A stretch of DNA of 64,000 nt from Marinicella sp. (GCA_965230295.1 OZ246001.1:352001-416000), one strand, 5' to 3'. Positions 1-64,000 are shown, counted from the first letter of the stretch. The notes: a model not told the origin generated them from the sequence alone. A program made the numbers and translations.

Positions 1-806
1 TCTTTTAGCCTGATGTTTTTATCATTCAGAATTAAGTTACGGTATTCGTCAATGTCTGTTGATTTAGATTGCGGAGAAACCCTAATGACTTGATCTGGTG
101 TAAACATGTTGCCAGACTTGACATTGAAATTAAGGTTCCTGAGTTTTGTTTGCAACTCATTGAAGCCTATGCCATAACGACGCATCCGCTCATTATCTAA
201 TTTAATGCTGATTTCCAGTGGCTCAATGCCTTGCAATTCAACCCGTGCCACACCTGGAATACGCTGTACAGGTTTCACCAAATAATTATTCAGTACATCA
301 TATGCTGTCTCCAAATCACGATCACCAACAATCCTGATTTGCATCATGGCCTCATTACCGGGCTGCTCTTTTCGGATGAATATCTGCCGCACATCTGACG
401 GCAGACTGTCGCGAATTAAGTCAATTTGCTCATTGACCAACATGATCTTTTCGTCAATGTCGACATCCAAATTAAACAACATGAATATGTTGCTGGAATT
501 GGTGGTCGAATTTGAATTCATTTGCACCACTTCTCCGATAGAAGCCAAAGACTCTTCCAAGGGCCTGGTGATGCTGCGCTCTACTTCTTGAGGGGTTCCT
601 GCATCATAGGGAACCACCACAATCAAAAATGGCAACTTTATTTCAGGCCAACTTTCTAACGGCAGCATTTTTGATGAAATTAAGCCAAAGGTCACCAATG
701 ACAGGAACATCATACTGATGGTCACCGGACGCGCCATAGAAAAACTGGCCAATCTTGCTATGCCAGTGGCCTCACTGCTTATTTTTGAATCATGTGCTGT
801 GCTCAT
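1..806 (-). CDS. AcrB/AcrD/AcrF-family RND efflux permease, 5' part only (runs off the window edge)
   Basis: Not in the ORF track; manual minus-strand translation from ATG at 806 gives MSTAHDSKISSEATGIARLASFSMARPVTISMMFLSLVTFGLISSKMLPLESWPEIKLPFL, a typical RND N-terminus (RPV + TM1). Overlaps the stop of the upstream RND gene. Confidence 0.9.
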   Translation of the reverse strand, partial: MSTAHDSKISSEATGIARLASFSMARPVTISMMFLSLVTFGLISSKMLPLESWPEIKLPFLIVVVPYDAGTPQEVERSITRPLEESLASIGEVVQMNSNSTTNSSNIFMLFNLDVDIDEKIMLVNEQIDLIRDSLPSDVRQIFIRKEQPGNEAMMQIRIVGDRDLETAYDVLNNYLVKPVQRIPGVARVELQGIEPLEISIKLDNERMRRYGIGFNELQTKLRNLNFNVKSGNMFTPDQVIRVSPQSKSTDIDEYRNLILNDKNIRLK

Positions 807-3800
807 AATCATCTCGAGTTAACAATGAAAACATCACTGGTATCACCAATAATGTTAAGAACGTAGATACCAATAAACCACCAATCACGGTGATGGCCAT
901 GGGTGCCCTGATTTCAGCGCCAGCTGTAGATGCACCGATGGTAATCACCATGGGCAACAACCCCAAAACCGTGGTCATGGTGGTCATGATGATGGGGCGC
1001 AATCTGGAATGACCGGCTTCAATAATGGCAGCTGTTTTGGACAAACCCTTGTCTAAGGATTGTTTAATGATGTCGATCAACACAATGGCGTTATTGACCA
1101 CGATGCCGGCCAACATGATTAAACCAATAAACACCACCACAGAAATGGAGGTTTGGGTGATGTATAAAGCCCAAATGGCACCAATGAATGCCAGCGGCAC
1201 TGAAAATAAAATGACGAATGGGTGAATGAATGATTCAAACTGTGAGGCCAATATCATGTAAACCAAGAACACTGCCAGAGATAAAGCAAAAATCATAGAT
1301 TGATTGGATGACTCTAAATCTTCATTCTGCCCGGTAATTTTGATGTTGACCAAAGGATGAACATTGGCTTGTGCCACCAACTCATTAACTGTAGTCACCG
1401 CTTCACCCAGAGTGGTACCAGCAATGTCTGCTGACACCACCACGGTGCGGTCTTGATTGCGACGCAAGATATATCCAGGCCCTTCAGCTATTTTCACTTG
1501 AGCAACATCTTGTAATCGGATGGGAGCGTTGCTGTCCGGGTTGATGATCAGATTTCTGATGTCTTCTATGGAATCCCTTTGATTCTCCATTGTTCGCACC
1601 CTCAGATCCATTTTTTGGTCCTGCCAGTGTACTGTTGTCTCTACTTTACCCAATACTTTGTTGACTACATTGTTTGCCACCGTAGAGACATTCATGCCCA
1701 ATGCTGAAATTTTTTCTTGGTCAAAATACAACTGAACTTCAGGGTTTCCGACTTCAACACCGTCATCAACATTGATGAATTTATCATTTAATTCCAACAG
1801 CTTAGACAGCCTGACAGCATTCTCTTTCAGTAAATCCAGATCATTTCCTATCAATTCAATTTCTACAGGCTTGGCAAGATCAAAGAATTGTCCGGTTTTT
1901 AATTCACTTTGTAAGCCAGGGGTCTCATTGATTAATGTTAACACTTCATTTTGTATGGCTTGTTTGTTACTTCCGTTAAGAATCCGTAGCGTGATTTGAC
2001 CCGAGTTTTCACCACCTGACAGTGAAGATGTGTCTAATAGATTACCTTCTCCACTATAGCCATAGACCATTTCAACTGTTGCCTTATCTTTGACTTTGGC
2101 GCTTAAACTTTTGAAAAATTCATCAGTGGCTTCTAAAGTTTCACCTTCTGGTAATTTGTAATTTATTTTGATGGTATTGGCATCCATATCAGGAATCAGT
2201 TCAACACCAATCTTTGGAAGAATCATCAATGACAAACCCAAACACACAGTAGCCAAAAACATCACCAATAAGCGATTGTTCAATGCCATGGGCAAAATTT
2301 TTCTATAAATGGCAGCCAAACCATCATACAGCTTATTGACCAAAGTAGCTGGAACAGCCAACAAATACTTTAATGCCACTGATAAAGCAACAAAAGGTAA
2401 AACAATGACATAGAGCAACCGATCAATTAAACCGTTGAAGACCATTTTTCGACCAGACCGCAATACCCGACCCACCTTGGTTCTCGGTTCATAAACCACT
2501 TGTCCGGTTTCAGGGTTGTAACCCTTTTTCCGGTGTTTCATACTGGATAGCATCGGAATCAATATCAAAGCAAAAACCAAAGAAACAATCAAAGTAAAGG
2601 TGACTGTTAATGCTTGGTCTTTGAAAAGTTGTCCTGCAATGCCTTCAACAAAAACAAGTGGCAAAAATACTGCAATGGTGGTTAAAGTTGATGCAGTGAT
2701 GGCCCCTCCTACTTCAGCCGTGCCCTCCCGAACACCATCTATGGGGTTTTTGTGCTGTTTCATTTTTGACGCAATGTTTTCCAACACCACAATACCATTG
2801 TCAACCAATAAGCCCACTGCCAATGCCACCCCTCCCAGCGACATGATATTGAAACTCACTCCAGCTCGAAACATAAAGAAAAAGCCGGCGATCACTGAAA
2901 CCGGAATCAAAACAGCAATGATCACTGTGGCTAAAGCGTCCTTTAAAAATAAGTAGATAATCAATACCGCTAATATACCGCCAATCAAAGCAGCACTGAT
3001 GACGTTGTCTATCGCATCTTTAATGAAGGCTGATTGATCATCAATGATTTCAATTGATGTACCTTCAGGTAGTTGTTTTTTGATGTCATCAAGGTTACTT
3101 TTAACGGCGTCTGCCACATTGACGGTGTTGCTGTCACCCTCTTTATATATGGCTATTTCAATCGCTTCCTTACCATTGAGTCGATTGATTGACTTTCGGT
3201 CCTTATGACCTAATTTGACCTCAGCAACATCATCTATCTTAATGATTCGGCCGTTGTTGTTATTGATGATCAATTGTTTGATGGTCTCAATATTTTCAAA
3301 CTGATTGACGGTTCTGACCAGGTACATCTTGCTGCCCTGTTTGATTGACCCTCCTGACAAGTTGATGTTTTCTTGTCTTAATCGACTGGAAATATCATCG
3401 ATGGTTAATCCCAGTTGAGACAGTTTGAATTGGTCAGGTAGGATTTCGATTTCTTTTTCGTAACCACCGCTTATTTTGACGGCTGCAACACCTGTAATCG
3501 GATCTAATTTTTTCTTTAAATCATTATCTGCATAAGTCCTTAATGCCTTTAACCTGGCTTGGCTGCTTTCTGCAGTCAAGTTCAAGGACAATTGCATGAT
3601 CGGATCTGTAGATGGATTAAATCTCAATAAAATTGGAGAATCAACATCCAATGGCAATTGAACGGCATCCATTCGATCCCTGACATCGTAAGCAGCCCGC
3701 TTCATGTCGGCATCCCAGTTAAATTGCAGTTTTACGTCAGAACGGCCTGTGGTTGATGTTGAATAAATTTTATTCAACCCTTTAACCACACCTACACTTT

Positions 3801-4011
3801 CCTCCAACGGTTTTGTAATTAACAATTCCATTTCTTCTGGACCCGTGTTTTCATATTCTGTCCTGATGGTGAGTGTAGGATATTCCAGAGATGGAAGTAA
3901 CGTGACCGGCATTTTACTCATGGCAATGAAACCAAAAAGTATTAGGCCAATGGCCATCATGGCCACTGTTACGCGTCGAGTGGTCGCGAAATGAGTGACT
4001 GCATCAATCAT
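790..4011 (-). CDS. AcrB/AcrD/AcrF-family RND efflux permease (1073 aa)
   Basis: Two large periplasmic domains, multiple TMs, GLLVDNGIVVLENI and RLRPIIMTT motifs. Confidence 0.95.
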   Translation of the reverse strand: MIDAVTHFATTRRVTVAMMAIGLILFGFIAMSKMPVTLLPSLEYPTLTIRTEYENTGPEEMELLITKPLEESVGVVKGLNKIYSTSTTGRSDVKLQFNWDADMKRAAYDVRDRMDAVQLPLDVDSPILLRFNPSTDPIMQLSLNLTAESSQARLKALRTYADNDLKKKLDPITGVAAVKISGGYEKEIEILPDQFKLSQLGLTIDDISSRLRQENINLSGGSIKQGSKMYLVRTVNQFENIETIKQLIINNNNGRIIKIDDVAEVKLGHKDRKSINRLNGKEAIEIAIYKEGDSNTVNVADAVKSNLDDIKKQLPEGTSIEIIDDQSAFIKDAIDNVISAALIGGILAVLIIYLFLKDALATVIIAVLIPVSVIAGFFFMFRAGVSFNIMSLGGVALAVGLLVDNGIVVLENIASKMKQHKNPIDGVREGTAEVGGAITASTLTTIAVFLPLVFVEGIAGQLFKDQALTVTFTLIVSLVFALILIPMLSSMKHRKKGYNPETGQVVYEPRTKVGRVLRSGRKMVFNGLIDRLLYVIVLPFVALSVALKYLLAVPATLVNKLYDGLAAIYRKILPMALNNRLLVMFLATVCLGLSLMILPKIGVELIPDMDANTIKINYKLPEGETLEATDEFFKSLSAKVKDKATVEMVYGYSGEGNLLDTSSLSGGENSGQITLRILNGSNKQAIQNEVLTLINETPGLQSELKTGQFFDLAKPVEIELIGNDLDLLKENAVRLSKLLELNDKFINVDDGVEVGNPEVQLYFDQEKISALGMNVSTVANNVVNKVLGKVETTVHWQDQKMDLRVRTMENQRDSIEDIRNLIINPDSNAPIRLQDVAQVKIAEGPGYILRRNQDRTVVVSADIAGTTLGEAVTTVNELVAQANVHPLVNIKITGQNEDLESSNQSMIFALSLAVFLVYMILASQFESFIHPFVILFSVPLAFIGAIWALYITQTSISVVVFIGLIMLAGIVVNNAIVLIDIIKQSLDKGLSKTAAIIEAGHSRLRPIIMTTMTTVLGLLPMVITIGASTAGAEIRAPMAITVIGGLLVSTFLTLLVIPVMFSLLTRDDYEHST

Positions 4012-5078
4012 AAATTATCTTCATAATTAACCACATTCACCTTGGTGTCCGGAGTTAAGTTATTTTTACCTGTTGTGATAACTTCTTGTCCTATTGATAA
4101 CCCTGAAATGATTTCAAAAGAATCAACCATTTCATAGCCAAGACTGACTTCTACCTTGTTAATGTCGGAATCTTCTCCCAATACATAAACATAGGCCATT
4201 TCATCTTCTCTGATGATGGCATCTTTACCTACCAGGACAACATCGGACTTTTGGTCATAAATGATATTGGCCTTGGCAAACAAGCCTGGACGTAAGGTCA
4301 TGTTGTGATTGTCCACAGAAACTGTGACTTCAAATGTACCAGAACTTGAATCAATGATTGGGCTGACACGGATCACTTCACCATCGATTGTGGTATCAGG
4401 CAGGGCATCAAACTTAAACTGAACACTTAGGCCTTCTCTCATGATGTTCCATTGGTGTTCAGGTACATCTATTTTAGCTTGGAGTGAATCAAAATCTATG
4501 ACTTCAAAAACTGCGGTGGCGTTTTGAATCAAATTTCCAATTTTAACCATTCGTTTAACTACCACACCATCAAATGGGGCTTTTATTTTCGTGAATGACA
4601 GGTTCATCTTGGCCTGATCCAATGTCGACTTCAACACTTCAGTTTCGAATTTTAAATTGTCAATTTGTTCTTTATTGGTCAGTCCTTTAGCGATTAATTG
4701 TTTGGCCCTTTGGTAATTGTTGAGAGATTTATCATAGTTGGCCCTTGCTGATTTTAATGACAAAGTTTGTTCATCTGACTCAAGCACCAAAAGTACATCA
4801 TCTTTTTTTACCACATCGCCTTCTTCAACCAATATATCTAAAATGATACCGGATGCTTTGGTTGTGACAGTAGCAGCTCGATCAGCTTCTAATACGGCTG
4901 TAGACCTGTATGTTGCAATTGAATCTCCAGAATATGTTTCTGTTGATTCTACATTTATGACGATTTCTTCCTTCTCTTCTTTGTCTCTTGATTTATTATC
5001 CGATTGCTTATTGTCCGATGTATTGCCTTGGCATGCAGCCAAAAACATCAGTGAACTGATCATTAAGAATTTTCTCAT
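4008..5078 (-). CDS. RND membrane fusion (periplasmic adaptor) protein, lipoprotein
   Basis: Lipobox FLAAC; lipoyl half-motifs VEEGDVVKKDD and IKAPFDGVV; LRPGLFA; 4-nt overlap with the permease. Confidence 0.93.
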   Translation of the reverse strand: MRKFLMISSLMFLAACQGNTSDNKQSDNKSRDKEEKEEIVINVESTETYSGDSIATYRSTAVLEADRAATVTTKASGIILDILVEEGDVVKKDDVLLVLESDEQTLSLKSARANYDKSLNNYQRAKQLIAKGLTNKEQIDNLKFETEVLKSTLDQAKMNLSFTKIKAPFDGVVVKRMVKIGNLIQNATAVFEVIDFDSLQAKIDVPEHQWNIMREGLSVQFKFDALPDTTIDGEVIRVSPIIDSSSGTFEVTVSVDNHNMTLRPGLFAKANIIYDQKSDVVLVGKDAIIREDEMAYVYVLGEDSDINKVEVSLGYEMVDSFEIISGLSIGQEVITTGKNNLTPDTKVNVVNYEDNL

Positions 5079-5151
5079 AACGCTTATTTTAAATTTAGAT
5101 ATAAATATTTTACTTATTTAACAGTGAACTTCATGTGCATTTAGTCATTGC

Positions 5152-5182
5152 AAAAAAAAGGCCTGTCATTTGACAGGCCTTT
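5152..5182 (-). terminator. Rho-independent terminator after the pilQ-lipoprotein operon
   Basis: AAAGGCCTGTCA/TGACAGGCCTTT hairpin, with an A8 run on + (U-tract on -). Confidence 0.85.
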
Positions 5183-5201
5183 ACCATGCTTTTAATTAAC
5201 T

Positions 5202-7946
5202 TTATGGGCCACATCCTGGTGGTGTATTGGGAGACACACCGGACAGACATGCATCTTGTCCATTGAAGTTAACGATTGCGACAGGTTCTCCTTCACCGGT
5301 AGTGAATTCACATGTTCCGGTAAAGAACTCATTGATACCATCTAATGCTGACAACACATTCGCTTCAGCCATACCGTTGGCATCTGTTGCGCCTGGTTGA
5401 ACTTGTACCCTCAGTTCACCACCCGTTGATTGACAAGAACCAAACAATGGTACATCAGCGATTCCATTTCCATTGCCATCGAACAAGAACAATGAAATGA
5501 TTTTAACGCCGCTGGTATTGTGGAAAGCAGGGCTAGCTGACAAATAGATTGCACCTGGACTGGCCACCTGAATACAAACACCAAGGTTTTCGGTTACACA
5601 TGTAATGGATCCCACATTGAAAATAAATCCAGTGGTGTCGTCTGTCGTAATAACACCAGTAACTGTGGCCTGACCTGTGGCACAACCATCTGCACCAGTG
5701 CGATTGTCCATCACGCCTGATCCAATGGTACCATCAATATTACCAGTACCGTTTCCGCCAATAAAGGCCCACTCTACATTTGCACCTTGAATCGGATGTC
5801 TCGCAGCATCAAGAACACAGACTGTTACTGGTGTGGTTTGATTGGCCGGAATAATTGATGGTGATACAGTAATGATCGGTGTTAACTCCGTTCCTGGAAC
5901 TGAACCTGCACCAGGATATAGAATAAGTTCAACATCAGTTACAGAACGGGTATTGCCACCAACAGTAGCCCCTTGGCCTTTGGCATAAATTCCAGCAATT
6001 TTACCCAGTTTTGAAACAGGATAATTAATTTCTGTTGAAGCCACACCATTTTCATCAATGATTGCCGTGGCATTGATGTTGCCATCAACTGCTCTACCAA
6101 TGATGTATGGGAAAATATCCAGGTCATTGATGATAGCGCCTGATAAATCATTTCTATTGAAAGATTCTGCAATGGTCAATGAAGTGTCGGAATTGATTGT
6201 TTGGACAGTCACTGCACTTTCTAAATCTTCATTTCTTGGAATTTCCTCACCAAACACCAACAAGGTGTCGGCTGGTTGGACATCCGCAGTACCATTGATG
6301 AAATCTCCACTTAATGCAGTAAATAGACTACCACCTTCCTGAGGGTCACCATCAGGCCCAGAATTAATAAAAGTACCAGGACCATCTTGTGGAAAGCCTG
6401 CGACAGGACTGTCAATCAATCCGAATTGTACAGTTTGTGGTAAAGCAGGATTGCCGCCTTTATCGGTACCAATCGCGCTGACAGTCAGGGTATATGACCC
6501 ATCTAAATTACCAATCCCATTTTGATTGACTACACCACCATCTACATTATTGATGAACAAATTACCTATGTTAGGGCTGGTGATATCTAACCCAAACAAA
6601 ACACCATCACTGATTGCAAAATTATCTTGTGCCGTGATTGGGTCTTGTAAACCGTTGTCTACATTGTTATCTGCCCTATCAGTGGTCACTGTCATGATAA
6701 CTGTATTTGGCGAGTTACCACTTAACAATTGGAAAGATGCCACACCATTGATGGTATCAACACTTATGGTTTGGCCTTCTACCGGCAAACCTTGTGCATT
6801 AACACCTGTAACTTTCTCGCCGCTGTTTGCCGCATCAGTAGTGATATCGACCATAACATTGTTAAATCCATTCGGATTAGGAACGGGTACGTTTGGTGCC
6901 GAATCAACAAACGCCTGCACTACTTGGCTTTGCGGACCACCGGAACCGTTGATGTAGTTTGCTCCAGATCCAGCCAATGCAATTGATGTTGGTTGATCAA
7001 TAGGTCCACTATCAACCAGAATATCAACTTGTGTACTGATTTCCATATTCGTGAATTGATCGAATGCAGTGACTGTAATCGTGGCCACGCCGGGTTGATC
7101 AGCCCATATAAATATGGTTCCCTTACCAGCAACCATGTCAACAGGACCTTGGCCTAATAATATAAATATTTCATTCTCTTCTGTCAGTGGATCACCATCA
7201 TCAGTGGTTTCCGGGTCATCCAATGTCGAAAATGCAGCCACCAGTACCGGATTAATGGCCACACCTACAGTTGATGTTTCACCAGTAGTCAATGGGTTGA
7301 TGAAGTTTCCTAAAGGATCTCTGAATGAAATGGCTGCTTCAGTCATATACACCGTACCGATGGCTTGTCTTGGTGACAAGTTGAACACATTGGCAGGTAA
7401 AGTAGTTGTAACAGGTTCAATTGACAAACGGTCAAATGGTTCAGGACCAGGTAAAATTGAATAAGTAAAATTAGCTGTCGATGTCCTTCCTGTTTGTGGA
7501 TCAACCGCAGATGCTGTCAATGTGACATTTCCAGCTGATACACCGTGGATGAAAAAGGTACCATTACCGCCACTTGCCTCAGTTCCAATAGAGCCAAAAA
7601 ATGAAGCAAATTCATCAACATCAGTGGTTTCCGGGTCATCCAAAGTCGAAATTGGCGCCACTTGAACATTTGAAGTTGAAAGTTGAATGTTGGTTGTGTC
7701 CGGAACAGGCGTGCCATTGTCAAAAGTCACATTAACATTCAATTGTGTTAAAAATGGAGAATCTATCAATATAGGATAATCATTGGTATTTGCAGGAACA
7801 TTCGCTTTCACTGCTGAAAATGTGATTCTCAGGTTTGACACCGATGGACCAGGAGAGGCTCCACCACTGTCACTACTCCCACCACAGGCCGACAACAGGA
7901 CAGCCACTAATGTACATACAATCAAATTTTTTGCGTATTTAAACAT
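5202..7946 (-). CDS. Large lipoprotein with tandem Ig-like (invasin/Big-1-like) domains, 914 aa
   Basis: Lipobox LLSAC followed by a GGSSDSGG linker; beta-rich Gly/Thr/Asp sequence; repeated ~140-aa units with STLDDPETTD; Big-1-like motifs VLDAARHPIQGANVEW and FDGNGNGIADVP. The domain call is by pattern only. Confidence 0.7.
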   Translation of the reverse strand: MFKYAKNLIVCTLVAVLLSACGGSSDSGGASPGPSVSNLRITFSAVKANVPANTNDYPILIDSPFLTQLNVNVTFDNGTPVPDTTNIQLSTSNVQVAPISTLDDPETTDVDEFASFFGSIGTEASGGNGTFFIHGVSAGNVTLTASAVDPQTGRTSTANFTYSILPGPEPFDRLSIEPVTTTLPANVFNLSPRQAIGTVYMTEAAISFRDPLGNFINPLTTGETSTVGVAINPVLVAAFSTLDDPETTDDGDPLTEENEIFILLGQGPVDMVAGKGTIFIWADQPGVATITVTAFDQFTNMEISTQVDILVDSGPIDQPTSIALAGSGANYINGSGGPQSQVVQAFVDSAPNVPVPNPNGFNNVMVDITTDAANSGEKVTGVNAQGLPVEGQTISVDTINGVASFQLLSGNSPNTVIMTVTTDRADNNVDNGLQDPITAQDNFAISDGVLFGLDITSPNIGNLFINNVDGGVVNQNGIGNLDGSYTLTVSAIGTDKGGNPALPQTVQFGLIDSPVAGFPQDGPGTFINSGPDGDPQEGGSLFTALSGDFINGTADVQPADTLLVFGEEIPRNEDLESAVTVQTINSDTSLTIAESFNRNDLSGAIINDLDIFPYIIGRAVDGNINATAIIDENGVASTEINYPVSKLGKIAGIYAKGQGATVGGNTRSVTDVELILYPGAGSVPGTELTPIITVSPSIIPANQTTPVTVCVLDAARHPIQGANVEWAFIGGNGTGNIDGTIGSGVMDNRTGADGCATGQATVTGVITTDDTTGFIFNVGSITCVTENLGVCIQVASPGAIYLSASPAFHNTSGVKIISLFLFDGNGNGIADVPLFGSCQSTGGELRVQVQPGATDANGMAEANVLSALDGINEFFTGTCEFTTGEGEPVAIVNFNGQDACLSGVSPNTPPGCGP
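7199..7651. repeat. 33-nt direct repeat (7199-7231 and 7619-7651), 420 nt apart, inside the Ig-like lipoprotein gene
   Basis: CATCAGTGGTTTCCGGGTCATCCAA(T/A)GTCGAAA, 32/33 identical; encodes STLDDPETTD on -. Confidence 0.9.
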
Positions 7947-7965
7947 ATTTAACCTTCAGTTAATT

Positions 7966-10149
7966 TTATAAACTTTCTTTAATAATTGTTGGAGTCACAA
8001 ATATCAATAACTCCGCCTTGTCATCTTGTATAGCTTTATTTCGGAATAGCCCACCTATACCAGGAATGTCACCTAAAACAGGAACTTTAGACTTGGTGGT
8101 TCTTCTGATTTGCTCATAAATCCCACCCAGAACAACAGTTTGTCCATTATTCACCAACACCCTGGTTTCTACAGAACGGGTATCAATAGATGGAATGCTG
8201 CCGCCTAATGAAGTTGACACCTCTTGACCGATGGCATCTTGATCAACTTTTAATGTTAAGTCAACCCTTTCATCAGGTGTAATCAGAGGAACAACACTCA
8301 AAGACAAAACAGCATCTCTGAATGTGATTGACGTGGCTCCACTTGAAGTGGCTTGTTCATATGGGATTTGTACACCTTGTTTTATGACAGCTTGAGATTG
8401 ATTGGCTGTTATGACCCTTGGAGAAGAAATGACTTCACCACGGTCTTCGGACTCTAATGCGGACAATTCCAAATCCAGCAAAAAGTCTGCAGCCAATATA
8501 CTGGCAGCCCATCTCCCAGCCGTTGAAGAAGCTGATGGTAAGTTAACATTCAAGCGTTCACCTAAAGGTGGGCCAGCAATTACTTCAGCCAATTCGCTGT
8601 CAGGTGTCAATGTTGGCAAACCAGATCCACTGGGTGATGTATACCTTCTGTTCAAAGCAGCATTATTGAGTCTGTCAACAGCAATGGCACTACCACCTGT
8701 ACTGATGATGTTGCCGTATTTGTCTTCATGCGAACCTGTGACACCAAATCGGACACCCAGTTCATCACCAAACCTTTCTGAAGCCACCACAATTCTTGAT
8801 TCTATTTGTACTTGTTGTACAGAGCGGTCTAATGTCGCCACTAAATCCTGAATAATAATTAATCGATCTGGCACATCATTGACTAATAAAGTATTGGTTC
8901 TTTCATCAAACGCTACAGAACCACGATCAGACAACAAAGTATTGCCAGATCCTTCACCAGCTTCACCACCCGAACCGCTGATCAATTGTGCCAATTCTTC
9001 TGCTTTGGCATAGTTAACCTGGATAAAAATGTTGTCTAGTGGCTCCAACTCTTCCTTTTTACTCAAGGCTTCAAGTTTTTCTTGTTCTCTGGCTGCAATC
9101 TCAGCTGCAGGTGCAACCCAAATCACATTACCACGGCGTCTTTGATCTAATTGCTTACTTTGTAAAACTATATCAAGTGCCTGGTCCCATGGCACATCAT
9201 TTAACCTCAATGTCACATTTCCAACCACATTATCAGCCACTACAATGTTGAGCTGAGAGGCATCAGCAATCAATTGAATCACAGATCTGACCGGGATGTC
9301 TTGGAAGTTAAACCCAACCAAATTACCTGTATAAACAGGCTCATCATCAATCAATTTTGAGCTGTTAGCCAAATCTTGATCAACTTCACTGATCTCAATT
9401 GTATATTGATTACCTGTTTGATAAACAACCTTATCAAAAGGACCTGATACTTCCACATCTATTTTGACATCTGTTCCAGATTGTCTGGCATCAACAAAAG
9501 TAACGGGTGTGGCAAAGTCAATCACGTCCATTTTCTTATCCATCGCTTCGGATAATTGGCTGTTGGCAATTTCTATGGTTACTTTTCCTAAAGTTTCACT
9601 GTAATTGATGACTGCATCAGTATTCGAAAATCCGACTTGGACAACACCTTGTCCATCCGCACCTCTTCTGAAATCAACCATATTAACTTCAGTGACACCC
9701 GCAACTCGAGTTCTGGTGATGTCTCTTTCACTCATTAATGACACACTGACCACATTGTTATTGACACTGATTTCGTGTTTCATTTGATTCATTAAATCAA
9801 TAACAACTCTGGTTTTATCATTACTTGAAACGACGCGCAATCCTTTGGCTCCGCCAGTACCAATGGCCATATTTCTTTTACTGCTACCATTCATGGTCTG
9901 GGAAAAGTCTAAGGCCAACCTCGGTGGTAAATTTGTTGAAAAAACTTCAGGCTGGACAACAGCATCACTGAACTTGAAATCTACGATAACACTTCCATTA
10001 GCCCCTGTTCTTATATCAATGTCCTCAATTGTTGACTGGGCAAATGATTGATTGATAACAAAGAAACAAAACAAACAGAATGTCACTAGTTTTTTGTTCA
10101 CTGTATTCAAAGTTAAATTATTCATTTTCATAAATTCACTCACATTCAT
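7966..10149 (-). CDS. pilQ: Type IV pilus secretin PilQ
   Basis: AMIN domains, FQDIPVRSV STN motif, VPWDQALD, secretin C-terminus KVPVLGDIPGIGGLF...ELLIFVTP; last gene of pilMNOP. Confidence 0.97.
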   Translation of the reverse strand: MNVSEFMKMNNLTLNTVNKKLVTFCLFCFFVINQSFAQSTIEDIDIRTGANGSVIVDFKFSDAVVQPEVFSTNLPPRLALDFSQTMNGSSKRNMAIGTGGAKGLRVVSSNDKTRVVIDLMNQMKHEISVNNNVVSVSLMSERDITRTRVAGVTEVNMVDFRRGADGQGVVQVGFSNTDAVINYSETLGKVTIEIANSQLSEAMDKKMDVIDFATPVTFVDARQSGTDVKIDVEVSGPFDKVVYQTGNQYTIEISEVDQDLANSSKLIDDEPVYTGNLVGFNFQDIPVRSVIQLIADASQLNIVVADNVVGNVTLRLNDVPWDQALDIVLQSKQLDQRRRGNVIWVAPAAEIAAREQEKLEALSKKEELEPLDNIFIQVNYAKAEELAQLISGSGGEAGEGSGNTLLSDRGSVAFDERTNTLLVNDVPDRLIIIQDLVATLDRSVQQVQIESRIVVASERFGDELGVRFGVTGSHEDKYGNIISTGGSAIAVDRLNNAALNRRYTSPSGSGLPTLTPDSELAEVIAGPPLGERLNVNLPSASSTAGRWAASILAADFLLDLELSALESEDRGEVISSPRVITANQSQAVIKQGVQIPYEQATSSGATSITFRDAVLSLSVVPLITPDERVDLTLKVDQDAIGQEVSTSLGGSIPSIDTRSVETRVLVNNGQTVVLGGIYEQIRRTTKSKVPVLGDIPGIGGLFRNKAIQDDKAELLIFVTPTIIKESL

Positions 10150-10667
10150 TCTTCTTTCAAAGCCATTGCTGCATTGCGTTCACGCCATGCGCCTAAGCCG
10201 TCATTAATCCATTCTTGAATTTGGATTTCATTTTCATAAATTGCCAATACCTGACCGTGGTTGTGGCCCAAATAATGGCCTTGGGACACACGGTGTAAGG
10301 TTCCTTCTGGGTCAACAACTATGGCCCAATAATCATTTTCTTGTTGATATGTTCCTACCATCAACAAACTATCTAATGGATAAGACTCTAAAAATTCTTT
10401 TCTACGTGTTAAATCTGGGCCTCTGCCATCTTCTGTAATAGCCAATGCAGCTTGTTCAACTTCATCAGCCACTTCCAAATCATTTGAAAATGGATCTCTA
10501 GATGCATTGGCATTGTATTCAAACACTTCATGCGGCTTGAGCTGTGGTAAAGGGTCAATGGGTTTGACTGGTTTGGTTTTTTGATGGGCAATGAATTCAT
10601 TCAAATCATCAAAACCATTGTTACAACCCATTAAAAACAGAAACATCAAAATAACTGAATTTCTCAT
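10146..10667 (-). CDS. pilP: Type IV pilus lipoprotein PilP
   Basis: Lipobox LMGC, RDPF, RRKEFLESYPLDSL, GHYLGHNHG. Confidence 0.95.
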   Translation of the reverse strand: MRNSVILMFLFLMGCNNGFDDLNEFIAHQKTKPVKPIDPLPQLKPHEVFEYNANASRDPFSNDLEVADEVEQAALAITEDGRGPDLTRRKEFLESYPLDSLLMVGTYQQENDYWAIVVDPEGTLHRVSQGHYLGHNHGQVLAIYENEIQIQEWINDGLGAWRERNAAMALKEE

Positions 10668-11302
10668 TTCTTAGCTCCTGCACCTTGGTCGACGCTTGAC
10701 ATCTCTTCGTCATCTAGATAACGGTAAGTTTTGGCCGTCCCTTCAAGCAGCAATCGTCCACCCAACAGTGAATCGCCTAAAGGTTTTAATGAAATGTCAT
10801 GCATGGTCAGTATCACCACCCTGGGTAATGAAGCCACACCACTCACAAAATCACCAAATTCATGGTAGTTACCTTTCATTTTTAAACTGATGGGTTTTTC
10901 TGCATAAAAATCCTTGACAGCTTCTGCACCAGGTTCAAATAGTTCGTTTTCAATACCACTGGCCAATGCAGTTTGTGAGACATCAACAATCAAATCAGAC
11001 ATCTCATTTTTGCTGGGCAATTGTCTGAGCATTGATTGAAGAATGATCTCCATTTCTTCCAATTGTTCTTTATATGCATCAAGCTGAGCTGCTTTTTGAT
11101 ATTTATACGAGTATGTGTTTTTTAAGTCATTCTCGGTTTTTTGTAAGCCTTCTAAGCTGGTGATCATGTCTTTTACAAACATGAAATAGCCCCCAACCAA
11201 TATCAAAATTGCCAACGCAACCACCGATGCCACTTTAATTGATGTAGGCCAGCCCCCTGGATTACTCGTATCTAAACTATTAATTTCATCAATAAAACTC
11301 AT
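10664..11302 (-). CDS. pilO: Type IV pilus alignment protein PilO
   Basis: NPGGWP, LRQLPSKNE, DFYAEKPI, GNYHEFGDFVSGVASLPRVV, AKTYRY. Confidence 0.95.
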   Translation of the reverse strand: MSFIDEINSLDTSNPGGWPTSIKVASVVALAILILVGGYFMFVKDMITSLEGLQKTENDLKNTYSYKYQKAAQLDAYKEQLEEMEIILQSMLRQLPSKNEMSDLIVDVSQTALASGIENELFEPGAEAVKDFYAEKPISLKMKGNYHEFGDFVSGVASLPRVVILTMHDISLKPLGDSLLGGRLLLEGTAKTYRYLDDEEMSSVDQGAGAKK

Positions 11303-11886
11303 GACACTTCCTCAACATCAGTATCTTTCTTACGATTTGGGTTTACTAAACGAACACTCAATTTAAATTTTTGCTCATGTGTTCCCAAAGTACTATCTGC
11401 TTTGATGTAATCTAACTCGATTTTTGAAAACCACTCTGAATCATCCAAACGTCTCATATAATCGGAAACCCTAGAATGGGACTGAGAATACCCTTCCATC
11501 GAAATTCTGGTTCCTTGTTGGGTTATTTTTTCTAAAAATACGCCATTTGGAATGGTTTTTACCAACTCATCAAACAAATGAACCATTTGTGTCCTGTTGG
11601 CTTGCAATTCCTCTATCACTTGTTGTCGAGCTATTAAACTTGCTTTTTTAGCTTCTAACTTTTCGATTTCTAAAATCTGTTGATCTAATTTGGTGATCTC
11701 AGTGGTCAAAAAAGAGTTCCTTTGATTCTGAAACTTGATACTTTGATCAAAGTAGTAATAAGCCAATCCAAAAACCACCAGTGCGAAACCAGCAGACAAC
11801 GCCAGCAGCAGATAATACTCTTTGGTTTGTTGTTGGCGCCTTTCTTCACGCCAGGGCAATAAATTAATCTTAGCCATATTAATCAA
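11299..11886 (-). CDS. pilN: Type IV pilus alignment protein PilN
   Basis: INLLPWREERR N-terminal motif, single TM, coiled coil. Confidence 0.96.
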   Translation of the reverse strand: MINMAKINLLPWREERRQQQTKEYYLLLALSAGFALVVFGLAYYYFDQSIKFQNQRNSFLTTEITKLDQQILEIEKLEAKKASLIARQQVIEELQANRTQMVHLFDELVKTIPNGVFLEKITQQGTRISMEGYSQSHSRVSDYMRRLDDSEWFSKIELDYIKADSTLGTHEQKFKLSVRLVNPNRKKDTDVEEVS

Positions 11887-12955
11887 AATTCCTCAGTGCT
11901 AATCCCACCACCGACATCATTGCCGGGGCATCCGCCTCAAGTGCTTCATGACTGACTTTTGACGAAAGTTTAAAATTGTGTACAGGATTGATTATTTCGG
12001 TAGGCACACCCACTTGATCTTCTACCAATGCATCTATTTCTGGTATGGATGCACAACCTCCACCCAATAAAATTCTATCCACATTACCAAATTCAGTTGC
12101 CGAAAAGAAAAACTGCAATGCCCTGCTCACTTGTTGAACCAACGTGTCCTTAAAGGACTGCAATACTTCTGACTCGTAACTTTCTGGCAACCCACCTTGT
12201 CGTTTAGCCAATCCAGCTTCTTCATAAGAAAGACCGTACCTTTGCATAATCTCCTCAGTCAGTTGTTTGCCACCAAATGATTGTTCTCGACTGTATATAC
12301 CAGTTCGTTTATGCATGGCGTGCATGGTCATGGTATTGGCACCAATATCAAACAATGCCACCACTTCTTCATCGTTGATTTCGTATTGCTCTCTGACCAG
12401 GTTAAAACACCTTTCTATGGCAAATGCTTCAACATCAACCACTTTTAAATCCAAACCAGCACCTTCAAAAGCCTCAATAAAAACATCGACATTTTCCGAT
12501 CTAGAACTCGCAATCAGTACGTTACTGACTTCTTCATTCCCTTCTACCGGGCCCAATACACAAAAATCCAAACTGACTTCATCAATTGGATAAGGAATGT
12601 ATTGTGTGGCATCCAATTCAAGCTGAGCTTCGAGCTCTTCATCTGTTAGCTCACTTGGCATTTGAATGATTTTGGTAATTACAGCAGAGCCAGATACGGC
12701 AGTTGATGCACCTTTTATCTTGATGCCTGCTTTATTGACCGCTTTACTGATGGCAGCCGACACCAAATCGACTTCAGCAATGTTGTTATCCACAACGGCA
12801 TTTACAGAAAGAGGTTCGACTGCGTATCTTTCTACCTTTAAGTTATCTAGACTACCTGACAGCTGTAATATCTTGACTGCTGATGAACTGACATCAACCC
12901 CGATTAACTGAACTTTATTTCTACCTAACAATTGCAAAACTATCTCTCTCTTCAA
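11879..12955 (-). CDS. pilM: Type IV pilus actin-like protein PilM (true start probably TTG at 12937)
   Basis: GVDVSSSAVK, YIPYPIDEVSLDF, VVDVEAFA, DIGA, FGGKQLTEEI, GLALRNFD. Confidence 0.96.
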   Translation of the reverse strand: MKREIVLQLLGRNKVQLIGVDVSSSAVKILQLSGSLDNLKVERYAVEPLSVNAVVDNNIAEVDLVSAAISKAVNKAGIKIKGASTAVSGSAVITKIIQMPSELTDEELEAQLELDATQYIPYPIDEVSLDFCVLGPVEGNEEVSNVLIASSRSENVDVFIEAFEGAGLDLKVVDVEAFAIERCFNLVREQYEINDEEVVALFDIGANTMTMHAMHKRTGIYSREQSFGGKQLTEEIMQRYGLSYEEAGLAKRQGGLPESYESEVLQSFKDTLVQQVSRALQFFFSATEFGNVDRILLGGGCASIPEIDALVEDQVGVPTEIINPVHNFKLSSKVSHEALEADAPAMMSVVGLALRNFD

Positions 12956-13209
12956 TAATTGCTATATATGTTCTTCTTACTTGCAACCATTACACACATT
13001 CATCAATTTCAAATCTGTGCCACTAATCACAATTTACATCAATACTTTACTTTTTTTAAGAAGACAATGCAAGAATAACCTTTAAAGTACTGAATAATCA
13101 AGATATATTTAAAAAATAATACCAGAATGTGGGCATCAAGAAGTTGCGTGTCAAAGTCTGGACGACTAAATAGTTCGAATCTCACGAGGGATTATTGTGT
13201 GCGGAAGAA

Positions 13210-13286
13210 TGGTGGGCCTGGTAGGACTCGAACCTACGACCAATGGATTATGAGTCCACTGCTCTAACCAACTGAGCTACAGGCCC
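13210..13286 (-). tRNA. tRNA-Ile2 (anticodon CAU, lysidine type)
   Basis: Reverse complement GGGCCTGTAGCTCAGTTGGTTAGAGCAGTGGACTCATAATCCATTGGTCGTAGGTTCGAGTCCTACCAGGCCCACCA: cloverleaf, encoded CCA, CAT anticodon. GACTCATAATC arm and GGGCC acceptor resemble E. coli ileX rather than Met tRNAs. Confidence 0.9.
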
Positions 13287-13349
13287 TGAAATGTAGCAGC
13301 GCATTATAACTGATGAAAAATGGGACTGCACCAATTTATTTGTCTTGAT

Positions 13350-13952
13350 TTACGCATCGATCATTGCCTGATAGAAGTGAAACATTCGGGTTGCATTAAG
13401 TGCCAATTCTTGCAAGCCCTGATTGTTCGCAATGACATCTGTGGCCAGTAACAATCGCTCCTCACGTGACAACTGGGAGTCTATGATGGCTTGCGCTGCA
13501 ACCTCATCTAATTGATCTCTATTTTGGATGCGTGATAACTGTATGGATTCATCCACATCAATGACCAAAACCCGATCAAAGGTTATTCTCGTCGAATGCT
13601 CGCTATACAAGGGAATGACCCACAATTCCATTGGCAAATGATTCATGATTGAAGCCTGCTCAGCGGCTTCCCAAATCAATGGATGCAAAATACCATTTAC
13701 GGTTTTTCTCTTATCATCATCAGAAAAAATCAATTGTTTTAAATGCCTGCGATTGAGTTCACCGTCAGACAATAATATTTGATCACCAAACGCATCAACC
13801 AATTGAGACAACCCCGCCGAACCTGGCTCCACCACATGTCTGGCCAGTATGTCCGTGTCAATGATGCAGGCACCCAACGTGGCAAAATGGTCTGAAACAA
13901 ACGTTTTACCTGATGCAATACCACCGGTTAAACACACTTTGAGTTTATTCAC
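13350..13952 (-). CDS. coaE: Dephospho-CoA kinase
   Basis: LTGGIASGKT P-loop, IIDTD, ILHPLI; follows pilD. Confidence 0.96.
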   Translation of the reverse strand: MNKLKVCLTGGIASGKTFVSDHFATLGACIIDTDILARHVVEPGSAGLSQLVDAFGDQILLSDGELNRRHLKQLIFSDDDKRKTVNGILHPLIWEAAEQASIMNHLPMELWVIPLYSEHSTRITFDRVLVIDVDESIQLSRIQNRDQLDEVAAQAIIDSQLSREERLLLATDVIANNQGLQELALNATRMFHFYQAMIDA

Positions 13953-14810
13953 TTACAGTCCAGGAAAGAGGTAAGCAAGGATTTGTGCACCAAACACATA
14001 GCTAACAAAGATACCAATGGACAGGTACGGCCCGAATGGTATTTTATTTTGACCTTTCTTCATGGCAGCTTGAGCCAATGCAAAGATCAACCCACTGATT
14101 GAAGCAATGAATAACACTGCGATCAACAATTCCGGGCCCAACCATGCGCCACCAGCAGCCAACAGTTTAAAATCCCCATAACCCATGCCTTCTTTGCCAG
14201 TCAACAATTTGAACAAATGGAAAACCAGCCACAAGGATAAATACCCCACCAAAGCGCCTTGAATCGCTTGGACAGGTGTTATAGAAAACTCAAATAAACT
14301 GAAAAACAAACCCAGCCACAACAATGGCAGGCTTAACTGATCAGGTATTAAAAATGTATCAAAATCAATCCAGGTAATTGCAATCAAAAACCACAACAAC
14401 AAACAGGCAGCCAACAGCGCTAAACCAAACCCCAATTGATAAGCCAGAGCAGCAGTTAACAACGCAGTGAGCAGTTCAATAAATGGATAGCGGAATGATA
14501 TGCCCTTGCCACAAAAATGACATTTACCACGCAACAATAGATAACTGAGAACCGGTATGTTGTGCCATGCCGACAACTGATTTTTACATTGCGGACAATG
14601 CGAACGGGTCAGTGCTATGCCAGGTGGTTGCTTTTCCTTAAATTCATTTTCATTGAACTCAGCAAACTCTTTTTTCCAGTTGTATTCCATCAATGGTGGC
14701 AAGCGCAGTATGACCACGTTGAGAAAACTACCCACCAGAAGGCCAAATACAAATGCAACTACATTCAATAATAACGGGTACTGGTCAAATACCGCTGATA
14801 ACTCTGTCAC
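13953..14810 (-). CDS. pilD: Prepilin peptidase/N-methyltransferase PilD
   Basis: GSFLNVVILRLP, RSHCPQC...GKCHFC, EGMGYGDFKL, IPFGPYL. Start placed at GTG 14810, just after the pilC stop (the ORF track extends to 14858). Confidence 0.95.
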   Translation of the reverse strand: MTELSAVFDQYPLLLNVVAFVFGLLVGSFLNVVILRLPPLMEYNWKKEFAEFNENEFKEKQPPGIALTRSHCPQCKNQLSAWHNIPVLSYLLLRGKCHFCGKGISFRYPFIELLTALLTAALAYQLGFGLALLAACLLLWFLIAITWIDFDTFLIPDQLSLPLLWLGLFFSLFEFSITPVQAIQGALVGYLSLWLVFHLFKLLTGKEGMGYGDFKLLAAGGAWLGPELLIAVLFIASISGLIFALAQAAMKKGQNKIPFGPYLSIGIFVSYVFGAQILAYLFPGL

Positions 14811-14811
14811 T

Positions 14812-16035
14812 TTAAAATACAGATGCCATTTTAAAGATCGGCAAGTACATGGCAACAACCATCACACCCACCAAACCACCAACCAAAACCATGATGATTG
14901 GCTCCAACAAACTACTCAAGGCATCCACCGCATTGGAAACTTCCTGCTCATAATAGTCTGCCACTTTAGCCAGCATCGCATCTAAATTACCCGATTCCTC
15001 ACCAATGGCAGCCATTTGTATCACCATATGTGGAAATAAATTGGCTTGACTCATGGCCAATTGCAGTTGATGACCTGTAGATACATCGTCTTTAATTTGC
15101 AAGACAGCATCTCTGAAGACCACATTACCCACTGCGCCAGAAACCGTATCCAAACCTTCAACCAAAGGAACACCCGCAGCAAAAGTGGTCGATAATGTGC
15201 GAGCAAAACGTGCCACAGCTGCATCAAATAAAATACCGCCGACAATAGGAATCTTTAATGACAGCCGATCCAATGCATGGGCAAATTTCAGCGACCTTTT
15301 TTTCAATTGTGAAAAGCCAACCACGATACCAACCAAGACACCAATCACAATCAACCAGTATTCTTGCATGGTTTTAGAGGCATTGACCACCATCAAAGTC
15401 AGCCCTGGTAAATCTGCACCAAAACTGGCAAACATACTTTGGAATTCTGGCACCACCTTCACCAACAATAAAATGGTCACACCGACGGCAACAAACAAAA
15501 CAGCAGCCGGATAAAACATGGCCTTCTTAATTTTACCCTTGATCTCCTCAGTCCGCTCTTTATAGGTGGCGATGGTATCTAACAACTCATCCAGCACACC
15601 TGCTTTTTCTCCGGCATTGACCAAGTTGCAATACAACTCATCAAAATACAGTGGATGCCGACCTAAAGATTCAGCCAATGAAGACCCTGATTGAATTTCA
15701 GTTTTCACTTCATTCAATAACTTGGCCATTCTTGGGTTGGTTTGCCCGCCCTCAATAATCTCAAAGGCTTGTACCATTGGCACTCCGGACTCCATCATGG
15801 TTGCCAGCTGCCTACTGAATAAAGCAATGTCTTGTGGTTTGATGGCCTTACCACCATCGAATAATGATTTCCTTTTTTTATAAATCTTTTTGACTTGAAT
15901 GCCTTGGCGTCTCAATTCATTTTTCGCCAAAGTCGTTGATTTGGCTTGCTGAACGCCTTTCAGCTTTTTACCAATTTTATCAACACCAACCCATTCAAAG
16001 GATTGCAATTCATCAATTTTTTGTGCTTTTGCCAT
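14812..16035 (-). CDS. pilC: Type IV pilus platform protein PilC
   Basis: FSRQLATMMESGVP, AGEKAGVLD, GEESGNLD, MYLPIF; two T2SSF domains. Confidence 0.97.
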   Translation of the reverse strand: MAKAQKIDELQSFEWVGVDKIGKKLKGVQQAKSTTLAKNELRRQGIQVKKIYKKRKSLFDGGKAIKPQDIALFSRQLATMMESGVPMVQAFEIIEGGQTNPRMAKLLNEVKTEIQSGSSLAESLGRHPLYFDELYCNLVNAGEKAGVLDELLDTIATYKERTEEIKGKIKKAMFYPAAVLFVAVGVTILLLVKVVPEFQSMFASFGADLPGLTLMVVNASKTMQEYWLIVIGVLVGIVVGFSQLKKRSLKFAHALDRLSLKIPIVGGILFDAAVARFARTLSTTFAAGVPLVEGLDTVSGAVGNVVFRDAVLQIKDDVSTGHQLQLAMSQANLFPHMVIQMAAIGEESGNLDAMLAKVADYYEQEVSNAVDALSSLLEPIIMVLVGGLVGVMVVAMYLPIFKMASVF

Positions 16036-16040
16036 AATTT

Positions 16041-17750
16041 TTAATCCACAGTTACACGATTGGCCTCAACCAAACCAGTGATGCCGTTTTTAACTTTTAA
16101 CAATGCTGACTTTCTCAGGTTTGCGATCCCGTCATTTTCAGCTGCTTCGGCAATATCCAATGAATTGCCGCCCTCTAAAATAATTTTCTTGATGCCGTCG
16201 GTAATGGGCATGACTTCATATATACCCACCCGGCCTTTATAACCTTCGTTACACTTAGGACACCCAACCGGATCAAATATAGTTGCACTTTCTAATTCTT
16301 CTTCAGCAAAGCCAGCTTGAATCAAAGCCTCTTTACTCAGCTCTGTGGGCTTCTTGCAGTCACACAACCGCCTGGCCAACCTTTGCGCAATGATGATAGA
16401 TACGGCGGAAACCACGTTGAATGGCGCCACCCCCATATTCACCAAACGACTCACCGTTTCGGGTGCATTGTTGGTGTGCAAGGTTGACAACACCATGTGA
16501 CCAGTTTGTGCCGCTTTGATGGCAATTTCTGCCGTTTCCAAATCCCGAATCTCACCGACCATGATCACATCAGGGTCTTGGCGCAGGAATGACCGCAGTG
16601 CCGCAGAGAATGTCATCCCTTGTTTGGCATTTTGCTGCACCTGATTGATGCCATCAACCCGGATTTCTACAGGATCCTCTGCCGTTGAAATGTTTCTGCC
16701 TTCGGTATTCAGTATGTTCAATGCAGTATACAGCGAAACCGTTTTACCACTACCCGTAGGACCTGTTACCAACACCATGCCATAGGGCTTGACGATGGCA
16801 TCCATAAATAGTTTTTTCTGATCGTCTTCATAACCCAGCTTGTCAATACCCATTTTAGCTGCTGATGCATCCAAAATACGCATCACAATCTTTTCACCAA
16901 ATAAAGTTGGGCAGGTACTTAAACGAAAATCGATTGAATTGTTCTTGGATAAATTCAATTTAACACGACCGTCTTGGGGCACCCTTTTTTCAGCAATATC
17001 CAGTTTTGACATGACCTTCAGTCTTGAAGCTATTTTCTGTGTCATGTTCTTGGGCGGTTTGATCATGGTCTTAAGCATACCGTCAATACGATAACGTACA
17101 CGGTAAGTCTTTTCATAAGGTTCGAAATGTATATCAGAAGCACCACGCTTAATGGCGTCCAAAAGTACTTTATTGACCAGTTTTACAGCTGGTGAGTCAG
17201 CCAGGTCTTCAACAGCATCAGAACTGTCAGCATATTCGTCTTCATCATCGTATTCTAAATTCTCAAGCCCTTCATCGCCCAAATCATCCATCACTGAAGA
17301 AGCTTCTTTCAGTGCTTCTTCAATGGCGCTGAGTAGTCCGTCATGCCTGACTAAAATCGGTTCAACCGCTAAATTGGTGTGGAACCTCACTTCTTCTAAT
17401 GCCCGAACATTGGTGGGATCAGAAATTCCGATAAAGACTTTTTTACCTCTGACAAACAAGGGTAAAACCTGATGTTTCTCGACCAAGTTATCAGACACCA
17501 AGCCCATGGGTAATTGAGCCATGTCCATGGCATTAACATCCAAGACAGGCACACCATATTCATTTGATGCCGCGTCACACAAATCGCTGGCATCAACCAG
17601 GTTGTTATCAGTCAGGTAAGCAAACAATGGAATTTTCTGCTTTCTGGCCGTTTCATTGGCTTCAGCAGCTACTTCCATGTCAATCAAGCCATTTTGCACC
17701 AATCGACGCAAAGCACCACTGACCATAGTTTTAGTACTAGTTACACTCAT
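16041..17750 (-). CDS. pilB: Type IV pilus extension ATPase PilB
   Basis: ASDIHFEP, GPTGSGKT, RQDPDVIMVGEIRD, TGHMVLSTLHTN, tetra-Cys motif. Confidence 0.97.
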   Translation of the reverse strand: MSVTSTKTMVSGALRRLVQNGLIDMEVAAEANETARKQKIPLFAYLTDNNLVDASDLCDAASNEYGVPVLDVNAMDMAQLPMGLVSDNLVEKHQVLPLFVRGKKVFIGISDPTNVRALEEVRFHTNLAVEPILVRHDGLLSAIEEALKEASSVMDDLGDEGLENLEYDDEDEYADSSDAVEDLADSPAVKLVNKVLLDAIKRGASDIHFEPYEKTYRVRYRIDGMLKTMIKPPKNMTQKIASRLKVMSKLDIAEKRVPQDGRVKLNLSKNNSIDFRLSTCPTLFGEKIVMRILDASAAKMGIDKLGYEDDQKKLFMDAIVKPYGMVLVTGPTGSGKTVSLYTALNILNTEGRNISTAEDPVEIRVDGINQVQQNAKQGMTFSAALRSFLRQDPDVIMVGEIRDLETAEIAIKAAQTGHMVLSTLHTNNAPETVSRLVNMGVAPFNVVSAVSIIIAQRLARRLCDCKKPTELSKEALIQAGFAEEELESATIFDPVGCPKCNEGYKGRVGIYEVMPITDGIKKIILEGGNSLDIAEAAENDGIANLRKSALLKVKNGITGLVEANRVTVD

Positions 17751-18234
17751 ATGTCACTTTTTATAAAGTTAAAATACATACCACATACAACAATACTTTA
17801 CCTGAAAATATCAATTGATTACAACTATTTAGCAACTTCATTTTAAGGATTTTGCAAAACAGCTACTCGCGACAGCCAAGACTTCAACTTAATCTGTACC
17901 CGATGTCCCACACCAGTCCAGCTTCAACAATCAGAAATTCTTGGGCATGTCAGTAAATAAAATCCAAATCTTTGCCTTTGGCCCAACAGCCATAAACAAC
18001 ATTGAAACAAGCCTTTCTCAATTATATGCAATCGTGCTTTGGTAACTGCGAACACATTCACATTAACAGCCATCCAAAGTATTCCGATATAGAATTTCAA
18101 CGCTTGATTCTGCCCCCACTATCGGCAATCTTTCCACCATGCAAAATCACACATAAATTCACACAAAACACGGCTTGTTTCAGCTAAAATACAGCGCGAC
18201 TTTGAACTATATCAATTAACCAGGAATAGACAAT

Positions 18235-19398
18235 ATGAATTTTCATGAATACCAGGCCAAAGAACTGTTTGCCAAATACAACATACCCATCCCCAATGGT
18301 GAGGTGGCAAGAACGGCTGAAGAAGCCGTTGCAGCCGCTAAATCCTTGGACTGTGACATGTGGGTGGTCAAAGCCCAGGTGCATGCTGGCGGACGCGGCA
18401 AAGCCGGTGGTGTAAAGCTGGCAAAAACCTTGGATGAAGTTAAACAATATGCCAACGACATGCTTGGCATGAAAATTCAAACGTACCAAACAGGTGGCTT
18501 GGCATTACCGGTGAATGAAGTATTGATCACTGAAGCTGCAGACATTGAACAAGAAATTTATCTGAGTTTGTTGGTAGATCGAGCCAATAAATGCCTGTCA
18601 TTTGTGGCCTCTGCAGAAGGCGGTGTCGAAATTGAGGAAGTGGCCAGAACCAATCCTGAGAAAATCCACACCATTCAGGTCGACAACACCGAAGGCCTGT
18701 TCCCTTACGCCTGCCGTAAAGCTGGATTTGCTATGGGCTTGAACAGCAAGCAAGTCAGACAACTGACTCACATCATGATGCAAATGTACAAGATGTTCCT
18801 TGACTTGGACTTGTCATTAATTGAAGTTAATCCGTTGATTATTGATGACAATCAAGATGTCATTGCGTTGGATGCAAAGATCAATTCCGATGACAATGCA
18901 GATTTCAGACACAAAGACCTGGCTGATTTACGCGACATCACTCAAGAAGACCCTGCCGAAGCCAAAGCCCATCAACATGACCTTAATTACATCAAATTAG
19001 ATGGCAACATTGCATGTATGGTGAATGGAGCCGGTTTGGCCATGGCAACCATGGATGTGATTAAATTAAAAGGTGGCGAACCTGCTAACTTTTTAGATGT
19101 GGGTGGTGGCGCCACTGCAGAGCGTGTGGCCATCGCTTTCAAAATCATCTTGTCAGATCCCAACGTGAAATCAATTCTGGTCAACATTTTTGGTGGCATT
19201 GTCCGCTGCGACCTGATTGCTGACGGCATCATTGCAGCCATCAAGGAAGTCGGTGTTGAAGTACCCATCGTGGTTAGACTTGAAGGCACCAATGTCAACG
19301 AAGGCAAGAGAATTTTAGACGAAAGTGGTTTGGCTGTTATCTCAGCTGATAATTTAGACGATGCTGCCAACAAAGCAGTGGCTGCAGTAGGAGCATAA
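18235..19398 (+). CDS. sucC: Succinyl-CoA synthetase beta subunit
   Basis: [45 protein letters not shown]. Confidence 0.98.
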
Positions 19399-19399
19399 C

Positions 19400-20269
19400 A
19401 TGAGTGTATTAGTTAACAAAGACACCCGTTTATTGGTACAAGGATTTACAGGGTCACAAGGCACATTCCACAGTGAACAAGCCATTGATTACGGCACCAA
19501 CCTGGTGGGTGGCGTTACCCCTGGGAAAGGCGGCAGTCAACATTTGAACAGACCTGTGTTCAACACGGTTGCCGACGGTGTTAATGAAGCAGGCGCGAAC
19601 GCTTCTGTGATTTTCGTACCACCACCATTTGCTGCAGATGCGATCTTGGAAGCGGTAGATGCCGGTATAAAATTGATTGTAACCATCACCGAAGGTATTC
19701 CTGTTTTAGATATGATGAAAGTCAGAACTGTATTGGATGCCAACCCTGACGTGGTCATGATTGGTCCCAATTGTCCTGGTATCATCACCCCGGGTGAATG
19801 TAAGATTGGCATCATGCCTGCTGCCATACATCAGCCAGGCCGCATTGGCATTGTTTCACGTTCAGGTACTTTGACCTATGAAGCGGTTCATCAAACCACG
19901 TCGGTCGGTTTGGGTCAGTCAACCTGTATAGGTATAGGCGGTGACCCCATTCAAGGCACCAACTTCATTGATTGCTTGAAATTATTCCAAAATGATGACC
20001 AAACAGATGGCATCATCATGGTGGGTGAAATCGGTGGTTCTGCAGAAGAAGAAGCCGCTGAATACATCAAAGCCAATGTCACCAAGCCAGTGGTTTCATA
20101 CATTGCTGGTGTAACCGCACCTGAAGGAAAGCGCATGGGTCATGCAGGTGCTATTGTTGCTGGAGGGAAAGGCACAGCTCAAGCCAAGTATGAAGCCTTG
20201 GAAGCCGCTGGTGTTAAAACCGTCAAATCTCCGACTTTCTTAGGTGAAAGCATCAAAGAAATGCTGTAA
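19400..20269 (+). CDS. sucD: Succinyl-CoA synthetase alpha subunit
   Basis: [34 protein letters not shown]. Confidence 0.98.
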
Positions 20270-20321
20270 ACAGCGCCTGGATTGAGCACCATCACTGGAA
20301 TCAATTCCAGACCCTACGAGG

Positions 20322-20353
20322 AGCCAGCTGTTGATCAACAGCTGGCTTTTTTT
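20322..20353 (+). terminator. Rho-independent terminator after sucCD
   Basis: AGCCAGCTGTTG-AT-CAACAGCTGGCT followed by a T-run. Confidence 0.88.
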
Positions 20354-20424
20354 ATCCCTCACACTATGATGACGAAGGCAGTGCTTTGTGTTATATTGAT
20401 AGTAACTACAACTGGAGAATCAAT

Positions 20425-20865
20425 ATGGTAAAACCTCGCATCACTTTGGCCTGCTTGGCCTTATTGTTTTCTATTTCAGTTCTGGCTGAGCAGAAAGTAT
20501 CTCAAGGCGATTACGAATTGCACTACAACACTTTTCCATCAACTTTTTTATCAAAAGAAATTGCCAATGCCTATCAAATTGTTAGATCGAAAAACCGTGG
20601 GATCATCAGTATTTCTTTGCTAGACACCTCTAAAATACCTGCCATGGCCGTGGAAGGAGACATTGAAATTTCTGCCAAAAACCTCCTGAATCAGACCAAA
20701 GAGGTAAAATTGATAAAAATCACAGAGAAAAACCAAGCTGTCTATTATTTAGGCACCTTTGCTTTAAACAACCAGGAAGATGTTAATTTTTCTTTGACGG
20801 CAATTCCAACAGGCAGTGAAGAACGCATTGCTGCTAAATTTTCCAGGGAATTTTATACCGATTGA
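20425..20865 (+). CDS. DUF4426-family secreted protein
   Basis: ATG 20425 after GGAG; signal peptide; YELHYNTFPSTFL...YQIVRSKNRGII and AVYYL resemble DUF4426. Confidence 0.75.
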   Translation: MVKPRITLACLALLFSISVLAEQKVSQGDYELHYNTFPSTFLSKEIANAYQIVRSKNRGIISISLLDTSKIPAMAVEGDIEISAKNLLNQTKEVKLIKITEKNQAVYYLGTFALNNQEDVNFSLTAIPTGSEERIAAKFSREFYTD

Positions 20866-20869
20866 TCCC

Positions 20870-22342
20870 ATGAGATTGATTTTCACACTCACACTTCTGA
20901 TGGCACAAAATATGATTCAGGCCAATACCAGTATCACCATATACTCAGGCAAACAGCAAGGGCATTTAACCCCCAGTCAACTTCAAAACGCACACAACAT
21001 TCCTGGCTTTGCAGTGATTAAGCAGACCAGAAGCGCTCAATTTGAAAAAGGGCAATTCACTTTGGCATTTGATGATGTGGCAGAACACATCGATCCCACC
21101 ACCGTCAGCTTTAATACACCTGACAATCCCGACGCTGCTGTGGTCTTAGATCAAAATTTTCAATTTGATTTGGTGGGTACTGATAAACTGTTACAAAAAT
21201 ATCTGGATCAAATCATCACTGTCAACCACAGCCAGGGAGCCCAAAGTGTAAATACAACAGGTGTGCTTCTGAGCACTCAGGGTGGTGTTACGTTACAAAA
21301 TGAATCAGGCATCATCACCATCAATCAGTGGAACCACATTCAATTTCCAGAACTACCAGGCGGTTTGTTAACCAAGCCCACCCTCGTGTGGTTACTGGAG
21401 TCAACATCAGCCAAGAAAGAACTGATATCAATGAGTTACCAAACCCAAGGAATGACATGGTGGGCCGATTACAACATCACGCTGAAAGGCGATTCCAACG
21501 ACTGCGAGATGGATTTGTCTTCATGGGTTTCCATAGTCAATAAATCCGGTGCCAACTTCAGCGACACCCAACTGAAATTAATCGCTGGCGATGTCAACCG
21601 AGCTCCAAATAATAGCGGCCGCAATCAGTTTGCCAGAAAAGAGATGATGGCCGCCAGTGCTCAAGACTTTACCGAACAAGCTTTGTTTGAATACCATTTG
21701 TATAAACTACCCAGAAGTATTGACCTACCTAACAACTCCACCAAACAAATTCAACTTCTGAATCATGCCAACAACATCAAATGTGTCCGTACACTGGTCT
21801 TCAATGGCAGCGGCCAACAACGCATCAATTACCACAGACCTATCACGGATGCTGGGTATCTTCGGCATACCGAAGCCAAAGTTGAGGCATTTTTAGCTTT
21901 TAAGAACAGTCGTGATAATCAACTGGGAATCGCCTTACCTGCTGGTCGTGTAAGGGTTAATATGGTGGACCCAACTGATGGCAGTTTAGAATTCATCGGT
22001 GAAGACAGCATTGACCACACACCTAAGAATGATTCGATCAATTTAAAATTAGGGCATGCTTTTGATGTCAAAGGTACACGCATCCAAAGGAATTTCAAAC
22101 TGGTTCCAAACGGGGTGACTGAACACATCGAAATCACCATCAACAACCAAAAAGATCACACCCAACCAGTGACTGTCATAGAACCATTGTTCAGGTGGTC
22201 AAATTGGCAAATCACTGAGCACAATGAACCATTTGAAAAAATCGATGCATCAAGCATTAAGTTTATGATCAGCGTGCCTTCTGAAAGCAAAAAAACCATA
22301 CGCTATACAGTCCAATACAACTGGCCCTCAAATAAAAAGTAG
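20870..22342 (+). CDS. DUF4139-domain secreted protein
   Basis: ITIYS, DQNFQFDL, LLTKPTLVW, WWADY, EYHLY, LPAGRVRV, FIGEDSIDHTP, LGHAFD. Start set at ATG 20870 (the ORF track begins at 20816). Confidence 0.8.
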   Translation: MRLIFTLTLLMAQNMIQANTSITIYSGKQQGHLTPSQLQNAHNIPGFAVIKQTRSAQFEKGQFTLAFDDVAEHIDPTTVSFNTPDNPDAAVVLDQNFQFDLVGTDKLLQKYLDQIITVNHSQGAQSVNTTGVLLSTQGGVTLQNESGIITINQWNHIQFPELPGGLLTKPTLVWLLESTSAKKELISMSYQTQGMTWWADYNITLKGDSNDCEMDLSSWVSIVNKSGANFSDTQLKLIAGDVNRAPNNSGRNQFARKEMMAASAQDFTEQALFEYHLYKLPRSIDLPNNSTKQIQLLNHANNIKCVRTLVFNGSGQQRINYHRPITDAGYLRHTEAKVEAFLAFKNSRDNQLGIALPAGRVRVNMVDPTDGSLEFIGEDSIDHTPKNDSINLKLGHAFDVKGTRIQRNFKLVPNGVTEHIEITINNQKDHTQPVTVIEPLFRWSNWQITEHNEPFEKIDASSIKFMISVPSESKKTIRYTVQYNWPSNKK

Positions 22343-22481
22343 CTCTAAAAAATCATCAGAATTTATTGTAATTTGCCTGTCGGAACCCTATTCTTACATG
22401 ATGGTTCTGGATGTGAACACATTCACAATTTAATGTACATTCCAGTGCTATAGTCAGCAATAACATGACTGGCCTATTATC

Positions 22482-24800
22482 ATGACAACCAATAAAAACG
22501 ATAAAAACGTAGTAAACATAAAAACAGAATCACCTGAGAACATCAACCAGGGCGTCATTCTCCCACAAATACATAAATTGTTTATCAAAGGATTGAAACC
22601 AACCATTCGTGAATATTATGACAAGTTAGACGATTCATTGTTTGATTTAGCCGAAAAAGCTCAAAACAACGAAAAACAGACTCATTTCTTCGAAGCCATG
22701 CGTGAAGTACGTAAGAAAAAGGAGCTGATGGTTAGAAAGTTTTCAGAAAATGTGCAGCATGCATTTAAACGCTTTAAACAAGGGAAATTCAATTATTTCG
22801 GCACAGAAGAAATCACTGAGGACACCTCCGCAGACGGTTTGTCTCTGGTTGATGAACATGAGTTGGATCAAAAACTGGCTGCCACTCAACTGACTGAAAA
22901 AGCCAACACCTACCTACATCAACATTTATTTGCACTGGAAAAACGATTCACTTTATTGGCTGGTGGCAGCGAAATTAAGGTTGATCAAATTCCTGTGTCA
23001 CCCGCAGTCATTGTGGGTTCTTTCGCCGCTACATTTGAACATTTGCACATCGATGACACCATCCATTTAATCATGCTTAAACTGTTTGAGAGAAGCCTGA
23101 TAAAAAATCTGGTGCAGCCATACATTGACATCAATCAAAAGCTCATTGAGTCCGGTATATTGCCAAACTTAAAGTTCAGGGTAAGCAGCCAAGGCTCACG
23201 AAGGCCGGCGTCTAACTATGTGCCTGGTGCGGCCACACCAGAAGGTGAAGAATTGGTCGAGCAGATGGTTCCTGTAGATCCCTTAACACAAAACACCGCC
23301 ATGGTGGCAGATGATCAATACCAGGCCATTGCTTCAGCCTTGCACCAAAGGCACTCTCAGGGACCAACTGTACCCAGCATGTCATTATTTGACGCATCCA
23401 TTGTCAACAATGCGCTGAATATACTTCAGGTAGAAGAGTTGAACAGCCTCAATTCAAGACAGGCTTCATTAAGCCCTACTGAAATCAAAAATGCATTACT
23501 CGCACGATTGAAAGACTTGGACAGCGAAGGGGAACAAAAACAAGTCAATCAACAAGATGAAGACACCATTGATCTGGTCGGTATGTTATTTCAGTTTCTG
23601 GTTGATGATCGAAACTTACCTGACAGGATCCAGGCTTTACTGGCAAAATTACAAATACCCTACTTGCACCTGGCCCTTAAGGACCGGAAATTGTTTTCCA
23701 ACAGAGAAAACAATGCCAGAAAATTGCTTGATATCATTGCCAAAGCATCAATTGGTTGGAGCGAAGCCGATGACAAAAAAGGCAAATTCATCAACAAAGT
23801 GGAAGAAATAGTCCAGAAAGTTTTGGAAACTGATCATGAGGAACTCGATTTTCCGGACTTGATCGAAGATTTTCAAGAATTCGATGCCAAGAACAGCAAA
23901 AGAAGCCAGGTCATTGAGAAACGCACCTCGGAAAAAGCACTGGGTCAAGAACGCATCATCAAAGCCAAAGATGAGACTGCAAAAATCCTAGAAGGCAAAA
24001 TGAAAAAGCATTCTTTGCCCAAAATGGTCACCGACATTTTACTCACCCCATGGGCCAATGTGCTCATCCTGGCCTATTTGCGGCATCAGGATGAACCTGA
24101 ACTGATAGAAAACTACACCAGATTTGTCGATAAATTGATCTTTGTCTCGGTCAAGAATAAGAAAAAAATGGCCACCAATGCACAAATCAGCCATGTCTGC
24201 GATCAACTGAGTAAAGGTTTGCGCTTGGTGGCTTTTGACGAATTCAGTATCAAAGAAAAAAGTCAGGACTTGTATCAATTGTTACTGAACATCAATGGCA
24301 TCGATAACAAACAAGAAGAAGTCGAACATGACTACGTTTTGCCACAAGAAGCATTCAATGTAGACGAATATGAATCTGCAGAAGAACAACCGGAAATAGT
24401 TCATTTCATCGCTGACAAGAAATTTAATAACTTAGACAAAGAAGTCGTTCATATAGATGACGCCTTTTACCAACAAGCCAAGAGTTTACAAACCGGTGAA
24501 TGGGTAGAATTTCTTGAAGAACAAGAAGAAGTGGAAAACCTCAGGGCCAAGTTATCCTGGGTTTCTCCGATCAGTCACAAACTGTTGTTTGTCAATGCAC
24601 GTGGAGTCAAAGTAACTGATAAAAGTTTGGATGAATTGGCCCAGGATCTACGAGAAAAATTAGCGGTGGTGTTACAACAAATCCCCTTGTTTGATCGAGC
24701 CATGTCAGCAATTGCTAAACAAGTGGTTAAAGAAGGTACCGACGGATCAAAAAACAATGATTCAACTGCTGAAAAATCTGCACCGGAAGCATCAGAATAA
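22482..24800 (+). CDS. DUF1631-family protein
   Basis: LDDSLFDLAEKA...FFEAMRE, DTIDLVGMLFQF, LQIPYL, GEWVEF...LSWVS...LFVNARG. Confidence 0.85.
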   Translation: MTTNKNDKNVVNIKTESPENINQGVILPQIHKLFIKGLKPTIREYYDKLDDSLFDLAEKAQNNEKQTHFFEAMREVRKKKELMVRKFSENVQHAFKRFKQGKFNYFGTEEITEDTSADGLSLVDEHELDQKLAATQLTEKANTYLHQHLFALEKRFTLLAGGSEIKVDQIPVSPAVIVGSFAATFEHLHIDDTIHLIMLKLFERSLIKNLVQPYIDINQKLIESGILPNLKFRVSSQGSRRPASNYVPGAATPEGEELVEQMVPVDPLTQNTAMVADDQYQAIASALHQRHSQGPTVPSMSLFDASIVNNALNILQVEELNSLNSRQASLSPTEIKNALLARLKDLDSEGEQKQVNQQDEDTIDLVGMLFQFLVDDRNLPDRIQALLAKLQIPYLHLALKDRKLFSNRENNARKLLDIIAKASIGWSEADDKKGKFINKVEEIVQKVLETDHEELDFPDLIEDFQEFDAKNSKRSQVIEKRTSEKALGQERIIKAKDETAKILEGKMKKHSLPKMVTDILLTPWANVLILAYLRHQDEPELIENYTRFVDKLIFVSVKNKKKMATNAQISHVCDQLSKGLRLVAFDEFSIKEKSQDLYQLLLNINGIDNKQEEVEHDYVLPQEAFNVDEYESAEEQPEIVHFIADKKFNNLDKEVVHIDDAFYQQAKSLQTGEWVEFLEEQEEVENLRAKLSWVSPISHKLLFVNARGVKVTDKSLDELAQDLREKLAVVLQQIPLFDRAMSAIAKQVVKEGTDGSKNNDSTAEKSAPEASE

Positions 24801-24834
24801 CTGGGGAATTACCTGAGGATCAGTCCCTCACAGG

Positions 24835-25680
24835 TCAAAGGCTTGCTTCGTAGGTGTTTTGCATCAAGGTGGCCACCGTCATCGGGCCTATGCCACCTGG
24901 AACGGGGGTGATCCAACTGGCCCGTTCACTGGCTTTTGCGAAATCAACATCACCGCACAAACCGCCTGCTACTTTTCGATTGATTCCGATATCAATCACT
25001 ATGGCGCCTGGTTTGATCCAATTGGCATCAACGATGTTCGGATTACCTACAGCCACACAGAGCAAATCGGCTTGATTAACATGTTTTTCCAGTTCCTTGG
25101 TGAATCGATGGCATACGGTAACTGTGGCTCCGGCAAACAACATCTCTAACATCAGTGGCCTGCCAACAATGTTAGAAGCCCCAACGACCACACAATGCAT
25201 ACCCTTTGGGTCAATTCCATAATGGTGTAATAATGTCATCACGCCACGAGGTGTGCAAGGGCGCAAACCGGGTTGACGCAAAGCCAAATGCCCTACATTA
25301 CTGGCATGGAAACCATCAACATCTTTGATTGGATCGATGCGATTGGTTACTTCGGTTTCGTTGATGTGCTCAGGTAAAGGAAGCTGGACCAAAATTCCAT
25401 GAATATCCGGATCTGCATTCAGCTCATCAATCAAAGCATTCAAGGCTTTAGAAGAAGTTTGGCGGGGCAGTTGGTGGGTCACAGACCTGATGCCAGTCCG
25501 TTCACAGGCCTTGATTTTGTTATTGACATAGACGTGAGATGCCTCATCATTGCCAACCAATACCACCGCCAGTCCAGGTGCTTGATGACCATCATTGACA
25601 CGTTTGGTAATGGCTTCTGCCACTTTCTCCTGGATTAAACCTGATACTTTCTTGCCATCTAAAATTTGCGGTTCTGTCAT
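24835..25680 (-). CDS. folD: Methylenetetrahydrofolate dehydrogenase/cyclohydrolase
   Basis: [44 protein letters not shown]. Confidence 0.98.
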
Positions 25681-25691
25681 CTCATCACCCG

Positions 25692-26753
25692 TTAATGTTC
25701 GCAGCTTTCACTTTTGTTGACGGGGTATTTTAACACTTTAAATCGATGGTTGAGTAAGTCATATGACAACATTTGGTGTTGCAATGATTGGCCCATTCCA
25801 GTCAAGTATTTAATCGCTTCGGTGGTTTGGATCAATGCCGCTACACCAGGTACAGAACCCAATATTCCCTCTTGAGAACAATTGGCAATGGCATCGGCAT
25901 CTAGATCCGGAAACAAACAACGGTAACAGGGCTCATCTTTGTGACCACTGAAAAAGGTTATTTGCACATCAAAACCCGTTACAGCTGCAAATATCCAAGG
26001 CTTATTCAGACGCAAACTGAAATCGTTGATCAAATAGCGGGTGTTGATGTTGTCAGATCCATCCAAAATCAAATCCACTTCAGCCATCAAGGCTTCGGCA
26101 TTATCTGCACTCAAGAATTCATCAATCACATTGATTTTAATTGCAGAGTTTAAATTTTCTAATCGACGTTTGGCTGATACAACTTTACTTTCACCAACAT
26201 CCGATTCTGTATATAAAATTTGTCGGTGTAAGTTATGTAATGCCACCGTGTCTTCATCAACCAAGGTCAAGGTACCCACACCACTGCCCGCTAAATACAA
26301 CAATGCCGGACTGCCTAAACCACCTGCCCCAACCACCAAAATGTGTGAATGCCTTAGTTTTTCTTGGGCCTTCAGCCCAAACCCATGCAGCTTCACCTGC
26401 CTGTCGTAGCGCCACATTTGTTCATCAAGCTCTGGCAGCTCAATGGGAAGATCCAATGCCAACCAGGCCTCAAAACCACCTGTCACAGAAACAAAGTTAT
26501 CAGCAACTGTTCTGTTCAATTCGGACGCCACCTGCAAAGAAGTCTGGCCACGGTAACAAAGGATAAAAACATGTTCATGGTCGTTAGCCAAATCAACTGA
26601 TTCAGCAATCAATTGTTCCCGATTCATGCATTTTGCGCCTTTGGGGACACCGGCTGACCAGTCACTTGATGACCTCAAATCCACCAAAACACCAGCCCCT
26701 GATTGGATCAATTTTAAGACTGAAACTGGGTCTTGGTTGCTGTTTACTGACAT
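25692..26753 (-). CDS. moeB: Molybdopterin-synthase adenylyltransferase with N-terminal rhodanese domain (MoeB/MoeZ type)
   Basis: Rhodanese part ([23 protein letters not shown]) followed by ThiF domain ([27 protein letters not shown]); downstream of moeA. Confidence 0.88.
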
Positions 26754-28030
26754 TTTCTGAAATCAGTAAAGGGCTGAATCACCACTGTGTCACCAGCAAA
26801 CAAGTCCTGTTGAGACTCATTCAAAACGATGAAGCAGTTGGCTTGTGACAATGACTCAATGCGACTGGATTGTTGGCCGCCGCACACAGACACTTGTAGG
26901 CTGCCTTGGTGGTCAACTTCAAACATACCGCGCATGTACTCGCGACGCAAATGTGATTTTTTGATGTCATGTGCCAACATGGCTCGCCAGCTGGTCAAAT
27001 GTGGTGCCTGTTGAGTCATAGATTGGATGGCTGGAAAAACGTACTGACACAGGGTCGTGTAGCTGGAAACAGGGTTACCCGGTAAACCGTAAAACAAGGA
27101 TTGTCCGAGTTCGCCGAATAACAGAGGAAAACCTGGTTTAATGCGCAATTTATGGAACACCACTGTTCCCTGTTGTGACAAGGCTTTGGGTATCCAATCC
27201 TTCTCGCCCATAGAAACACCTCCAACCGTAATGATGAAATGAAATGCTTCTTTTGCCAAGTCTTCAAGTCTTCGATTGACCGCTTTTTCTGAGTCTTCTA
27301 AGGTCTGAAACAAAGTCACTTGACAGCCCATTTCTTGCAACAAGTGACTTAACATCACCGAATTGCTGTCATAAATCTGTCCCGCAGCACAGGGGTTACC
27401 TGGCTGAACCAATTCATCACCTGTCATCATCAACGCAACCCTGGGCTTGGATAACACTTGTACTTCAGCAATACCAAGTGATGACAGCAACCCCAAACTG
27501 GCGACACACAAATCCTGATTGGCTTTGACCACTGTTTGACCCAGTTGCAAATCTGAACCTGAAGTACGTATGTATTCACCCTTCTTAGGCAATTTGTCAA
27601 AGTACAAGGATCCTTCCTTTACTTGCCCGTGTTCTTTGAGGACAATGCCATCAGCGTCGACTGGCAACAAGCCCCCTGTCATAATGGGTAAAGCCATTTC
27701 ATCACAACTCAACTGCCTTGATTGTTTGGCCGCATGGATCGGTTGGCCAATTTTAAGCACATACTCTGTTGGTCTTGAAGTATTTGCTGTATCAGTTTGG
27801 TTGGCCTGAATTTCAGACAAATTGATGGCATAACCATCCATGCTGCTACAGGCGGCAGAAGGCACATTGATGGGGGCGGTAATGGCTGTCGCAGTTGTTC
27901 TGCCAAAAGCATCTGCCAATGCAATGGTTTCATGCGTGCTTGTTAGTTTTTCTGCGTGCTGGATAATCAGCTTGATCGCCTGACTGTGATTCAGGGCCTG
28001 ATTACGATTGTTTGGTTTCACCGTTGTCAT
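26744..28030 (-). CDS. moeA: Molybdopterin molybdenumtransferase MoeA
   Basis: SSMDGYA, IMTGG, TGDEL, IYDSN, GGVSMGEKD, GLPGNPVS. Start set at ATG 28030. Confidence 0.95.
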   Translation of the reverse strand: MTTVKPNNRNQALNHSQAIKLIIQHAEKLTSTHETIALADAFGRTTATAITAPINVPSAACSSMDGYAINLSEIQANQTDTANTSRPTEYVLKIGQPIHAAKQSRQLSCDEMALPIMTGGLLPVDADGIVLKEHGQVKEGSLYFDKLPKKGEYIRTSGSDLQLGQTVVKANQDLCVASLGLLSSLGIAEVQVLSKPRVALMMTGDELVQPGNPCAAGQIYDSNSVMLSHLLQEMGCQVTLFQTLEDSEKAVNRRLEDLAKEAFHFIITVGGVSMGEKDWIPKALSQQGTVVFHKLRIKPGFPLLFGELGQSLFYGLPGNPVSSYTTLCQYVFPAIQSMTQQAPHLTSWRAMLAHDIKKSHLRREYMRGMFEVDHQGSLQVSVCGGQQSSRIESLSQANCFIVLNESQQDLFAGDTVVIQPFTDFRKCQ

Positions 28031-28074
28031 GGAATAATTTAAAAATGACCACAAAAAATGTGGAAGATGTCATT

Positions 28075-29478
28075 TTAACTGTTGTGTTTGTGTTTGGGTA
28101 AATTATGCGCTTTTTTTCTGCGTGAGGGGTACTGGTTGTCTGGATTTTTCTTATCTTTATAAGGGTTTTTACCATCTCTGAATTGCATGATGATTGGCAC
28201 ACCTTTCAGTTCAAATGCTTTCCTGAATGTATTTTCCAAATACCTTTTATAAGATTCTGGCAACTTGGTGGTTCGCTTACCATGAATGACTATTCGCATG
28301 GGGTGATTACCACCAGAATGGGCAAACTTCAACTGAGAACTTAAGCCTTGTACCAAGGGCGGCTGATGGGCTTTATAGGCTTCATTCAATACGTTGGTTA
28401 GTTGATTGGCAGACAATTCCTGATCGGCTTTATCCATCAACAAGTCAACCCGTTCCATCAACACCCGCAAACCTGATCCATGTAATGCCGAAATATACAA
28501 CAATGGCACCCACTCGAATGCTTGCATTTTCAGGTTGATTTTTTCTTTGACGTAATTGCGGTGGTCTTCACTTAAGTTATCCCATTTATTGATCACTAAA
28601 ATAACTGGCTTGGCATGGTATACAGCCAATCCTAACAAGTGTAAGTCCTGATCCGTAATGCCTTCTGTGGCATCCATCATCACCACACAAATTTGTGATA
28701 ACTTAATGGATTCAATGGTTTTAAGGATACTGAATTTTTCAATGCCCTCCCCAATTTTTGATCGTCGCCTGACACCGGCAGTATCAATCAAAGTGTATGG
28801 TAGATCGTCCCAAATCAAAGGCAAGGATATGCTGTCTCTGGTGGTGCCAGGCATGTCATATGCCAGCACCCTGTCTTCTCTGAGTAACCGATTGACCAAA
28901 GTCGACTTGCCGACATTGGGTCGGCCAATGATGGCAATTTTAGGACCATGATCTTCTATCACTTCTGCAGTGAACGCTGCTTCATTGGCTTTGAAAAAAT
29001 CATTCAAATAAAGTTTCAAATCACCCAAGCCTTTGCGGTGTGCTGAACTGACTGCCAAAAGGTCAACCACGCCCAATTGATAGAATTCTGCCAACGCCAT
29101 CTCATTGACCTGACCTTCGGCTTTGTTGGCCAAAAGTAAAATGGGTTTGGCTGCCATTCTTATACGCTCTAATATGCGTTCGTCATCACCCACCAATCCT
29201 TCTCTGGCACTGACCACAAACAGCACCAAATGTGCTTCTTCGATGGCCTGGATGATTTGTTGATCCATCAACTCTGTGAGCTCACCCTCATCACCCAACA
29301 TGCCGCCGGTATCAATCAGTGTGGTTTTGAAATCGGCCAACTCAAGTTCACCATATTGGCGGTCTCGGGTTAAACCTGGCATGTCTGCCACCAATGCATC
29401 ACGCGTATTGGTTAAAGCATTGAACAGTGTTGATTTACCAACATTCGGACGGCCAACTATGGCAATAACAGGTGTCAT
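28075..29478 (-). CDS. der: Ribosome biogenesis GTPase Der (EngA)
   Basis: Two GTPase domains, each with GRPNVGKSTL; DTGG/DTAG, NKWD; C-terminal KH-like domain. Confidence 0.98.
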   Translation of the reverse strand: MTPVIAIVGRPNVGKSTLFNALTNTRDALVADMPGLTRDRQYGELELADFKTTLIDTGGMLGDEGELTELMDQQIIQAIEEAHLVLFVVSAREGLVGDDERILERIRMAAKPILLLANKAEGQVNEMALAEFYQLGVVDLLAVSSAHRKGLGDLKLYLNDFFKANEAAFTAEVIEDHGPKIAIIGRPNVGKSTLVNRLLREDRVLAYDMPGTTRDSISLPLIWDDLPYTLIDTAGVRRRSKIGEGIEKFSILKTIESIKLSQICVVMMDATEGITDQDLHLLGLAVYHAKPVILVINKWDNLSEDHRNYVKEKINLKMQAFEWVPLLYISALHGSGLRVLMERVDLLMDKADQELSANQLTNVLNEAYKAHQPPLVQGLSSQLKFAHSGGNHPMRIVIHGKRTTKLPESYKRYLENTFRKAFELKGVPIIMQFRDGKNPYKDKKNPDNQYPSRRKKAHNLPKHKHNS

Positions 29479-29492
29479 GTGGCCTCATCAAT

Positions 29493-29666
29493 GGAAAGCA
29501 GCACAGCAGCTAGACCCGCCGAGTCGGTTGGCGAGCGAAGCGAGTCAGAGACGAAGAGCGTGAAATAGGGAGACATGCTCGCCGTGGTCGCTTTCATTTT
29601 AGTCGAGAACACTTCGGTTTCGCTCAGTACGAACAAAAATGAATGAAGACCCAAGAGCATTCCTTA
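29493..29666. repeat. Modular structured interspersed repeat, short copy (174 bp)
   Basis: Shares four colinear blocks with 45753-46173 (32/37, 13/14, 27/31 and 24/26 nt identical); sits between bamB and der. Confidence 0.85.
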
Positions 29667-29667
29667 G

Positions 29668-30801
29668 TTATTTAGTGAATTGCAAAGCACTGAGTGTGCC
29701 ATCATAATTGTAGGCATAAATCATGTCGCCTACAATCAAAGGCGCATGGTAAAACTGATCTCCGCCAACACGAGTGCGGTTGATGATGTCACCTGAAACA
29801 CCATCAACGATGTGTAAGTAACCTTCAAAATCACCCACCACCAGATCACCTAAGTAGAAACTGGGTTTGGTCACGTTTCTATTCAACAATTGATCCTGGC
29901 TCCAGCCACGAGATCCATCAGCGCGGTTCAACTGGTGTAGCACTGATTGATTATCAGACAAATAAATGGAACGCCTGGATACAGTAACACCTGTGACTGA
30001 TCCAATATTTTGACTCCACAATGCACGCCCTGATTCTGTGGCCACTGACATGGTTTTGTCTGCTGCACTGGATATATATAAGTCGGTTGCCACCACATCA
30101 ATATCACCATCAATGTCCGCAATTCGGTCGATCTCTGTCTTGCCTTGGCTGTTGATCACATTTTGCTGCCACAGCACAGATCCATCTAAAATGTTTAACG
30201 CAGCAACCTTGCCATTGTCAAAGCCGATGTAGATGCGGCCACCTTTGGCTATCGGGGTACTGTTTCCTCGTAAAGTCAAATTTGGGATGTTGGTGTCAAA
30301 ACTCCAATCCCGCTTACCAGACTGAATGGCGAATCCATAAACCCTACCATCTTGGGTTCTCACCACCACTTTATTGCGATCAATCACTGGTGGGCTCAGT
30401 ACTTCTGAAGTCACACTGGTTTGCCAAAGTACTGTACCAGAATCAATGTCCATGGCCACCACCTGACCTTCAGGACCACCGACCACCAGAACCGTGTCAC
30501 TCACACCTGGGCCGGCGCTGATCTCAGACTCAAGGTCATGTTCCCAGTTGATTCCACCGGTTTTGGCATCTAGGCTGTATACTTTTCCTTTCTGGGTTGC
30601 TACGTACAAATTACCATTTTTCTCAGCAGGTATTAATTTGTAACCAAAAGCTTTTTCAGAAGCAGAAAAATCACGTTTCCAAACAGACTTGATGTTGCCT
30701 TGTTCAGTGACATCGATCAATTCACTGGGTTTAATCTCATCTTTTTTGTTTCCACAAGCAACTAAAAGCAACAGTAAAAAATAAATGGGTAGACGTTTCA
30801 T
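29668..30801 (-). CDS. bamB: Outer membrane protein assembly lipoprotein BamB
   Basis: Lipobox LVAC after MKRLP (ATG 30801); PQQ-like beta-propeller repeats; LTLRGNSTP, EIDRIADID; yfgM-bamB-der synteny. Confidence 0.93.
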   Translation of the reverse strand: MKRLPIYFLLLLLVACGNKKDEIKPSELIDVTEQGNIKSVWKRDFSASEKAFGYKLIPAEKNGNLYVATQKGKVYSLDAKTGGINWEHDLESEISAGPGVSDTVLVVGGPEGQVVAMDIDSGTVLWQTSVTSEVLSPPVIDRNKVVVRTQDGRVYGFAIQSGKRDWSFDTNIPNLTLRGNSTPIAKGGRIYIGFDNGKVAALNILDGSVLWQQNVINSQGKTEIDRIADIDGDIDVVATDLYISSAADKTMSVATESGRALWSQNIGSVTGVTVSRRSIYLSDNQSVLHQLNRADGSRGWSQDQLLNRNVTKPSFYLGDLVVGDFEGYLHIVDGVSGDIINRTRVGGDQFYHAPLIVGDMIYAYNYDGTLSALQFTK

Positions 30802-30862
30802 GAGCACCTCTGGTATCAATATTTTATATGGGTCTGGAATGTATCGGTTTCATTAACCACTG

Positions 30863-31498
30863 TTAATTGGTGGTTTTGATGTCTGCCAATTTCATCTCAA
30901 TGATTTGTTTTCCAGAATAGCCCTCACCTTCATTAAGAGCCAGCTGGTATGCATCAATGGCTTTGGCAGCATCGCCCTGAGCCACATAGATGTCACCAAT
31001 AACTTCTTCGACAATGGTTTGGTAAGCTTTGGATTGCACCAACCCCAATTCAGCCAAGGCAGTGGTGTATTCACCTTCAGAAACCAACAATCTGGCCAAT
31101 CTTAAACGCACCATTTCGGCAATTGGTTTATCAGGTTTGGCTGCAATCAACAATTCATATTGAGCTTTGGCTGCAGCGATGTCATTGGCTTCCACCAGTT
31201 TATTGGCTGCATTCAGCCTGGCTTGAATGGTATAGATGTTATTGCCATAATTATTTTCATATACGGTGATCAATTTTGGTGCATCAGCAGCCTCAATGAC
31301 CGAAAGTGCCGCTTCAAGTTGGGTGAACTCTGTGGCTGCTTCTTGGTTTTGTAAACTTCTGTTGTCCTGCCATTTGCCATAACCCCATAAGCCGCCAATA
31401 CCTAATGCAATTCCAGCGATTATGGTGAACCAGTTTTTACTCAGCCATTCCTTGACCAACTGTTCTTGTTCAAAATCATCATATTCTTCAAATGCCAT
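30863..31498 (-). CDS. yfgM: YfgM-family TPR ancillary SecYEG subunit
   Basis: EQEQLVKEWLSKNW, one TM, RLRLARL, EVIGDIY; upstream of bamB. Confidence 0.92.
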   Translation of the reverse strand: MAFEEYDDFEQEQLVKEWLSKNWFTIIAGIALGIGGLWGYGKWQDNRSLQNQEAATEFTQLEAALSVIEAADAPKLITVYENNYGNNIYTIQARLNAANKLVEANDIAAAKAQYELLIAAKPDKPIAEMVRLRLARLLVSEGEYTTALAELGLVQSKAYQTIVEEVIGDIYVAQGDAAKAIDAYQLALNEGEGYSGKQIIEMKLADIKTTN

Positions 31499-31696
31499 AA
31501 AAAATCTTCCAATGGTTAATCAATTTAACAAAGCGAGCTATTTTACATGATGGTTTGTAAAATTTCATCAATGCCTTGATGCTAAAGCTCCGTAACAGTG
31601 AAACTAAACTCAGTGCCGACATAAACTCGACATCGTGCATCAGTTGCCTCAAAAAATCATTGACAACAGACAACCTTAAACCACATTCATTCACGC

Positions 31697-31724
31697 AAAA
31701 AAAAACCGCTTATTCAGCGGTTTT
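31697..31724 (-). terminator. Terminator after tRNA-Asn
   Basis: AAAACCGCT-TATTC-AGCGGTTTT hairpin with an A-run on +. Confidence 0.75.
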
Positions 31725-31733
31725 CTTCTAATT

Positions 31734-31809
31734 TGGCTCCCCGGGACGGGCTTGAACCGCCGACCTAGTGATTAACAGTCACCCGCTCTACCAGCTGAGC
31801 TACCGGGGA
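31734..31809 (-). tRNA. tRNA-Asn (GUU)
   Basis: Reverse complement TCCCCGGTAGCTCAGCTGGTAGAGCGGGTGACTGTTAATCACTAGGTCGGCGGTTCAAGCCCGTCCCGGGGAGCCA: 76 nt, GTT anticodon, CCA end. Confidence 0.96.
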
Positions 31810-31901
31810 AAATTGGTCTGTCTTGTTTCACAAGAGATGCGCATTTTACCGCTTAAGGAAAAACTGTCAAGCAATAAATTAATCCTGTGGTAAAAATACC
31901 T

Positions 31902-32657
31902 TCATTTTTTTATATTCTTGTTAATTGCACTCAAAAATCCACGCAAAATATCCATCTCATGTTTCTCAATGTTCAAGCGATTGAACATCATCCTCAGTTT
32001 CTCTGTTAATGACACTTGATTCTGTTCGTTCATGAAATCAACCTCGTGCATGATACCAAACAAATGTTGATAAAAACTTTGCATTTTGGCTGCATCCGCA
32101 AAGGGCACCTGCGCTTCTTTTGAAACCCCGTTATTCGGTATGCTGGTACCTTCTAGCAGCTGTTTTCTGATTTCATAAGCTGCCACTTGCACAGCGGCAG
32201 CCAAGTTGAGTGAAGAGTAAGCAGGGTTGGCGGGGAATTTAACCAAATAGTGACAGCGTTGCATTTCATCATTGGTCATACCATAACGCTCTTTCCCGAA
32301 CAGCAAGGCCACCTGCTGAGTAACTGCTGCTTTAACCATCAACTGCACCGCTTCAGCCAAATCAATCACAGGAATGTTCATGCCTCGGTTGCGAGCACTG
32401 GTACCAAACACCACAGTACACGGTGCAATGGCTTGATCCAAAGTATCATGAACATGGGCATTGAATAACACGTCGTCAGCACCAGAGGCACGTGCTGTGG
32501 CTTCAGCACTGGGGTAATCCGTGGGTTGGATTAAATGCAAGTGTGATAAACCCATGACTTTCATGGCGCGGGCTGCGGCGCCGATGTTACCGGCATGAGA
32601 GGTGTTGATCAGGGCGAATCGGATGTTTTCTAATCTATCCACAATGGTGTCAATCAT
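31902..32657 (-). CDS. trmJ: tRNA (cytidine/uridine-2'-O)-methyltransferase TrmJ
   Basis: TSHAGNIGAAARAMKVMGL, ARASGA, FGKERYGM, YSSLNLAAAVQ (SPOUT); divergent from suhB. Confidence 0.95.
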   Translation of the reverse strand: MIDTIVDRLENIRFALINTSHAGNIGAAARAMKVMGLSHLHLIQPTDYPSAEATARASGADDVLFNAHVHDTLDQAIAPCTVVFGTSARNRGMNIPVIDLAEAVQLMVKAAVTQQVALLFGKERYGMTNDEMQRCHYLVKFPANPAYSSLNLAAAVQVAAYEIRKQLLEGTSIPNNGVSKEAQVPFADAAKMQSFYQHLFGIMHEVDFMNEQNQVSLTEKLRMMFNRLNIEKHEMDILRGFLSAINKNIKK

Positions 32658-32730
32658 GTTAAAGATTTGGTATCATACGCGGTTCGCCAATTAACATCAA
32701 TGCACCACAGCAACGGACCCCTATAAGCCC

Positions 32731-33519
32731 ATGTCACCAGAACAAAACATTGCCAAAAAAGCCGCACTGAAAGCCGCCAATTCCATAGAACAACTGATGT
32801 TCAAGAATGAACTGCTTTCGGTCAATAAGAAGCTCAACAATGGTTTTGTGGATCAAGCCATAAAAGTCAGCTTGAATGATATATTTTATACCCTCAAAAG
32901 GGCTTATCCAGAAGATGAAATTCAAACCGATGGCGAGACTTTAACTGAGTACACCAATCCAGAACGTGTGTGGTTGATCAATCCATTGATAGGCGTCACT
33001 AATTTTTTACATGACATCCCACATTGCGCCATCAGCATCACCTTTATGGAAAACAACAAAACCAAAGAAGCCTTGGTTTACAACCCCATCACCGATGATG
33101 AATACATGGCAGGTAAAGGCAAAGGTGCTTTTCTGAACCAACGTCGCTTGCGCATCAGTAATCAAAATGAGGCCGAAGAATCGTTCATAGGTACCAACTA
33201 TGCAGATGAGAAGAGTAAACTGGCCGCACAGTCTTTGGCCATGAGGACCATAGGCAAGCAAGTCGCAGATGTTCGTGTCATGGGCTGCCCCGCCTTGGAT
33301 TTGGCTATGGTCGCTGCCGGAAAGTTCAATGCCTATTGGCAAATGGGCATGTCACCATCTGAAATGCTGCCTGGCATATTGTTGGTTGAAGAAGCCGGTG
33401 GACAATGTATGGATTTTGCCGCCAAAAGGGCTTTTACAGACAACCAACAAATGGTGGCAGGTAACCTGAAGGTATCAGCTTGGCTGTCGGCACAGCTGAA
33501 AAATATTTACAGCCAATAA
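32731..33519 (+). CDS. suhB: SuhB/inositol monophosphatase-family protein with degenerate active site
   Basis: Colinear with SuhB (NIA..AA.KA, TNFLHDIPH, GKGAFLNQRRLR, ALDLAMVAAG, LLVEEAGG) and in the conserved trmJ-divergent position, but DPLDGT reads NPLIGV. Confidence 0.88.
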   Translation: MSPEQNIAKKAALKAANSIEQLMFKNELLSVNKKLNNGFVDQAIKVSLNDIFYTLKRAYPEDEIQTDGETLTEYTNPERVWLINPLIGVTNFLHDIPHCAISITFMENNKTKEALVYNPITDDEYMAGKGKGAFLNQRRLRISNQNEAEESFIGTNYADEKSKLAAQSLAMRTIGKQVADVRVMGCPALDLAMVAAGKFNAYWQMGMSPSEMLPGILLVEEAGGQCMDFAAKRAFTDNQQMVAGNLKVSAWLSAQLKNIYSQ

Positions 33520-33521
33520 AA

Positions 33522-33549
33522 AAGGCACTGTTACCATCAACAGTGCCTT
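33522..33549. terminator. Hairpin between convergent suhB and DUF4252 genes
   Basis: AAGGCACTGTT-ACCATC-AACAGTGCCTT, with an A-run on its left (U-tract on -). Confidence 0.7.
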
Positions 33550-33614
33550 ACATTGCGATACAGAACTTCGTTAAACAGCTGACTTAGGTGGTCACCTAAG
33601 AGGCTCAGTTCGAA

Positions 33615-34133
33615 TCACAAATTCAAAGTCAGACCTTTCAAACCGTCAACATCCACATTGAAGTTTTTGGTCAAGTCTTTCAGATTTGCGACATCAATTT
33701 CTCCATCCATGCTGATGAATACGAACTCATCCCCGGCTTCAAAGACCATGATGGATAAATCGCTCAATGTCATGCCATCAACTTTGGCCATGATGTGAAC
33801 ACGCTCATCGCCTTCGACCACTTTAACAATTTCTTCAACACCATTGCGAGCCAAAGCACTGACAGTATCACTCATCCAATCACTGATGTCAGCGGCATCA
33901 ACCGCATCAGTTAACTCATACACTTTGATCGACAAGTCGTTCAATCCGGACAACACCGCTTGTGCTTCTGGGTCATCTGCAGACAGCATTTTGGCCATGC
34001 CTAACATGCCAGGGCCCAAAGTGATTTTCACATTGGCTTCAACGCCCAAGATACTTTCTAGCTCATCAAAATCTCTGGCCCAAGAACTGACTGAGAACAG
34101 ACATAAAATCAAAACCATCATTAACTTTTTCAT
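33615..34133 (-). CDS. DUF4252-family secreted protein
   Basis: Signal peptide; VKITLGPGML, IVKVVEGDERVHI, EFVFISMDGEID pattern. Confidence 0.72.
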   Translation of the reverse strand: MKKLMMVLILCLFSVSSWARDFDELESILGVEANVKITLGPGMLGMAKMLSADDPEAQAVLSGLNDLSIKVYELTDAVDAADISDWMSDTVSALARNGVEEIVKVVEGDERVHIMAKVDGMTLSDLSIMVFEAGDEFVFISMDGEIDVANLKDLTKNFNVDVDGLKGLTLNL

Positions 34134-34275
34134 ACATTTACCTCAATTAAAATTTGCTATCCGCCATGGATTTATGTCTATCAAACGAGCTTTGATTGTG
34201 TTTGTTACAAAAAACAGCCACAGAAATCGCTTAAATTGATCAAATGCACAAAACCTATTAAAATAATAGCTTAAC

Positions 34276-34303
34276 TTAGCACCTATTTAAAAATAGGTGC
34301 TAA
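34276..34303. repeat. Perfect 13-bp inverted repeat inside the transposon left end
   Basis: TTAGCACCTATTT-AA-AAATAGGTGCTAA, flanked by two shorter palindromes (34255-34269 and 34303-34319). Confidence 0.85.
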
Positions 34304-34389
34304 TCAATTACTAATTGATAATATATTCAATAGGCCGTCCAAATTACCCAGTTGCCTCAGAAAACCATCTCCCAATAGACTTATACATA

Positions 34390-34806
34390 TTAAGTGTTCT
34401 GAATTTTATTTTTGATTTTTTCTTTTATTTTGACCAAATCAATAATAAGAATGTAAGAATCTAACTTTTCAAAAATCATAGATGAAAGTTCGTCTTTATC
34501 AAGAATTTCTATAGACTCATCATTAAGAGCAAAATATTGATGTTTTTCATCTAATGATTGCCATTCTATTTTTTTTTCTTTGTACGTTTCGAGATGCTTT
34601 TTGATTTTAGTAATTGACATTCCTGTATTAGTTAATGATTTTAGGCAAACAAGTAACATTAAATCACTATAAGAATATCGTCTTCCAACACCTTTCTTGC
34701 CAGAAGTCAAACTAGCTTCCAAAATTGAATGCCGCTGATAATAATGAAGCATATGGACGCTATGCCCTGAAATTTTTGATGCTCTTTCTGTACTTACTGT
34801 TTCCAT
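34390..34806 (-). CDS. MerR-type HTH transcriptional regulator
   Basis: ASKISGHSVHMLHYYQRHSIL...GVGRRYSYSDL...L..L...GMSITKIK MerR winged-HTH pattern. Start set at ATG 34806; the ORF track start at 34842 lies inside the promoter palindrome. Confidence 0.85.
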   Translation of the reverse strand: METVSTERASKISGHSVHMLHYYQRHSILEASLTSGKKGVGRRYSYSDLMLLVCLKSLTNTGMSITKIKKHLETYKEKKIEWQSLDEKHQYFALNDESIEILDKDELSSMIFEKLDSYILIIDLVKIKEKIKNKIQNT

Positions 34807-34811
34807 ACTGA

Positions 34812-34851
34812 ATATTATAATTGAGTATTGAGCAATACTCAATTATAATAT
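34812..34851. promoter_or_regulatory. Perfect 19-bp inverted repeat forming two overlapping divergent sigma70 promoters; probable operator
   Basis: ATATTATAATTGAGTATTG-AG-CAATACTCAATTATAATAT. On +: TTGAGT (34821-26)-17 nt-TATAAT (34844-49). On -: TTGAGT (34842-37)-17 nt-TATAAT (34819-14). Confidence 0.85.
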
Positions 34852-34900
34852 AATTACAAATATGTGGTATAAACCCTATCTAATTTGAACAGGAGATGTA

Positions 34901-36106
34901 ATGTCATCATTCCGTTACATGGGAACAAAGAAATACTTAGCAACGAAAGTAAAGCGTTCTATCGACATTGCTTCTAAGCATGGGCAAATGGCCGATTTGT
35001 TTTCTGGCATGGGGGCTGTTGCTCGAGAATTTTCCTCAGAACGTTCTGTCTTTTTAAATGATGCAATGACATTTCCTACTGTCTGTTCTAAAGCATATTT
35101 TTTAGATAATGACCTGAAAATTAACGATCATTTAATAAAAGAAATTTATTCATTGTTCAGTAGGCACAGGGCTTTGCTAAGGTCAAAGTTTGAAAGGAGA
35201 ATAAAGCAAGAAAAGAAAGCTGTTCTTGGTGGAAGCGAATCTTTGAATGATTGGATGCTCCAGGCTCCACATGTTGGCAATAGCACACATTACAACAATA
35301 TGAAGAATGCTGCTAAACTAGAGTCTGGGCCATTGAATTATCAACTGATAACTTTATATTTTTCAGCTTCATATTTTAGCACTTCTCAAGCAATTGACCT
35401 TGATGCTTTAAGATACGCAATTGAATCCTTGTCTAAGAGGGATGGTAAATCTCCATTAATAGCAGTTTGGTTATCAACTGCAAGTGTTTTGATTAATGCT
35501 CCAGGTCATTCTGCCCAATTCTTAAAACCAAACAACGATTCCTCTTACAATAAAATATGCAGAGGCTTAACGCGAGACGTTTGGGCGACATTTGTTGACT
35601 TGTTGAGCAATTTTTCTCCTTGTGGAAGTCTATCATGGAGAAAAAGTAATAAGGTTTCTAAGAGTGATGTTTTAAAATTACTGGATGTTGGTCTTCCATC
35701 AAACGTATCTGTAGTTTACGCCGACCCACCTTATACTGGAGACCAATATTCAAGATATTATCACGTTTTTGAAACCATGTTGTTATACAACTATCCAACA
35801 TCAAAGGGATGTGGAAGGTATCCTGAAGGTAGGTTTACCTCACCATTTTGTTTAAAAACAAAAGTAGTTGACTCATTTGAACAAATGTTTTGTAGGATTA
35901 TTGACCACTCCGTTCCGCTTGTATTATCCTATCCATCAAACGGATTATTGTCCAAAGTGGGGGTCGATATTATTGAACTAGCAAATGACACCTTTAGGAA
36001 AATTGATAAAGCTGAAAGCCAAATCAATCATTCGACAATGGGAGCTTCCAAAGGAGCTCAAAAAAAATCTGTTAAAGAATATATATTGACATGTTACCCT
36101 GCATAA
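34901..36106 (+). CDS. N6-adenine DNA methyltransferase, alpha class (MethyltransfD12/COG3392, M.NlaIII/M.FokI-N-like)
   Basis: Motif X YMGTK, motif I DLFSGMG, motif IV YADPPY followed by QYSRYYHVFET; AGGAG RBS upstream. Confidence 0.92.
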   Translation: MSSFRYMGTKKYLATKVKRSIDIASKHGQMADLFSGMGAVAREFSSERSVFLNDAMTFPTVCSKAYFLDNDLKINDHLIKEIYSLFSRHRALLRSKFERRIKQEKKAVLGGSESLNDWMLQAPHVGNSTHYNNMKNAAKLESGPLNYQLITLYFSASYFSTSQAIDLDALRYAIESLSKRDGKSPLIAVWLSTASVLINAPGHSAQFLKPNNDSSYNKICRGLTRDVWATFVDLLSNFSPCGSLSWRKSNKVSKSDVLKLLDVGLPSNVSVVYADPPYTGDQYSRYYHVFETMLLYNYPTSKGCGRYPEGRFTSPFCLKTKVVDSFEQMFCRIIDHSVPLVLSYPSNGLLSKVGVDIIELANDTFRKIDKAESQINHSTMGASKGAQKKSVKEYILTCYPA

Positions 36107-36122
36107 ATACAAAGGAGTTCCA

Positions 36123-37043
36123 ATGAGTGATCTTGAAACATTAGAAATTAGCCAAATAGAAAGAGATCCGCATAACCCAAGAATAAACTTCCCTCAAAAT
36201 GAGCTAAATAAATTATCTGAATCAATTGATAAAGCAGGTGTTTTAGTCCCAGTGGTTGTTTATAAATATAAAGATAAGTATCGACTCTTGGACGGAGAAA
36301 GAAGGTGGAAATGTTGCAAAAAACTCGGTTTGACGAAAATACCAGTAATTATTATTGGAGAGCCAACTGAGGAAGATCGATTAACTTGGATGTTTAACAT
36401 TCATCAGGTACGAGAACGTTGGCAAGATATGCCAACAGCATTGGCATTAAAGAAACTGGTAGATGAAACCGGCATTACAGATAAGAAAGAATTAAGCAGG
36501 CTAACTGGATTATCTTCAAAGCTCGTAGATCAATATCTTTATATTGTAGAACTCCCTCAAGATATGCAGGATAGTATTGCAAATAAAGATATGGCAATGA
36601 ACTTTTTCTGGGAGTTGAAACAAGTTTTGGAAAACCTAAAGAAAAAGAGGCCTAATATTTATAATGACTATGAAGCTGACGAGCTCATGAGAAAATTTGT
36701 GGATAAAAGAGCAAGTAACGTCATTACTGATACAGTCTCACTTCGTAACGCCAATTATATTATTCAAAAAGCATCAGAAGATGATCCTGAAAATATCAAA
36801 GAAGGAGAATTGGATGAAGTAATCAGGGACATGATAGATGACGAAAGTAAGTCAGTTAACGATGCATATGAAGAAACTGTTATGGTTGCTGTTGAGCTTG
36901 ACAAACTGTTAACAAAATCTATGTCTGTTGTTAAGGCATTCACAAGATTATTAGGAAAAGCTCAAGAAGAGCAAGAACGCTTAGAAATTAAGAATATTGG
37001 TAATCAGATTATTAAACAACTTGACACAGCATTAGACAATTAA
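36123..37043 (+). CDS. ParB/Srx N-terminal-domain protein
   Basis: PHNPRINF...LSESIDKAGVLVPVVV...YRLLDGERRW, followed by an HTH-like segment (ELSRLTGLSSKLV) and a helical C-terminus; no parA nearby. Confidence 0.88.
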   Translation: MSDLETLEISQIERDPHNPRINFPQNELNKLSESIDKAGVLVPVVVYKYKDKYRLLDGERRWKCCKKLGLTKIPVIIIGEPTEEDRLTWMFNIHQVRERWQDMPTALALKKLVDETGITDKKELSRLTGLSSKLVDQYLYIVELPQDMQDSIANKDMAMNFFWELKQVLENLKKKRPNIYNDYEADELMRKFVDKRASNVITDTVSLRNANYIIQKASEDDPENIKEGELDEVIRDMIDDESKSVNDAYEETVMVAVELDKLLTKSMSVVKAFTRLLGKAQEEQERLEIKNIGNQIIKQLDTALDN

Positions 37044-37933
37044 TGAGTGAAAGCAATGAGAAATACTTGGATGCTCTGCTTAAATGTAAGTCAGTAAGTT
37101 CATGCGTTATTCCTGATAGCCCGATCATTTTTTCAAATACCGCATGGACTCCCGATGCTATATGCAAAATAAATAATAAGGATACATTGGTATGTATTCA
37201 CTCAGTAGATGATGAAATCCCACATTTTCTAATTAAAAGGTTGCTGGCAACAGAAACATCTGATTATCAAGTATTAATTATTACTGGTTACAAAATTCTA
37301 AGAAATCTTGAACATTTTAAAAAACTTTTAAAAATCAATTCACTGGTATCATTTTATGGCTATCAGTCAGAGCTTATGACTGAACCTGAGAATATTGCAT
37401 TAGCCGTTGCAAAATCAAATATCAAAGTCAAAAGGGAACTACTACTTTATTTACTTGAGTTAAGCCGAAATGCTGAGACAAGTTGGGATAAAGGTAAAAG
37501 GTTTGAGCAATTGTTGTGTCTCTTTTTTTCCCAAATAGAAGATTTTCATATTTTTAGCTCAAACTACAGAACTGAAACGGAAGAAATTGATGTAGTTATT
37601 CAAATACGTGAAAGTTGCTCTACGCGATGTTGGGCGAGATTTGAAGCACCTTATATTTTTATTGAGGCAAAAAATCAAGCGAGCAAAGTTGGCCAGCGTA
37701 TTATTTCGACACTTATAGGAATATTGTCTGTAAAAGGTTTTTCAACAAAACTAGGAATAACTATTTCTATGAATGGATTTACAGCGGATGCAAAAACTCA
37801 AGCACTGAGAAATAGCGATGCGCAAAAAAAAATAATTTTGTTAACAGCTGATGAAATCGACACATGGATTCAAACAGGACGTTCACTAGATGATCAGCTT
37901 GAACAGAGAATTAGCGAAGCATTGATTGATTAA
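37043..37933 (+). CDS. Mrr-like PD-(D/E)XK restriction endonuclease
   Basis: KGKRFEQL...EEIDVV...FIEAKN...ISMNGFT pattern of Mrr_cat; TAATG stop/start overlap with the ParB gene. Confidence 0.85.
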   Translation: MSESNEKYLDALLKCKSVSSCVIPDSPIIFSNTAWTPDAICKINNKDTLVCIHSVDDEIPHFLIKRLLATETSDYQVLIITGYKILRNLEHFKKLLKINSLVSFYGYQSELMTEPENIALAVAKSNIKVKRELLLYLLELSRNAETSWDKGKRFEQLLCLFFSQIEDFHIFSSNYRTETEEIDVVIQIRESCSTRCWARFEAPYIFIEAKNQASKVGQRIISTLIGILSVKGFSTKLGITISMNGFTADAKTQALRNSDAQKKIILLTADEIDTWIQTGRSLDDQLEQRISEALID

Positions 37934-38004
37934 GTCGGGACTACTACAGATTAAGATAGTTACCTATAAAGCAGCTTACGAAATTCAATAGTGCCTTAAT
38001 TAAG

Positions 38005-38928
38005 TTATAGAATATCTAAGAGTTCTGAGTACAAATATTCATCATCTTTACCTTCATAGTATAGCCTTATAAATTTGTTTCTTTTTTTTAAACTTAATCC
38101 CATGAATTTCATATAATGTTTTAGCATCGTTCCCTTATATGGTGGGTGAAACTCCATACAAACACCTTCAATAATAGAAAACACTTTATTCATCTTTAAA
38201 AAATCTTTCTTTATCCTGGTTAGGTCTTTTGTAACTGTTAATTGGCTAAAAGTAACTTTTCTTCGCCAAAAGTTGGTAAATCTTTTTTTGCACATAAAGT
38301 ACAACAACATATACTCCTCACTGAATCCAAAAACACTAAAACAAGCAAAAGAATAATCAAATATCTTTTGTAAAATTAAATCTCTATTGGCAAGGTTGTT
38401 GTCAATTTCTGACTTCATTAATAACAGCATAAATGATGACAACGCTTTTTGAATATCAGTGCCAGTAAATTTATCGATTTGACCTTCTAAATTTTGAGTA
38501 TCTATACTGTAAACATCACCATCTAAGTTCAAAAGGTCAATATACACTTTTAAATCTTTTATATTCCTACCCAAGTCATCGATGTCTGAATCATCCTTAA
38601 CATCAGCTAAAAACCAGTCCCAAATTGGCATATCAAAAATATCTCTGGAACCAGGGAAATAATATTCAGTGTATTTCAATGTTTTTTCGTTTGGGCATGG
38701 CGGATTTGCAGAGTTAACATATTTCTGGTATTTACTCGTTGCGTTGTAAACCTGATTCTTTTCGCTTTTGTTATATGCACGTTTTTTACTTTTTTTTCTT
38801 AGAAATGAGTGCGACTCAAATTTTTCACCATAATTTATAATCGCTCGAATTTGGTTACCATTTCTACAGTTGCCTATCATCATGACAGTAGAAATCCAAA
38901 CTTTTATCTTTAATTGCAATAAATTCAT
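38005..38928 (-). CDS. Hypothetical protein (transposon-borne)
   Basis: 307-aa AT-rich ORF with no recognised motif; divergent from the small HTH gene. Confidence 0.6.
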   Translation of the reverse strand: MNLLQLKIKVWISTVMMIGNCRNGNQIRAIINYGEKFESHSFLRKKSKKRAYNKSEKNQVYNATSKYQKYVNSANPPCPNEKTLKYTEYYFPGSRDIFDMPIWDWFLADVKDDSDIDDLGRNIKDLKVYIDLLNLDGDVYSIDTQNLEGQIDKFTGTDIQKALSSFMLLLMKSEIDNNLANRDLILQKIFDYSFACFSVFGFSEEYMLLYFMCKKRFTNFWRRKVTFSQLTVTKDLTRIKKDFLKMNKVFSIIEGVCMEFHPPYKGTMLKHYMKFMGLSLKKRNKFIRLYYEGKDDEYLYSELLDIL

Positions 38929-39063
38929 GAAAATATAGTAGCGTATATTTATATGTATTTCAGTTACTTATCTCTATGAAGTATACTTTTAAGAAGTAAA
39001 AGGAACCTTCTAAATCGCGATTATTATCACTAAAATAATATAGATGTATAGGAGTGACTTGAC

Positions 39064-39318
39064 ATGACCAAGAGCGAATTTAGAGACTATATTGAGGAGA
39101 AGTTAATCAGTGAGCACGGCATCCTCATTTCGGGTGAGGCTTTAGCAAAAGTGCTGGGGTTCAATTCGAAGGCTGCATTCAGAAAAGGGGTTGAACGAGG
39201 AACCGTTGAAATTCCTATCATGACATTCAAAAACAGGAGAGGCAAATTTGCTGTTTCTTCAGATGTGGCTGAATGGATTACAAATAACCGGTTTGATTCA
39301 TTGGAGAGTAGCAAATGA
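39064..39318 (+). CDS. Small DNA-binding protein (excisionase/PrtN-like HTH)
   Basis: AGGAG RBS; ALAKVLGFNSKAAFRK...G...IP...RRGKF...DVAEWI pattern typical of small mobile-element regulators. Confidence 0.7.
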   Translation: MTKSEFRDYIEEKLISEHGILISGEALAKVLGFNSKAAFRKGVERGTVEIPIMTFKNRRGKFAVSSDVAEWITNNRFDSLESSK

Positions 39319-39561
39319 ACTAAATCAGCAAGAGAAGAAATGAAAAAACCAAATGGTTGCAGCCATTTGGTTTAATCGGTTGTCATTAATTAACGAATCA
39401 AGACAATAATCCGATTATAGCATTTCCGAACCTCATTTTGTCAAGACAAACAAGCTATTTTGATAGCTTGATAAGCCTTCTTTTGCATTTTAAAAATATG
39501 GCTGCGCGAGGCTAAGCAGTCATCAAATTGGAGAATATCATGTTAATGATCCAAAACTATA

Positions 39562-40653
39562 ATGGAGGAATTTATGCCTCAAAGCTATAGACAATCGAGT
39601 AAGAGAAGAAATATCACCCTTAATGATATTTACAAAATGTCAGAACAAGAAGCAATAAATTTCATTGCAAACATTAGGTGGGGTTCAAAAACAAAGCAAG
39701 TGTGTCCCAATTGTTGGGTTTTCGACAAGCATTATTCTAAGAAGAAAAGAAACCAGTGGGTATGTAAACATTGCAATCATACATTCAGTATTACATCTAG
39801 CACTGTATTCGCTAACAGAAAATGTAGTGTCAAAAAAATATTGAAACTATTATTTATATTTTGCAATTCTGCCAAAGGCACAAGTGCCAATGAATCCACT
39901 GGTTTTCTTGGTTTGAGCCATAAGTCTATTTGGTTATCTAACCATAAGATCAGAGAAGGATTACTTAGATCTAGAGATTTAAGTCAATTGAACGGTATGG
40001 TACATGTTGATGGTGCTTTTTTTGGTGGCAAAAGACGCCATGGACGTATTCGAAATTACAAGATCGCTCACAAGCATTTTGAAGCAAAGATTGCTTCCAA
40101 AGGTAAGAAGAAATTACCTATGAATGCGATTCAGCGTCGAAATGCCTATATTAGACGGAAGAACAGAAGGGTCGTTATGGTATTTCGTGAAGTTGATCCG
40201 ACCAAAGGAATCGGAGCTGTGAAAACTAGAGTAACTGTTGTTCGAAATGAAAGCGAAGATTCAGTCAAGCCACATACTGAGAGGTTTATCCAAGCGGGCA
40301 GTACTGTTTGGACTGATGAGCATAAAGCGTATAATCACTTGTCGAAACAACATAGGCATGAAACAGTTGAACATTCAAAAGAATTTATGACTAAAGATGG
40401 GGTTCACAACAATCATGCTGAGTCGTTTTTCTCGAGGCTAAGAAGATCTGAGTATGGTGTATTCCATGGCATGAGGCCTCAGTACATGATTGATTACGCC
40501 AATGAAATGTCATGGCGGGAAGATATGCGTAGAAAATCTCTGCTAGAACAATTATCAGATTTAATTGTTAGAGTGTTTTCGGTTGGTGAATCAATCTGGT
40601 GGTGCGGTTATCACCAGGGACATCGACGCAATGATGAATTGTTAAACTTTTAA
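39562..40653 (+). CDS. IS1595-family DDE transposase (likely start ATG 39574 after GGAGG)
   Basis: IRW...CPNC...CKHC zinc ribbon with FSITSSTVF; HTH; VHVDGAFFGG, VWTDEHKAY, VEHSKEF, HNNHAESFFSRLRR..YGVFH, YANEMSWR. Confidence 0.95.
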   Translation: MEEFMPQSYRQSSKRRNITLNDIYKMSEQEAINFIANIRWGSKTKQVCPNCWVFDKHYSKKKRNQWVCKHCNHTFSITSSTVFANRKCSVKKILKLLFIFCNSAKGTSANESTGFLGLSHKSIWLSNHKIREGLLRSRDLSQLNGMVHVDGAFFGGKRRHGRIRNYKIAHKHFEAKIASKGKKKLPMNAIQRRNAYIRRKNRRVVMVFREVDPTKGIGAVKTRVTVVRNESEDSVKPHTERFIQAGSTVWTDEHKAYNHLSKQHRHETVEHSKEFMTKDGVHNNHAESFFSRLRRSEYGVFHGMRPQYMIDYANEMSWREDMRRKSLLEQLSDLIVRVFSVGESIWWCGYHQGHRRNDELLNF

Positions 40654-41133
40654 TCTGTACTTTCGAAATGGGCCTTTGTAGCCTTTGGGCATTCTTTCAA
40701 TGACTCCCTGGTTACAAAGGTTCTTTACCCTATACCTGACAGAATTATTCAAAGAGTCATCGGTGACATTTACTTTTAGTTTTATACTGCCTTTAGTAGC
40801 AACAAAGAGACTTATCTGCGTTATGGTTCCACAGCCATCATTAAATGTATCAAAACTATCATAGATAAGTTTTGTTAACTCCCCATGATTTAATTTAGAT
40901 CCTAAGACTTGAGGCTGTTTGGGTGGAATAATTTCAGGCGAAATTTTAATATCATGTAGGCTAAGTGTCCTATCAATGGCTTGTAAATCATATTTTAGCT
41001 CAGAAATTTTCTGTTTAGTCCATTGTAGATAAATTGATCTTTCCCTCTCAATACGGTTCAATTCACCATGTGTTTCAGCACGTTTCTTTATAAGCCAGTT
41101 TAACGAAGAAGGGATACGATTTGCCATAGACAA
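40642..41133 (-). CDS. Hypothetical protein, coiled coil plus probable winged helix (transposon right end)
   Basis: LIKKRAETHGEL...DLQAIDRTL coiled coil; C-terminal RYRVKNLCNQGVIER..G..R.YRL wHTH-like; 3' end overlaps the transposase by 12 nt. Confidence 0.7.
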   Translation of the reverse strand: MSMANRIPSSLNWLIKKRAETHGELNRIERERSIYLQWTKQKISELKYDLQAIDRTLSLHDIKISPEIIPPKQPQVLGSKLNHGELTKLIYDSFDTFNDGCGTITQISLFVATKGSIKLKVNVTDDSLNNSVRYRVKNLCNQGVIERMPKGYKGPFRKYRLKV

Positions 41134-41193
41134 ATTGTATCCCTTGAACTGAAATAGAGCTATGTGCGTATGCTCAATTTAAGCGACAGAAAT

Positions 41194-41218
41194 AAAAAAA
41201 GCCCGAATAATCGGGCTT
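41194..41218 (-). terminator. Rho-independent terminator of yajC-secDF
   Basis: AAGCCCGA-ATAA-TCGGGCTT with an A7 run on +; abuts the transposon target duplication. Confidence 0.85.
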
Positions 41219-41246
41219 CTTCATGATTCTATTATTTGGCTCCTGC

Positions 41247-42197
41247 TTATGGAATATGATCCAGATTAGCGCCTTCTTTCTCCACCGGGATCAAATCTTC
41301 ACGGCTGATACCCAAAGCCAAAGTGGTGGTACTGGCCACGAATATTGAAGAATACGTACCAATGATCACACCCACAATCAGGGCAAAAGCAAAACCATGG
41401 ATCAAAGCACCGCCAAAAAAGAACAATGCCAACAACACCAACATGGTGGTGAATGAGGTGATCACTGTTCTGGACAGGGTCTGGCCTATGGATTTGTTGA
41501 TTACTTGCTCTGTAGTTGACTTGCGACCTTTGCGGAAGTTTTCCCTGATGCGGTCAAACACCACAATGGTGTCATTCAAGGAGTAACCAATCACTGCAAG
41601 CAATGCTGCCAGTACTGTTAAGTCGAACTCCACTTGCCAGATGGAAAACACCCCAGCGGTGATCACCACGTCATGAACCAAGGCTGCAATGGCACCCAAA
41701 GAAAAGCGCCACTCAAATCGGATGGTGACATAGATCAAGATGCCGATAATGGCATATAACAATGCCAAAGAACCTTGTTCCACCAATTCATCGCCTACTT
41801 GTGATCCCACATAATCGACTTTTGATACTTCAGCCGAGCTGTCCAATTGTTTCAGAACACCCAGAATTTCATTACTTAACTTGGCTTCATCAACACCTGC
41901 ATCGGCCTCAGATTCACCTTGGGGTGGCAAAGTGATTTCGATGTCCGTGCTGGCCCCAAAATTTTTAACCACTGAATTATCGTATCCGTTGTTTTCAAGC
42001 TGTGTTCTGATGTCGGTGATGACTGCGGGTTGATCAAACTTCACCACCACGACCGTGCCACCGGTAAAGTCCAACCCAAAATTCAATCCTCTGGTGACCA
42101 AAGACCCCAAAGCAACCACAATCAAAGTCAGTGATAAAAACATCGCTGCCTTGCGGTGCCCCATGAAATCATACTTAATATTTCCTAATATATTCAT
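41247..42197 (-). CDS. secF: Protein translocase subunit SecF
   Basis: GLNFGLDFTGG, VGSQVGDEL, ALVHDV, GYSLNDTIVVFDRIREN. Start set at ATG 42197. Confidence 0.97.
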   Translation of the reverse strand: MNILGNIKYDFMGHRKAAMFLSLTLIVVALGSLVTRGLNFGLDFTGGTVVVVKFDQPAVITDIRTQLENNGYDNSVVKNFGASTDIEITLPPQGESEADAGVDEAKLSNEILGVLKQLDSSAEVSKVDYVGSQVGDELVEQGSLALLYAIIGILIYVTIRFEWRFSLGAIAALVHDVVITAGVFSIWQVEFDLTVLAALLAVIGYSLNDTIVVFDRIRENFRKGRKSTTEQVINKSIGQTLSRTVITSFTTMLVLLALFFFGGALIHGFAFALIVGVIIGTYSSIFVASTTTLALGISREDLIPVEKEGANLDHIP

Positions 42198-42207
42198 TAT
42201 CGACTCC

Positions 42208-44061
42208 TTATATGGCAATTGACTGCAGTTTTTTCTTGCGACCATAAATCAAATTAACAATCGCTCTGGACAACACAATGGCGGTGAACATGGAAGTCAC
42301 GATCCCAACACTCAAAGTAACGGCAAAACCTTTAATGGGCCCAGTACCAAAAGCAAACAACACCACCGCTGCAATTAAGGTGGTTACATTGGCATCAGCA
42401 ATGGTTGAAAAAGCCTTGTCGTAACCTGCTTTGATACTACCCTGTATGGTATTTCCTTCCCGAATTTCTTCTTTAATCCGTTCAAAAATCAACACATTGG
42501 CATCCACTGCCATACCAACGGTCAAAACAATTCCGGCTATTCCCGGCAGGGTCAGTGTGGCACCAAACAATGACAAACAGGCCACCATCAGTACCACATT
42601 GATGGTCAATGCGATGTTGGCAATGACACCAAACATGCGGTAATAAATCAGCATAAACACCAACACCATGGCCAAACCAATTTGCACAGATACCACACCT
42701 TTATCGATGTTGTCCTGACCCAAAGAAGGCCCAATGGTGCGTTCTTCGACAATTTGAACGGGCGCGGCCAAAGCTCCCGCTCGCAATAACAAGGCCAATT
42801 CAGCGGCTTCTTTTTGGGTGAAACCACCCGTGGTCTGGAAGCGGTTAGAAAACACGCCATTGATACTGGCGTTACTGATCACTTCTTCTTTGTCTCGGTA
42901 TTGCATTTCACCGGCTTCATTTTTACCAATGGGAATGCGTTCTTTAAAAACCACACCCATGAAATTGCCTACATTGTTCTTGGTGAAATCCAACATTCTG
43001 GCAGCGCCAATGCTGTTGAGTTGTACATTCACCGCATGTTGTCCGGTCTGCTGATCAATGGTGGCCTGGGCCCCGGTTAGCTGATTACCCGTTGCGATGA
43101 CCCTGTTTTTCAGATAAATCGGCTGACCATTGGACTCAAAGTACAAAGTGCTTCCAGGGGGTGTTCTTCCTGTTTGATAGGTTCTTTGTGCTTCTGCATC
43201 AAAACTGTGTGTGGCCCGGTATTCTAAAGTGGCGGTGGCGTCTAAGATATTCTTCGCAACTGTGGTGTCCTGAACACCTGGCAATTGGACCACAATGCGA
43301 TCCAAACCTTGACGTTGAATGATGGGCTCAGCCACTCCAATTTCATTCACCCGGGTTCTTAAAGTGGTTAAGTTCTGATTCAGCGCATTTTCCTTGATGC
43401 TATTTAAAGATTGTTCACTCAATAAGCCTGTGAGCGTATATGAATCAGCACTGATGTCTTCACTGATTGACAATTCTGTGAAGTCGTCTTCAATCAGATC
43501 TTTGGCTTGGGTTAAACCAGCTTCATCCCTGAATCCAATCACCAAGCGATTGGCTTCCCACTTGAGTGATTTCTTAGGGATTTTCTGCTTGATCAATAAA
43601 GCGGTGATGTCAGAACGAATTTGTTTTTTCTTGTTCTCTTCTGCTTTGCTCATATCCACTTCTAACAAGAAGTGGACACCACCACGCAGATCAAGACCCA
43701 GGTTCATGGCACTGCCGCCCAAATTTTCCAACCATTCAGGTACATTGGGTTTTAGATTCATCGCCGTATCAAATCCAGCCAGATCCCGTTTCAACAGATC
43801 CTGTGCTTGTCGTTGACTGTCCAAGTCAGCAAATTTCACAATGGCCGTCTCCCCATCAATTGACACTTCATCAAAAGCAATTGATTCTTCACTCAGTAAG
43901 TTGGTTACTTTATTCAGTGTCGGCTGGGATACGGGCACATCTTCCTTGGCTTTGATTTGCACCACAGGGCTTTGGCCGTAGATGTTGGGTAAGGCATACA
44001 ACCCGCCAAAAGCCACTATCACCATCACCAAGATGTATTTCCATGCAGGATATCGATTCAT
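42208..44061 (-). CDS. secD: Protein translocase subunit SecD
   Basis: MNRYPAWK, LGLDLRGGVHFLLEVD, RIVVQLPG, IGPSLG, GMAVDANVLIFERI. Confidence 0.98.
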   Translation of the reverse strand: MNRYPAWKYILVMVIVAFGGLYALPNIYGQSPVVQIKAKEDVPVSQPTLNKVTNLLSEESIAFDEVSIDGETAIVKFADLDSQRQAQDLLKRDLAGFDTAMNLKPNVPEWLENLGGSAMNLGLDLRGGVHFLLEVDMSKAEENKKKQIRSDITALLIKQKIPKKSLKWEANRLVIGFRDEAGLTQAKDLIEDDFTELSISEDISADSYTLTGLLSEQSLNSIKENALNQNLTTLRTRVNEIGVAEPIIQRQGLDRIVVQLPGVQDTTVAKNILDATATLEYRATHSFDAEAQRTYQTGRTPPGSTLYFESNGQPIYLKNRVIATGNQLTGAQATIDQQTGQHAVNVQLNSIGAARMLDFTKNNVGNFMGVVFKERIPIGKNEAGEMQYRDKEEVISNASINGVFSNRFQTTGGFTQKEAAELALLLRAGALAAPVQIVEERTIGPSLGQDNIDKGVVSVQIGLAMVLVFMLIYYRMFGVIANIALTINVVLMVACLSLFGATLTLPGIAGIVLTVGMAVDANVLIFERIKEEIREGNTIQGSIKAGYDKAFSTIADANVTTLIAAVVLFAFGTGPIKGFAVTLSVGIVTSMFTAIVLSRAIVNLIYGRKKKLQSIAI

Positions 44062-44105
44062 ATCGTTCTCTTTTTTTGGTTTAAATTACAGTTATGTTGG
44101 CTTAC

Positions 44106-44435
44106 TTACTTCAGAGATTTGATGGTTCCCTTGGGCAAGACTTTAGCCACTGCACTTCTTTGTACGTGGATTTCTGTACCTGGCGCAATTTCAACTTTGA
44201 CGAATGCTTCGTCGACCGCCACGATGGCCCCCAACGTTCCACCATTGGTAATCACTTCATCACCAACAGCCAAGGCATTGACCATTTCATTGTGCGCTTT
44301 CATGCGTTTGTTCTGAGGGCGAATCAACATGAAATACATGATCACAAAAAACACCCCAATGAAAATCAAAGTTCCAAAAGGGTTGGCTGCTTGACCACCT
44401 GATTGGGCCATGGCGTCAGATATAAAAAAATTCAT
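44106..44435 (-). CDS. yajC: Preprotein translocase subunit YajC
   Basis: YFMLIRPQNKR, GDEVITNGG, VLPKGTIK. Confidence 0.96.
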   Translation of the reverse strand: MNFFISDAMAQSGGQAANPFGTLIFIGVFFVIMYFMLIRPQNKRMKAHNEMVNALAVGDEVITNGGTLGAIVAVDEAFVKVEIAPGTEIHVQRSAVAKVLPKGTIKSLK

Positions 44436-44506
44436 CTTTAATCCCGTATCTAGTAAAATAAAAGCGCGCTATTATAGCACCACAGACTCAACGATATAGG
44501 ACTCAG

Positions 44507-44923
44507 ATGGGAAAAAATCAAGTACTGAATTCAGCTAACTGTGATGAACACAGAGAGATCACAGGTGGCTGTCATTGCCAAAGTGTCAGATTCAATGCCA
44601 CTGTGTCTTCAAATGAAATCATACTGTCATGCAATTGTTCAATCTGCGCCATGACAGGATTCCAACATTTAATTGTCCCCCACAGCCAATTTACCTTGTT
44701 GTCAGGCAAAGATGTGTTGACCAGCTACCAGTTCAACACCAAACAAGCCAACCATTTATTCTGCAGCCAATGTGGGGTAAAATCCTTTTACCAACCCAGG
44801 TCGCATCCAGAAAGCTGGAGCATCAATACCAACTGTTTGGACCAGTTCAATCCCGATGACTGGTCTTTTGAACAATTTGATGGAATGAACTGGGAACAAG
44901 CCAAACAAACACTGAAACAATAA
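44507..44923 (+). CDS. GFA/CENP-V family zinc-binding protein
   Basis: GGCHCQSV, CNCSIC, HLFCSQCG, PRSHP. Confidence 0.9.
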   Translation: MGKNQVLNSANCDEHREITGGCHCQSVRFNATVSSNEIILSCNCSICAMTGFQHLIVPHSQFTLLSGKDVLTSYQFNTKQANHLFCSQCGVKSFYQPRSHPESWSINTNCLDQFNPDDWSFEQFDGMNWEQAKQTLKQ

Positions 44924-44931
44924 AAACTGAT

Positions 44932-45753
44932 ATGCCGACCATTTCAACAGAACGATTGAACATCAAACCAACCCACAAAAATTGTTGGTCCATTTATGAT
45001 CAGCTTGACGAACAGTTGATTGGAAAATTATTTTTCCGAGAACAGTGGTTTAACATCTTACTGAAACCCCAATCACTGCGACTTGGTGTGGCCACCGAGG
45101 CCAGTTATGGCTTGATGAAAGCCATCAACAGTGATACTTACAAAGCCAAAACCAAAGTGCCTCATGCCATGCAATTTCTCGAACAAATGGGTTTTGTCAA
45201 ACAAGACAATCATTATGAGGTCACGGCTGAAGGCTTAACCTGCCCTGATTTATACCATCAGCTCAATCAAAGGCTTTGTATAGACCCTTCTGCTTTGAAA
45301 ACACCTCTTCAACAAACCGCATCACAACTGGTTGATGCTGAAAAAGATTGCTTTGGACGCCCTTGTAAATTACATCCCCAAGCCAACAAAGCCTGGCAGA
45401 GAATGAAATCTACAGCGGCCGCTGACGGGATTGAAATTCAACTCGTTTCAGGTTATCGATCGATGACTTACCAAGCCCATTTAATCACCAAAAAGTTGGC
45501 AGAAGGTCAGGACTTAAAGGACATCTTATCCACCAATGCAGCTCCCGGTCACAGTGAACACCACACCGGTTGTGCAGTGGACATCACCACCAACGATGAA
45601 ACGCCGTTGGAAGAATCATTTGCCGAAACAAAAGCTTTTGCCTGGTTGACTGAACATGCGGATTCACATGGGTTTACCATGACGTATCCTAAAGAAAATG
45701 AGCTGGGAATCATGTATGAACCTTGGCATTGGTGCTATCATCACCAATCATAG
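44932..45753 (+). CDS. M15B (VanY-like) D-Ala-D-Ala carboxypeptidase with N-terminal GNAT-like remnant
   Basis: SGYRS, APGHSEHHTGCAVD, YEPWHW zinc-peptidase motifs; N-terminus PTISTERL...GVATEA...LEQMGF. Confidence 0.85.
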   Translation: MPTISTERLNIKPTHKNCWSIYDQLDEQLIGKLFFREQWFNILLKPQSLRLGVATEASYGLMKAINSDTYKAKTKVPHAMQFLEQMGFVKQDNHYEVTAEGLTCPDLYHQLNQRLCIDPSALKTPLQQTASQLVDAEKDCFGRPCKLHPQANKAWQRMKSTAAADGIEIQLVSGYRSMTYQAHLITKKLAEGQDLKDILSTNAAPGHSEHHTGCAVDITTNDETPLEESFAETKAFAWLTEHADSHGFTMTYPKENELGIMYEPWHWCYHHQS

Positions 45754-46173
45754 GAAAGCTGCTGAGCAGCTTGACCCGCCGAGCCGGTTAGGCAAATCAT
45801 GCAATCATGGCGATTTTGCAAAGCAAAGAAGCCTTGATGTAATGATTGATTAGCCGTGAGCTATTGAGGTTGCGGCCGCTATCGCTCCTAGCTATCGCGG
45901 CAGACCTACATCCATGTAGGCCAATCAGAGGCGAAGAGAATAGCCAATGAGCATATGGCGATTTGACGAAGTCAAGAAGCCTTATGTGAATGGCGTTATT
46001 CGTGCGAGGTAGCAAGTCATGTTCGCCGTGGTCGTTTTCACTTTTGTCAGAAACAGACATGCAGTGCGAAGCAACTGCTCAGACAATAGTCTGTAAAGGT
46101 CGGTTTATTTGCGCAGCAAATATGAAGACCTGTCAGACCATGAACCAGAATGAAGCCCCAAGAACATTCCTTA
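45753..46173. repeat. Modular structured interspersed repeat, long copy (421 bp)
   Basis: Same four conserved blocks and orientation as 29493-29666, with longer hairpin-rich inserts (e.g. CCTACATCCATGTAGG); lies between convergent genes. Confidence 0.85.
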
Positions 46174-46204
46174 TTTCTATCTGTGCAAACGCCTTCTTTT
46201 GTGG

Positions 46205-47401
46205 TCAATAATTATTGACCACAAAATCATCTAAGATTTCGATGAACTGTGATGCAATGTCATCACCTTTGAGGGTATGGGTTTTTTCACCGCGAATAAA
46301 AATGGGTGCTGAAGGCGATTCGCCTGTTCCTGGCAAGGATATGCCTATGTCAGCATGTTTTGATTCACCTGGCCCATTGACGATGCATCCCATGACAGCC
46401 ACATTCATGTCTTTTACACCAGGGTGTGAAATCCGCCACTCAGGCATTTTGGCGTCCATATGCTCTGTCACTTGTTTGGCCAATACCTGAAAGAACTCAC
46501 TGGTCGTTCTGCCACAACCTGGACAAGCTGTGACTTCGGGTTTGAATGATTGCAACTCCAAACTTTGTAAAATTTGTTGGGCAACTTTAACCTCTTCTGT
46601 CCTTGCCTGGTTGGGTTCAGGAGTTAAGGAAACCCTGATGGTGTCACCAATTCCTTGTTGCAACAACACGGCCAAAGCGGCCGTAGATGCCACAATGCCT
46701 TTGTTTCCCATGCCAGCTTCAGTCAAGCCCAAATGCAAGGCATATTGGCATGATTGGTGTAATTCTTGATAGATTCTGATCAACGACTGAACGCTGCTGA
46801 CTTTGCAACTGACAATGATTTTATCAGCACCCAAGCCGAATGATTCAGCTTGTTGTGCACTGGACAACACCGATTGGATCAAAGCTTTTTCGATCAAGGC
46901 ACCACTGGATAATGGTTTCGGTGACAGGGCATTTTCATCCATCATTTTGGCCATCAACTTTTGATCCAACGAGCCCCAGTTACCTCCAATGCGGACCGGT
47001 TTATCCAGATCTTTGGCCACTTGAATGATCGATTCGAACTGCTGATCACGCTTTTTACCAAAACCAACATTGCCAGGATTGATGCGGAATTTTGCCAGTT
47101 TTTCAGCGCACAAAGGATGGTCTTGTAACAAACGATGACCGTTGTAATGAAAATCACCAATCACTGGGACATGACAATGTGCAGCCTGTAAACGGTCAAT
47201 GATTTCTGGAACAGCAGCCGCAGATTCCTCATTGTTCACAGTGATTCGCACCATTTCTGAGCCAGCTTGATGCAATTGATAAATCTGTTGAGCTGTGGAC
47301 TTGGCATCAGCGGTGTCGGTATTGGTCATTGATTGCACCACCACCCGACCGGCACCTACCTGGACGTCACCCACAGAAACTATATTGCGTTTTACATTCA
47401 T
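46205..47401 (-). CDS. ispG: 4-hydroxy-3-methylbut-2-enyl diphosphate synthase
   Basis: [52 protein letters not shown]. Confidence 0.97.
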
Positions 47402-47405
47402 GATT

Positions 47406-47840
47406 TTAATTTTGTTTCAAACAGGCCTGATTCAAACCCGCCAACAGGTTAGAAAATGGTGTCTTTCCTATGACCGACCTGAATACAGTCATGTGTATGT
47501 TTTGATTGTTTTCGTTGTTTGTTAATTTTATCACCAATGCATGAGGTAATTGCCAAAACCCAGAAAGCTTTATATCATCGGCCCATATATCGGTTATTGG
47601 TGAACAGGTATGCAGTGTCATTTGACCTGTCACATTGAGCTTAAACTGTAAACTGTTTTGCCGCTTGATCACTTGTTGGTTTTTCCAAATGGCAAACAAC
47701 AACAGAGGCAGTAAAGCCAAAACCCATTCATTAACCTGAAAAGCGAGGCTGAACACCAGCAGCACAAGCAAGGTCAAAATGACCTGAGACAACCACAAAG
47801 TGTGGGTAAATTGGTTATTTTTGATGGTAACCGGCTGCAC
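47406..47840 (-). CDS. YgfX-like small membrane protein
   Basis: Two TMs plus a soluble tail; directly downstream of sdhE, as in ygfY-ygfX. Start set at GTG 47840 (the ORF track extension to 47990 overlaps sdhE). Confidence 0.55.
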
Positions 47841-48093
47841 AAATTTGCTCCACCAAGTCCTTAAATTGTATGCGCTCCATTTCTGGTTTGGATTTCCCGC
47901 TGAGCCAATACCACAACAGCATATCTTCTTCAGCCAGCATGTCATTAAACAGTACCTTTTTTGATGTTGACAACGTCTTGTATTCAGCATCTAAGAATCG
48001 ATTGAGGATGAAGTCCAGTTCCTTCATGCCACGTCGGCATCGCCACCTGAAATAGCCTTCAGACAATGCGTCTTCAGAATCTGCACCCATCAC
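47815..48093 (-). CDS. sdhE: FAD assembly factor SdhE
   Basis: RWRCRRGMKELD, EEDMLLWYWL. Confidence 0.93.
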   Translation of the reverse strand: MMGADSEDALSEGYFRWRCRRGMKELDFILNRFLDAEYKTLSTSKKVLFNDMLAEEDMLLWYWLSGKSKPEMERIQFKDLVEQICAAGYHQK

Positions 48094-48103
48094 AAATCAA
48101 ACG

Positions 48104-48889
48104 TTACAAGGCATGCCTTTGGGCAATCATTTTTTTGATTTCACCAATGGCTTTGCCTGGATTCAACCCTTTGGGACAAGTGTTGGCACAATTCATGATG
48201 GTGTGACATCGGTAGACTTTGAACGGATCCTCTAAATCTTCCAAGCGCTCACCGGTGTACTCATCACGAGAATCTGCCAACCATCGATAAGATTGTAACA
48301 ACACCGCCGGGCCTAAATAACGATCTCCGTTCCACCAATAACTGGGACATGAAGTTTGGCAACAAGCACATAAAATACATTCATACAAACCATCTAACTT
48401 TTCACGGTCTTCAATTGATTGTAATCGCTCTCTGTCCGGTAATGGCACAGAATCTGTCTGCATCCAGGGCTTGATGGATGCATATTGGGCGTAAAAATGA
48501 GTCAGGTCCGGGACCAGATCTTTGATCACTTCCATGTGAGGTAATGGGTAAACAGCAATCTCTTTGCCTTTGAATTGCTTGATGGAAGTGGTACAAGCCA
48601 ATGTGTTGGTGCCATTGATGTTCATGGCGCAAGAGCCACAAATACCCTCTCGACATGAACGCCTGAACGTCACAGTGGAATCCATTTCATCTTTGATTTT
48701 TATCAGTGCATCCAAAACCATTGGGCCGCATTGATCCAAATCGATCTCGTAGCTATCGGTTCTGGGGTTTTCATTGTCATCGGGTGACCAACGGTACACT
48801 TTCACAGTGGTTAAATTGCTGCCACTGTCGGCTTTGTGGTGTTTGCCTTTTTTTACCCTGGAGTTCTTTGGTAATCTGAATTCTGCCAT
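48104..48889 (-). CDS. sdhB: Succinate dehydrogenase Fe-S subunit
   Basis: [35 protein letters not shown]...CPKGLNP. Confidence 0.98.
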
Positions 48890-48913
48890 TGTTTATAACC
48901 TGTTGCTGTGCGT

Positions 48914-50701
48914 TTAATAGACGCGTGGTTTGGGTGGGATCACTTCACATTCGTCGGTCAATGTGTATATGTGAACGGGTCGGTAATCAAATGAGACGTT
49001 GCCACTGTCATCTATGTATGCCAGGGTGTGTTTCATCCACTCATCGTCATTTCTGTCAGGATAATCTTCTCGGGCATGGGCACCACGTGATTCTTTGCGG
49101 TTTTCCGCTGAGAACATGGTCACTTTGGCCTGGATCATCAAGTTTTGTAATTCCAGGGTTTCAACCAAATCGGTGTTCCATACCATAGAAGAATCTGACA
49201 CGTTGACATCATTAATTTTAGCTGCTGTGGCGGCAATCTGCTCACACCCTTCTTGTAACACTTCGCCGGTTCTGAATACGGCCGCATTGTTCTGCATGAT
49301 TTTTTGCATTTCCAGTCGCAGTTCAGCCGTTTTAATGCCACCTTGGGCATGTCGGGTTTTGTCCAAATTATCTAAAGATTTATCCAAGGCACCTTTGGGC
49401 AGTTCTGAATGTTTGGCACCCGGTGTGATGACATCTGCACATCGATCTGCCACGGCACGTCCGAATACAATCAAATCAAGCAGTGAATTTGAGCCCAGTC
49501 TATTGGCGCCATGAACCGAAACACAAGCAGCTTCGCCTATGGCGAACAAACCCGGAACCACTTTGTCAGGATCATCCCCTTCTTTGTTCACCACTTCACC
49601 ATGGTAATTGGTGGGAATCCCACCCATGTTGTAATGTACGGTAGGTAATACAGGAATGGGCTCCTTGGCCACATCAACACCGGCAAAAATTTCTGCCGAT
49701 TCTGCGATACCCGGTAGACGTTTGTTGATCACATCTGCACCCAAGTGCTGTAAATTCAAGTAAATGTGATCATTTTCAGCACCGACGCCCCTGCCCTCAC
49801 GAATTTCTATGGTCATTGATCGCGACACGACATCACGTGATGCCAAATCTTTGGCATTGGGGGCATAACGCTCCATAAATCGTTCACCCTTGGCATTGGT
49901 CAGGAAGCCACCTTCACCACGCACACCTTCAGTGATCAAACAACCCGCACCATAGATACCAGTCGGATGGAATTGAACAAACTCCATATCTTGCAATGGC
50001 AAACCGGCACGCAGCACCATGGCATTACCGTCACCGGTACAGGTATGAGCAGAAGTGGCAGAAAAATAGGCACGTCCATAACCGCCCGTGGCCAAAATAA
50101 CTGCATGACCACGAAACAGGTGCAAAGTACCATCGGCCAAATTCCAGGCCAGAACGCCTTTACATTCACCGTTTTCCATCACCAAATCGATGGCAAAATA
50201 TTCGATAAAAAAGGAAGCATCATGTTTCAATGCTTGTTGGTACAAGGTATGTAAAATGGCATGACCGGTACGGTCTGCCGCAGCGCAGGTCCGTTGCGCA
50301 GTACCCTCACCATAATTGGTGGTCATGCCACCAAAGGGTCTTTGGTAAATTTTACCCTCTTCGGTGCGCGAAAAAGGTACGCCATAATGTTCTAACTCGA
50401 CCACTGAGGGAACGGCTTCTCGACACATGTATTCAATCGCATCCTGATCACCCAACCAATCTGATCCTTTGATGGTGTCATACATGTGCCAACGCCAATC
50501 ATCTTCACCCATATTGCCCAGCGATGCAGACATGCCTCCTTGAGCAGCCACCGTATGTGAACGGGTTGGAAATACCTTAGTGATACAGGCTGTTGACAAG
50601 CCTTTGGTCGCCAAACCCATGGTGGCTCGTAATCCCGCACCACCGGCGCCAACCACAATGGCGTCGAATTTGTGTTCTGTTATCTTATATTTTTGTGTCA
50701 T
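48914..50701 (-). CDS. sdhA: Succinate dehydrogenase flavoprotein
   Basis: [39 protein letters not shown]. Start set at ATG 50701 (MTQKYK). Confidence 0.98.
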
Positions 50702-50705
50702 GGGT

Positions 50706-51083
50706 TTATCCAAGTAAAAGGGTTGATATCGCGTATACACTGCTCATCATCATCACAATCATGAGCAATTTGGTCAAATATTGCAGGGTAATGTTGATCG
50801 CATGGTTATGAACATAATCTTCCAAAACCACCTGAATCCCTAAAGTTCCATGGTAACTGCCTGCCAGAACAAACAGCAAAGTCACACCTGCATTAACCGG
50901 ACTGCCCAGCCACGCTGTAACAGACGAGGCATCCAAGTTAGGTAAACCAGCCAAACTGAATAACACATATAGACCACAGGGAATCAACAAAACAGCACTC
51001 ATGCGCTGCATCCACCAGTGTCCAAAACCATGTTTGGCGGTACCCAAACCTTTGACTTTTGCCATGTCAGATTGATAACTCAT
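50706..51083 (-). CDS. sdhD: Succinate dehydrogenase membrane anchor
   Basis: [30 protein letters not shown]. Confidence 0.95.
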
Positions 51084-51092
51084 GGTGACCTC

Positions 51093-51470
51093 CTAGCGAC
51101 TCAAAAAGTAGACAGCTACAGTCAACAAAACTGCTGCCAATAAAACCAAATAACCTGATCGGTAAACCGCAGGGATTGAATACCCTTTGCCCACATCCCA
51201 GAACAAGTGTCTGATGCCGTTACATAGGTGGTAGGCAAATGCAAACACCCAGGCATACAACAAAACCATGCCAAAAGTTGATTGGAAGAATACAATCACA
51301 TTATCTGCTGCACCTGTGTCAGTGGCCAATACATAGAGCCAATAGATAAAAACAACCATCCCAAAGGACAAAAACAAGCCTGTTAAGCGATGGGTGATTG
51401 ACATCATGGATGTCAATTGTGGCTTGTACACCTGCAAATGTGGTGACAAGGGTCTGTGAGTTTTGTTCAT
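51093..51470 (-). CDS. sdhC: Succinate dehydrogenase cytochrome b556 subunit
   Basis: RPLSPHLQVY, SITHRLTG, YHLCNGIRHLFWD. Confidence 0.96.
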   Translation of the reverse strand: MNKTHRPLSPHLQVYKPQLTSMMSITHRLTGLFLSFGMVVFIYWLYVLATDTGAADNVIVFFQSTFGMVLLYAWVFAFAYHLCNGIRHLFWDVGKGYSIPAVYRSGYLVLLAAVLLTVAVYFLSR

Positions 51471-51503
51471 GAATTACCCCTAATTGTGATTCATTCTGAA
51501 GGT

Positions 51504-51662
51504 CTAAAAATCTATGCAACGCCCATTCTTTTCCCAATCACCGTAACGAGTCGGGTCTAAACCGTCTTTTCGACCACCGATTTCCTTGCGAGGAGGCACT
51601 GGCTGCTGATCTGGTTTATTTGATTCTGGCTGCTTTTCTTTGCTGCTTTTTTCTGGTTTCAT
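51504..51662 (-). CDS. DUF1674 / SDHAF4-like SDH assembly factor (52 aa)
   Basis: Not in the ORF track; manual translation MKPEKSSKEKQPESNKPDQQPVPPRKEIGGRKDGLDPTRYGDWEKNGRCIDF carries the EIGG..G.DPTRYGDWE..GR..DF signature. Confidence 0.92.
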   Translation of the reverse strand: MKPEKSSKEKQPESNKPDQQPVPPRKEIGGRKDGLDPTRYGDWEKNGRCIDF

Positions 51663-51806
51663 AATGGCGCTTATTGTAAGCTACATGCTGTAGAAATTAT
51701 GTCGGTGAGATGCCAACGAAATCTTGTCATACATACAACACCTACACTTGAAATCACACCCAAGTGTAACCACTTTAAGTGAGGCAAATTATAGCACCTT
51801 AACCAG

Positions 51807-52532
51807 ATGAATAAAACCACCAATCCAATGACACAAGACCAGAACAATTATCCAATCGATGTCTTTGAAATAACCGGAAATGATGCCGTTACCTTTTTGA
51901 ACAACCAAGTGTTGTCGGAACTCAATCGCCTCAGCGACACCACCGTTTTCACAGCCATCTGCAACCCCAAAGGACGCATCCTTTTCAGTTGTATTTTAAA
52001 AATACAAGAAAATCAGGTTTTGGCTGCAGTGGATGCCAGTTTAGGTGACAATTTTTTGCAATATATCAACATGCGGCGCTTTCGCATGGATTTCGAGATA
52101 AAAAAGTCAAAATACAGCATGCTTTTTGATGCAGCCGTAAATGTCCCCAATGTCAATGAACACATCATTTTCACCGACCAACCTGACAACACCCTTAATA
52201 CCAAAGATTTTTGGCTGTTTATGATGAGATCGGGATTGCCCTGGGTCACTGCAGAAACTTCTGAAAAATTCATCCCTCAGTATGTCAATCTTGACCAAAA
52301 CAACATCATAGCTTTCGATAAAGGCTGTTATCCAGGCCAAGAAATTGTTGCCAGGCTTCACTTTTTGGGAAAAGTTAAGAAAAGGATGCAAACCATACAA
52401 TACGAAGGTCCTGAACAATTGCCCCTGGAAGCCATCAGGAAAATACCCAATTTGACTCAGGTTGAGTCGCTTTGTTCACCTGCCTTTCAAGAGGGGGCAA
52501 AATGGACCTGCCAAGCAATCATTAAACTATAA
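51807..52532 (+). CDS. ygfZ: Folate-binding Fe-S/tRNA-modification protein YgfZ (short form)
   Basis: GNDAVTFL, NPKGR, FDKGCYPGQEIVAR signature. Confidence 0.92.
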   Translation: MNKTTNPMTQDQNNYPIDVFEITGNDAVTFLNNQVLSELNRLSDTTVFTAICNPKGRILFSCILKIQENQVLAAVDASLGDNFLQYINMRRFRMDFEIKKSKYSMLFDAAVNVPNVNEHIIFTDQPDNTLNTKDFWLFMMRSGLPWVTAETSEKFIPQYVNLDQNNIIAFDKGCYPGQEIVARLHFLGKVKKRMQTIQYEGPEQLPLEAIRKIPNLTQVESLCSPAFQEGAKWTCQAIIKL

Positions 52533-52675
52533 TTGGAAGGTATTTCAAGACCTTACTGAACTTTCACAAACTAATTTGTGTCCAACCATTTGTATGTAGT
52601 TGTGATTGTGTTTATACCTGTCTGCATGCTACTATCATAAATAGTAAAAAAATGTGTATTAAAGGTGGGACTTAT

Positions 52676-53470
52676 ATGAAAGCAAGTAAATTCTTCGTGT
52701 GGCTGTTGTTATTCAGCTTTGTTACAGTCAGTAACAGCCAAACCGTCACTTTAGCCGTGGAAGCCGTTTACCCTAAGGATCAAGCCGAATTTGTCTATGA
52801 ACCATTGAAGAATTGGCTGGAAAAGAAAACCGGTTTAACCGTCGAGATTGAAAGCGCCGACAACTACTATTTTTATTGGCGTTCTGCCAAAAACCAAGAG
52901 CCAGATTTCACCTTAGATGCTTCACATGTGGCTGCCTACCGAATGAACGAAAAAAATTATGTCCCATTGGCTCGGGTTCAAGAAGACATTTCTTACCACC
53001 TCATTTCAAATTTCGAACCCGCTGAAGGCCAAAGTATCGGTGAATTTTTGGTGGGAGAACGGGTGGTGACCTTGCCAAACCCCAACATGGGTTCCATTTT
53101 ATTTGACCAATGGTTTACTGATTTGTTTTTACAGCCGCAAAAAATTGTGACCGCCTTATCTTGGGAAGATGTGATTGAACAAGTGTTTGCACAAAACGCC
53201 AATGCCGCCATCATTCCCAGCTCATTGTTTGATCTATATCCCAACTTTCTGTCATTGAGAGAAAGTGAAAAAATGCCTGGTGCCACTTTCCTGGCATCAC
53301 CTTTGGTCAGCCCCCAAATACAACAGTCCTTCAAAGATGCCATCATGAGTATTGGTGAAGATGATGAATCATTTGACATTCTAGCAGAGTTAAATTCTGA
53401 TGGATTTATTGAGGTTGATGCTAAAAACTATGAAAATTTGGCCGAACTTTTGACTGGATTATTGTACTGA
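52676..53470 (+). CDS. PhnD/SsuA-like periplasmic binding protein (no transporter adjacent)
   Basis: Signal peptide; YEPLKNWLEKKTGLTVEI and ANAAII patterns of phosphonate-binding-like proteins. Start set at ATG 52676 (the ORF track starts at 52652). Confidence 0.65.
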   Translation: MKASKFFVWLLLFSFVTVSNSQTVTLAVEAVYPKDQAEFVYEPLKNWLEKKTGLTVEIESADNYYFYWRSAKNQEPDFTLDASHVAAYRMNEKNYVPLARVQEDISYHLISNFEPAEGQSIGEFLVGERVVTLPNPNMGSILFDQWFTDLFLQPQKIVTALSWEDVIEQVFAQNANAAIIPSSLFDLYPNFLSLRESEKMPGATFLASPLVSPQIQQSFKDAIMSIGEDDESFDILAELNSDGFIEVDAKNYENLAELLTGLLY

Positions 53471-53542
53471 GTCACAGTTTTTTAAAATTAAATCAGTTAT
53501 GGTCATTATCAGAGCATTGAAATACTTGTACTGAGGATTAAC

Positions 53543-53929
53543 ATGGGTACAATTTACCACATGAGCGAAAATAGCAACCACGAACGACGGCGATTCACCC
53601 GCATTCCTTTGATTAAGGACGTCATTCTCTATTCAGGCATGGAAGCACTGTCATCACAAATTTTGGATTTGTCCCTGAAAGGTGCTCTCTTAACTTGCCC
53701 AGAAAACCACCAACCAGAAATTGGTGAATTGTATCGATTAAGCATTCCTATTGAGAATTCACCAGCCATCATCATGAACATAGAAGTCATTCACACCAAC
53801 AATGAAACTTTTGGTGCAGAGTGGACCCAGATTGATATGGACAGTTTCGCAGTATTAAAAAGAACGATCGAATTGAACATCAAGGAAAAAGAAAGTTTAA
53901 GGAAAGACATCAAAACCCTGTCTGAATAA
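53543..53929 (+). CDS. Single-domain PilZ protein
   Basis: ERRRFTRI (RxxxR) and DLSLKGA (DxSxxG) c-di-GMP-binding motifs. Confidence 0.88.
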   Translation: MGTIYHMSENSNHERRRFTRIPLIKDVILYSGMEALSSQILDLSLKGALLTCPENHQPEIGELYRLSIPIENSPAIIMNIEVIHTNNETFGAEWTQIDMDSFAVLKRTIELNIKEKESLRKDIKTLSE

Positions 53930-53937
53930 CCACCACA

Positions 53938-54714
53938 TCATTTTTCTGCCACCACATAACACACCCAACCAGCATCAGCTGTACCTTCAGTGGATTTGGT
54001 GTATATACCATCACCCTCTCCCGTTTCATCGTCCGTACCTTCCCAATACACATCAGCCGTTTTAAACCCGGCTTTTAGCAACATGTTGGTGATTTCCGGC
54101 AAGGTCCATAAACGCCAGTAATAATCAAACGCTTTGTCCATCCGAACCCCTTCATCGGTCACAAAATGGATATAACATTGCATTTGAGAGTTGATGGGAT
54201 TAAAACTGGCTTGTTCCCAGATGTAGGTAAAGCCATCGCACTCACGCTCTTCTTTCAATTCTTTGGCTGCTTCATACCCACCAAAAGCATCGAGAAAGAA
54301 CACACCGTCTTGATTCAAAGAATCCCTGACGGATTTGAAGTATCGAATCATCAAATCTCGTTCCATGAAGATAAAGTAACTGAAATTCATGGCCAGAACC
54401 ACATCAAGGTTTTCTGCACCTGCTGACATCACATCAGCCTCCAATAATTTAATGCGGCTTTGCTGTTCTGGAGTCAATTCTGCAATGTTATTCTGTCTTC
54501 CCCATTGCAATACCAGTGGATCCAAGTCAACACCCCAAGCCAGGTTTTCATCGCCCCTTCCTATCCATTCACAAGCTGTTTGAGCCGTACCGCAAAAGTC
54601 TTCCCGGAGTCTTATGGCAGGACGCCCTTTGATGTCACGGTAAGTGGCTTCAACAAAATCAATTTCAGCTTCTACACACTGGACTGCATTTTGATACAAA
54701 TAATGTTTATCCAA
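53938..54714 (-). CDS. Class I SAM-dependent methyltransferase
   Basis: REDFCGTA, GVDLD, NFSY, LNQDGVFFLD. Confidence 0.85.
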   Translation of the reverse strand: MDKHYLYQNAVQCVEAEIDFVEATYRDIKGRPAIRLREDFCGTAQTACEWIGRGDENLAWGVDLDPLVLQWGRQNNIAELTPEQQSRIKLLEADVMSAGAENLDVVLAMNFSYFIFMERDLMIRYFKSVRDSLNQDGVFFLDAFGGYEAAKELKEERECDGFTYIWEQASFNPINSQMQCYIHFVTDEGVRMDKAFDYYWRLWTLPEITNMLLKAGFKTADVYWEGTDDETGEGDGIYTKSTEGTADAGWVCYVVAEK

Positions 54715-54721
54715 CGGACAC

Positions 54722-55774
54722 TTACCTCAGTCTTGCATTCAACTGATCAAGCACACTGGATCCTGGGCACAGCTCAGCTTGGCTCAATGCATTCAGTGGT
54801 TTGGCAACTGTGCGTATACTCCTGTGGGTATCAGGTTCTGACTCGTTGTGATAAATCAAACCAGTGAGGATTTTTTGTTCTTCTTTGACTGACTCAATGC
54901 GATCCATGGCCGCTCTGCGACTGGTTAAATCATAATCCTCGGCATTCTTTTGCAAAATCAATTCGCTGCCATCATGTAGCTGAACCTGTCGAGAACTGCC
55001 CGCAGGGTAATCCAGGGTTATGGTTGATCTTTCAGGGATGAAATCAATGGCACCTGTCGCTTCCATGTGGTCTCTGACCCATTCATAACCTTTGGTAGAA
55101 CTGGGGGTGTTGTTGAATGTTACACAGGGTGATACCACATCAATAAAGGCGAAACCCGGATGTTTAATCGCCGCTTTGATCAGGGGAATCAACTGTTTTT
55201 TATCACCTGAAAAACTTCTGGCCACCATGCCAGCACCCAGTTGTAATGCCATCTGACATAAGTCGATAGACTCAAACAAACTGGGAACGCCTTTTTTACC
55301 CGCAGAACCTTTGTCAGCTGTGGCTGAGTCCTGACCTTTGGTTAATCCATAACAACCATTGTTCATGACCAGATAAACCATGTTCAAGTTGCGGCGCACC
55401 ACATGAGCAAACTGCCCCATCCCAATGGAAGCCGTATCACCATCTCCTGAGACACCAATGTAAAGCAAATCTCGGTTGGCCATGTTGGCGCCAGTGGTGA
55501 CTGATGGCATGCGCCCATGAACCGAGTTAAACCCATGCGCTTTACCTAAAAAATAAGTGGGGGTTTTTGAAGAACATCCTATACCTGAAATTTTGGCAAT
55601 TTTGTGTGGTTCCAGATTCAAATCAAAACATGATTTGATGATGGCTGCACTGATTGAATCATGACCACAGCCGGCACACAAAGTGGACAATGCACCTTCA
55701 TAGTTTTTGATGGAGTAGCCTTTGTCATTGGTGTGGTTTTCCGGGTGTCTGAAGTTGGGTCTGATGAATGTCAT
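54722..55774 (-). CDS. 2-oxoacid:ferredoxin oxidoreductase beta subunit
   Basis: LCAGCGHD, SGIGCS, HGR, TPP motif GDGD...NN, YGLTKGQ, SPCVTFN. Confidence 0.95.
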   Translation of the reverse strand: MTFIRPNFRHPENHTNDKGYSIKNYEGALSTLCAGCGHDSISAAIIKSCFDLNLEPHKIAKISGIGCSSKTPTYFLGKAHGFNSVHGRMPSVTTGANMANRDLLYIGVSGDGDTASIGMGQFAHVVRRNLNMVYLVMNNGCYGLTKGQDSATADKGSAGKKGVPSLFESIDLCQMALQLGAGMVARSFSGDKKQLIPLIKAAIKHPGFAFIDVVSPCVTFNNTPSSTKGYEWVRDHMEATGAIDFIPERSTITLDYPAGSSRQVQLHDGSELILQKNAEDYDLTSRRAAMDRIESVKEEQKILTGLIYHNESEPDTHRSIRTVAKPLNALSQAELCPGSSVLDQLNARLR

Positions 55775-55775
55775 T

Positions 55776-57614
55776 TCAGGCCTCCTGTTGTATGTCAGTG
55801 ATTGAAATTTTATCTAAATGGCGCTGAATTTCAGACACCAAGAATGAAGCGGTTATTGGCATACCATCAATATTGAGGATCGGGATGATTTTGTTAGGAT
55901 CAGTCGCCAACTCATTGACCAACAGCGTTTTCATTTGAGCGTCACGATTTTGCTCAATCACAAAAACCACTTCATGTTCATCAATGAATCTTTGCACTTC
56001 ATCACCAAAAGGAAATGCTTTGATCCGCATGGCATCTATTGTTTGCTTACTGCGCAGTTGATCCAAAGCTTCTTTACTTGAATATTCACTGGTGCCAAAG
56101 TAAACCACACCAATTTTGCAATCATGACCTGAGACTTCAGCGGCTGGCACAATTTGCTTGGCCGTGTTCCATTTAACCAACAATCGTTGCATGCCTTCGG
56201 CATAAACTTCACCATCTTCGGTATACACGGCATATTCATCATGTGAAGAACCCCGGGTGAAGAAGGATCCCTTTTCAGGGTGGGTTCCTGGAATGGTGCG
56301 ATAAGGGATGCCGTCACCATCAACATCCAAATACCGGCCCCAACGCTCACTTAAGTCAGACAATTGTTGTTCATTCAGGACCTTACCTCGGTCATAAACC
56401 CGGTCGTCATCCCACTCTATAGGATCGCATTGGTGTATGTTCATTCCCAGGTCTAAATCACTCATCATGATGACCGGGGTTTGTAAGCGTTCAGCCAAAT
56501 CAAAACCTTCCACCGTCATTTCAAAGCATTCTTTGGGGTTGGCTGGAAACAACAAGACATGCTTGGTGTCTCCATGCGAAGCGTACGCTGCTGCCAATAA
56601 GTCTGATTGCTGGGTTCTGGTGGGCATACCCGTACTGGGCCCAGTGCGTTGAATGTCCATCAACATCACCGGTATCTCGGCAAAATAGGCCAACCCCAAA
56701 AACTCACTCATCAGTGACACACCGGGTCCTGAAGTGGCAGTAAAAGCCCTGGCTCCATTCCAACTGGCTCCAATGACGATGCCGATGGCTGCCAATTCAT
56801 CTTCAGCCTGAACAATAGCAAATTTATTGTCACCGGTTTCAGGGTCCACTCGGTAAGCCATGCAATACTTTTCAAAGGCTTCAACCACAGAAGTAGATGG
56901 TGTTATCGGGTACCAGCCTGCAACCGTGGCACCGGCAAAAACCGCACCCAAACCTGCCGCTGCATTGCCCTCCATAAGGATTTGGTCGCCATTCAAATCA
57001 CGGCGATGGATGTTGAGTTTACAGGCGTCTTTGTGGTGCTTTTGGGCATAATCAAATCCCAGCTTGAGTGCTTTGATGTTTGGCTCAATCAGCTTGGCCT
57101 TTTTGGCAAATTGGGATTTGATGGAATCTTCAAACACCGTAAAGTCCATTTCAAACAGATAAGCCAAAGCACCCACATAAATGATGTTTTTAAATATTTG
57201 ACGCTGTCTGGGATCGGTGTAATTGGCATTACATAAATCGGTTAGAGGAATGCCGATGTTGATCACGTCATCACGGGTGAAGGTGTCTGGCAGCCGCCTG
57301 GATGAATCGTAAAAGAAATAACCCCCTGGTAACAATTCGTGGTAATCCCTGACCATGGTTTGCCCATTGACGGCAACAATGAAATCATACCCGCCTCGTC
57401 GACCTAAATAACCTTGTTCATTGATCCTGACTTCAAACCAAGTTGGTAACCCTTGGATGTTTGAAGGAAATATATTTTTCGAGGAAACCGGGATGCCTAG
57501 CCTGAACACCGCTTTATTGAATAAATTATTGGCAGAAGCCGAACCGGAACCATTGACATTGGCAAACCTGATGACAAAATCATTGGTGGCTTGTATAGCA
57601 GCCATGTCATTCAT
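55776..57614 (-). CDS. 2-oxoacid:ferredoxin oxidoreductase alpha subunit (gamma-alpha fusion)
   Basis: NVNGSGS, YPITPSTS, QAEDELAA, TSGPG, QRTGPSTGMPT. Confidence 0.95.
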   Translation of the reverse strand: MNDMAAIQATNDFVIRFANVNGSGSASANNLFNKAVFRLGIPVSSKNIFPSNIQGLPTWFEVRINEQGYLGRRGGYDFIVAVNGQTMVRDYHELLPGGYFFYDSSRRLPDTFTRDDVINIGIPLTDLCNANYTDPRQRQIFKNIIYVGALAYLFEMDFTVFEDSIKSQFAKKAKLIEPNIKALKLGFDYAQKHHKDACKLNIHRRDLNGDQILMEGNAAAGLGAVFAGATVAGWYPITPSTSVVEAFEKYCMAYRVDPETGDNKFAIVQAEDELAAIGIVIGASWNGARAFTATSGPGVSLMSEFLGLAYFAEIPVMLMDIQRTGPSTGMPTRTQQSDLLAAAYASHGDTKHVLLFPANPKECFEMTVEGFDLAERLQTPVIMMSDLDLGMNIHQCDPIEWDDDRVYDRGKVLNEQQLSDLSERWGRYLDVDGDGIPYRTIPGTHPEKGSFFTRGSSHDEYAVYTEDGEVYAEGMQRLLVKWNTAKQIVPAAEVSGHDCKIGVVYFGTSEYSSKEALDQLRSKQTIDAMRIKAFPFGDEVQRFIDEHEVVFVIEQNRDAQMKTLLVNELATDPNKIIPILNIDGMPITASFLVSEIQRHLDKISITDIQQEA

Positions 57615-59389
57615 AACTTGTCTCCGGCAGTGGCTTCATGGAGTAAAAACTTTTGCATATCCCAGGCTCCTGTTGGACACCGTTCAGCACATAGGCCACA
57701 GTGTAAACAAACATTTTCATCTTTGACCATGACCCGTTTGGTTTTAAGCGCATCTGAAACATACAAATCTTGGCTTTCATTGGTGGCTTTGACTTTCAAT
57801 TTATCACGCAATTGCGCTTCCTCATCATTGTCAATGAAATTGATACAATCCACAGGGCAAATGTCCTCACAAGCATCACACTCAATACAGCGATCTGTTT
57901 CAAATACGGTTTGTACATCACAATTGAGACAGCGCATCGCTTCTTCATAACCTTGTGATAAATCAAAACCCTTTTCTACTTCAAGTTTGCGGTCCGACAG
58001 GGCTTTGCCCTTGTCCACCAATGCCACTATATTGCGGTCATCATCAGAAATGTGCGCATCATACAGCCAGTCATGAAAACCCATTTTTTGGCTGACTAAG
58101 TTCACATCCGGAGCCGGCCTGTCAGTGGTCTTCAAGCCTGCACACAAATGATGGATCGAAATCGCAGCTTGGTGACCATGCGCCACCGCCGTGATCACAT
58201 TTTCCGGACCCCAGGCAGCATCACCACCCACAAAGATTTTGGGTACAGATGTCTGAAAGGTTGTTTTGTCTACTTCTGGCATGTCCCAATCATTAAACTC
58301 GATGCCAATGTCTCGTTCGATCCAGGGAAATGAATTCAACTGGCCAATGGCCATCAACACATCATCACATGGCATCATCACTTCCTCTCCTGTAGGCACC
58401 AATGTTCGTTTTCCATTGTCATCAAAGACGGGCTCTACCAGTTCAAACAACATGCCTGTTAAGCGACCATTTTCAGTGATGAATGCTTTGGGATTATGGT
58501 TTTCATACATGGGTATGTCTTCATGTTGGGCATCTTCGATTTCCCAAGGCGAAGCTTTCATGTCTGATTTTGGACTTCTGACCACCACACGGACATCCTT
58601 ACCGCCTAACCTGATGGCAGTCCGGCAACAATCCATGGCGGTGTTACCACCACCCAACACCAGTACATTCTTACCGATCTTATCAACGTGTTCAAAAGCC
58701 ACATTGGCCAACCAATCGATACCAATGTGAATATTGGCATCGCCTTCCTGGCGGCCAGGCAACTTGGGTAAATCACGCCCTCTGGGAGCGCCGGTGCCAA
58801 CGAAAATGGCATCATAATCTTTGTCCAACATGGCTTTCATGCTGGTCACTTCTTGATTGAAATGGGTCACCACACCCATATCCAATATGTAGTTGACTTC
58901 TTCATCTAATACAGATTCAGGCAAGCGAAAAGCAGGAATTTGGCTGCGCATGAACCCGCCACCTTTTTTCTGATCATCGTACAGGTCAATTTCATAGCCC
59001 AGAGGCATCAAATCTCTGGCCACCGTTAATGACGCCGGACCGGCCCCAATCAGCGCTATTTTTTTGCCATTTTTTTGTTCAGGAATTTCTGGCAAGCGTT
59101 CACTGATGTCGGTTTTGTTATCTGCTGCCACCCGTTTCAGTCGGCAAATGGCCACTGGCTCCTCTTCAACCCGCCCCCTTCTGCAAGCTGGTTCACAGGG
59201 CCTGTCACAAGTTCTACCCAAGACACCAGGGAAGACATTGGATTGCCAATTAATCATGTATGCATCATTGAATCTCCCTGCTGCTATGAGTCGAATGTAC
59301 TCTGGCACAGGGGTATGCGCTGGACAGGCATACTGGCAATCGACCACTTTGTGAAAATATTCTGGATCAGCAATATCAGTTGGTTTCAT
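57611..59389 (-). CDS. GltD-like FAD/NAD(P)H:ferredoxin oxidoreductase with C-terminal 2x[4Fe-4S] domain
   Basis: CQYACP, CDRPCEPAC, IGAGPA, GGGNTAMDC, CIECDACEDICP and CLHCGLCAERCP. Confidence 0.9.
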   Translation of the reverse strand: MKPTDIADPEYFHKVVDCQYACPAHTPVPEYIRLIAAGRFNDAYMINWQSNVFPGVLGRTCDRPCEPACRRGRVEEEPVAICRLKRVAADNKTDISERLPEIPEQKNGKKIALIGAGPASLTVARDLMPLGYEIDLYDDQKKGGGFMRSQIPAFRLPESVLDEEVNYILDMGVVTHFNQEVTSMKAMLDKDYDAIFVGTGAPRGRDLPKLPGRQEGDANIHIGIDWLANVAFEHVDKIGKNVLVLGGGNTAMDCCRTAIRLGGKDVRVVVRSPKSDMKASPWEIEDAQHEDIPMYENHNPKAFITENGRLTGMLFELVEPVFDDNGKRTLVPTGEEVMMPCDDVLMAIGQLNSFPWIERDIGIEFNDWDMPEVDKTTFQTSVPKIFVGGDAAWGPENVITAVAHGHQAAISIHHLCAGLKTTDRPAPDVNLVSQKMGFHDWLYDAHISDDDRNIVALVDKGKALSDRKLEVEKGFDLSQGYEEAMRCLNCDVQTVFETDRCIECDACEDICPVDCINFIDNDEEAQLRDKLKVKATNESQDLYVSDALKTKRVMVKDENVCLHCGLCAERCPTGAWDMQKFLLHEATAGDKL

Positions 59390-59419
59390 GTAAGCTTATC
59401 TCTCTAATATGGATAGTAT

Positions 59420-59896
59420 TTAAGGTTCCTTCGGGGTGTTTTTTTGGCAGACATCCCAAGCATCAACTTGGTAGCCACTTTCGAGTAAATAGATCAACCA
59501 TTTATTCAGGAAACAGTTTTGACTGTAACGTAAATCAGCCTGGTTTTGAATATCAACTTGGCCTCCCAATTGACGAAATTGTTTTTCGAACTCATTGGAA
59601 TAAACCAGTTCAGCCAATTGGGCATCGTGGTAAATCCTGATCACCAATGCATCAGAAACAGCCTCATCAAACAACATGCACATTGAAATCTCGGTGGTGA
59701 ATTTGAAGCGTTCCCTGATGGTAACTTGCAAGGTCGGCCTTGCAGTCAAGCTTGATTGATAAACATTGAATGTTTCTGACATTTGAGGTAACAAAGCCTT
59801 CAGCAAGCGATGGTTGTATTCATGTAACTGCATCAAACTGATGTTATGTCTGCGGACATATTGTCGATGCGTTAAATAATGTTCGGTCAAAATCAT
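59420..59896 (-). CDS. DUF1249 (YqiB-like) protein
   Basis: LMQLHEYNHRLL, KFTT, IRIYHDAQLAE, NCFLNKWL. Confidence 0.85.
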   Translation of the reverse strand: MILTEHYLTHRQYVRRHNISLMQLHEYNHRLLKALLPQMSETFNVYQSSLTARPTLQVTIRERFKFTTEISMCMLFDEAVSDALVIRIYHDAQLAELVYSNEFEKQFRQLGGQVDIQNQADLRYSQNCFLNKWLIYLLESGYQVDAWDVCQKNTPKEP

Positions 59897-60718
59897 CTAA
59901 TAAAGTCTTTTATTTAAGTCCAGGGCTATCATTATCTTACCCGAAATTTCTTCAATTGAGGTAAGAGTTGTGTTTAAAAATGGAATTTGATTGCGGTGAT
60001 AAATCACTTCAGCATCGCTGACCTCCATCTGACACTTCCGCAACTCGGCATACCTCGAATTGGGCCGCCGTTCGCCCCTGATTTGTGACAACCGGAAAGG
60101 ATCAATGGTTAAGCCGAACAATTTATCTTTGTGTTGCATCACATCATTGGGTAGCTTCATGCGCTCCAAATCCTCGTCAGTGATGGGGTAATTAGCCGCC
60201 TTCAGCCCATAGTGTAAAGCCAGATAAAGACAAGTAGGCGTTTTACCTGATCTGGAAACACCCAGCAAAATCAAATCAGCCTTTTGCAAATTCAAATTAA
60301 CACCATCATCATGAGACAGGGCAAAGTTGGTGGCTTCAATTCGGTCATTGTAAGAAGTGCTGTCAGACATGCCGTGGGTTCGACCCACACCTGGATCACT
60401 TTTGATGCCTAAATTCCGTTCAATGCGGCGCAACAATCGGTTAAATGGGTCTAACTTCAATCCACCAGCTGAATGGATGATTTTTCGTAACTCTATATCA
60501 ACCACAGTATTGATGACCAGCGGCTGGTAGTCTGACGGGGTATTTTTAATGATATCAGCTGCAGTTTGTGCAGATTGTTCATCATTGATAAAAGCCAAAC
60601 GACGTTCAATGAATTGGATGCCAGTGAACTGTGTGATCAAGCTTCTGCCAACCGTCTCAGCTGTAATGGCTGTGCCATCTGACACATAAAAGATGGCACA
60701 TTTATTATTTTCAGTCAT
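59897..60718 (-). CDS. ppsR: PEP synthase regulatory kinase/pyrophosphorylase
   Basis: VSDGTAITAET, HDDG, GVSRSGKTPT, SIEEI; divergent from ppsA. Confidence 0.95.
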   Translation of the reverse strand: MTENNKCAIFYVSDGTAITAETVGRSLITQFTGIQFIERRLAFINDEQSAQTAADIIKNTPSDYQPLVINTVVDIELRKIIHSAGGLKLDPFNRLLRRIERNLGIKSDPGVGRTHGMSDSTSYNDRIEATNFALSHDDGVNLNLQKADLILLGVSRSGKTPTCLYLALHYGLKAANYPITDEDLERMKLPNDVMQHKDKLFGLTIDPFRLSQIRGERRPNSRYAELRKCQMEVSDAEVIYHRNQIPFLNTTLTSIEEISGKIMIALDLNKRLY

Positions 60719-60835
60719 TGAATTGTTCTCATTCCTACTTTTTCAGCAAAAAATTGCAATTATCCTTGGCTGACTGTTTATGCCAACCTGTCTAAGATAT
60801 AGAATATACCACTTTTGTTAATCGCAGGGAAATTC

Positions 60836-63208
60836 ATGTCTGAATACATCTTAAAACTTGACCAACTGTCCATGCAAGATTTAGACCAAGTGGGTGGAAA
60901 AAATGCCTCACTGGGTGAAATGATCACCCACCTGAATGCTTTGGGCGTCAAAGTACCGGGTGGCTTCGCCACCACTGCCGATGCTTTTAAGGAATTCTTA
61001 CAAACCTCTGGCTTGAATCAACGCATCAGCGACAAGTTGAAAGGTTTAGATACTGACAACATCGATGATTTGCGTGCTGCAGGCGAACAAATCAGGACAT
61101 GGGTTTTAGAAACACCTTTTCAAGCACCCTTAGAACAAGCCATACGTGATGCTTATGACAGCATGAAGGCTGATTTGGGAACAGATTTTTCCGTGGCAGT
61201 TCGTTCATCGGCCACCGCAGAAGATTTACCGGATGCTTCATTTGCAGGTCAGCAAGAAACCTTCCTTAACGTCAATGGGGCCGATGAAATACTGAAAAAA
61301 GCCCACGAAGTCTTTGCCTCGCTCTACAATGACCGCGCCATTTCGTACCGGGTTCACCACGGGTTTGATCATGATGATGTATACCTGTCTGCAGGGGTAC
61401 AACAGATGGTCAGGTCAGACATTGCTGCCAGTGGCGTGATGTTTACCATGGACACAGAATCGGGTTTTAATGATGTGGTGTTCATCACATCATCTTACGG
61501 CTTGGGCGAGATGGTGGTCCAAGGCGCAGTTAATCCTGATGAATTTTATGTGTATAAACCAGCCATTGCTGAGGACAAACCCGCTGTTCTGCGTCGAAAT
61601 CTCGGTTCCAAAGCCATTGAAATGACTTACTCTGATGACCCTGCCAATCCAGGCGTAAAAACACAGAACATCGAAAGCCAAAGAAGCCAACAGTTTTCGA
61701 TCACTGATGCTGAAGTTCAACAGCTGGCGAAACAAGCCATGATCATTGAAAAACATTATGGTCGTCCGATGGACATCGAATGGGCCAAAGATGGTGTAAC
61801 TGGAGAACTGTACATTGTTCAGGCCCGCCCTGAAACAGTGAAGTCCCGTGAAACCAAAGGTCAAAAAATAGAACGTTATGCCTTACAAAACCAAGGCACA
61901 GTGGTTTGTGAAGGTAGAAGTATTGGTCAGAAAGTAGGACAAGGTACAGCCAAAGTCATCAAAAGCATTGCCCAAATGGACCAGATCAATACCGGTGATG
62001 TGTTGGTCACTGACATGACAGACCCAGATTGGGAGCCCATCATGAAGAAAGCCGCAGCCATCGTGACCAACCGTGGTGGACGCACCTGTCATGCTGCAAT
62101 CATTGCTCGCGAACTGGGCATTCCTGCGATTGTTGGCTGTGGTGATGCCACAACCAAAATCAGTCACGAACGTGAAGTCACCGTCTCTTGCTGTGAAGGT
62201 GACACTGGCTTCGTTTATGAAGGTTTGATGGGCTATGACATCCATACCACCGATTTACAAAACATGCCAGAGGCGCCTTTGAAAATCATGATGAACGTTG
62301 GCAACCCCGACCGGGCATTTGATTTTCAAAACCTGCCTCATTTTGGCATTGGACTGGCCAGATTAGAATTCATCATCAACCGCATGATCGGCATCCACCC
62401 AAAAGTGTTGCTCAACTATGACGATCAACCAGACAACATCAAACAAATCACTGACCCCATGGTGGCTGCCTATGCTTCTCCAAGAGACTATTTTGTCAAA
62501 CGATTGGCAGAAGGCATTTCAACTTTGGCTGCGGCATTCAGCCCAAGCCCTGTTATTGTTCGATTGTCTGATTTCAAATCCAATGAATATGCCAACTTAA
62601 TTGGCGGAGCTCAATACGAACCCAATGAAGAAAACCCCATGCTGGGCTTTCGAGGCGCCTCTCGCTATTTGGATGATTCCTTTGTGGATTGTTTCGAAAT
62701 GGAGTGTGAGGCCTTGAAGTTCATTCGCGATGAAATGGGCTTAACCAACGTATGGGCAATGGTGCCCTTTGTCAGAACTTTGGCCGAAGGCCAGGGCGTG
62801 ATTGATTTGATGGCTAAAAATGGTCTGAAACAAGGCGACAATGGCCTAAAAATTATTATGATGTGTGAGCTGCCATCCAATGCATTGATGGCTGATGAAT
62901 TCCTGGACATCTTCGATGGCTTTTCAATCGGCTCCAATGACATGACACAGTTGACTTTGGGGTTGGATCGTGATTCTGGCATCATTGCTGATTTGTTTGA
63001 TGAACGGGATCCTGCGGTGAAGAAAATGCTGTCAATGGCCATCAGCGCCTGTAAACGCAGGGGCAAATACATCGGCATATGCGGTCAAGGACCTTCAGAC
63101 CACCCTGACTTAGCCCAATGGTTGTTAGATCAAGGCATAGAAAGCGTGTCATTAAATCCGGACACAGTGGTCGAAACCTGGTTAAAACTGGCCAAAACAA
63201 CTGATTAA
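60836..63208 (+). CDS. ppsA: Phosphoenolpyruvate synthase
   Basis: VGGKNASLGEM, AVRSSATAEDLP, GGRTCHAAIIARE, SIGSNDMTQ. Start set at ATG 60836. Confidence 0.98.
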   Translation: MSEYILKLDQLSMQDLDQVGGKNASLGEMITHLNALGVKVPGGFATTADAFKEFLQTSGLNQRISDKLKGLDTDNIDDLRAAGEQIRTWVLETPFQAPLEQAIRDAYDSMKADLGTDFSVAVRSSATAEDLPDASFAGQQETFLNVNGADEILKKAHEVFASLYNDRAISYRVHHGFDHDDVYLSAGVQQMVRSDIAASGVMFTMDTESGFNDVVFITSSYGLGEMVVQGAVNPDEFYVYKPAIAEDKPAVLRRNLGSKAIEMTYSDDPANPGVKTQNIESQRSQQFSITDAEVQQLAKQAMIIEKHYGRPMDIEWAKDGVTGELYIVQARPETVKSRETKGQKIERYALQNQGTVVCEGRSIGQKVGQGTAKVIKSIAQMDQINTGDVLVTDMTDPDWEPIMKKAAAIVTNRGGRTCHAAIIARELGIPAIVGCGDATTKISHEREVTVSCCEGDTGFVYEGLMGYDIHTTDLQNMPEAPLKIMMNVGNPDRAFDFQNLPHFGIGLARLEFIINRMIGIHPKVLLNYDDQPDNIKQITDPMVAAYASPRDYFVKRLAEGISTLAAAFSPSPVIVRLSDFKSNEYANLIGGAQYEPNEENPMLGFRGASRYLDDSFVDCFEMECEALKFIRDEMGLTNVWAMVPFVRTLAEGQGVIDLMAKNGLKQGDNGLKIIMMCELPSNALMADEFLDIFDGFSIGSNDMTQLTLGLDRDSGIIADLFDERDPAVKKMLSMAISACKRRGKYIGICGQGPSDHPDLAQWLLDQGIESVSLNPDTVVETWLKLAKTTD

Positions 63209-63244
63209 ATCTTTCAATCAACATTACAATAAAAAGAGGAAACA

Positions 63245-64000
63245 ATGAAACAAAAATTCACCTTGAAACCATTGGCAGGGGCTTTGATGCTGGGTTCAAT
63301 ATATGCAGCCCAAGCACAAATCGAAGCCATTCAACAACACCAACCAACTGACGTGCAAATTAATCAATCGATTAACAGCAATGATCTGATATTGGCTGTC
63401 GGCATCTTTGACCCCAAGCATCAACAGCTCCAATTTCAAAACAGTGGCATCTCCAGTTCACCATCAAGAGATTATGGCATCGTTCAATTCCATGCTGGTC
63501 ACAGTGACTTTAAATGGTTACAAGCCAATGGGTTTGATGTCATACAGTCGTTCTCAAACCACGCCTATTTGGTGAATTGGCGTGGCATTGACCCGTCAAA
63601 ATTGCAGCAAAACGAACAAATCAGATGGTCCGGTCCCTTTTTGAGCAGTTACAAAGTTTCGCCCAATTTATGGCAAAACAACCGTGCTGCATTGACTTCA
63701 TATGATTTATCAGTCCAGGTATTCAGTGATTATCCTGTTACAAAGATCAAACCTTTGATTCGAAAATTCGTGCCTGAAGCCAAATTCATCCAATCAAACA
63801 TACCCGGCAACAGTTCCCGTATTGCCATTCAAGTACCGGCTCTTAACTTGAATGAAACCCTGAGTCAATTGGCAGCCACAGAAGCCGTTCAATGGATCAA
63901 CCTGTATTACCCAGAGCGGTTTTTTAATAACGAAGCCGTGGCTGCAGTTCAAGCCACCAGCGGCAACACTGCAGACACACCAATCTTCGATCAAGGACTC
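63245..64000 (+). CDS. Secreted protein, probably a KP-43-type S8 subtilase (signal peptide + propeptide; truncated by the window edge)
   Basis: Not in the ORF track. After a GAGGA RBS: MKQKFTLKPLAGALMLGSIYAAQA...FDP...YGIVQF...NHAYLV...IRWSGPF...YKVSP...VQWI...PIFDQGL. Matches the KP-43 propeptide pattern; catalytic residues fall outside the window. Confidence 0.65.
   Translation, partial: MKQKFTLKPLAGALMLGSIYAAQAQIEAIQQHQPTDVQINQSINSNDLILAVGIFDPKHQQLQFQNSGISSSPSRDYGIVQFHAGHSDFKWLQANGFDVIQSFSNHAYLVNWRGIDPSKLQQNEQIRWSGPFLSSYKVSPNLWQNNRAALTSYDLSVQVFSDYPVTKIKPLIRKFVPEAKFIQSNIPGNSSRIAIQVPALNLNETLSQLAATEAVQWINLYYPERFFNNEAVAAVQATSGNTADTPIFDQGL

Follow-up and report, generated by a model that had tools for sequence, protein, structure and literature searches.

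A 7-kb passenger-carrying IS1595-family insertion sequence beside the secF terminator of a Marinicella chromosome

Within the 64,000 nucleotides of Marinicella chromosomal DNA analysed here (the window), positions 34228–41185 very probably constitute a single passenger-carrying insertion sequence of the IS1595 family, a 'transporter IS' of 6958 bp, and we place the probability of this explanation at about 85%. It is an unexceptional representative of a known class of passenger-carrying IS, described in 2009. Annotation at the level of genes would show a lone IS beside an unexplained island, and it is the resolved ends that reveal a single unit. A single IS-type transposase transports restriction-modification-type genes together with other cargo, the moved unit measuring 7 kb here and no less than 19 kb in a sister species, and passenger-carrying IS would provide one route for the spread of defence genes among marine bacteria without visible phages or plasmids.

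Element Boundaries and Terminal Repeats

Two copies of the 8-bp target-site duplication ACAGAAAT flank the element, the left at 34220–34227 and the right, identical on direct reading of the sequence, at 41186–41193. Inside them lie 23-bp terminal inverted repeats, IRL at 34228–34250 on the plus strand, starting CGCTTAAATTGA, and IRR at 41163–41185 on the minus strand. When the left end is set against the reverse complement of the right end, 20 of the 23 positions agree, including the entire first 12. The exact boundaries, perfect duplication and 20/23 ends of a 7-kb IS1595 element, as given in the first-pass annotation, were confirmed to the base, and the eight internal ORFs that it counted were recovered in an ORF listing as eight non-overlapping frames of at least 80 aa, one of them an intact IS1595 transposase. 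The distance of the transposase from the left end, estimated there at about 5.3 kb, was measured as 5334 bp (transposase start at 39562).

A genome-wide search for the terminal repeats, which had been recommended, placed the exact 12-mer CGCTTAAATTGA at the two element ends alone, both in the window and in the whole 4.0-Mb genome. Allowing one mismatch revealed no third occurrence of the 12-mer within the window, and the 23-mer end, with up to four mismatches, recurred nowhere else in the genome except at a chance-like site (C1:2222483). Both the ends and the transposase are single-copy in the host. A composite or nested structure was considered and is unsupported, because neither window nor genome contains further copies of the ends.

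It could be argued that the ends and the duplication coincide by chance around an island acquired by some other route. A loose pairing rule indeed yields chance pairs, with 32 matches in 200 shuffles, and is therefore unconvincing by itself; in the window it gave one additional pair, at 22960–31198, which showed 13/30 identity and was dismissed as chance. A strict finder, requiring at least 19/23 identity, identical first six bases, an exact 8-bp duplication on the flanks and ends set 0.7–25 kb apart, returned the element's ends as the single pair in the window and produced one match in 300 block-shuffled windows. Moreover, the ends coincide exactly with a break in synteny and with a drop in G+C content, which is 0.30–0.39 within the element and 0.41–0.47 outside it (genome 0.44). 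The ends of related elements are homologous, and searches with Pfam and NCBIfam profiles detected no integrase or other mobility gene inside. The available part of PMC8101967 lists the IS1595 groups with 8-bp duplications, the length found here, and with a Zn finger in all groups except IS1016. A chance origin is accordingly extremely improbable and effectively already refuted.

A contig from a public sequencing run spans 33000–42600 unbroken and without differences, and the whole stretch is contained in the run (share 1.00), but this is not independent support because the run may be the source sample. Its contigs yielded no empty-site joint and, being blind to rare excision, they are silent on mobility. 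One listed joint, with a 21-letter side and from another contig, was treated as noise.

The Transposase

The transposase gene (39562–40653, plus strand) is one uninterrupted ORF lacking frameshifts, in an open frame of 367 aa with no internal stops, and it encodes a protein of 363 aa with a Zn ribbon and a DDE domain. The claim of a single IS1595-family transposase was borne out by full-length matches to both domains (PF12762, E 3.8e-37, profile positions 1–153 of 153; PF12760, E 1.2e-10, positions 2–46 of 46) and by a score of 129.7 bits against NF033547 (cut-off 75). Residues C48, C51, C68, C71, D150, D252, E287 and R294 are invariant across 22 transposase sequences, and the last two lie in HNNHAESFFSRLRR. 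Relatives in NCBI are named just 'IS1595 family transposase'; the best plasmid match is 33% identical, and viral contigs contain one distant relative, also at 33%.

We propose that this DDE transposase binds the 23-bp inverted repeats at both ends, across a distance of 6.9 kb, and that it placed the complete unit in the host DNA through a staggered cut of 8 bp, with a chemistry that might be either cut-and-paste or copy. The element may still be active. Rather unlikely, in our judgement, is the alternative that a genuine insertion has become a fixed, inactive relic, having arrived by one horizontal transfer and one transposition and lost movement since, as the single genomic copy and the three mismatches between the ends could suggest. 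Against this, the transposase is uninterrupted and has lost none of the invariant catalytic and zinc residues, and the two copies of the duplication match perfectly. Nine other contigs are on record with a 93%-identical transposase and 12 with an 87%-identical version of the neighbouring gene orf163, and a sister species carries a relative at another site with its own perfect duplication.

Insertion Site and Related Elements

The right duplication abuts host DNA carrying the intrinsic terminator of secF (41195–41222, minus strand), which was called in an independent scan running from 41222 to 41195; its T-tail runs into the duplication, and the hairpin has the same position after secF in relatives. 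The left duplication begins 86 nt from the start codon of the DUF4252 gene (34133), and the insertion disrupts no ORF. In 11 other Marinicella species the secF and DUF4252 genes are separated by no more than 315 bp, and in the empty sites of relatives the secF terminator comes immediately after a conserved block that lies upstream of the DUF4252 gene. The earlier placement of the insertion between the terminator and the DUF4252 gene, with no ORF broken, was upheld. According to the proposed mechanism, the cut would have been made immediately beyond the terminator's T-tract, upstream of the promoter region of the DUF4252 gene, and for that reason would have broken no gene.

At this site the element is absent from all 23 other genomes searched, 22 of which gave any match. 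The first-pass annotation had suggested looking for an empty site with a single 8-mer in sister strains. Adjacent flanks were found in sister species, all the empty sites belonging to species other than the host's; the closest of them, that of M. meishanensis, has flanks 78–84% identical and does not carry this 8-mer. None of the 23 genomes carries the cargo at this locus without terminal repeats or transposase, a finding that had been named as contrary evidence, and within the genus the cassette occurs just once more, inside another IS1595 element with its own terminal repeats and duplication. We also considered the secF/DUF4252 locus as a hot spot for this element and rejected the idea. Other genes, unaccompanied by a transposase, occupy it in genomes G017 (5.8 kb) and G015 (1.7 kb), and they encode two proteins lacking Pfam matches, an ATP-grasp protein, an S41 peptidase and an AraC regulator.

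The sister element in M. meishanensis occupies a different site, directly after a terminator, with the perfect 8-bp duplication GTGGTTGA on both sides, and in the window's own genome the two sequences that flank it adjoin each other. Its ends share the first 12 bases with those of the window element and agree with them at 19 of 23 positions overall. It carries at least 19 kb of cargo, comprising the four-gene cassette, here inverted (49–74% amino acid identity), and other genes, and it spans two contigs, the junction being placed by synteny and matching ends rather than read.

Terminal repeats and duplications delimited a further 27 IS1595 elements of 3.0–13.8 kb, each with a transposase homologue. 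The nearest of the related elements carry methylases, a GHKL ATPase and a 2003-aa AAA protein. Ends starting CGG occur in 20 of the 28 related delimited elements, and the window transposase is 31–35% identical to those of CGG-ended elements versus 40–66% for a closer, CGC-ended set.

Companion Genes

The four right-hand genes, encoding orf307, orf84, the transposase and the winged-helix protein orf163, recur in related elements, and this right third of the element would consist mostly of DNA-binding companion genes. This refines the first-pass annotation: not all seven ORFs other than the transposase are free cargo, given that orf163 is a hallmark and that orf84 and orf307 recur beside the transposase.

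The predicted product of orf307 (38005–38928, minus strand) is an all-alpha protein (model pLDDT 81) of a rare family, with 12 representative clusters in 1.84 billion and with members in the window element, the M. meishanensis element and locus L028, where it recurs beside the transposase. Pfam, PHROG, PADLOC and NCBIfam gave no match and the Atlas no usable one, and a Foldseek search with the predicted fold gave no clear match (best E 0.42). A structure search (VIA) returned middling Z scores of 5.7–7.9, including matches to Cro/C1-type HTH domains over residues 1–104 with Z up to 6.8, which is below the level that the tool itself rates as reliable. The small orf84 protein, encoded directly upstream of the transposase (39064–39318, plus strand), gives a weak PrtN/excisionase-like HTH signal (PF11112, E 0.028, below the cut-off; E 3.2e-4 for a homologue on G004:C3), and its family includes members in the window and M. 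meishanensis elements and at loci L024 and L028.

Convergent with the transposase, orf163 (40642–41133, minus strand) is predicted to form a long N-terminal helix and a C-terminal winged helix (model pLDDT 84), the winged-helix matches being weak (best E 4.4e-3). Clustering detected an orf163-like gene in 26 of 30 elements, and one is present at 38 of 55 further loci. Judged from this recurrence in sequence, the predicted winged-helix gene is a hallmark partner of this IS1595 subgroup.

The Cargo Cassette

The variable cargo is a cassette of MerR, methylase, ParB-like and Mrr-nuclease genes. Its first gene (34390–34842, minus strand) encodes a MerR-family HTH regulator of 150 aa (PF13411, E 1.1e-7), and the M. 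meishanensis element has a homologue of 49% identity. In the intergenic region between this gene and the methylase, a perfect 19-bp inverted repeat (34812–34851; 100% complementary, with 2 nt between the arms) is overlapped by divergent promoter-like sites, TTGAGT-17-TATAAT on both strands. The region is retained in the sister element, with 84% identity over 57 bp, and the repeat is likely to be an operator.

On the plus strand there follow a D12-class N6-adenine DNA methyltransferase of 401 aa with a DPPY motif (34901–36106; PF02086, E 4e-13; PADLOC MTase_II, E 1e-25), a ParB-like protein of 306 aa with ParB_N and HTH_ParB domains (36123–37043; PF02195, E 4.8e-18; PF17762, E 8.6e-7; TIGR00180, 87.3 bits, cut-off 58.45) and a predicted nuclease of 296 aa (37043–37933), the gene start of which overlaps the ParB-like stop. 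The nuclease carries a C-terminal Mrr_cat domain of the PD-(D/E)xK type (PF04471, E 2e-8, residues 151–276); this generic match stands alone, PADLOC adding weak PDC-S02 matches and no restriction-enzyme model. No relatives of the nuclease were found in plasmids, and the ParB-like protein matched only plasmid partition proteins, at about 30% identity over half its length.

On the basis of these domain assignments the cassette is most likely a predicted restriction-modification-type module, and the left half of the element would be exchangeable cargo in which the MerR-type regulator and its palindromic operator precede a methyltransferase, ParB-like and Mrr-type nuclease operon. Type II restriction-modification systems with a controller resemble it in the pairing of a DPPY methyltransferase with a PD-(D/E)xK-type nuclease, in the divergent small HTH regulator and in the palindromic putative operator. 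They differ in their controller, which is usually of the Cro/C1 type where the window element has a MerR-type regulator, in the ParB-like protein lying between methylase and nuclease, and in the nuclease being recognised by the generic Mrr_cat domain alone.

We infer a defence role for the cassette. It is possible, though doubtful, that the module serves mainly to stabilise the transposon by post-segregational killing, as an addiction module, or acts as an epigenetic regulator, rather than protecting the host against phages. The available parts of PMC4722110 and PMC6471742 portray restriction-modification modules both as defences and as selfish addiction cassettes, the nuclease matches no curated restriction-enzyme model, and a dedicated regulator with a palindromic putative operator is consistent with a module of this kind being established under control. 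Both roles can nevertheless coexist, and the methylases, GHKL ATPase and large AAA protein of the nearest relatives form a mix that we judge typical of defence islands.

Relationship to Known Insertion Sequences

Passenger-carrying 'transporter IS', to which the ISNha5 group of the IS1595 family belongs, were reportedly described by Siguier, Gagnevin and Chandler in 2009. In ISfinder this group spans 3.45–7.9 kb, with ends starting CGG..TT, and its catalytic signature is D, D, E and then R or K seven residues on. The window element, with 6958 bp and seven further ORFs, falls within the size range and its transposase carries the signature in E287 and R294. It also shares with the group a single Zn-ribbon and DDE transposase, short inverted ends, an 8-bp duplication and several kb of passengers including regulators. 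It differs in its ends, which start CGCTTAA rather than CGG, the comparison being with the description of the group and not with the ISNha5 sequence. The earlier label 'ISNha5-like' is apt with respect to size, passenger genes and kinship to elements with CGG-starting ends. The ISNwi1 group, listed in ISfinder at about 1.75–4.75 kb, is also enlarged by passenger genes and makes 8-bp duplications, but its members are smaller and have other ends. ISNha5 itself is an IS1595 member with transcription regulators as passengers (PMC11891212, in the part available), and the available portions of the literature contained no description of terminator-adjacent landing or restriction-modification cargo for it.

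Landing beside Terminators

Landing beside a terminator looks like a habit of the lineage. A terminator-like hairpin abuts all six elements with the closest transposases (at least 40% identity) and nine of the ten closest, while such hairpins adjoin 8.5% of control positions overall and 18.7% of those outside long open frames. In the six, the last paired base of the hairpin lies 1–7 nt from the duplication, and among 15 further loci with the right flank alone, seven show a hairpin at a spacing of 1–4 nt. The T-run is always directed at the element, and either element end may face the terminator. The preference is not family-wide, because among 19 more distant elements it is weak, with adjacency in four versus about 6% in controls.

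We give even odds to the idea that this IS1595 transporter lineage actively homes to intrinsic terminators, the 8-bp cut being fixed a few bases past the T-tract with either end facing it, so that multi-kilobase defence cargo gains a harmless landing pad, insulated from transcription, beside nearly any gene; the conserved coiled-coil/winged-helix partner orf163 would be one candidate for the factor that recognises the terminator, possibly by guiding the transposase. The literature search, in sources seen in part, found no description of terminator targeting by IS1595 elements. Bacterial class C group II introns and the REP/BIME-targeting elements IS1397 and ISKpn1 home to extragenic hairpins, namely terminators and REP palindromes. 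The likeness is confined to the use of a hairpin as a safe harbour where no gene is broken; these systems employ a ribozyme and reverse transcriptase, or IS3-family transposases, and no membership is implied.

The adjacency could instead reflect survival, with elements inserting anywhere and only those in harmless, terminator-rich intergenic DNA persisting. Selection has had time to filter all of the observed sites, terminator-like calls are common outside long open frames and the more distant elements show little enrichment. Selection for intergenic positions would not, however, fix a distance, and the narrow spacings in both the six closest elements and the seven one-ended cases, the constant direction of the T-run toward whichever end faces it, and a frequency of nine in ten, far above 18.7%, make survival an unlikely explanation. 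Active homing, if true, would explain how such large elements insert free of cost, and would provide a compact DDE system whose target is predictable and spares genes. In a cruder hairpin statistic, superseded by the terminator rule behind the counts above, the 60-nt folding energy fell at or below the 0.05 percentile mark at 7 of 25 sites.

Structure and gene content of the element

The 8-bp sequence ACAGAAAT occurs twice, at positions 34220-34227 and 41186-41193, and immediately inside the two copies lie the inverted ends of a 6958-bp element (34228-41185) which are identical at 20 of 23 positions and share their first 12 bases (CGCTTAAATTGA). The duplication and the terminal inverted repeats described in the first-pass annotation were confirmed both by direct reading of the two ends and by a strict finder requiring at least 19/23 identity, the same first six bases, flanks with a perfect 8-bp duplication and ends 0.7-25 kb apart. 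The element's pair was the sole match in the 64-kb window, compared with one match in 300 block-shuffled windows, and the element is correct as found and cleanly resolved. A looser finder proved non-specific, with 32 matches in 200 shuffles, and the pair 22960-31198 that surfaced under it was rejected as spurious. A genome-wide search for the 12-mer CGCTTAAATTGA recovered the two ends of the element and no further copies in the window or in the 4.0-Mb genome, where the element is present once. The sole public run found, which is contig-level, is probably the source sample. G+C content is 0.30-0.39 over the exact extent of the element, against 0.41-0.47 around it.

All eight open reading frames reported earlier are present within the element, none overlapping. 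Read from the left, they comprise a MerR-family regulator gene (150 aa, minus strand) and genes for a D12-class adenine methyltransferase of 401 aa (PADLOC MTase_II, E 1e-25), a 306-aa ParB-like protein and a 296-aa nuclease with a C-terminal Mrr_cat domain, the start of the nuclease gene overlapping the stop of the ParB-like gene. The others, continuing to the right, are orf307 (minus strand, no family assigned), orf84 (without an above-threshold family), the 363-aa IS1595 transposase, with a Zn ribbon, a full DDE domain and a score of 129.7 bits against NF033547 (cut-off 75), and orf163 (minus strand, no family assigned). A perfect 19-bp inverted repeat in the gap between the regulator and methylase genes is overlapped by divergent promoter-like sites, a layout as would be expected of an operator, and the domains of the four-gene cassette suggest a role in defence.

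Further hairpins were observed within the element. One with a perfect 12-bp stem (34277-34302), just inside the left end and 3' of the MerR-type gene, was not called by the terminator scan and may terminate the MerR-type transcript or insulate the element against outside transcription. The interval from orf84 to the start of the transposase gene holds two terminator-like hairpins (39346-39373 and 39451-39470), which could protect that gene from read-through.

Occupancy of the insertion site in other Marinicella

Twenty-four Marinicella genomes, the window's own among them, were searched and 23 yielded matches. In 11 species (G002, G003, G004, G007, G009, G010, G014, G016, G018, G020 and G022) a single contig carries both flanks, separated by no more than 315 bp, and the seven intergenic regions inspected have in common a conserved block on the upstream side of the DUF4252 gene, with the secF terminator directly after it. 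In the remaining genomes the flanks are split over different contigs or one flank only was matched, except for G015 and G017, where the interval is occupied by other genes (1.7 and 5.8 kb, respectively), with no transposase among them (2274-4014 of L106, G015:C242, and 1066-6903 of L105, G017:C90). These encode two proteins without a Pfam match, an ATP-grasp protein, an S41 peptidase and an AraC regulator; the interval varies for reasons besides the transposon. The element was found at this site in none of the other Marinicella genomes searched and, on comparison of the sequences, it is an insertion there.

The first-pass annotation had anticipated an empty site carrying a single 8-mer in sister strains. 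The adjoining flanks in 11 sister species agree with an empty site, but the flanks diverge by 16-34% between species, such that the single-copy 8-mer is unreadable at base level. Of the empty sites, that of M. meishanensis (G004) is the closest and reads ..ACAGCCACAAAAAAGCCCG.. against ..ACAGCCACAGAAAT (element) ACAGAAATAAAAAAAGCCCG.. in the window.

The block upstream of the DUF4252 gene (34160-34212; ..ATCCGCCATGGATTTAT..ACGA..TTGTTACAAA..) is conserved in 7/7 relatives inspected and, read on the strand of that gene, presumably resembles an ECF-sigma-type promoter (GTAACAAA, about 16 nt, CGTT). The left end of the element falls about 15 bp upstream and, consequently, the promoter-like block is probably intact.

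A sister element in M. meishanensis

The genome of M. meishanensis carries homologues of the transposase and orf163 that are 66% and 72% identical to those of the window. The right end of this second element is followed by GTGGTTGA, and a matching left end, at the end of another contig, is preceded by the same GTGGTTGA directly after a terminator; the two ends share their first 12 bases and agree at 19/23 positions overall. The outer flanks of the two contigs adjoin in the window's genome (C1:3489950 and 3490232), at an uninterrupted terminator, and since the flanks adjoin reciprocally, the element of either genome has its empty site in the other. Provided that the two contigs abut, the M. meishanensis element extends over at least 18,979 bp. 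Its regulator, methylase, ParB-like protein and nuclease show 49, 68, 74 and 57% amino acid identity, respectively, to those of the window, and the cassette is oriented oppositely relative to the transposase. Further cargo includes an astacin, an S8 subtilase, a metallo-beta-lactamase-fold protein and several unknowns. A third relative, in G009, is truncated at a contig edge; its right end is the same, and it too has the transposase-orf163 pair.

Relationship to the IS1595 family

Elements of this kind have been known since 2009. IS1595 members generate 8-bp duplications and encode an N-terminal zinc finger, as described in PMC8101967, and passenger-carrying "transporter IS", among them ISNha5 of the IS1595 family with transcription regulators, are described in PMC11891212; the window's element is therefore of a known kind.

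There are 287 relatives of the transposase at E up to 1e-3, named by NCBI as "IS1595 family transposase" only; the best is 93% identical, on 9 contigs, and that of Kangiella sp. TOML190 is 66% identical. A scan of metagenome contigs left 80 loci. Searching all loci for terminal repeats with duplications produced 35 rows, of which 7 were dropped and 28 kept, the latter each with a transposase homologue and spanning 2,995-13,840 bp. The dropped rows were those of L026, L050, L076 (3923-12900), L094 (13506-19137) and L101 (7236-11378), with ends matching at 15-17/30, L073 (5546-11149; 22/30), and a 921-bp pair lacking a transposase (L090, 4151-5071). This last pair lies inside the locus of another IS1595 element; its inverted ends agree at 25/30 positions, its 8-bp duplication is perfect, and it is possibly a miniature derivative.

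The end motif is CGG in 20 of the 28 elements, and CGC in five, the window's included; ISNha5 ends begin with CGG (ISfinder). The earlier description of the element as ISNha5-like is supported by kinship to CGG-ended elements, whereas its own ends lack this motif. For this reason we class it, from the known features of the group and this kinship, as an ISNha5-like element of the IS1595 family rather than as an established member of the ISNha5 group.

Companion genes and variable cargo

When all open reading frames of the delimited elements were clustered by single linkage (BLASTP E up to 1e-4), an orf163-like gene was found in 26/30 elements, being absent from L023, L055, L056 and L090, and among the 55 remaining loci a profile search placed one just 3' of the transposase in 38. 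The structure predicted for orf163 from 26 sequences (pLDDT 84) consists of a helix of 50 residues and then a winged helix, with weak Foldseek matches (best E 4.4e-3) to forkhead, linker-histone, PadR and GntR folds.

The gene orf84, with a sub-threshold PrtN-type signal (E 0.028), lies immediately 5' of the transposase in four elements (the window's, that of G004, L024 and L028). By clustering, orf307 recurs in three; its product is all-alpha and rare, with 12 representative clusters in 1.84 billion, and a fold search yielded nothing convincing. A second orf84/orf307 pair in M. meishanensis (L016, G004:C3, 1526-6802), 75% and 38% identical, adjoins Tn7-like tnsA, tnsB and tniB/tnsC genes, with no IS1595 transposase adjacent, and the two genes therefore constitute a transposon-associated module rather than a strict part of the IS1595 element. 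The pair thus occurs with two unrelated transposon types.

The truly variable portion is the left part of the element, which in the four nearest metagenomic relatives carries an Eco57I-like methylase, C5 methylases, a GHKL ATPase and a 2003-aa AAA protein.

Insertion beside transcription terminators

Insertion directly after the secF terminator, as first noted, was borne out, and a hairpin with a T-run is also present at the sites of relatives. For the ten elements with transposases closest to the window's (BLASTP E up to 3e-59), inspection revealed a G+C-rich hairpin and T-run at or across the duplication in every case (10/10). Under a fixed rule (a hairpin with 5 or more pairs and an energy of -7 kcal/mol or lower, then at least 5 T in 8), 9/10 of these sites were called, L031 being missed because its tail holds four T only. 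Among the more distant elements, a set of 19 that includes L093, 4 sites were called. In the flanks of the ten, the same rule called 8.5% of all control positions (10,143/119,875) and 18.7% of those outside long open frames (1,059/5,650); for the more distant elements the values were 5.8% and 6.3%.

With a looser tail rule (at least 4 T) applied to unjoined flanks, all six elements with transposase identity of at least 40% had an intact hairpin on one flank, the right in four and the left in two, with 1-7 nt between the last paired base and the duplication. A further fifteen loci had only the right end placed (20 candidates minus 2 duplicates and 3 whose end was not recognisable), and 7/15 showed a right-flank hairpin 1-4 nt from the presumed duplication, an uncontrolled count that is about the expectation if terminators fall randomly to the left or right of the element.

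To this pattern, selection against the disruption of genes must add its share. Such selection would fix neither the spacing nor the direction of the T-run, and we consider, at odds of roughly three to one, that the near lineage has a target preference for terminators. At the level of search results, no account of terminator-adjacent landing of IS1595 was found in the literature, and such landing by this sub-lineage, together with its conserved winged-helix partner gene, may be novel.

The rebuilt site of L093 gave -51 kcal/mol in the 60-nt energy test and -115 to -145 kcal/mol in exploratory hairpin scans; its flanks seem near-complementary to each other, possibly reflecting a palindromic assembly artefact. 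In three Haemophilus-type elements, L055 and L056 from metagenomes and L023 from Haemophilus sp. C1, a long hairpin encloses the duplication in its loop, and we take its arms to resemble uptake-signal repeats. These elements, of 6.3-8.6 kb, have near-perfect ends (26-29/30) and two divergent IS1595 transposase genes, one of them degraded in L023.
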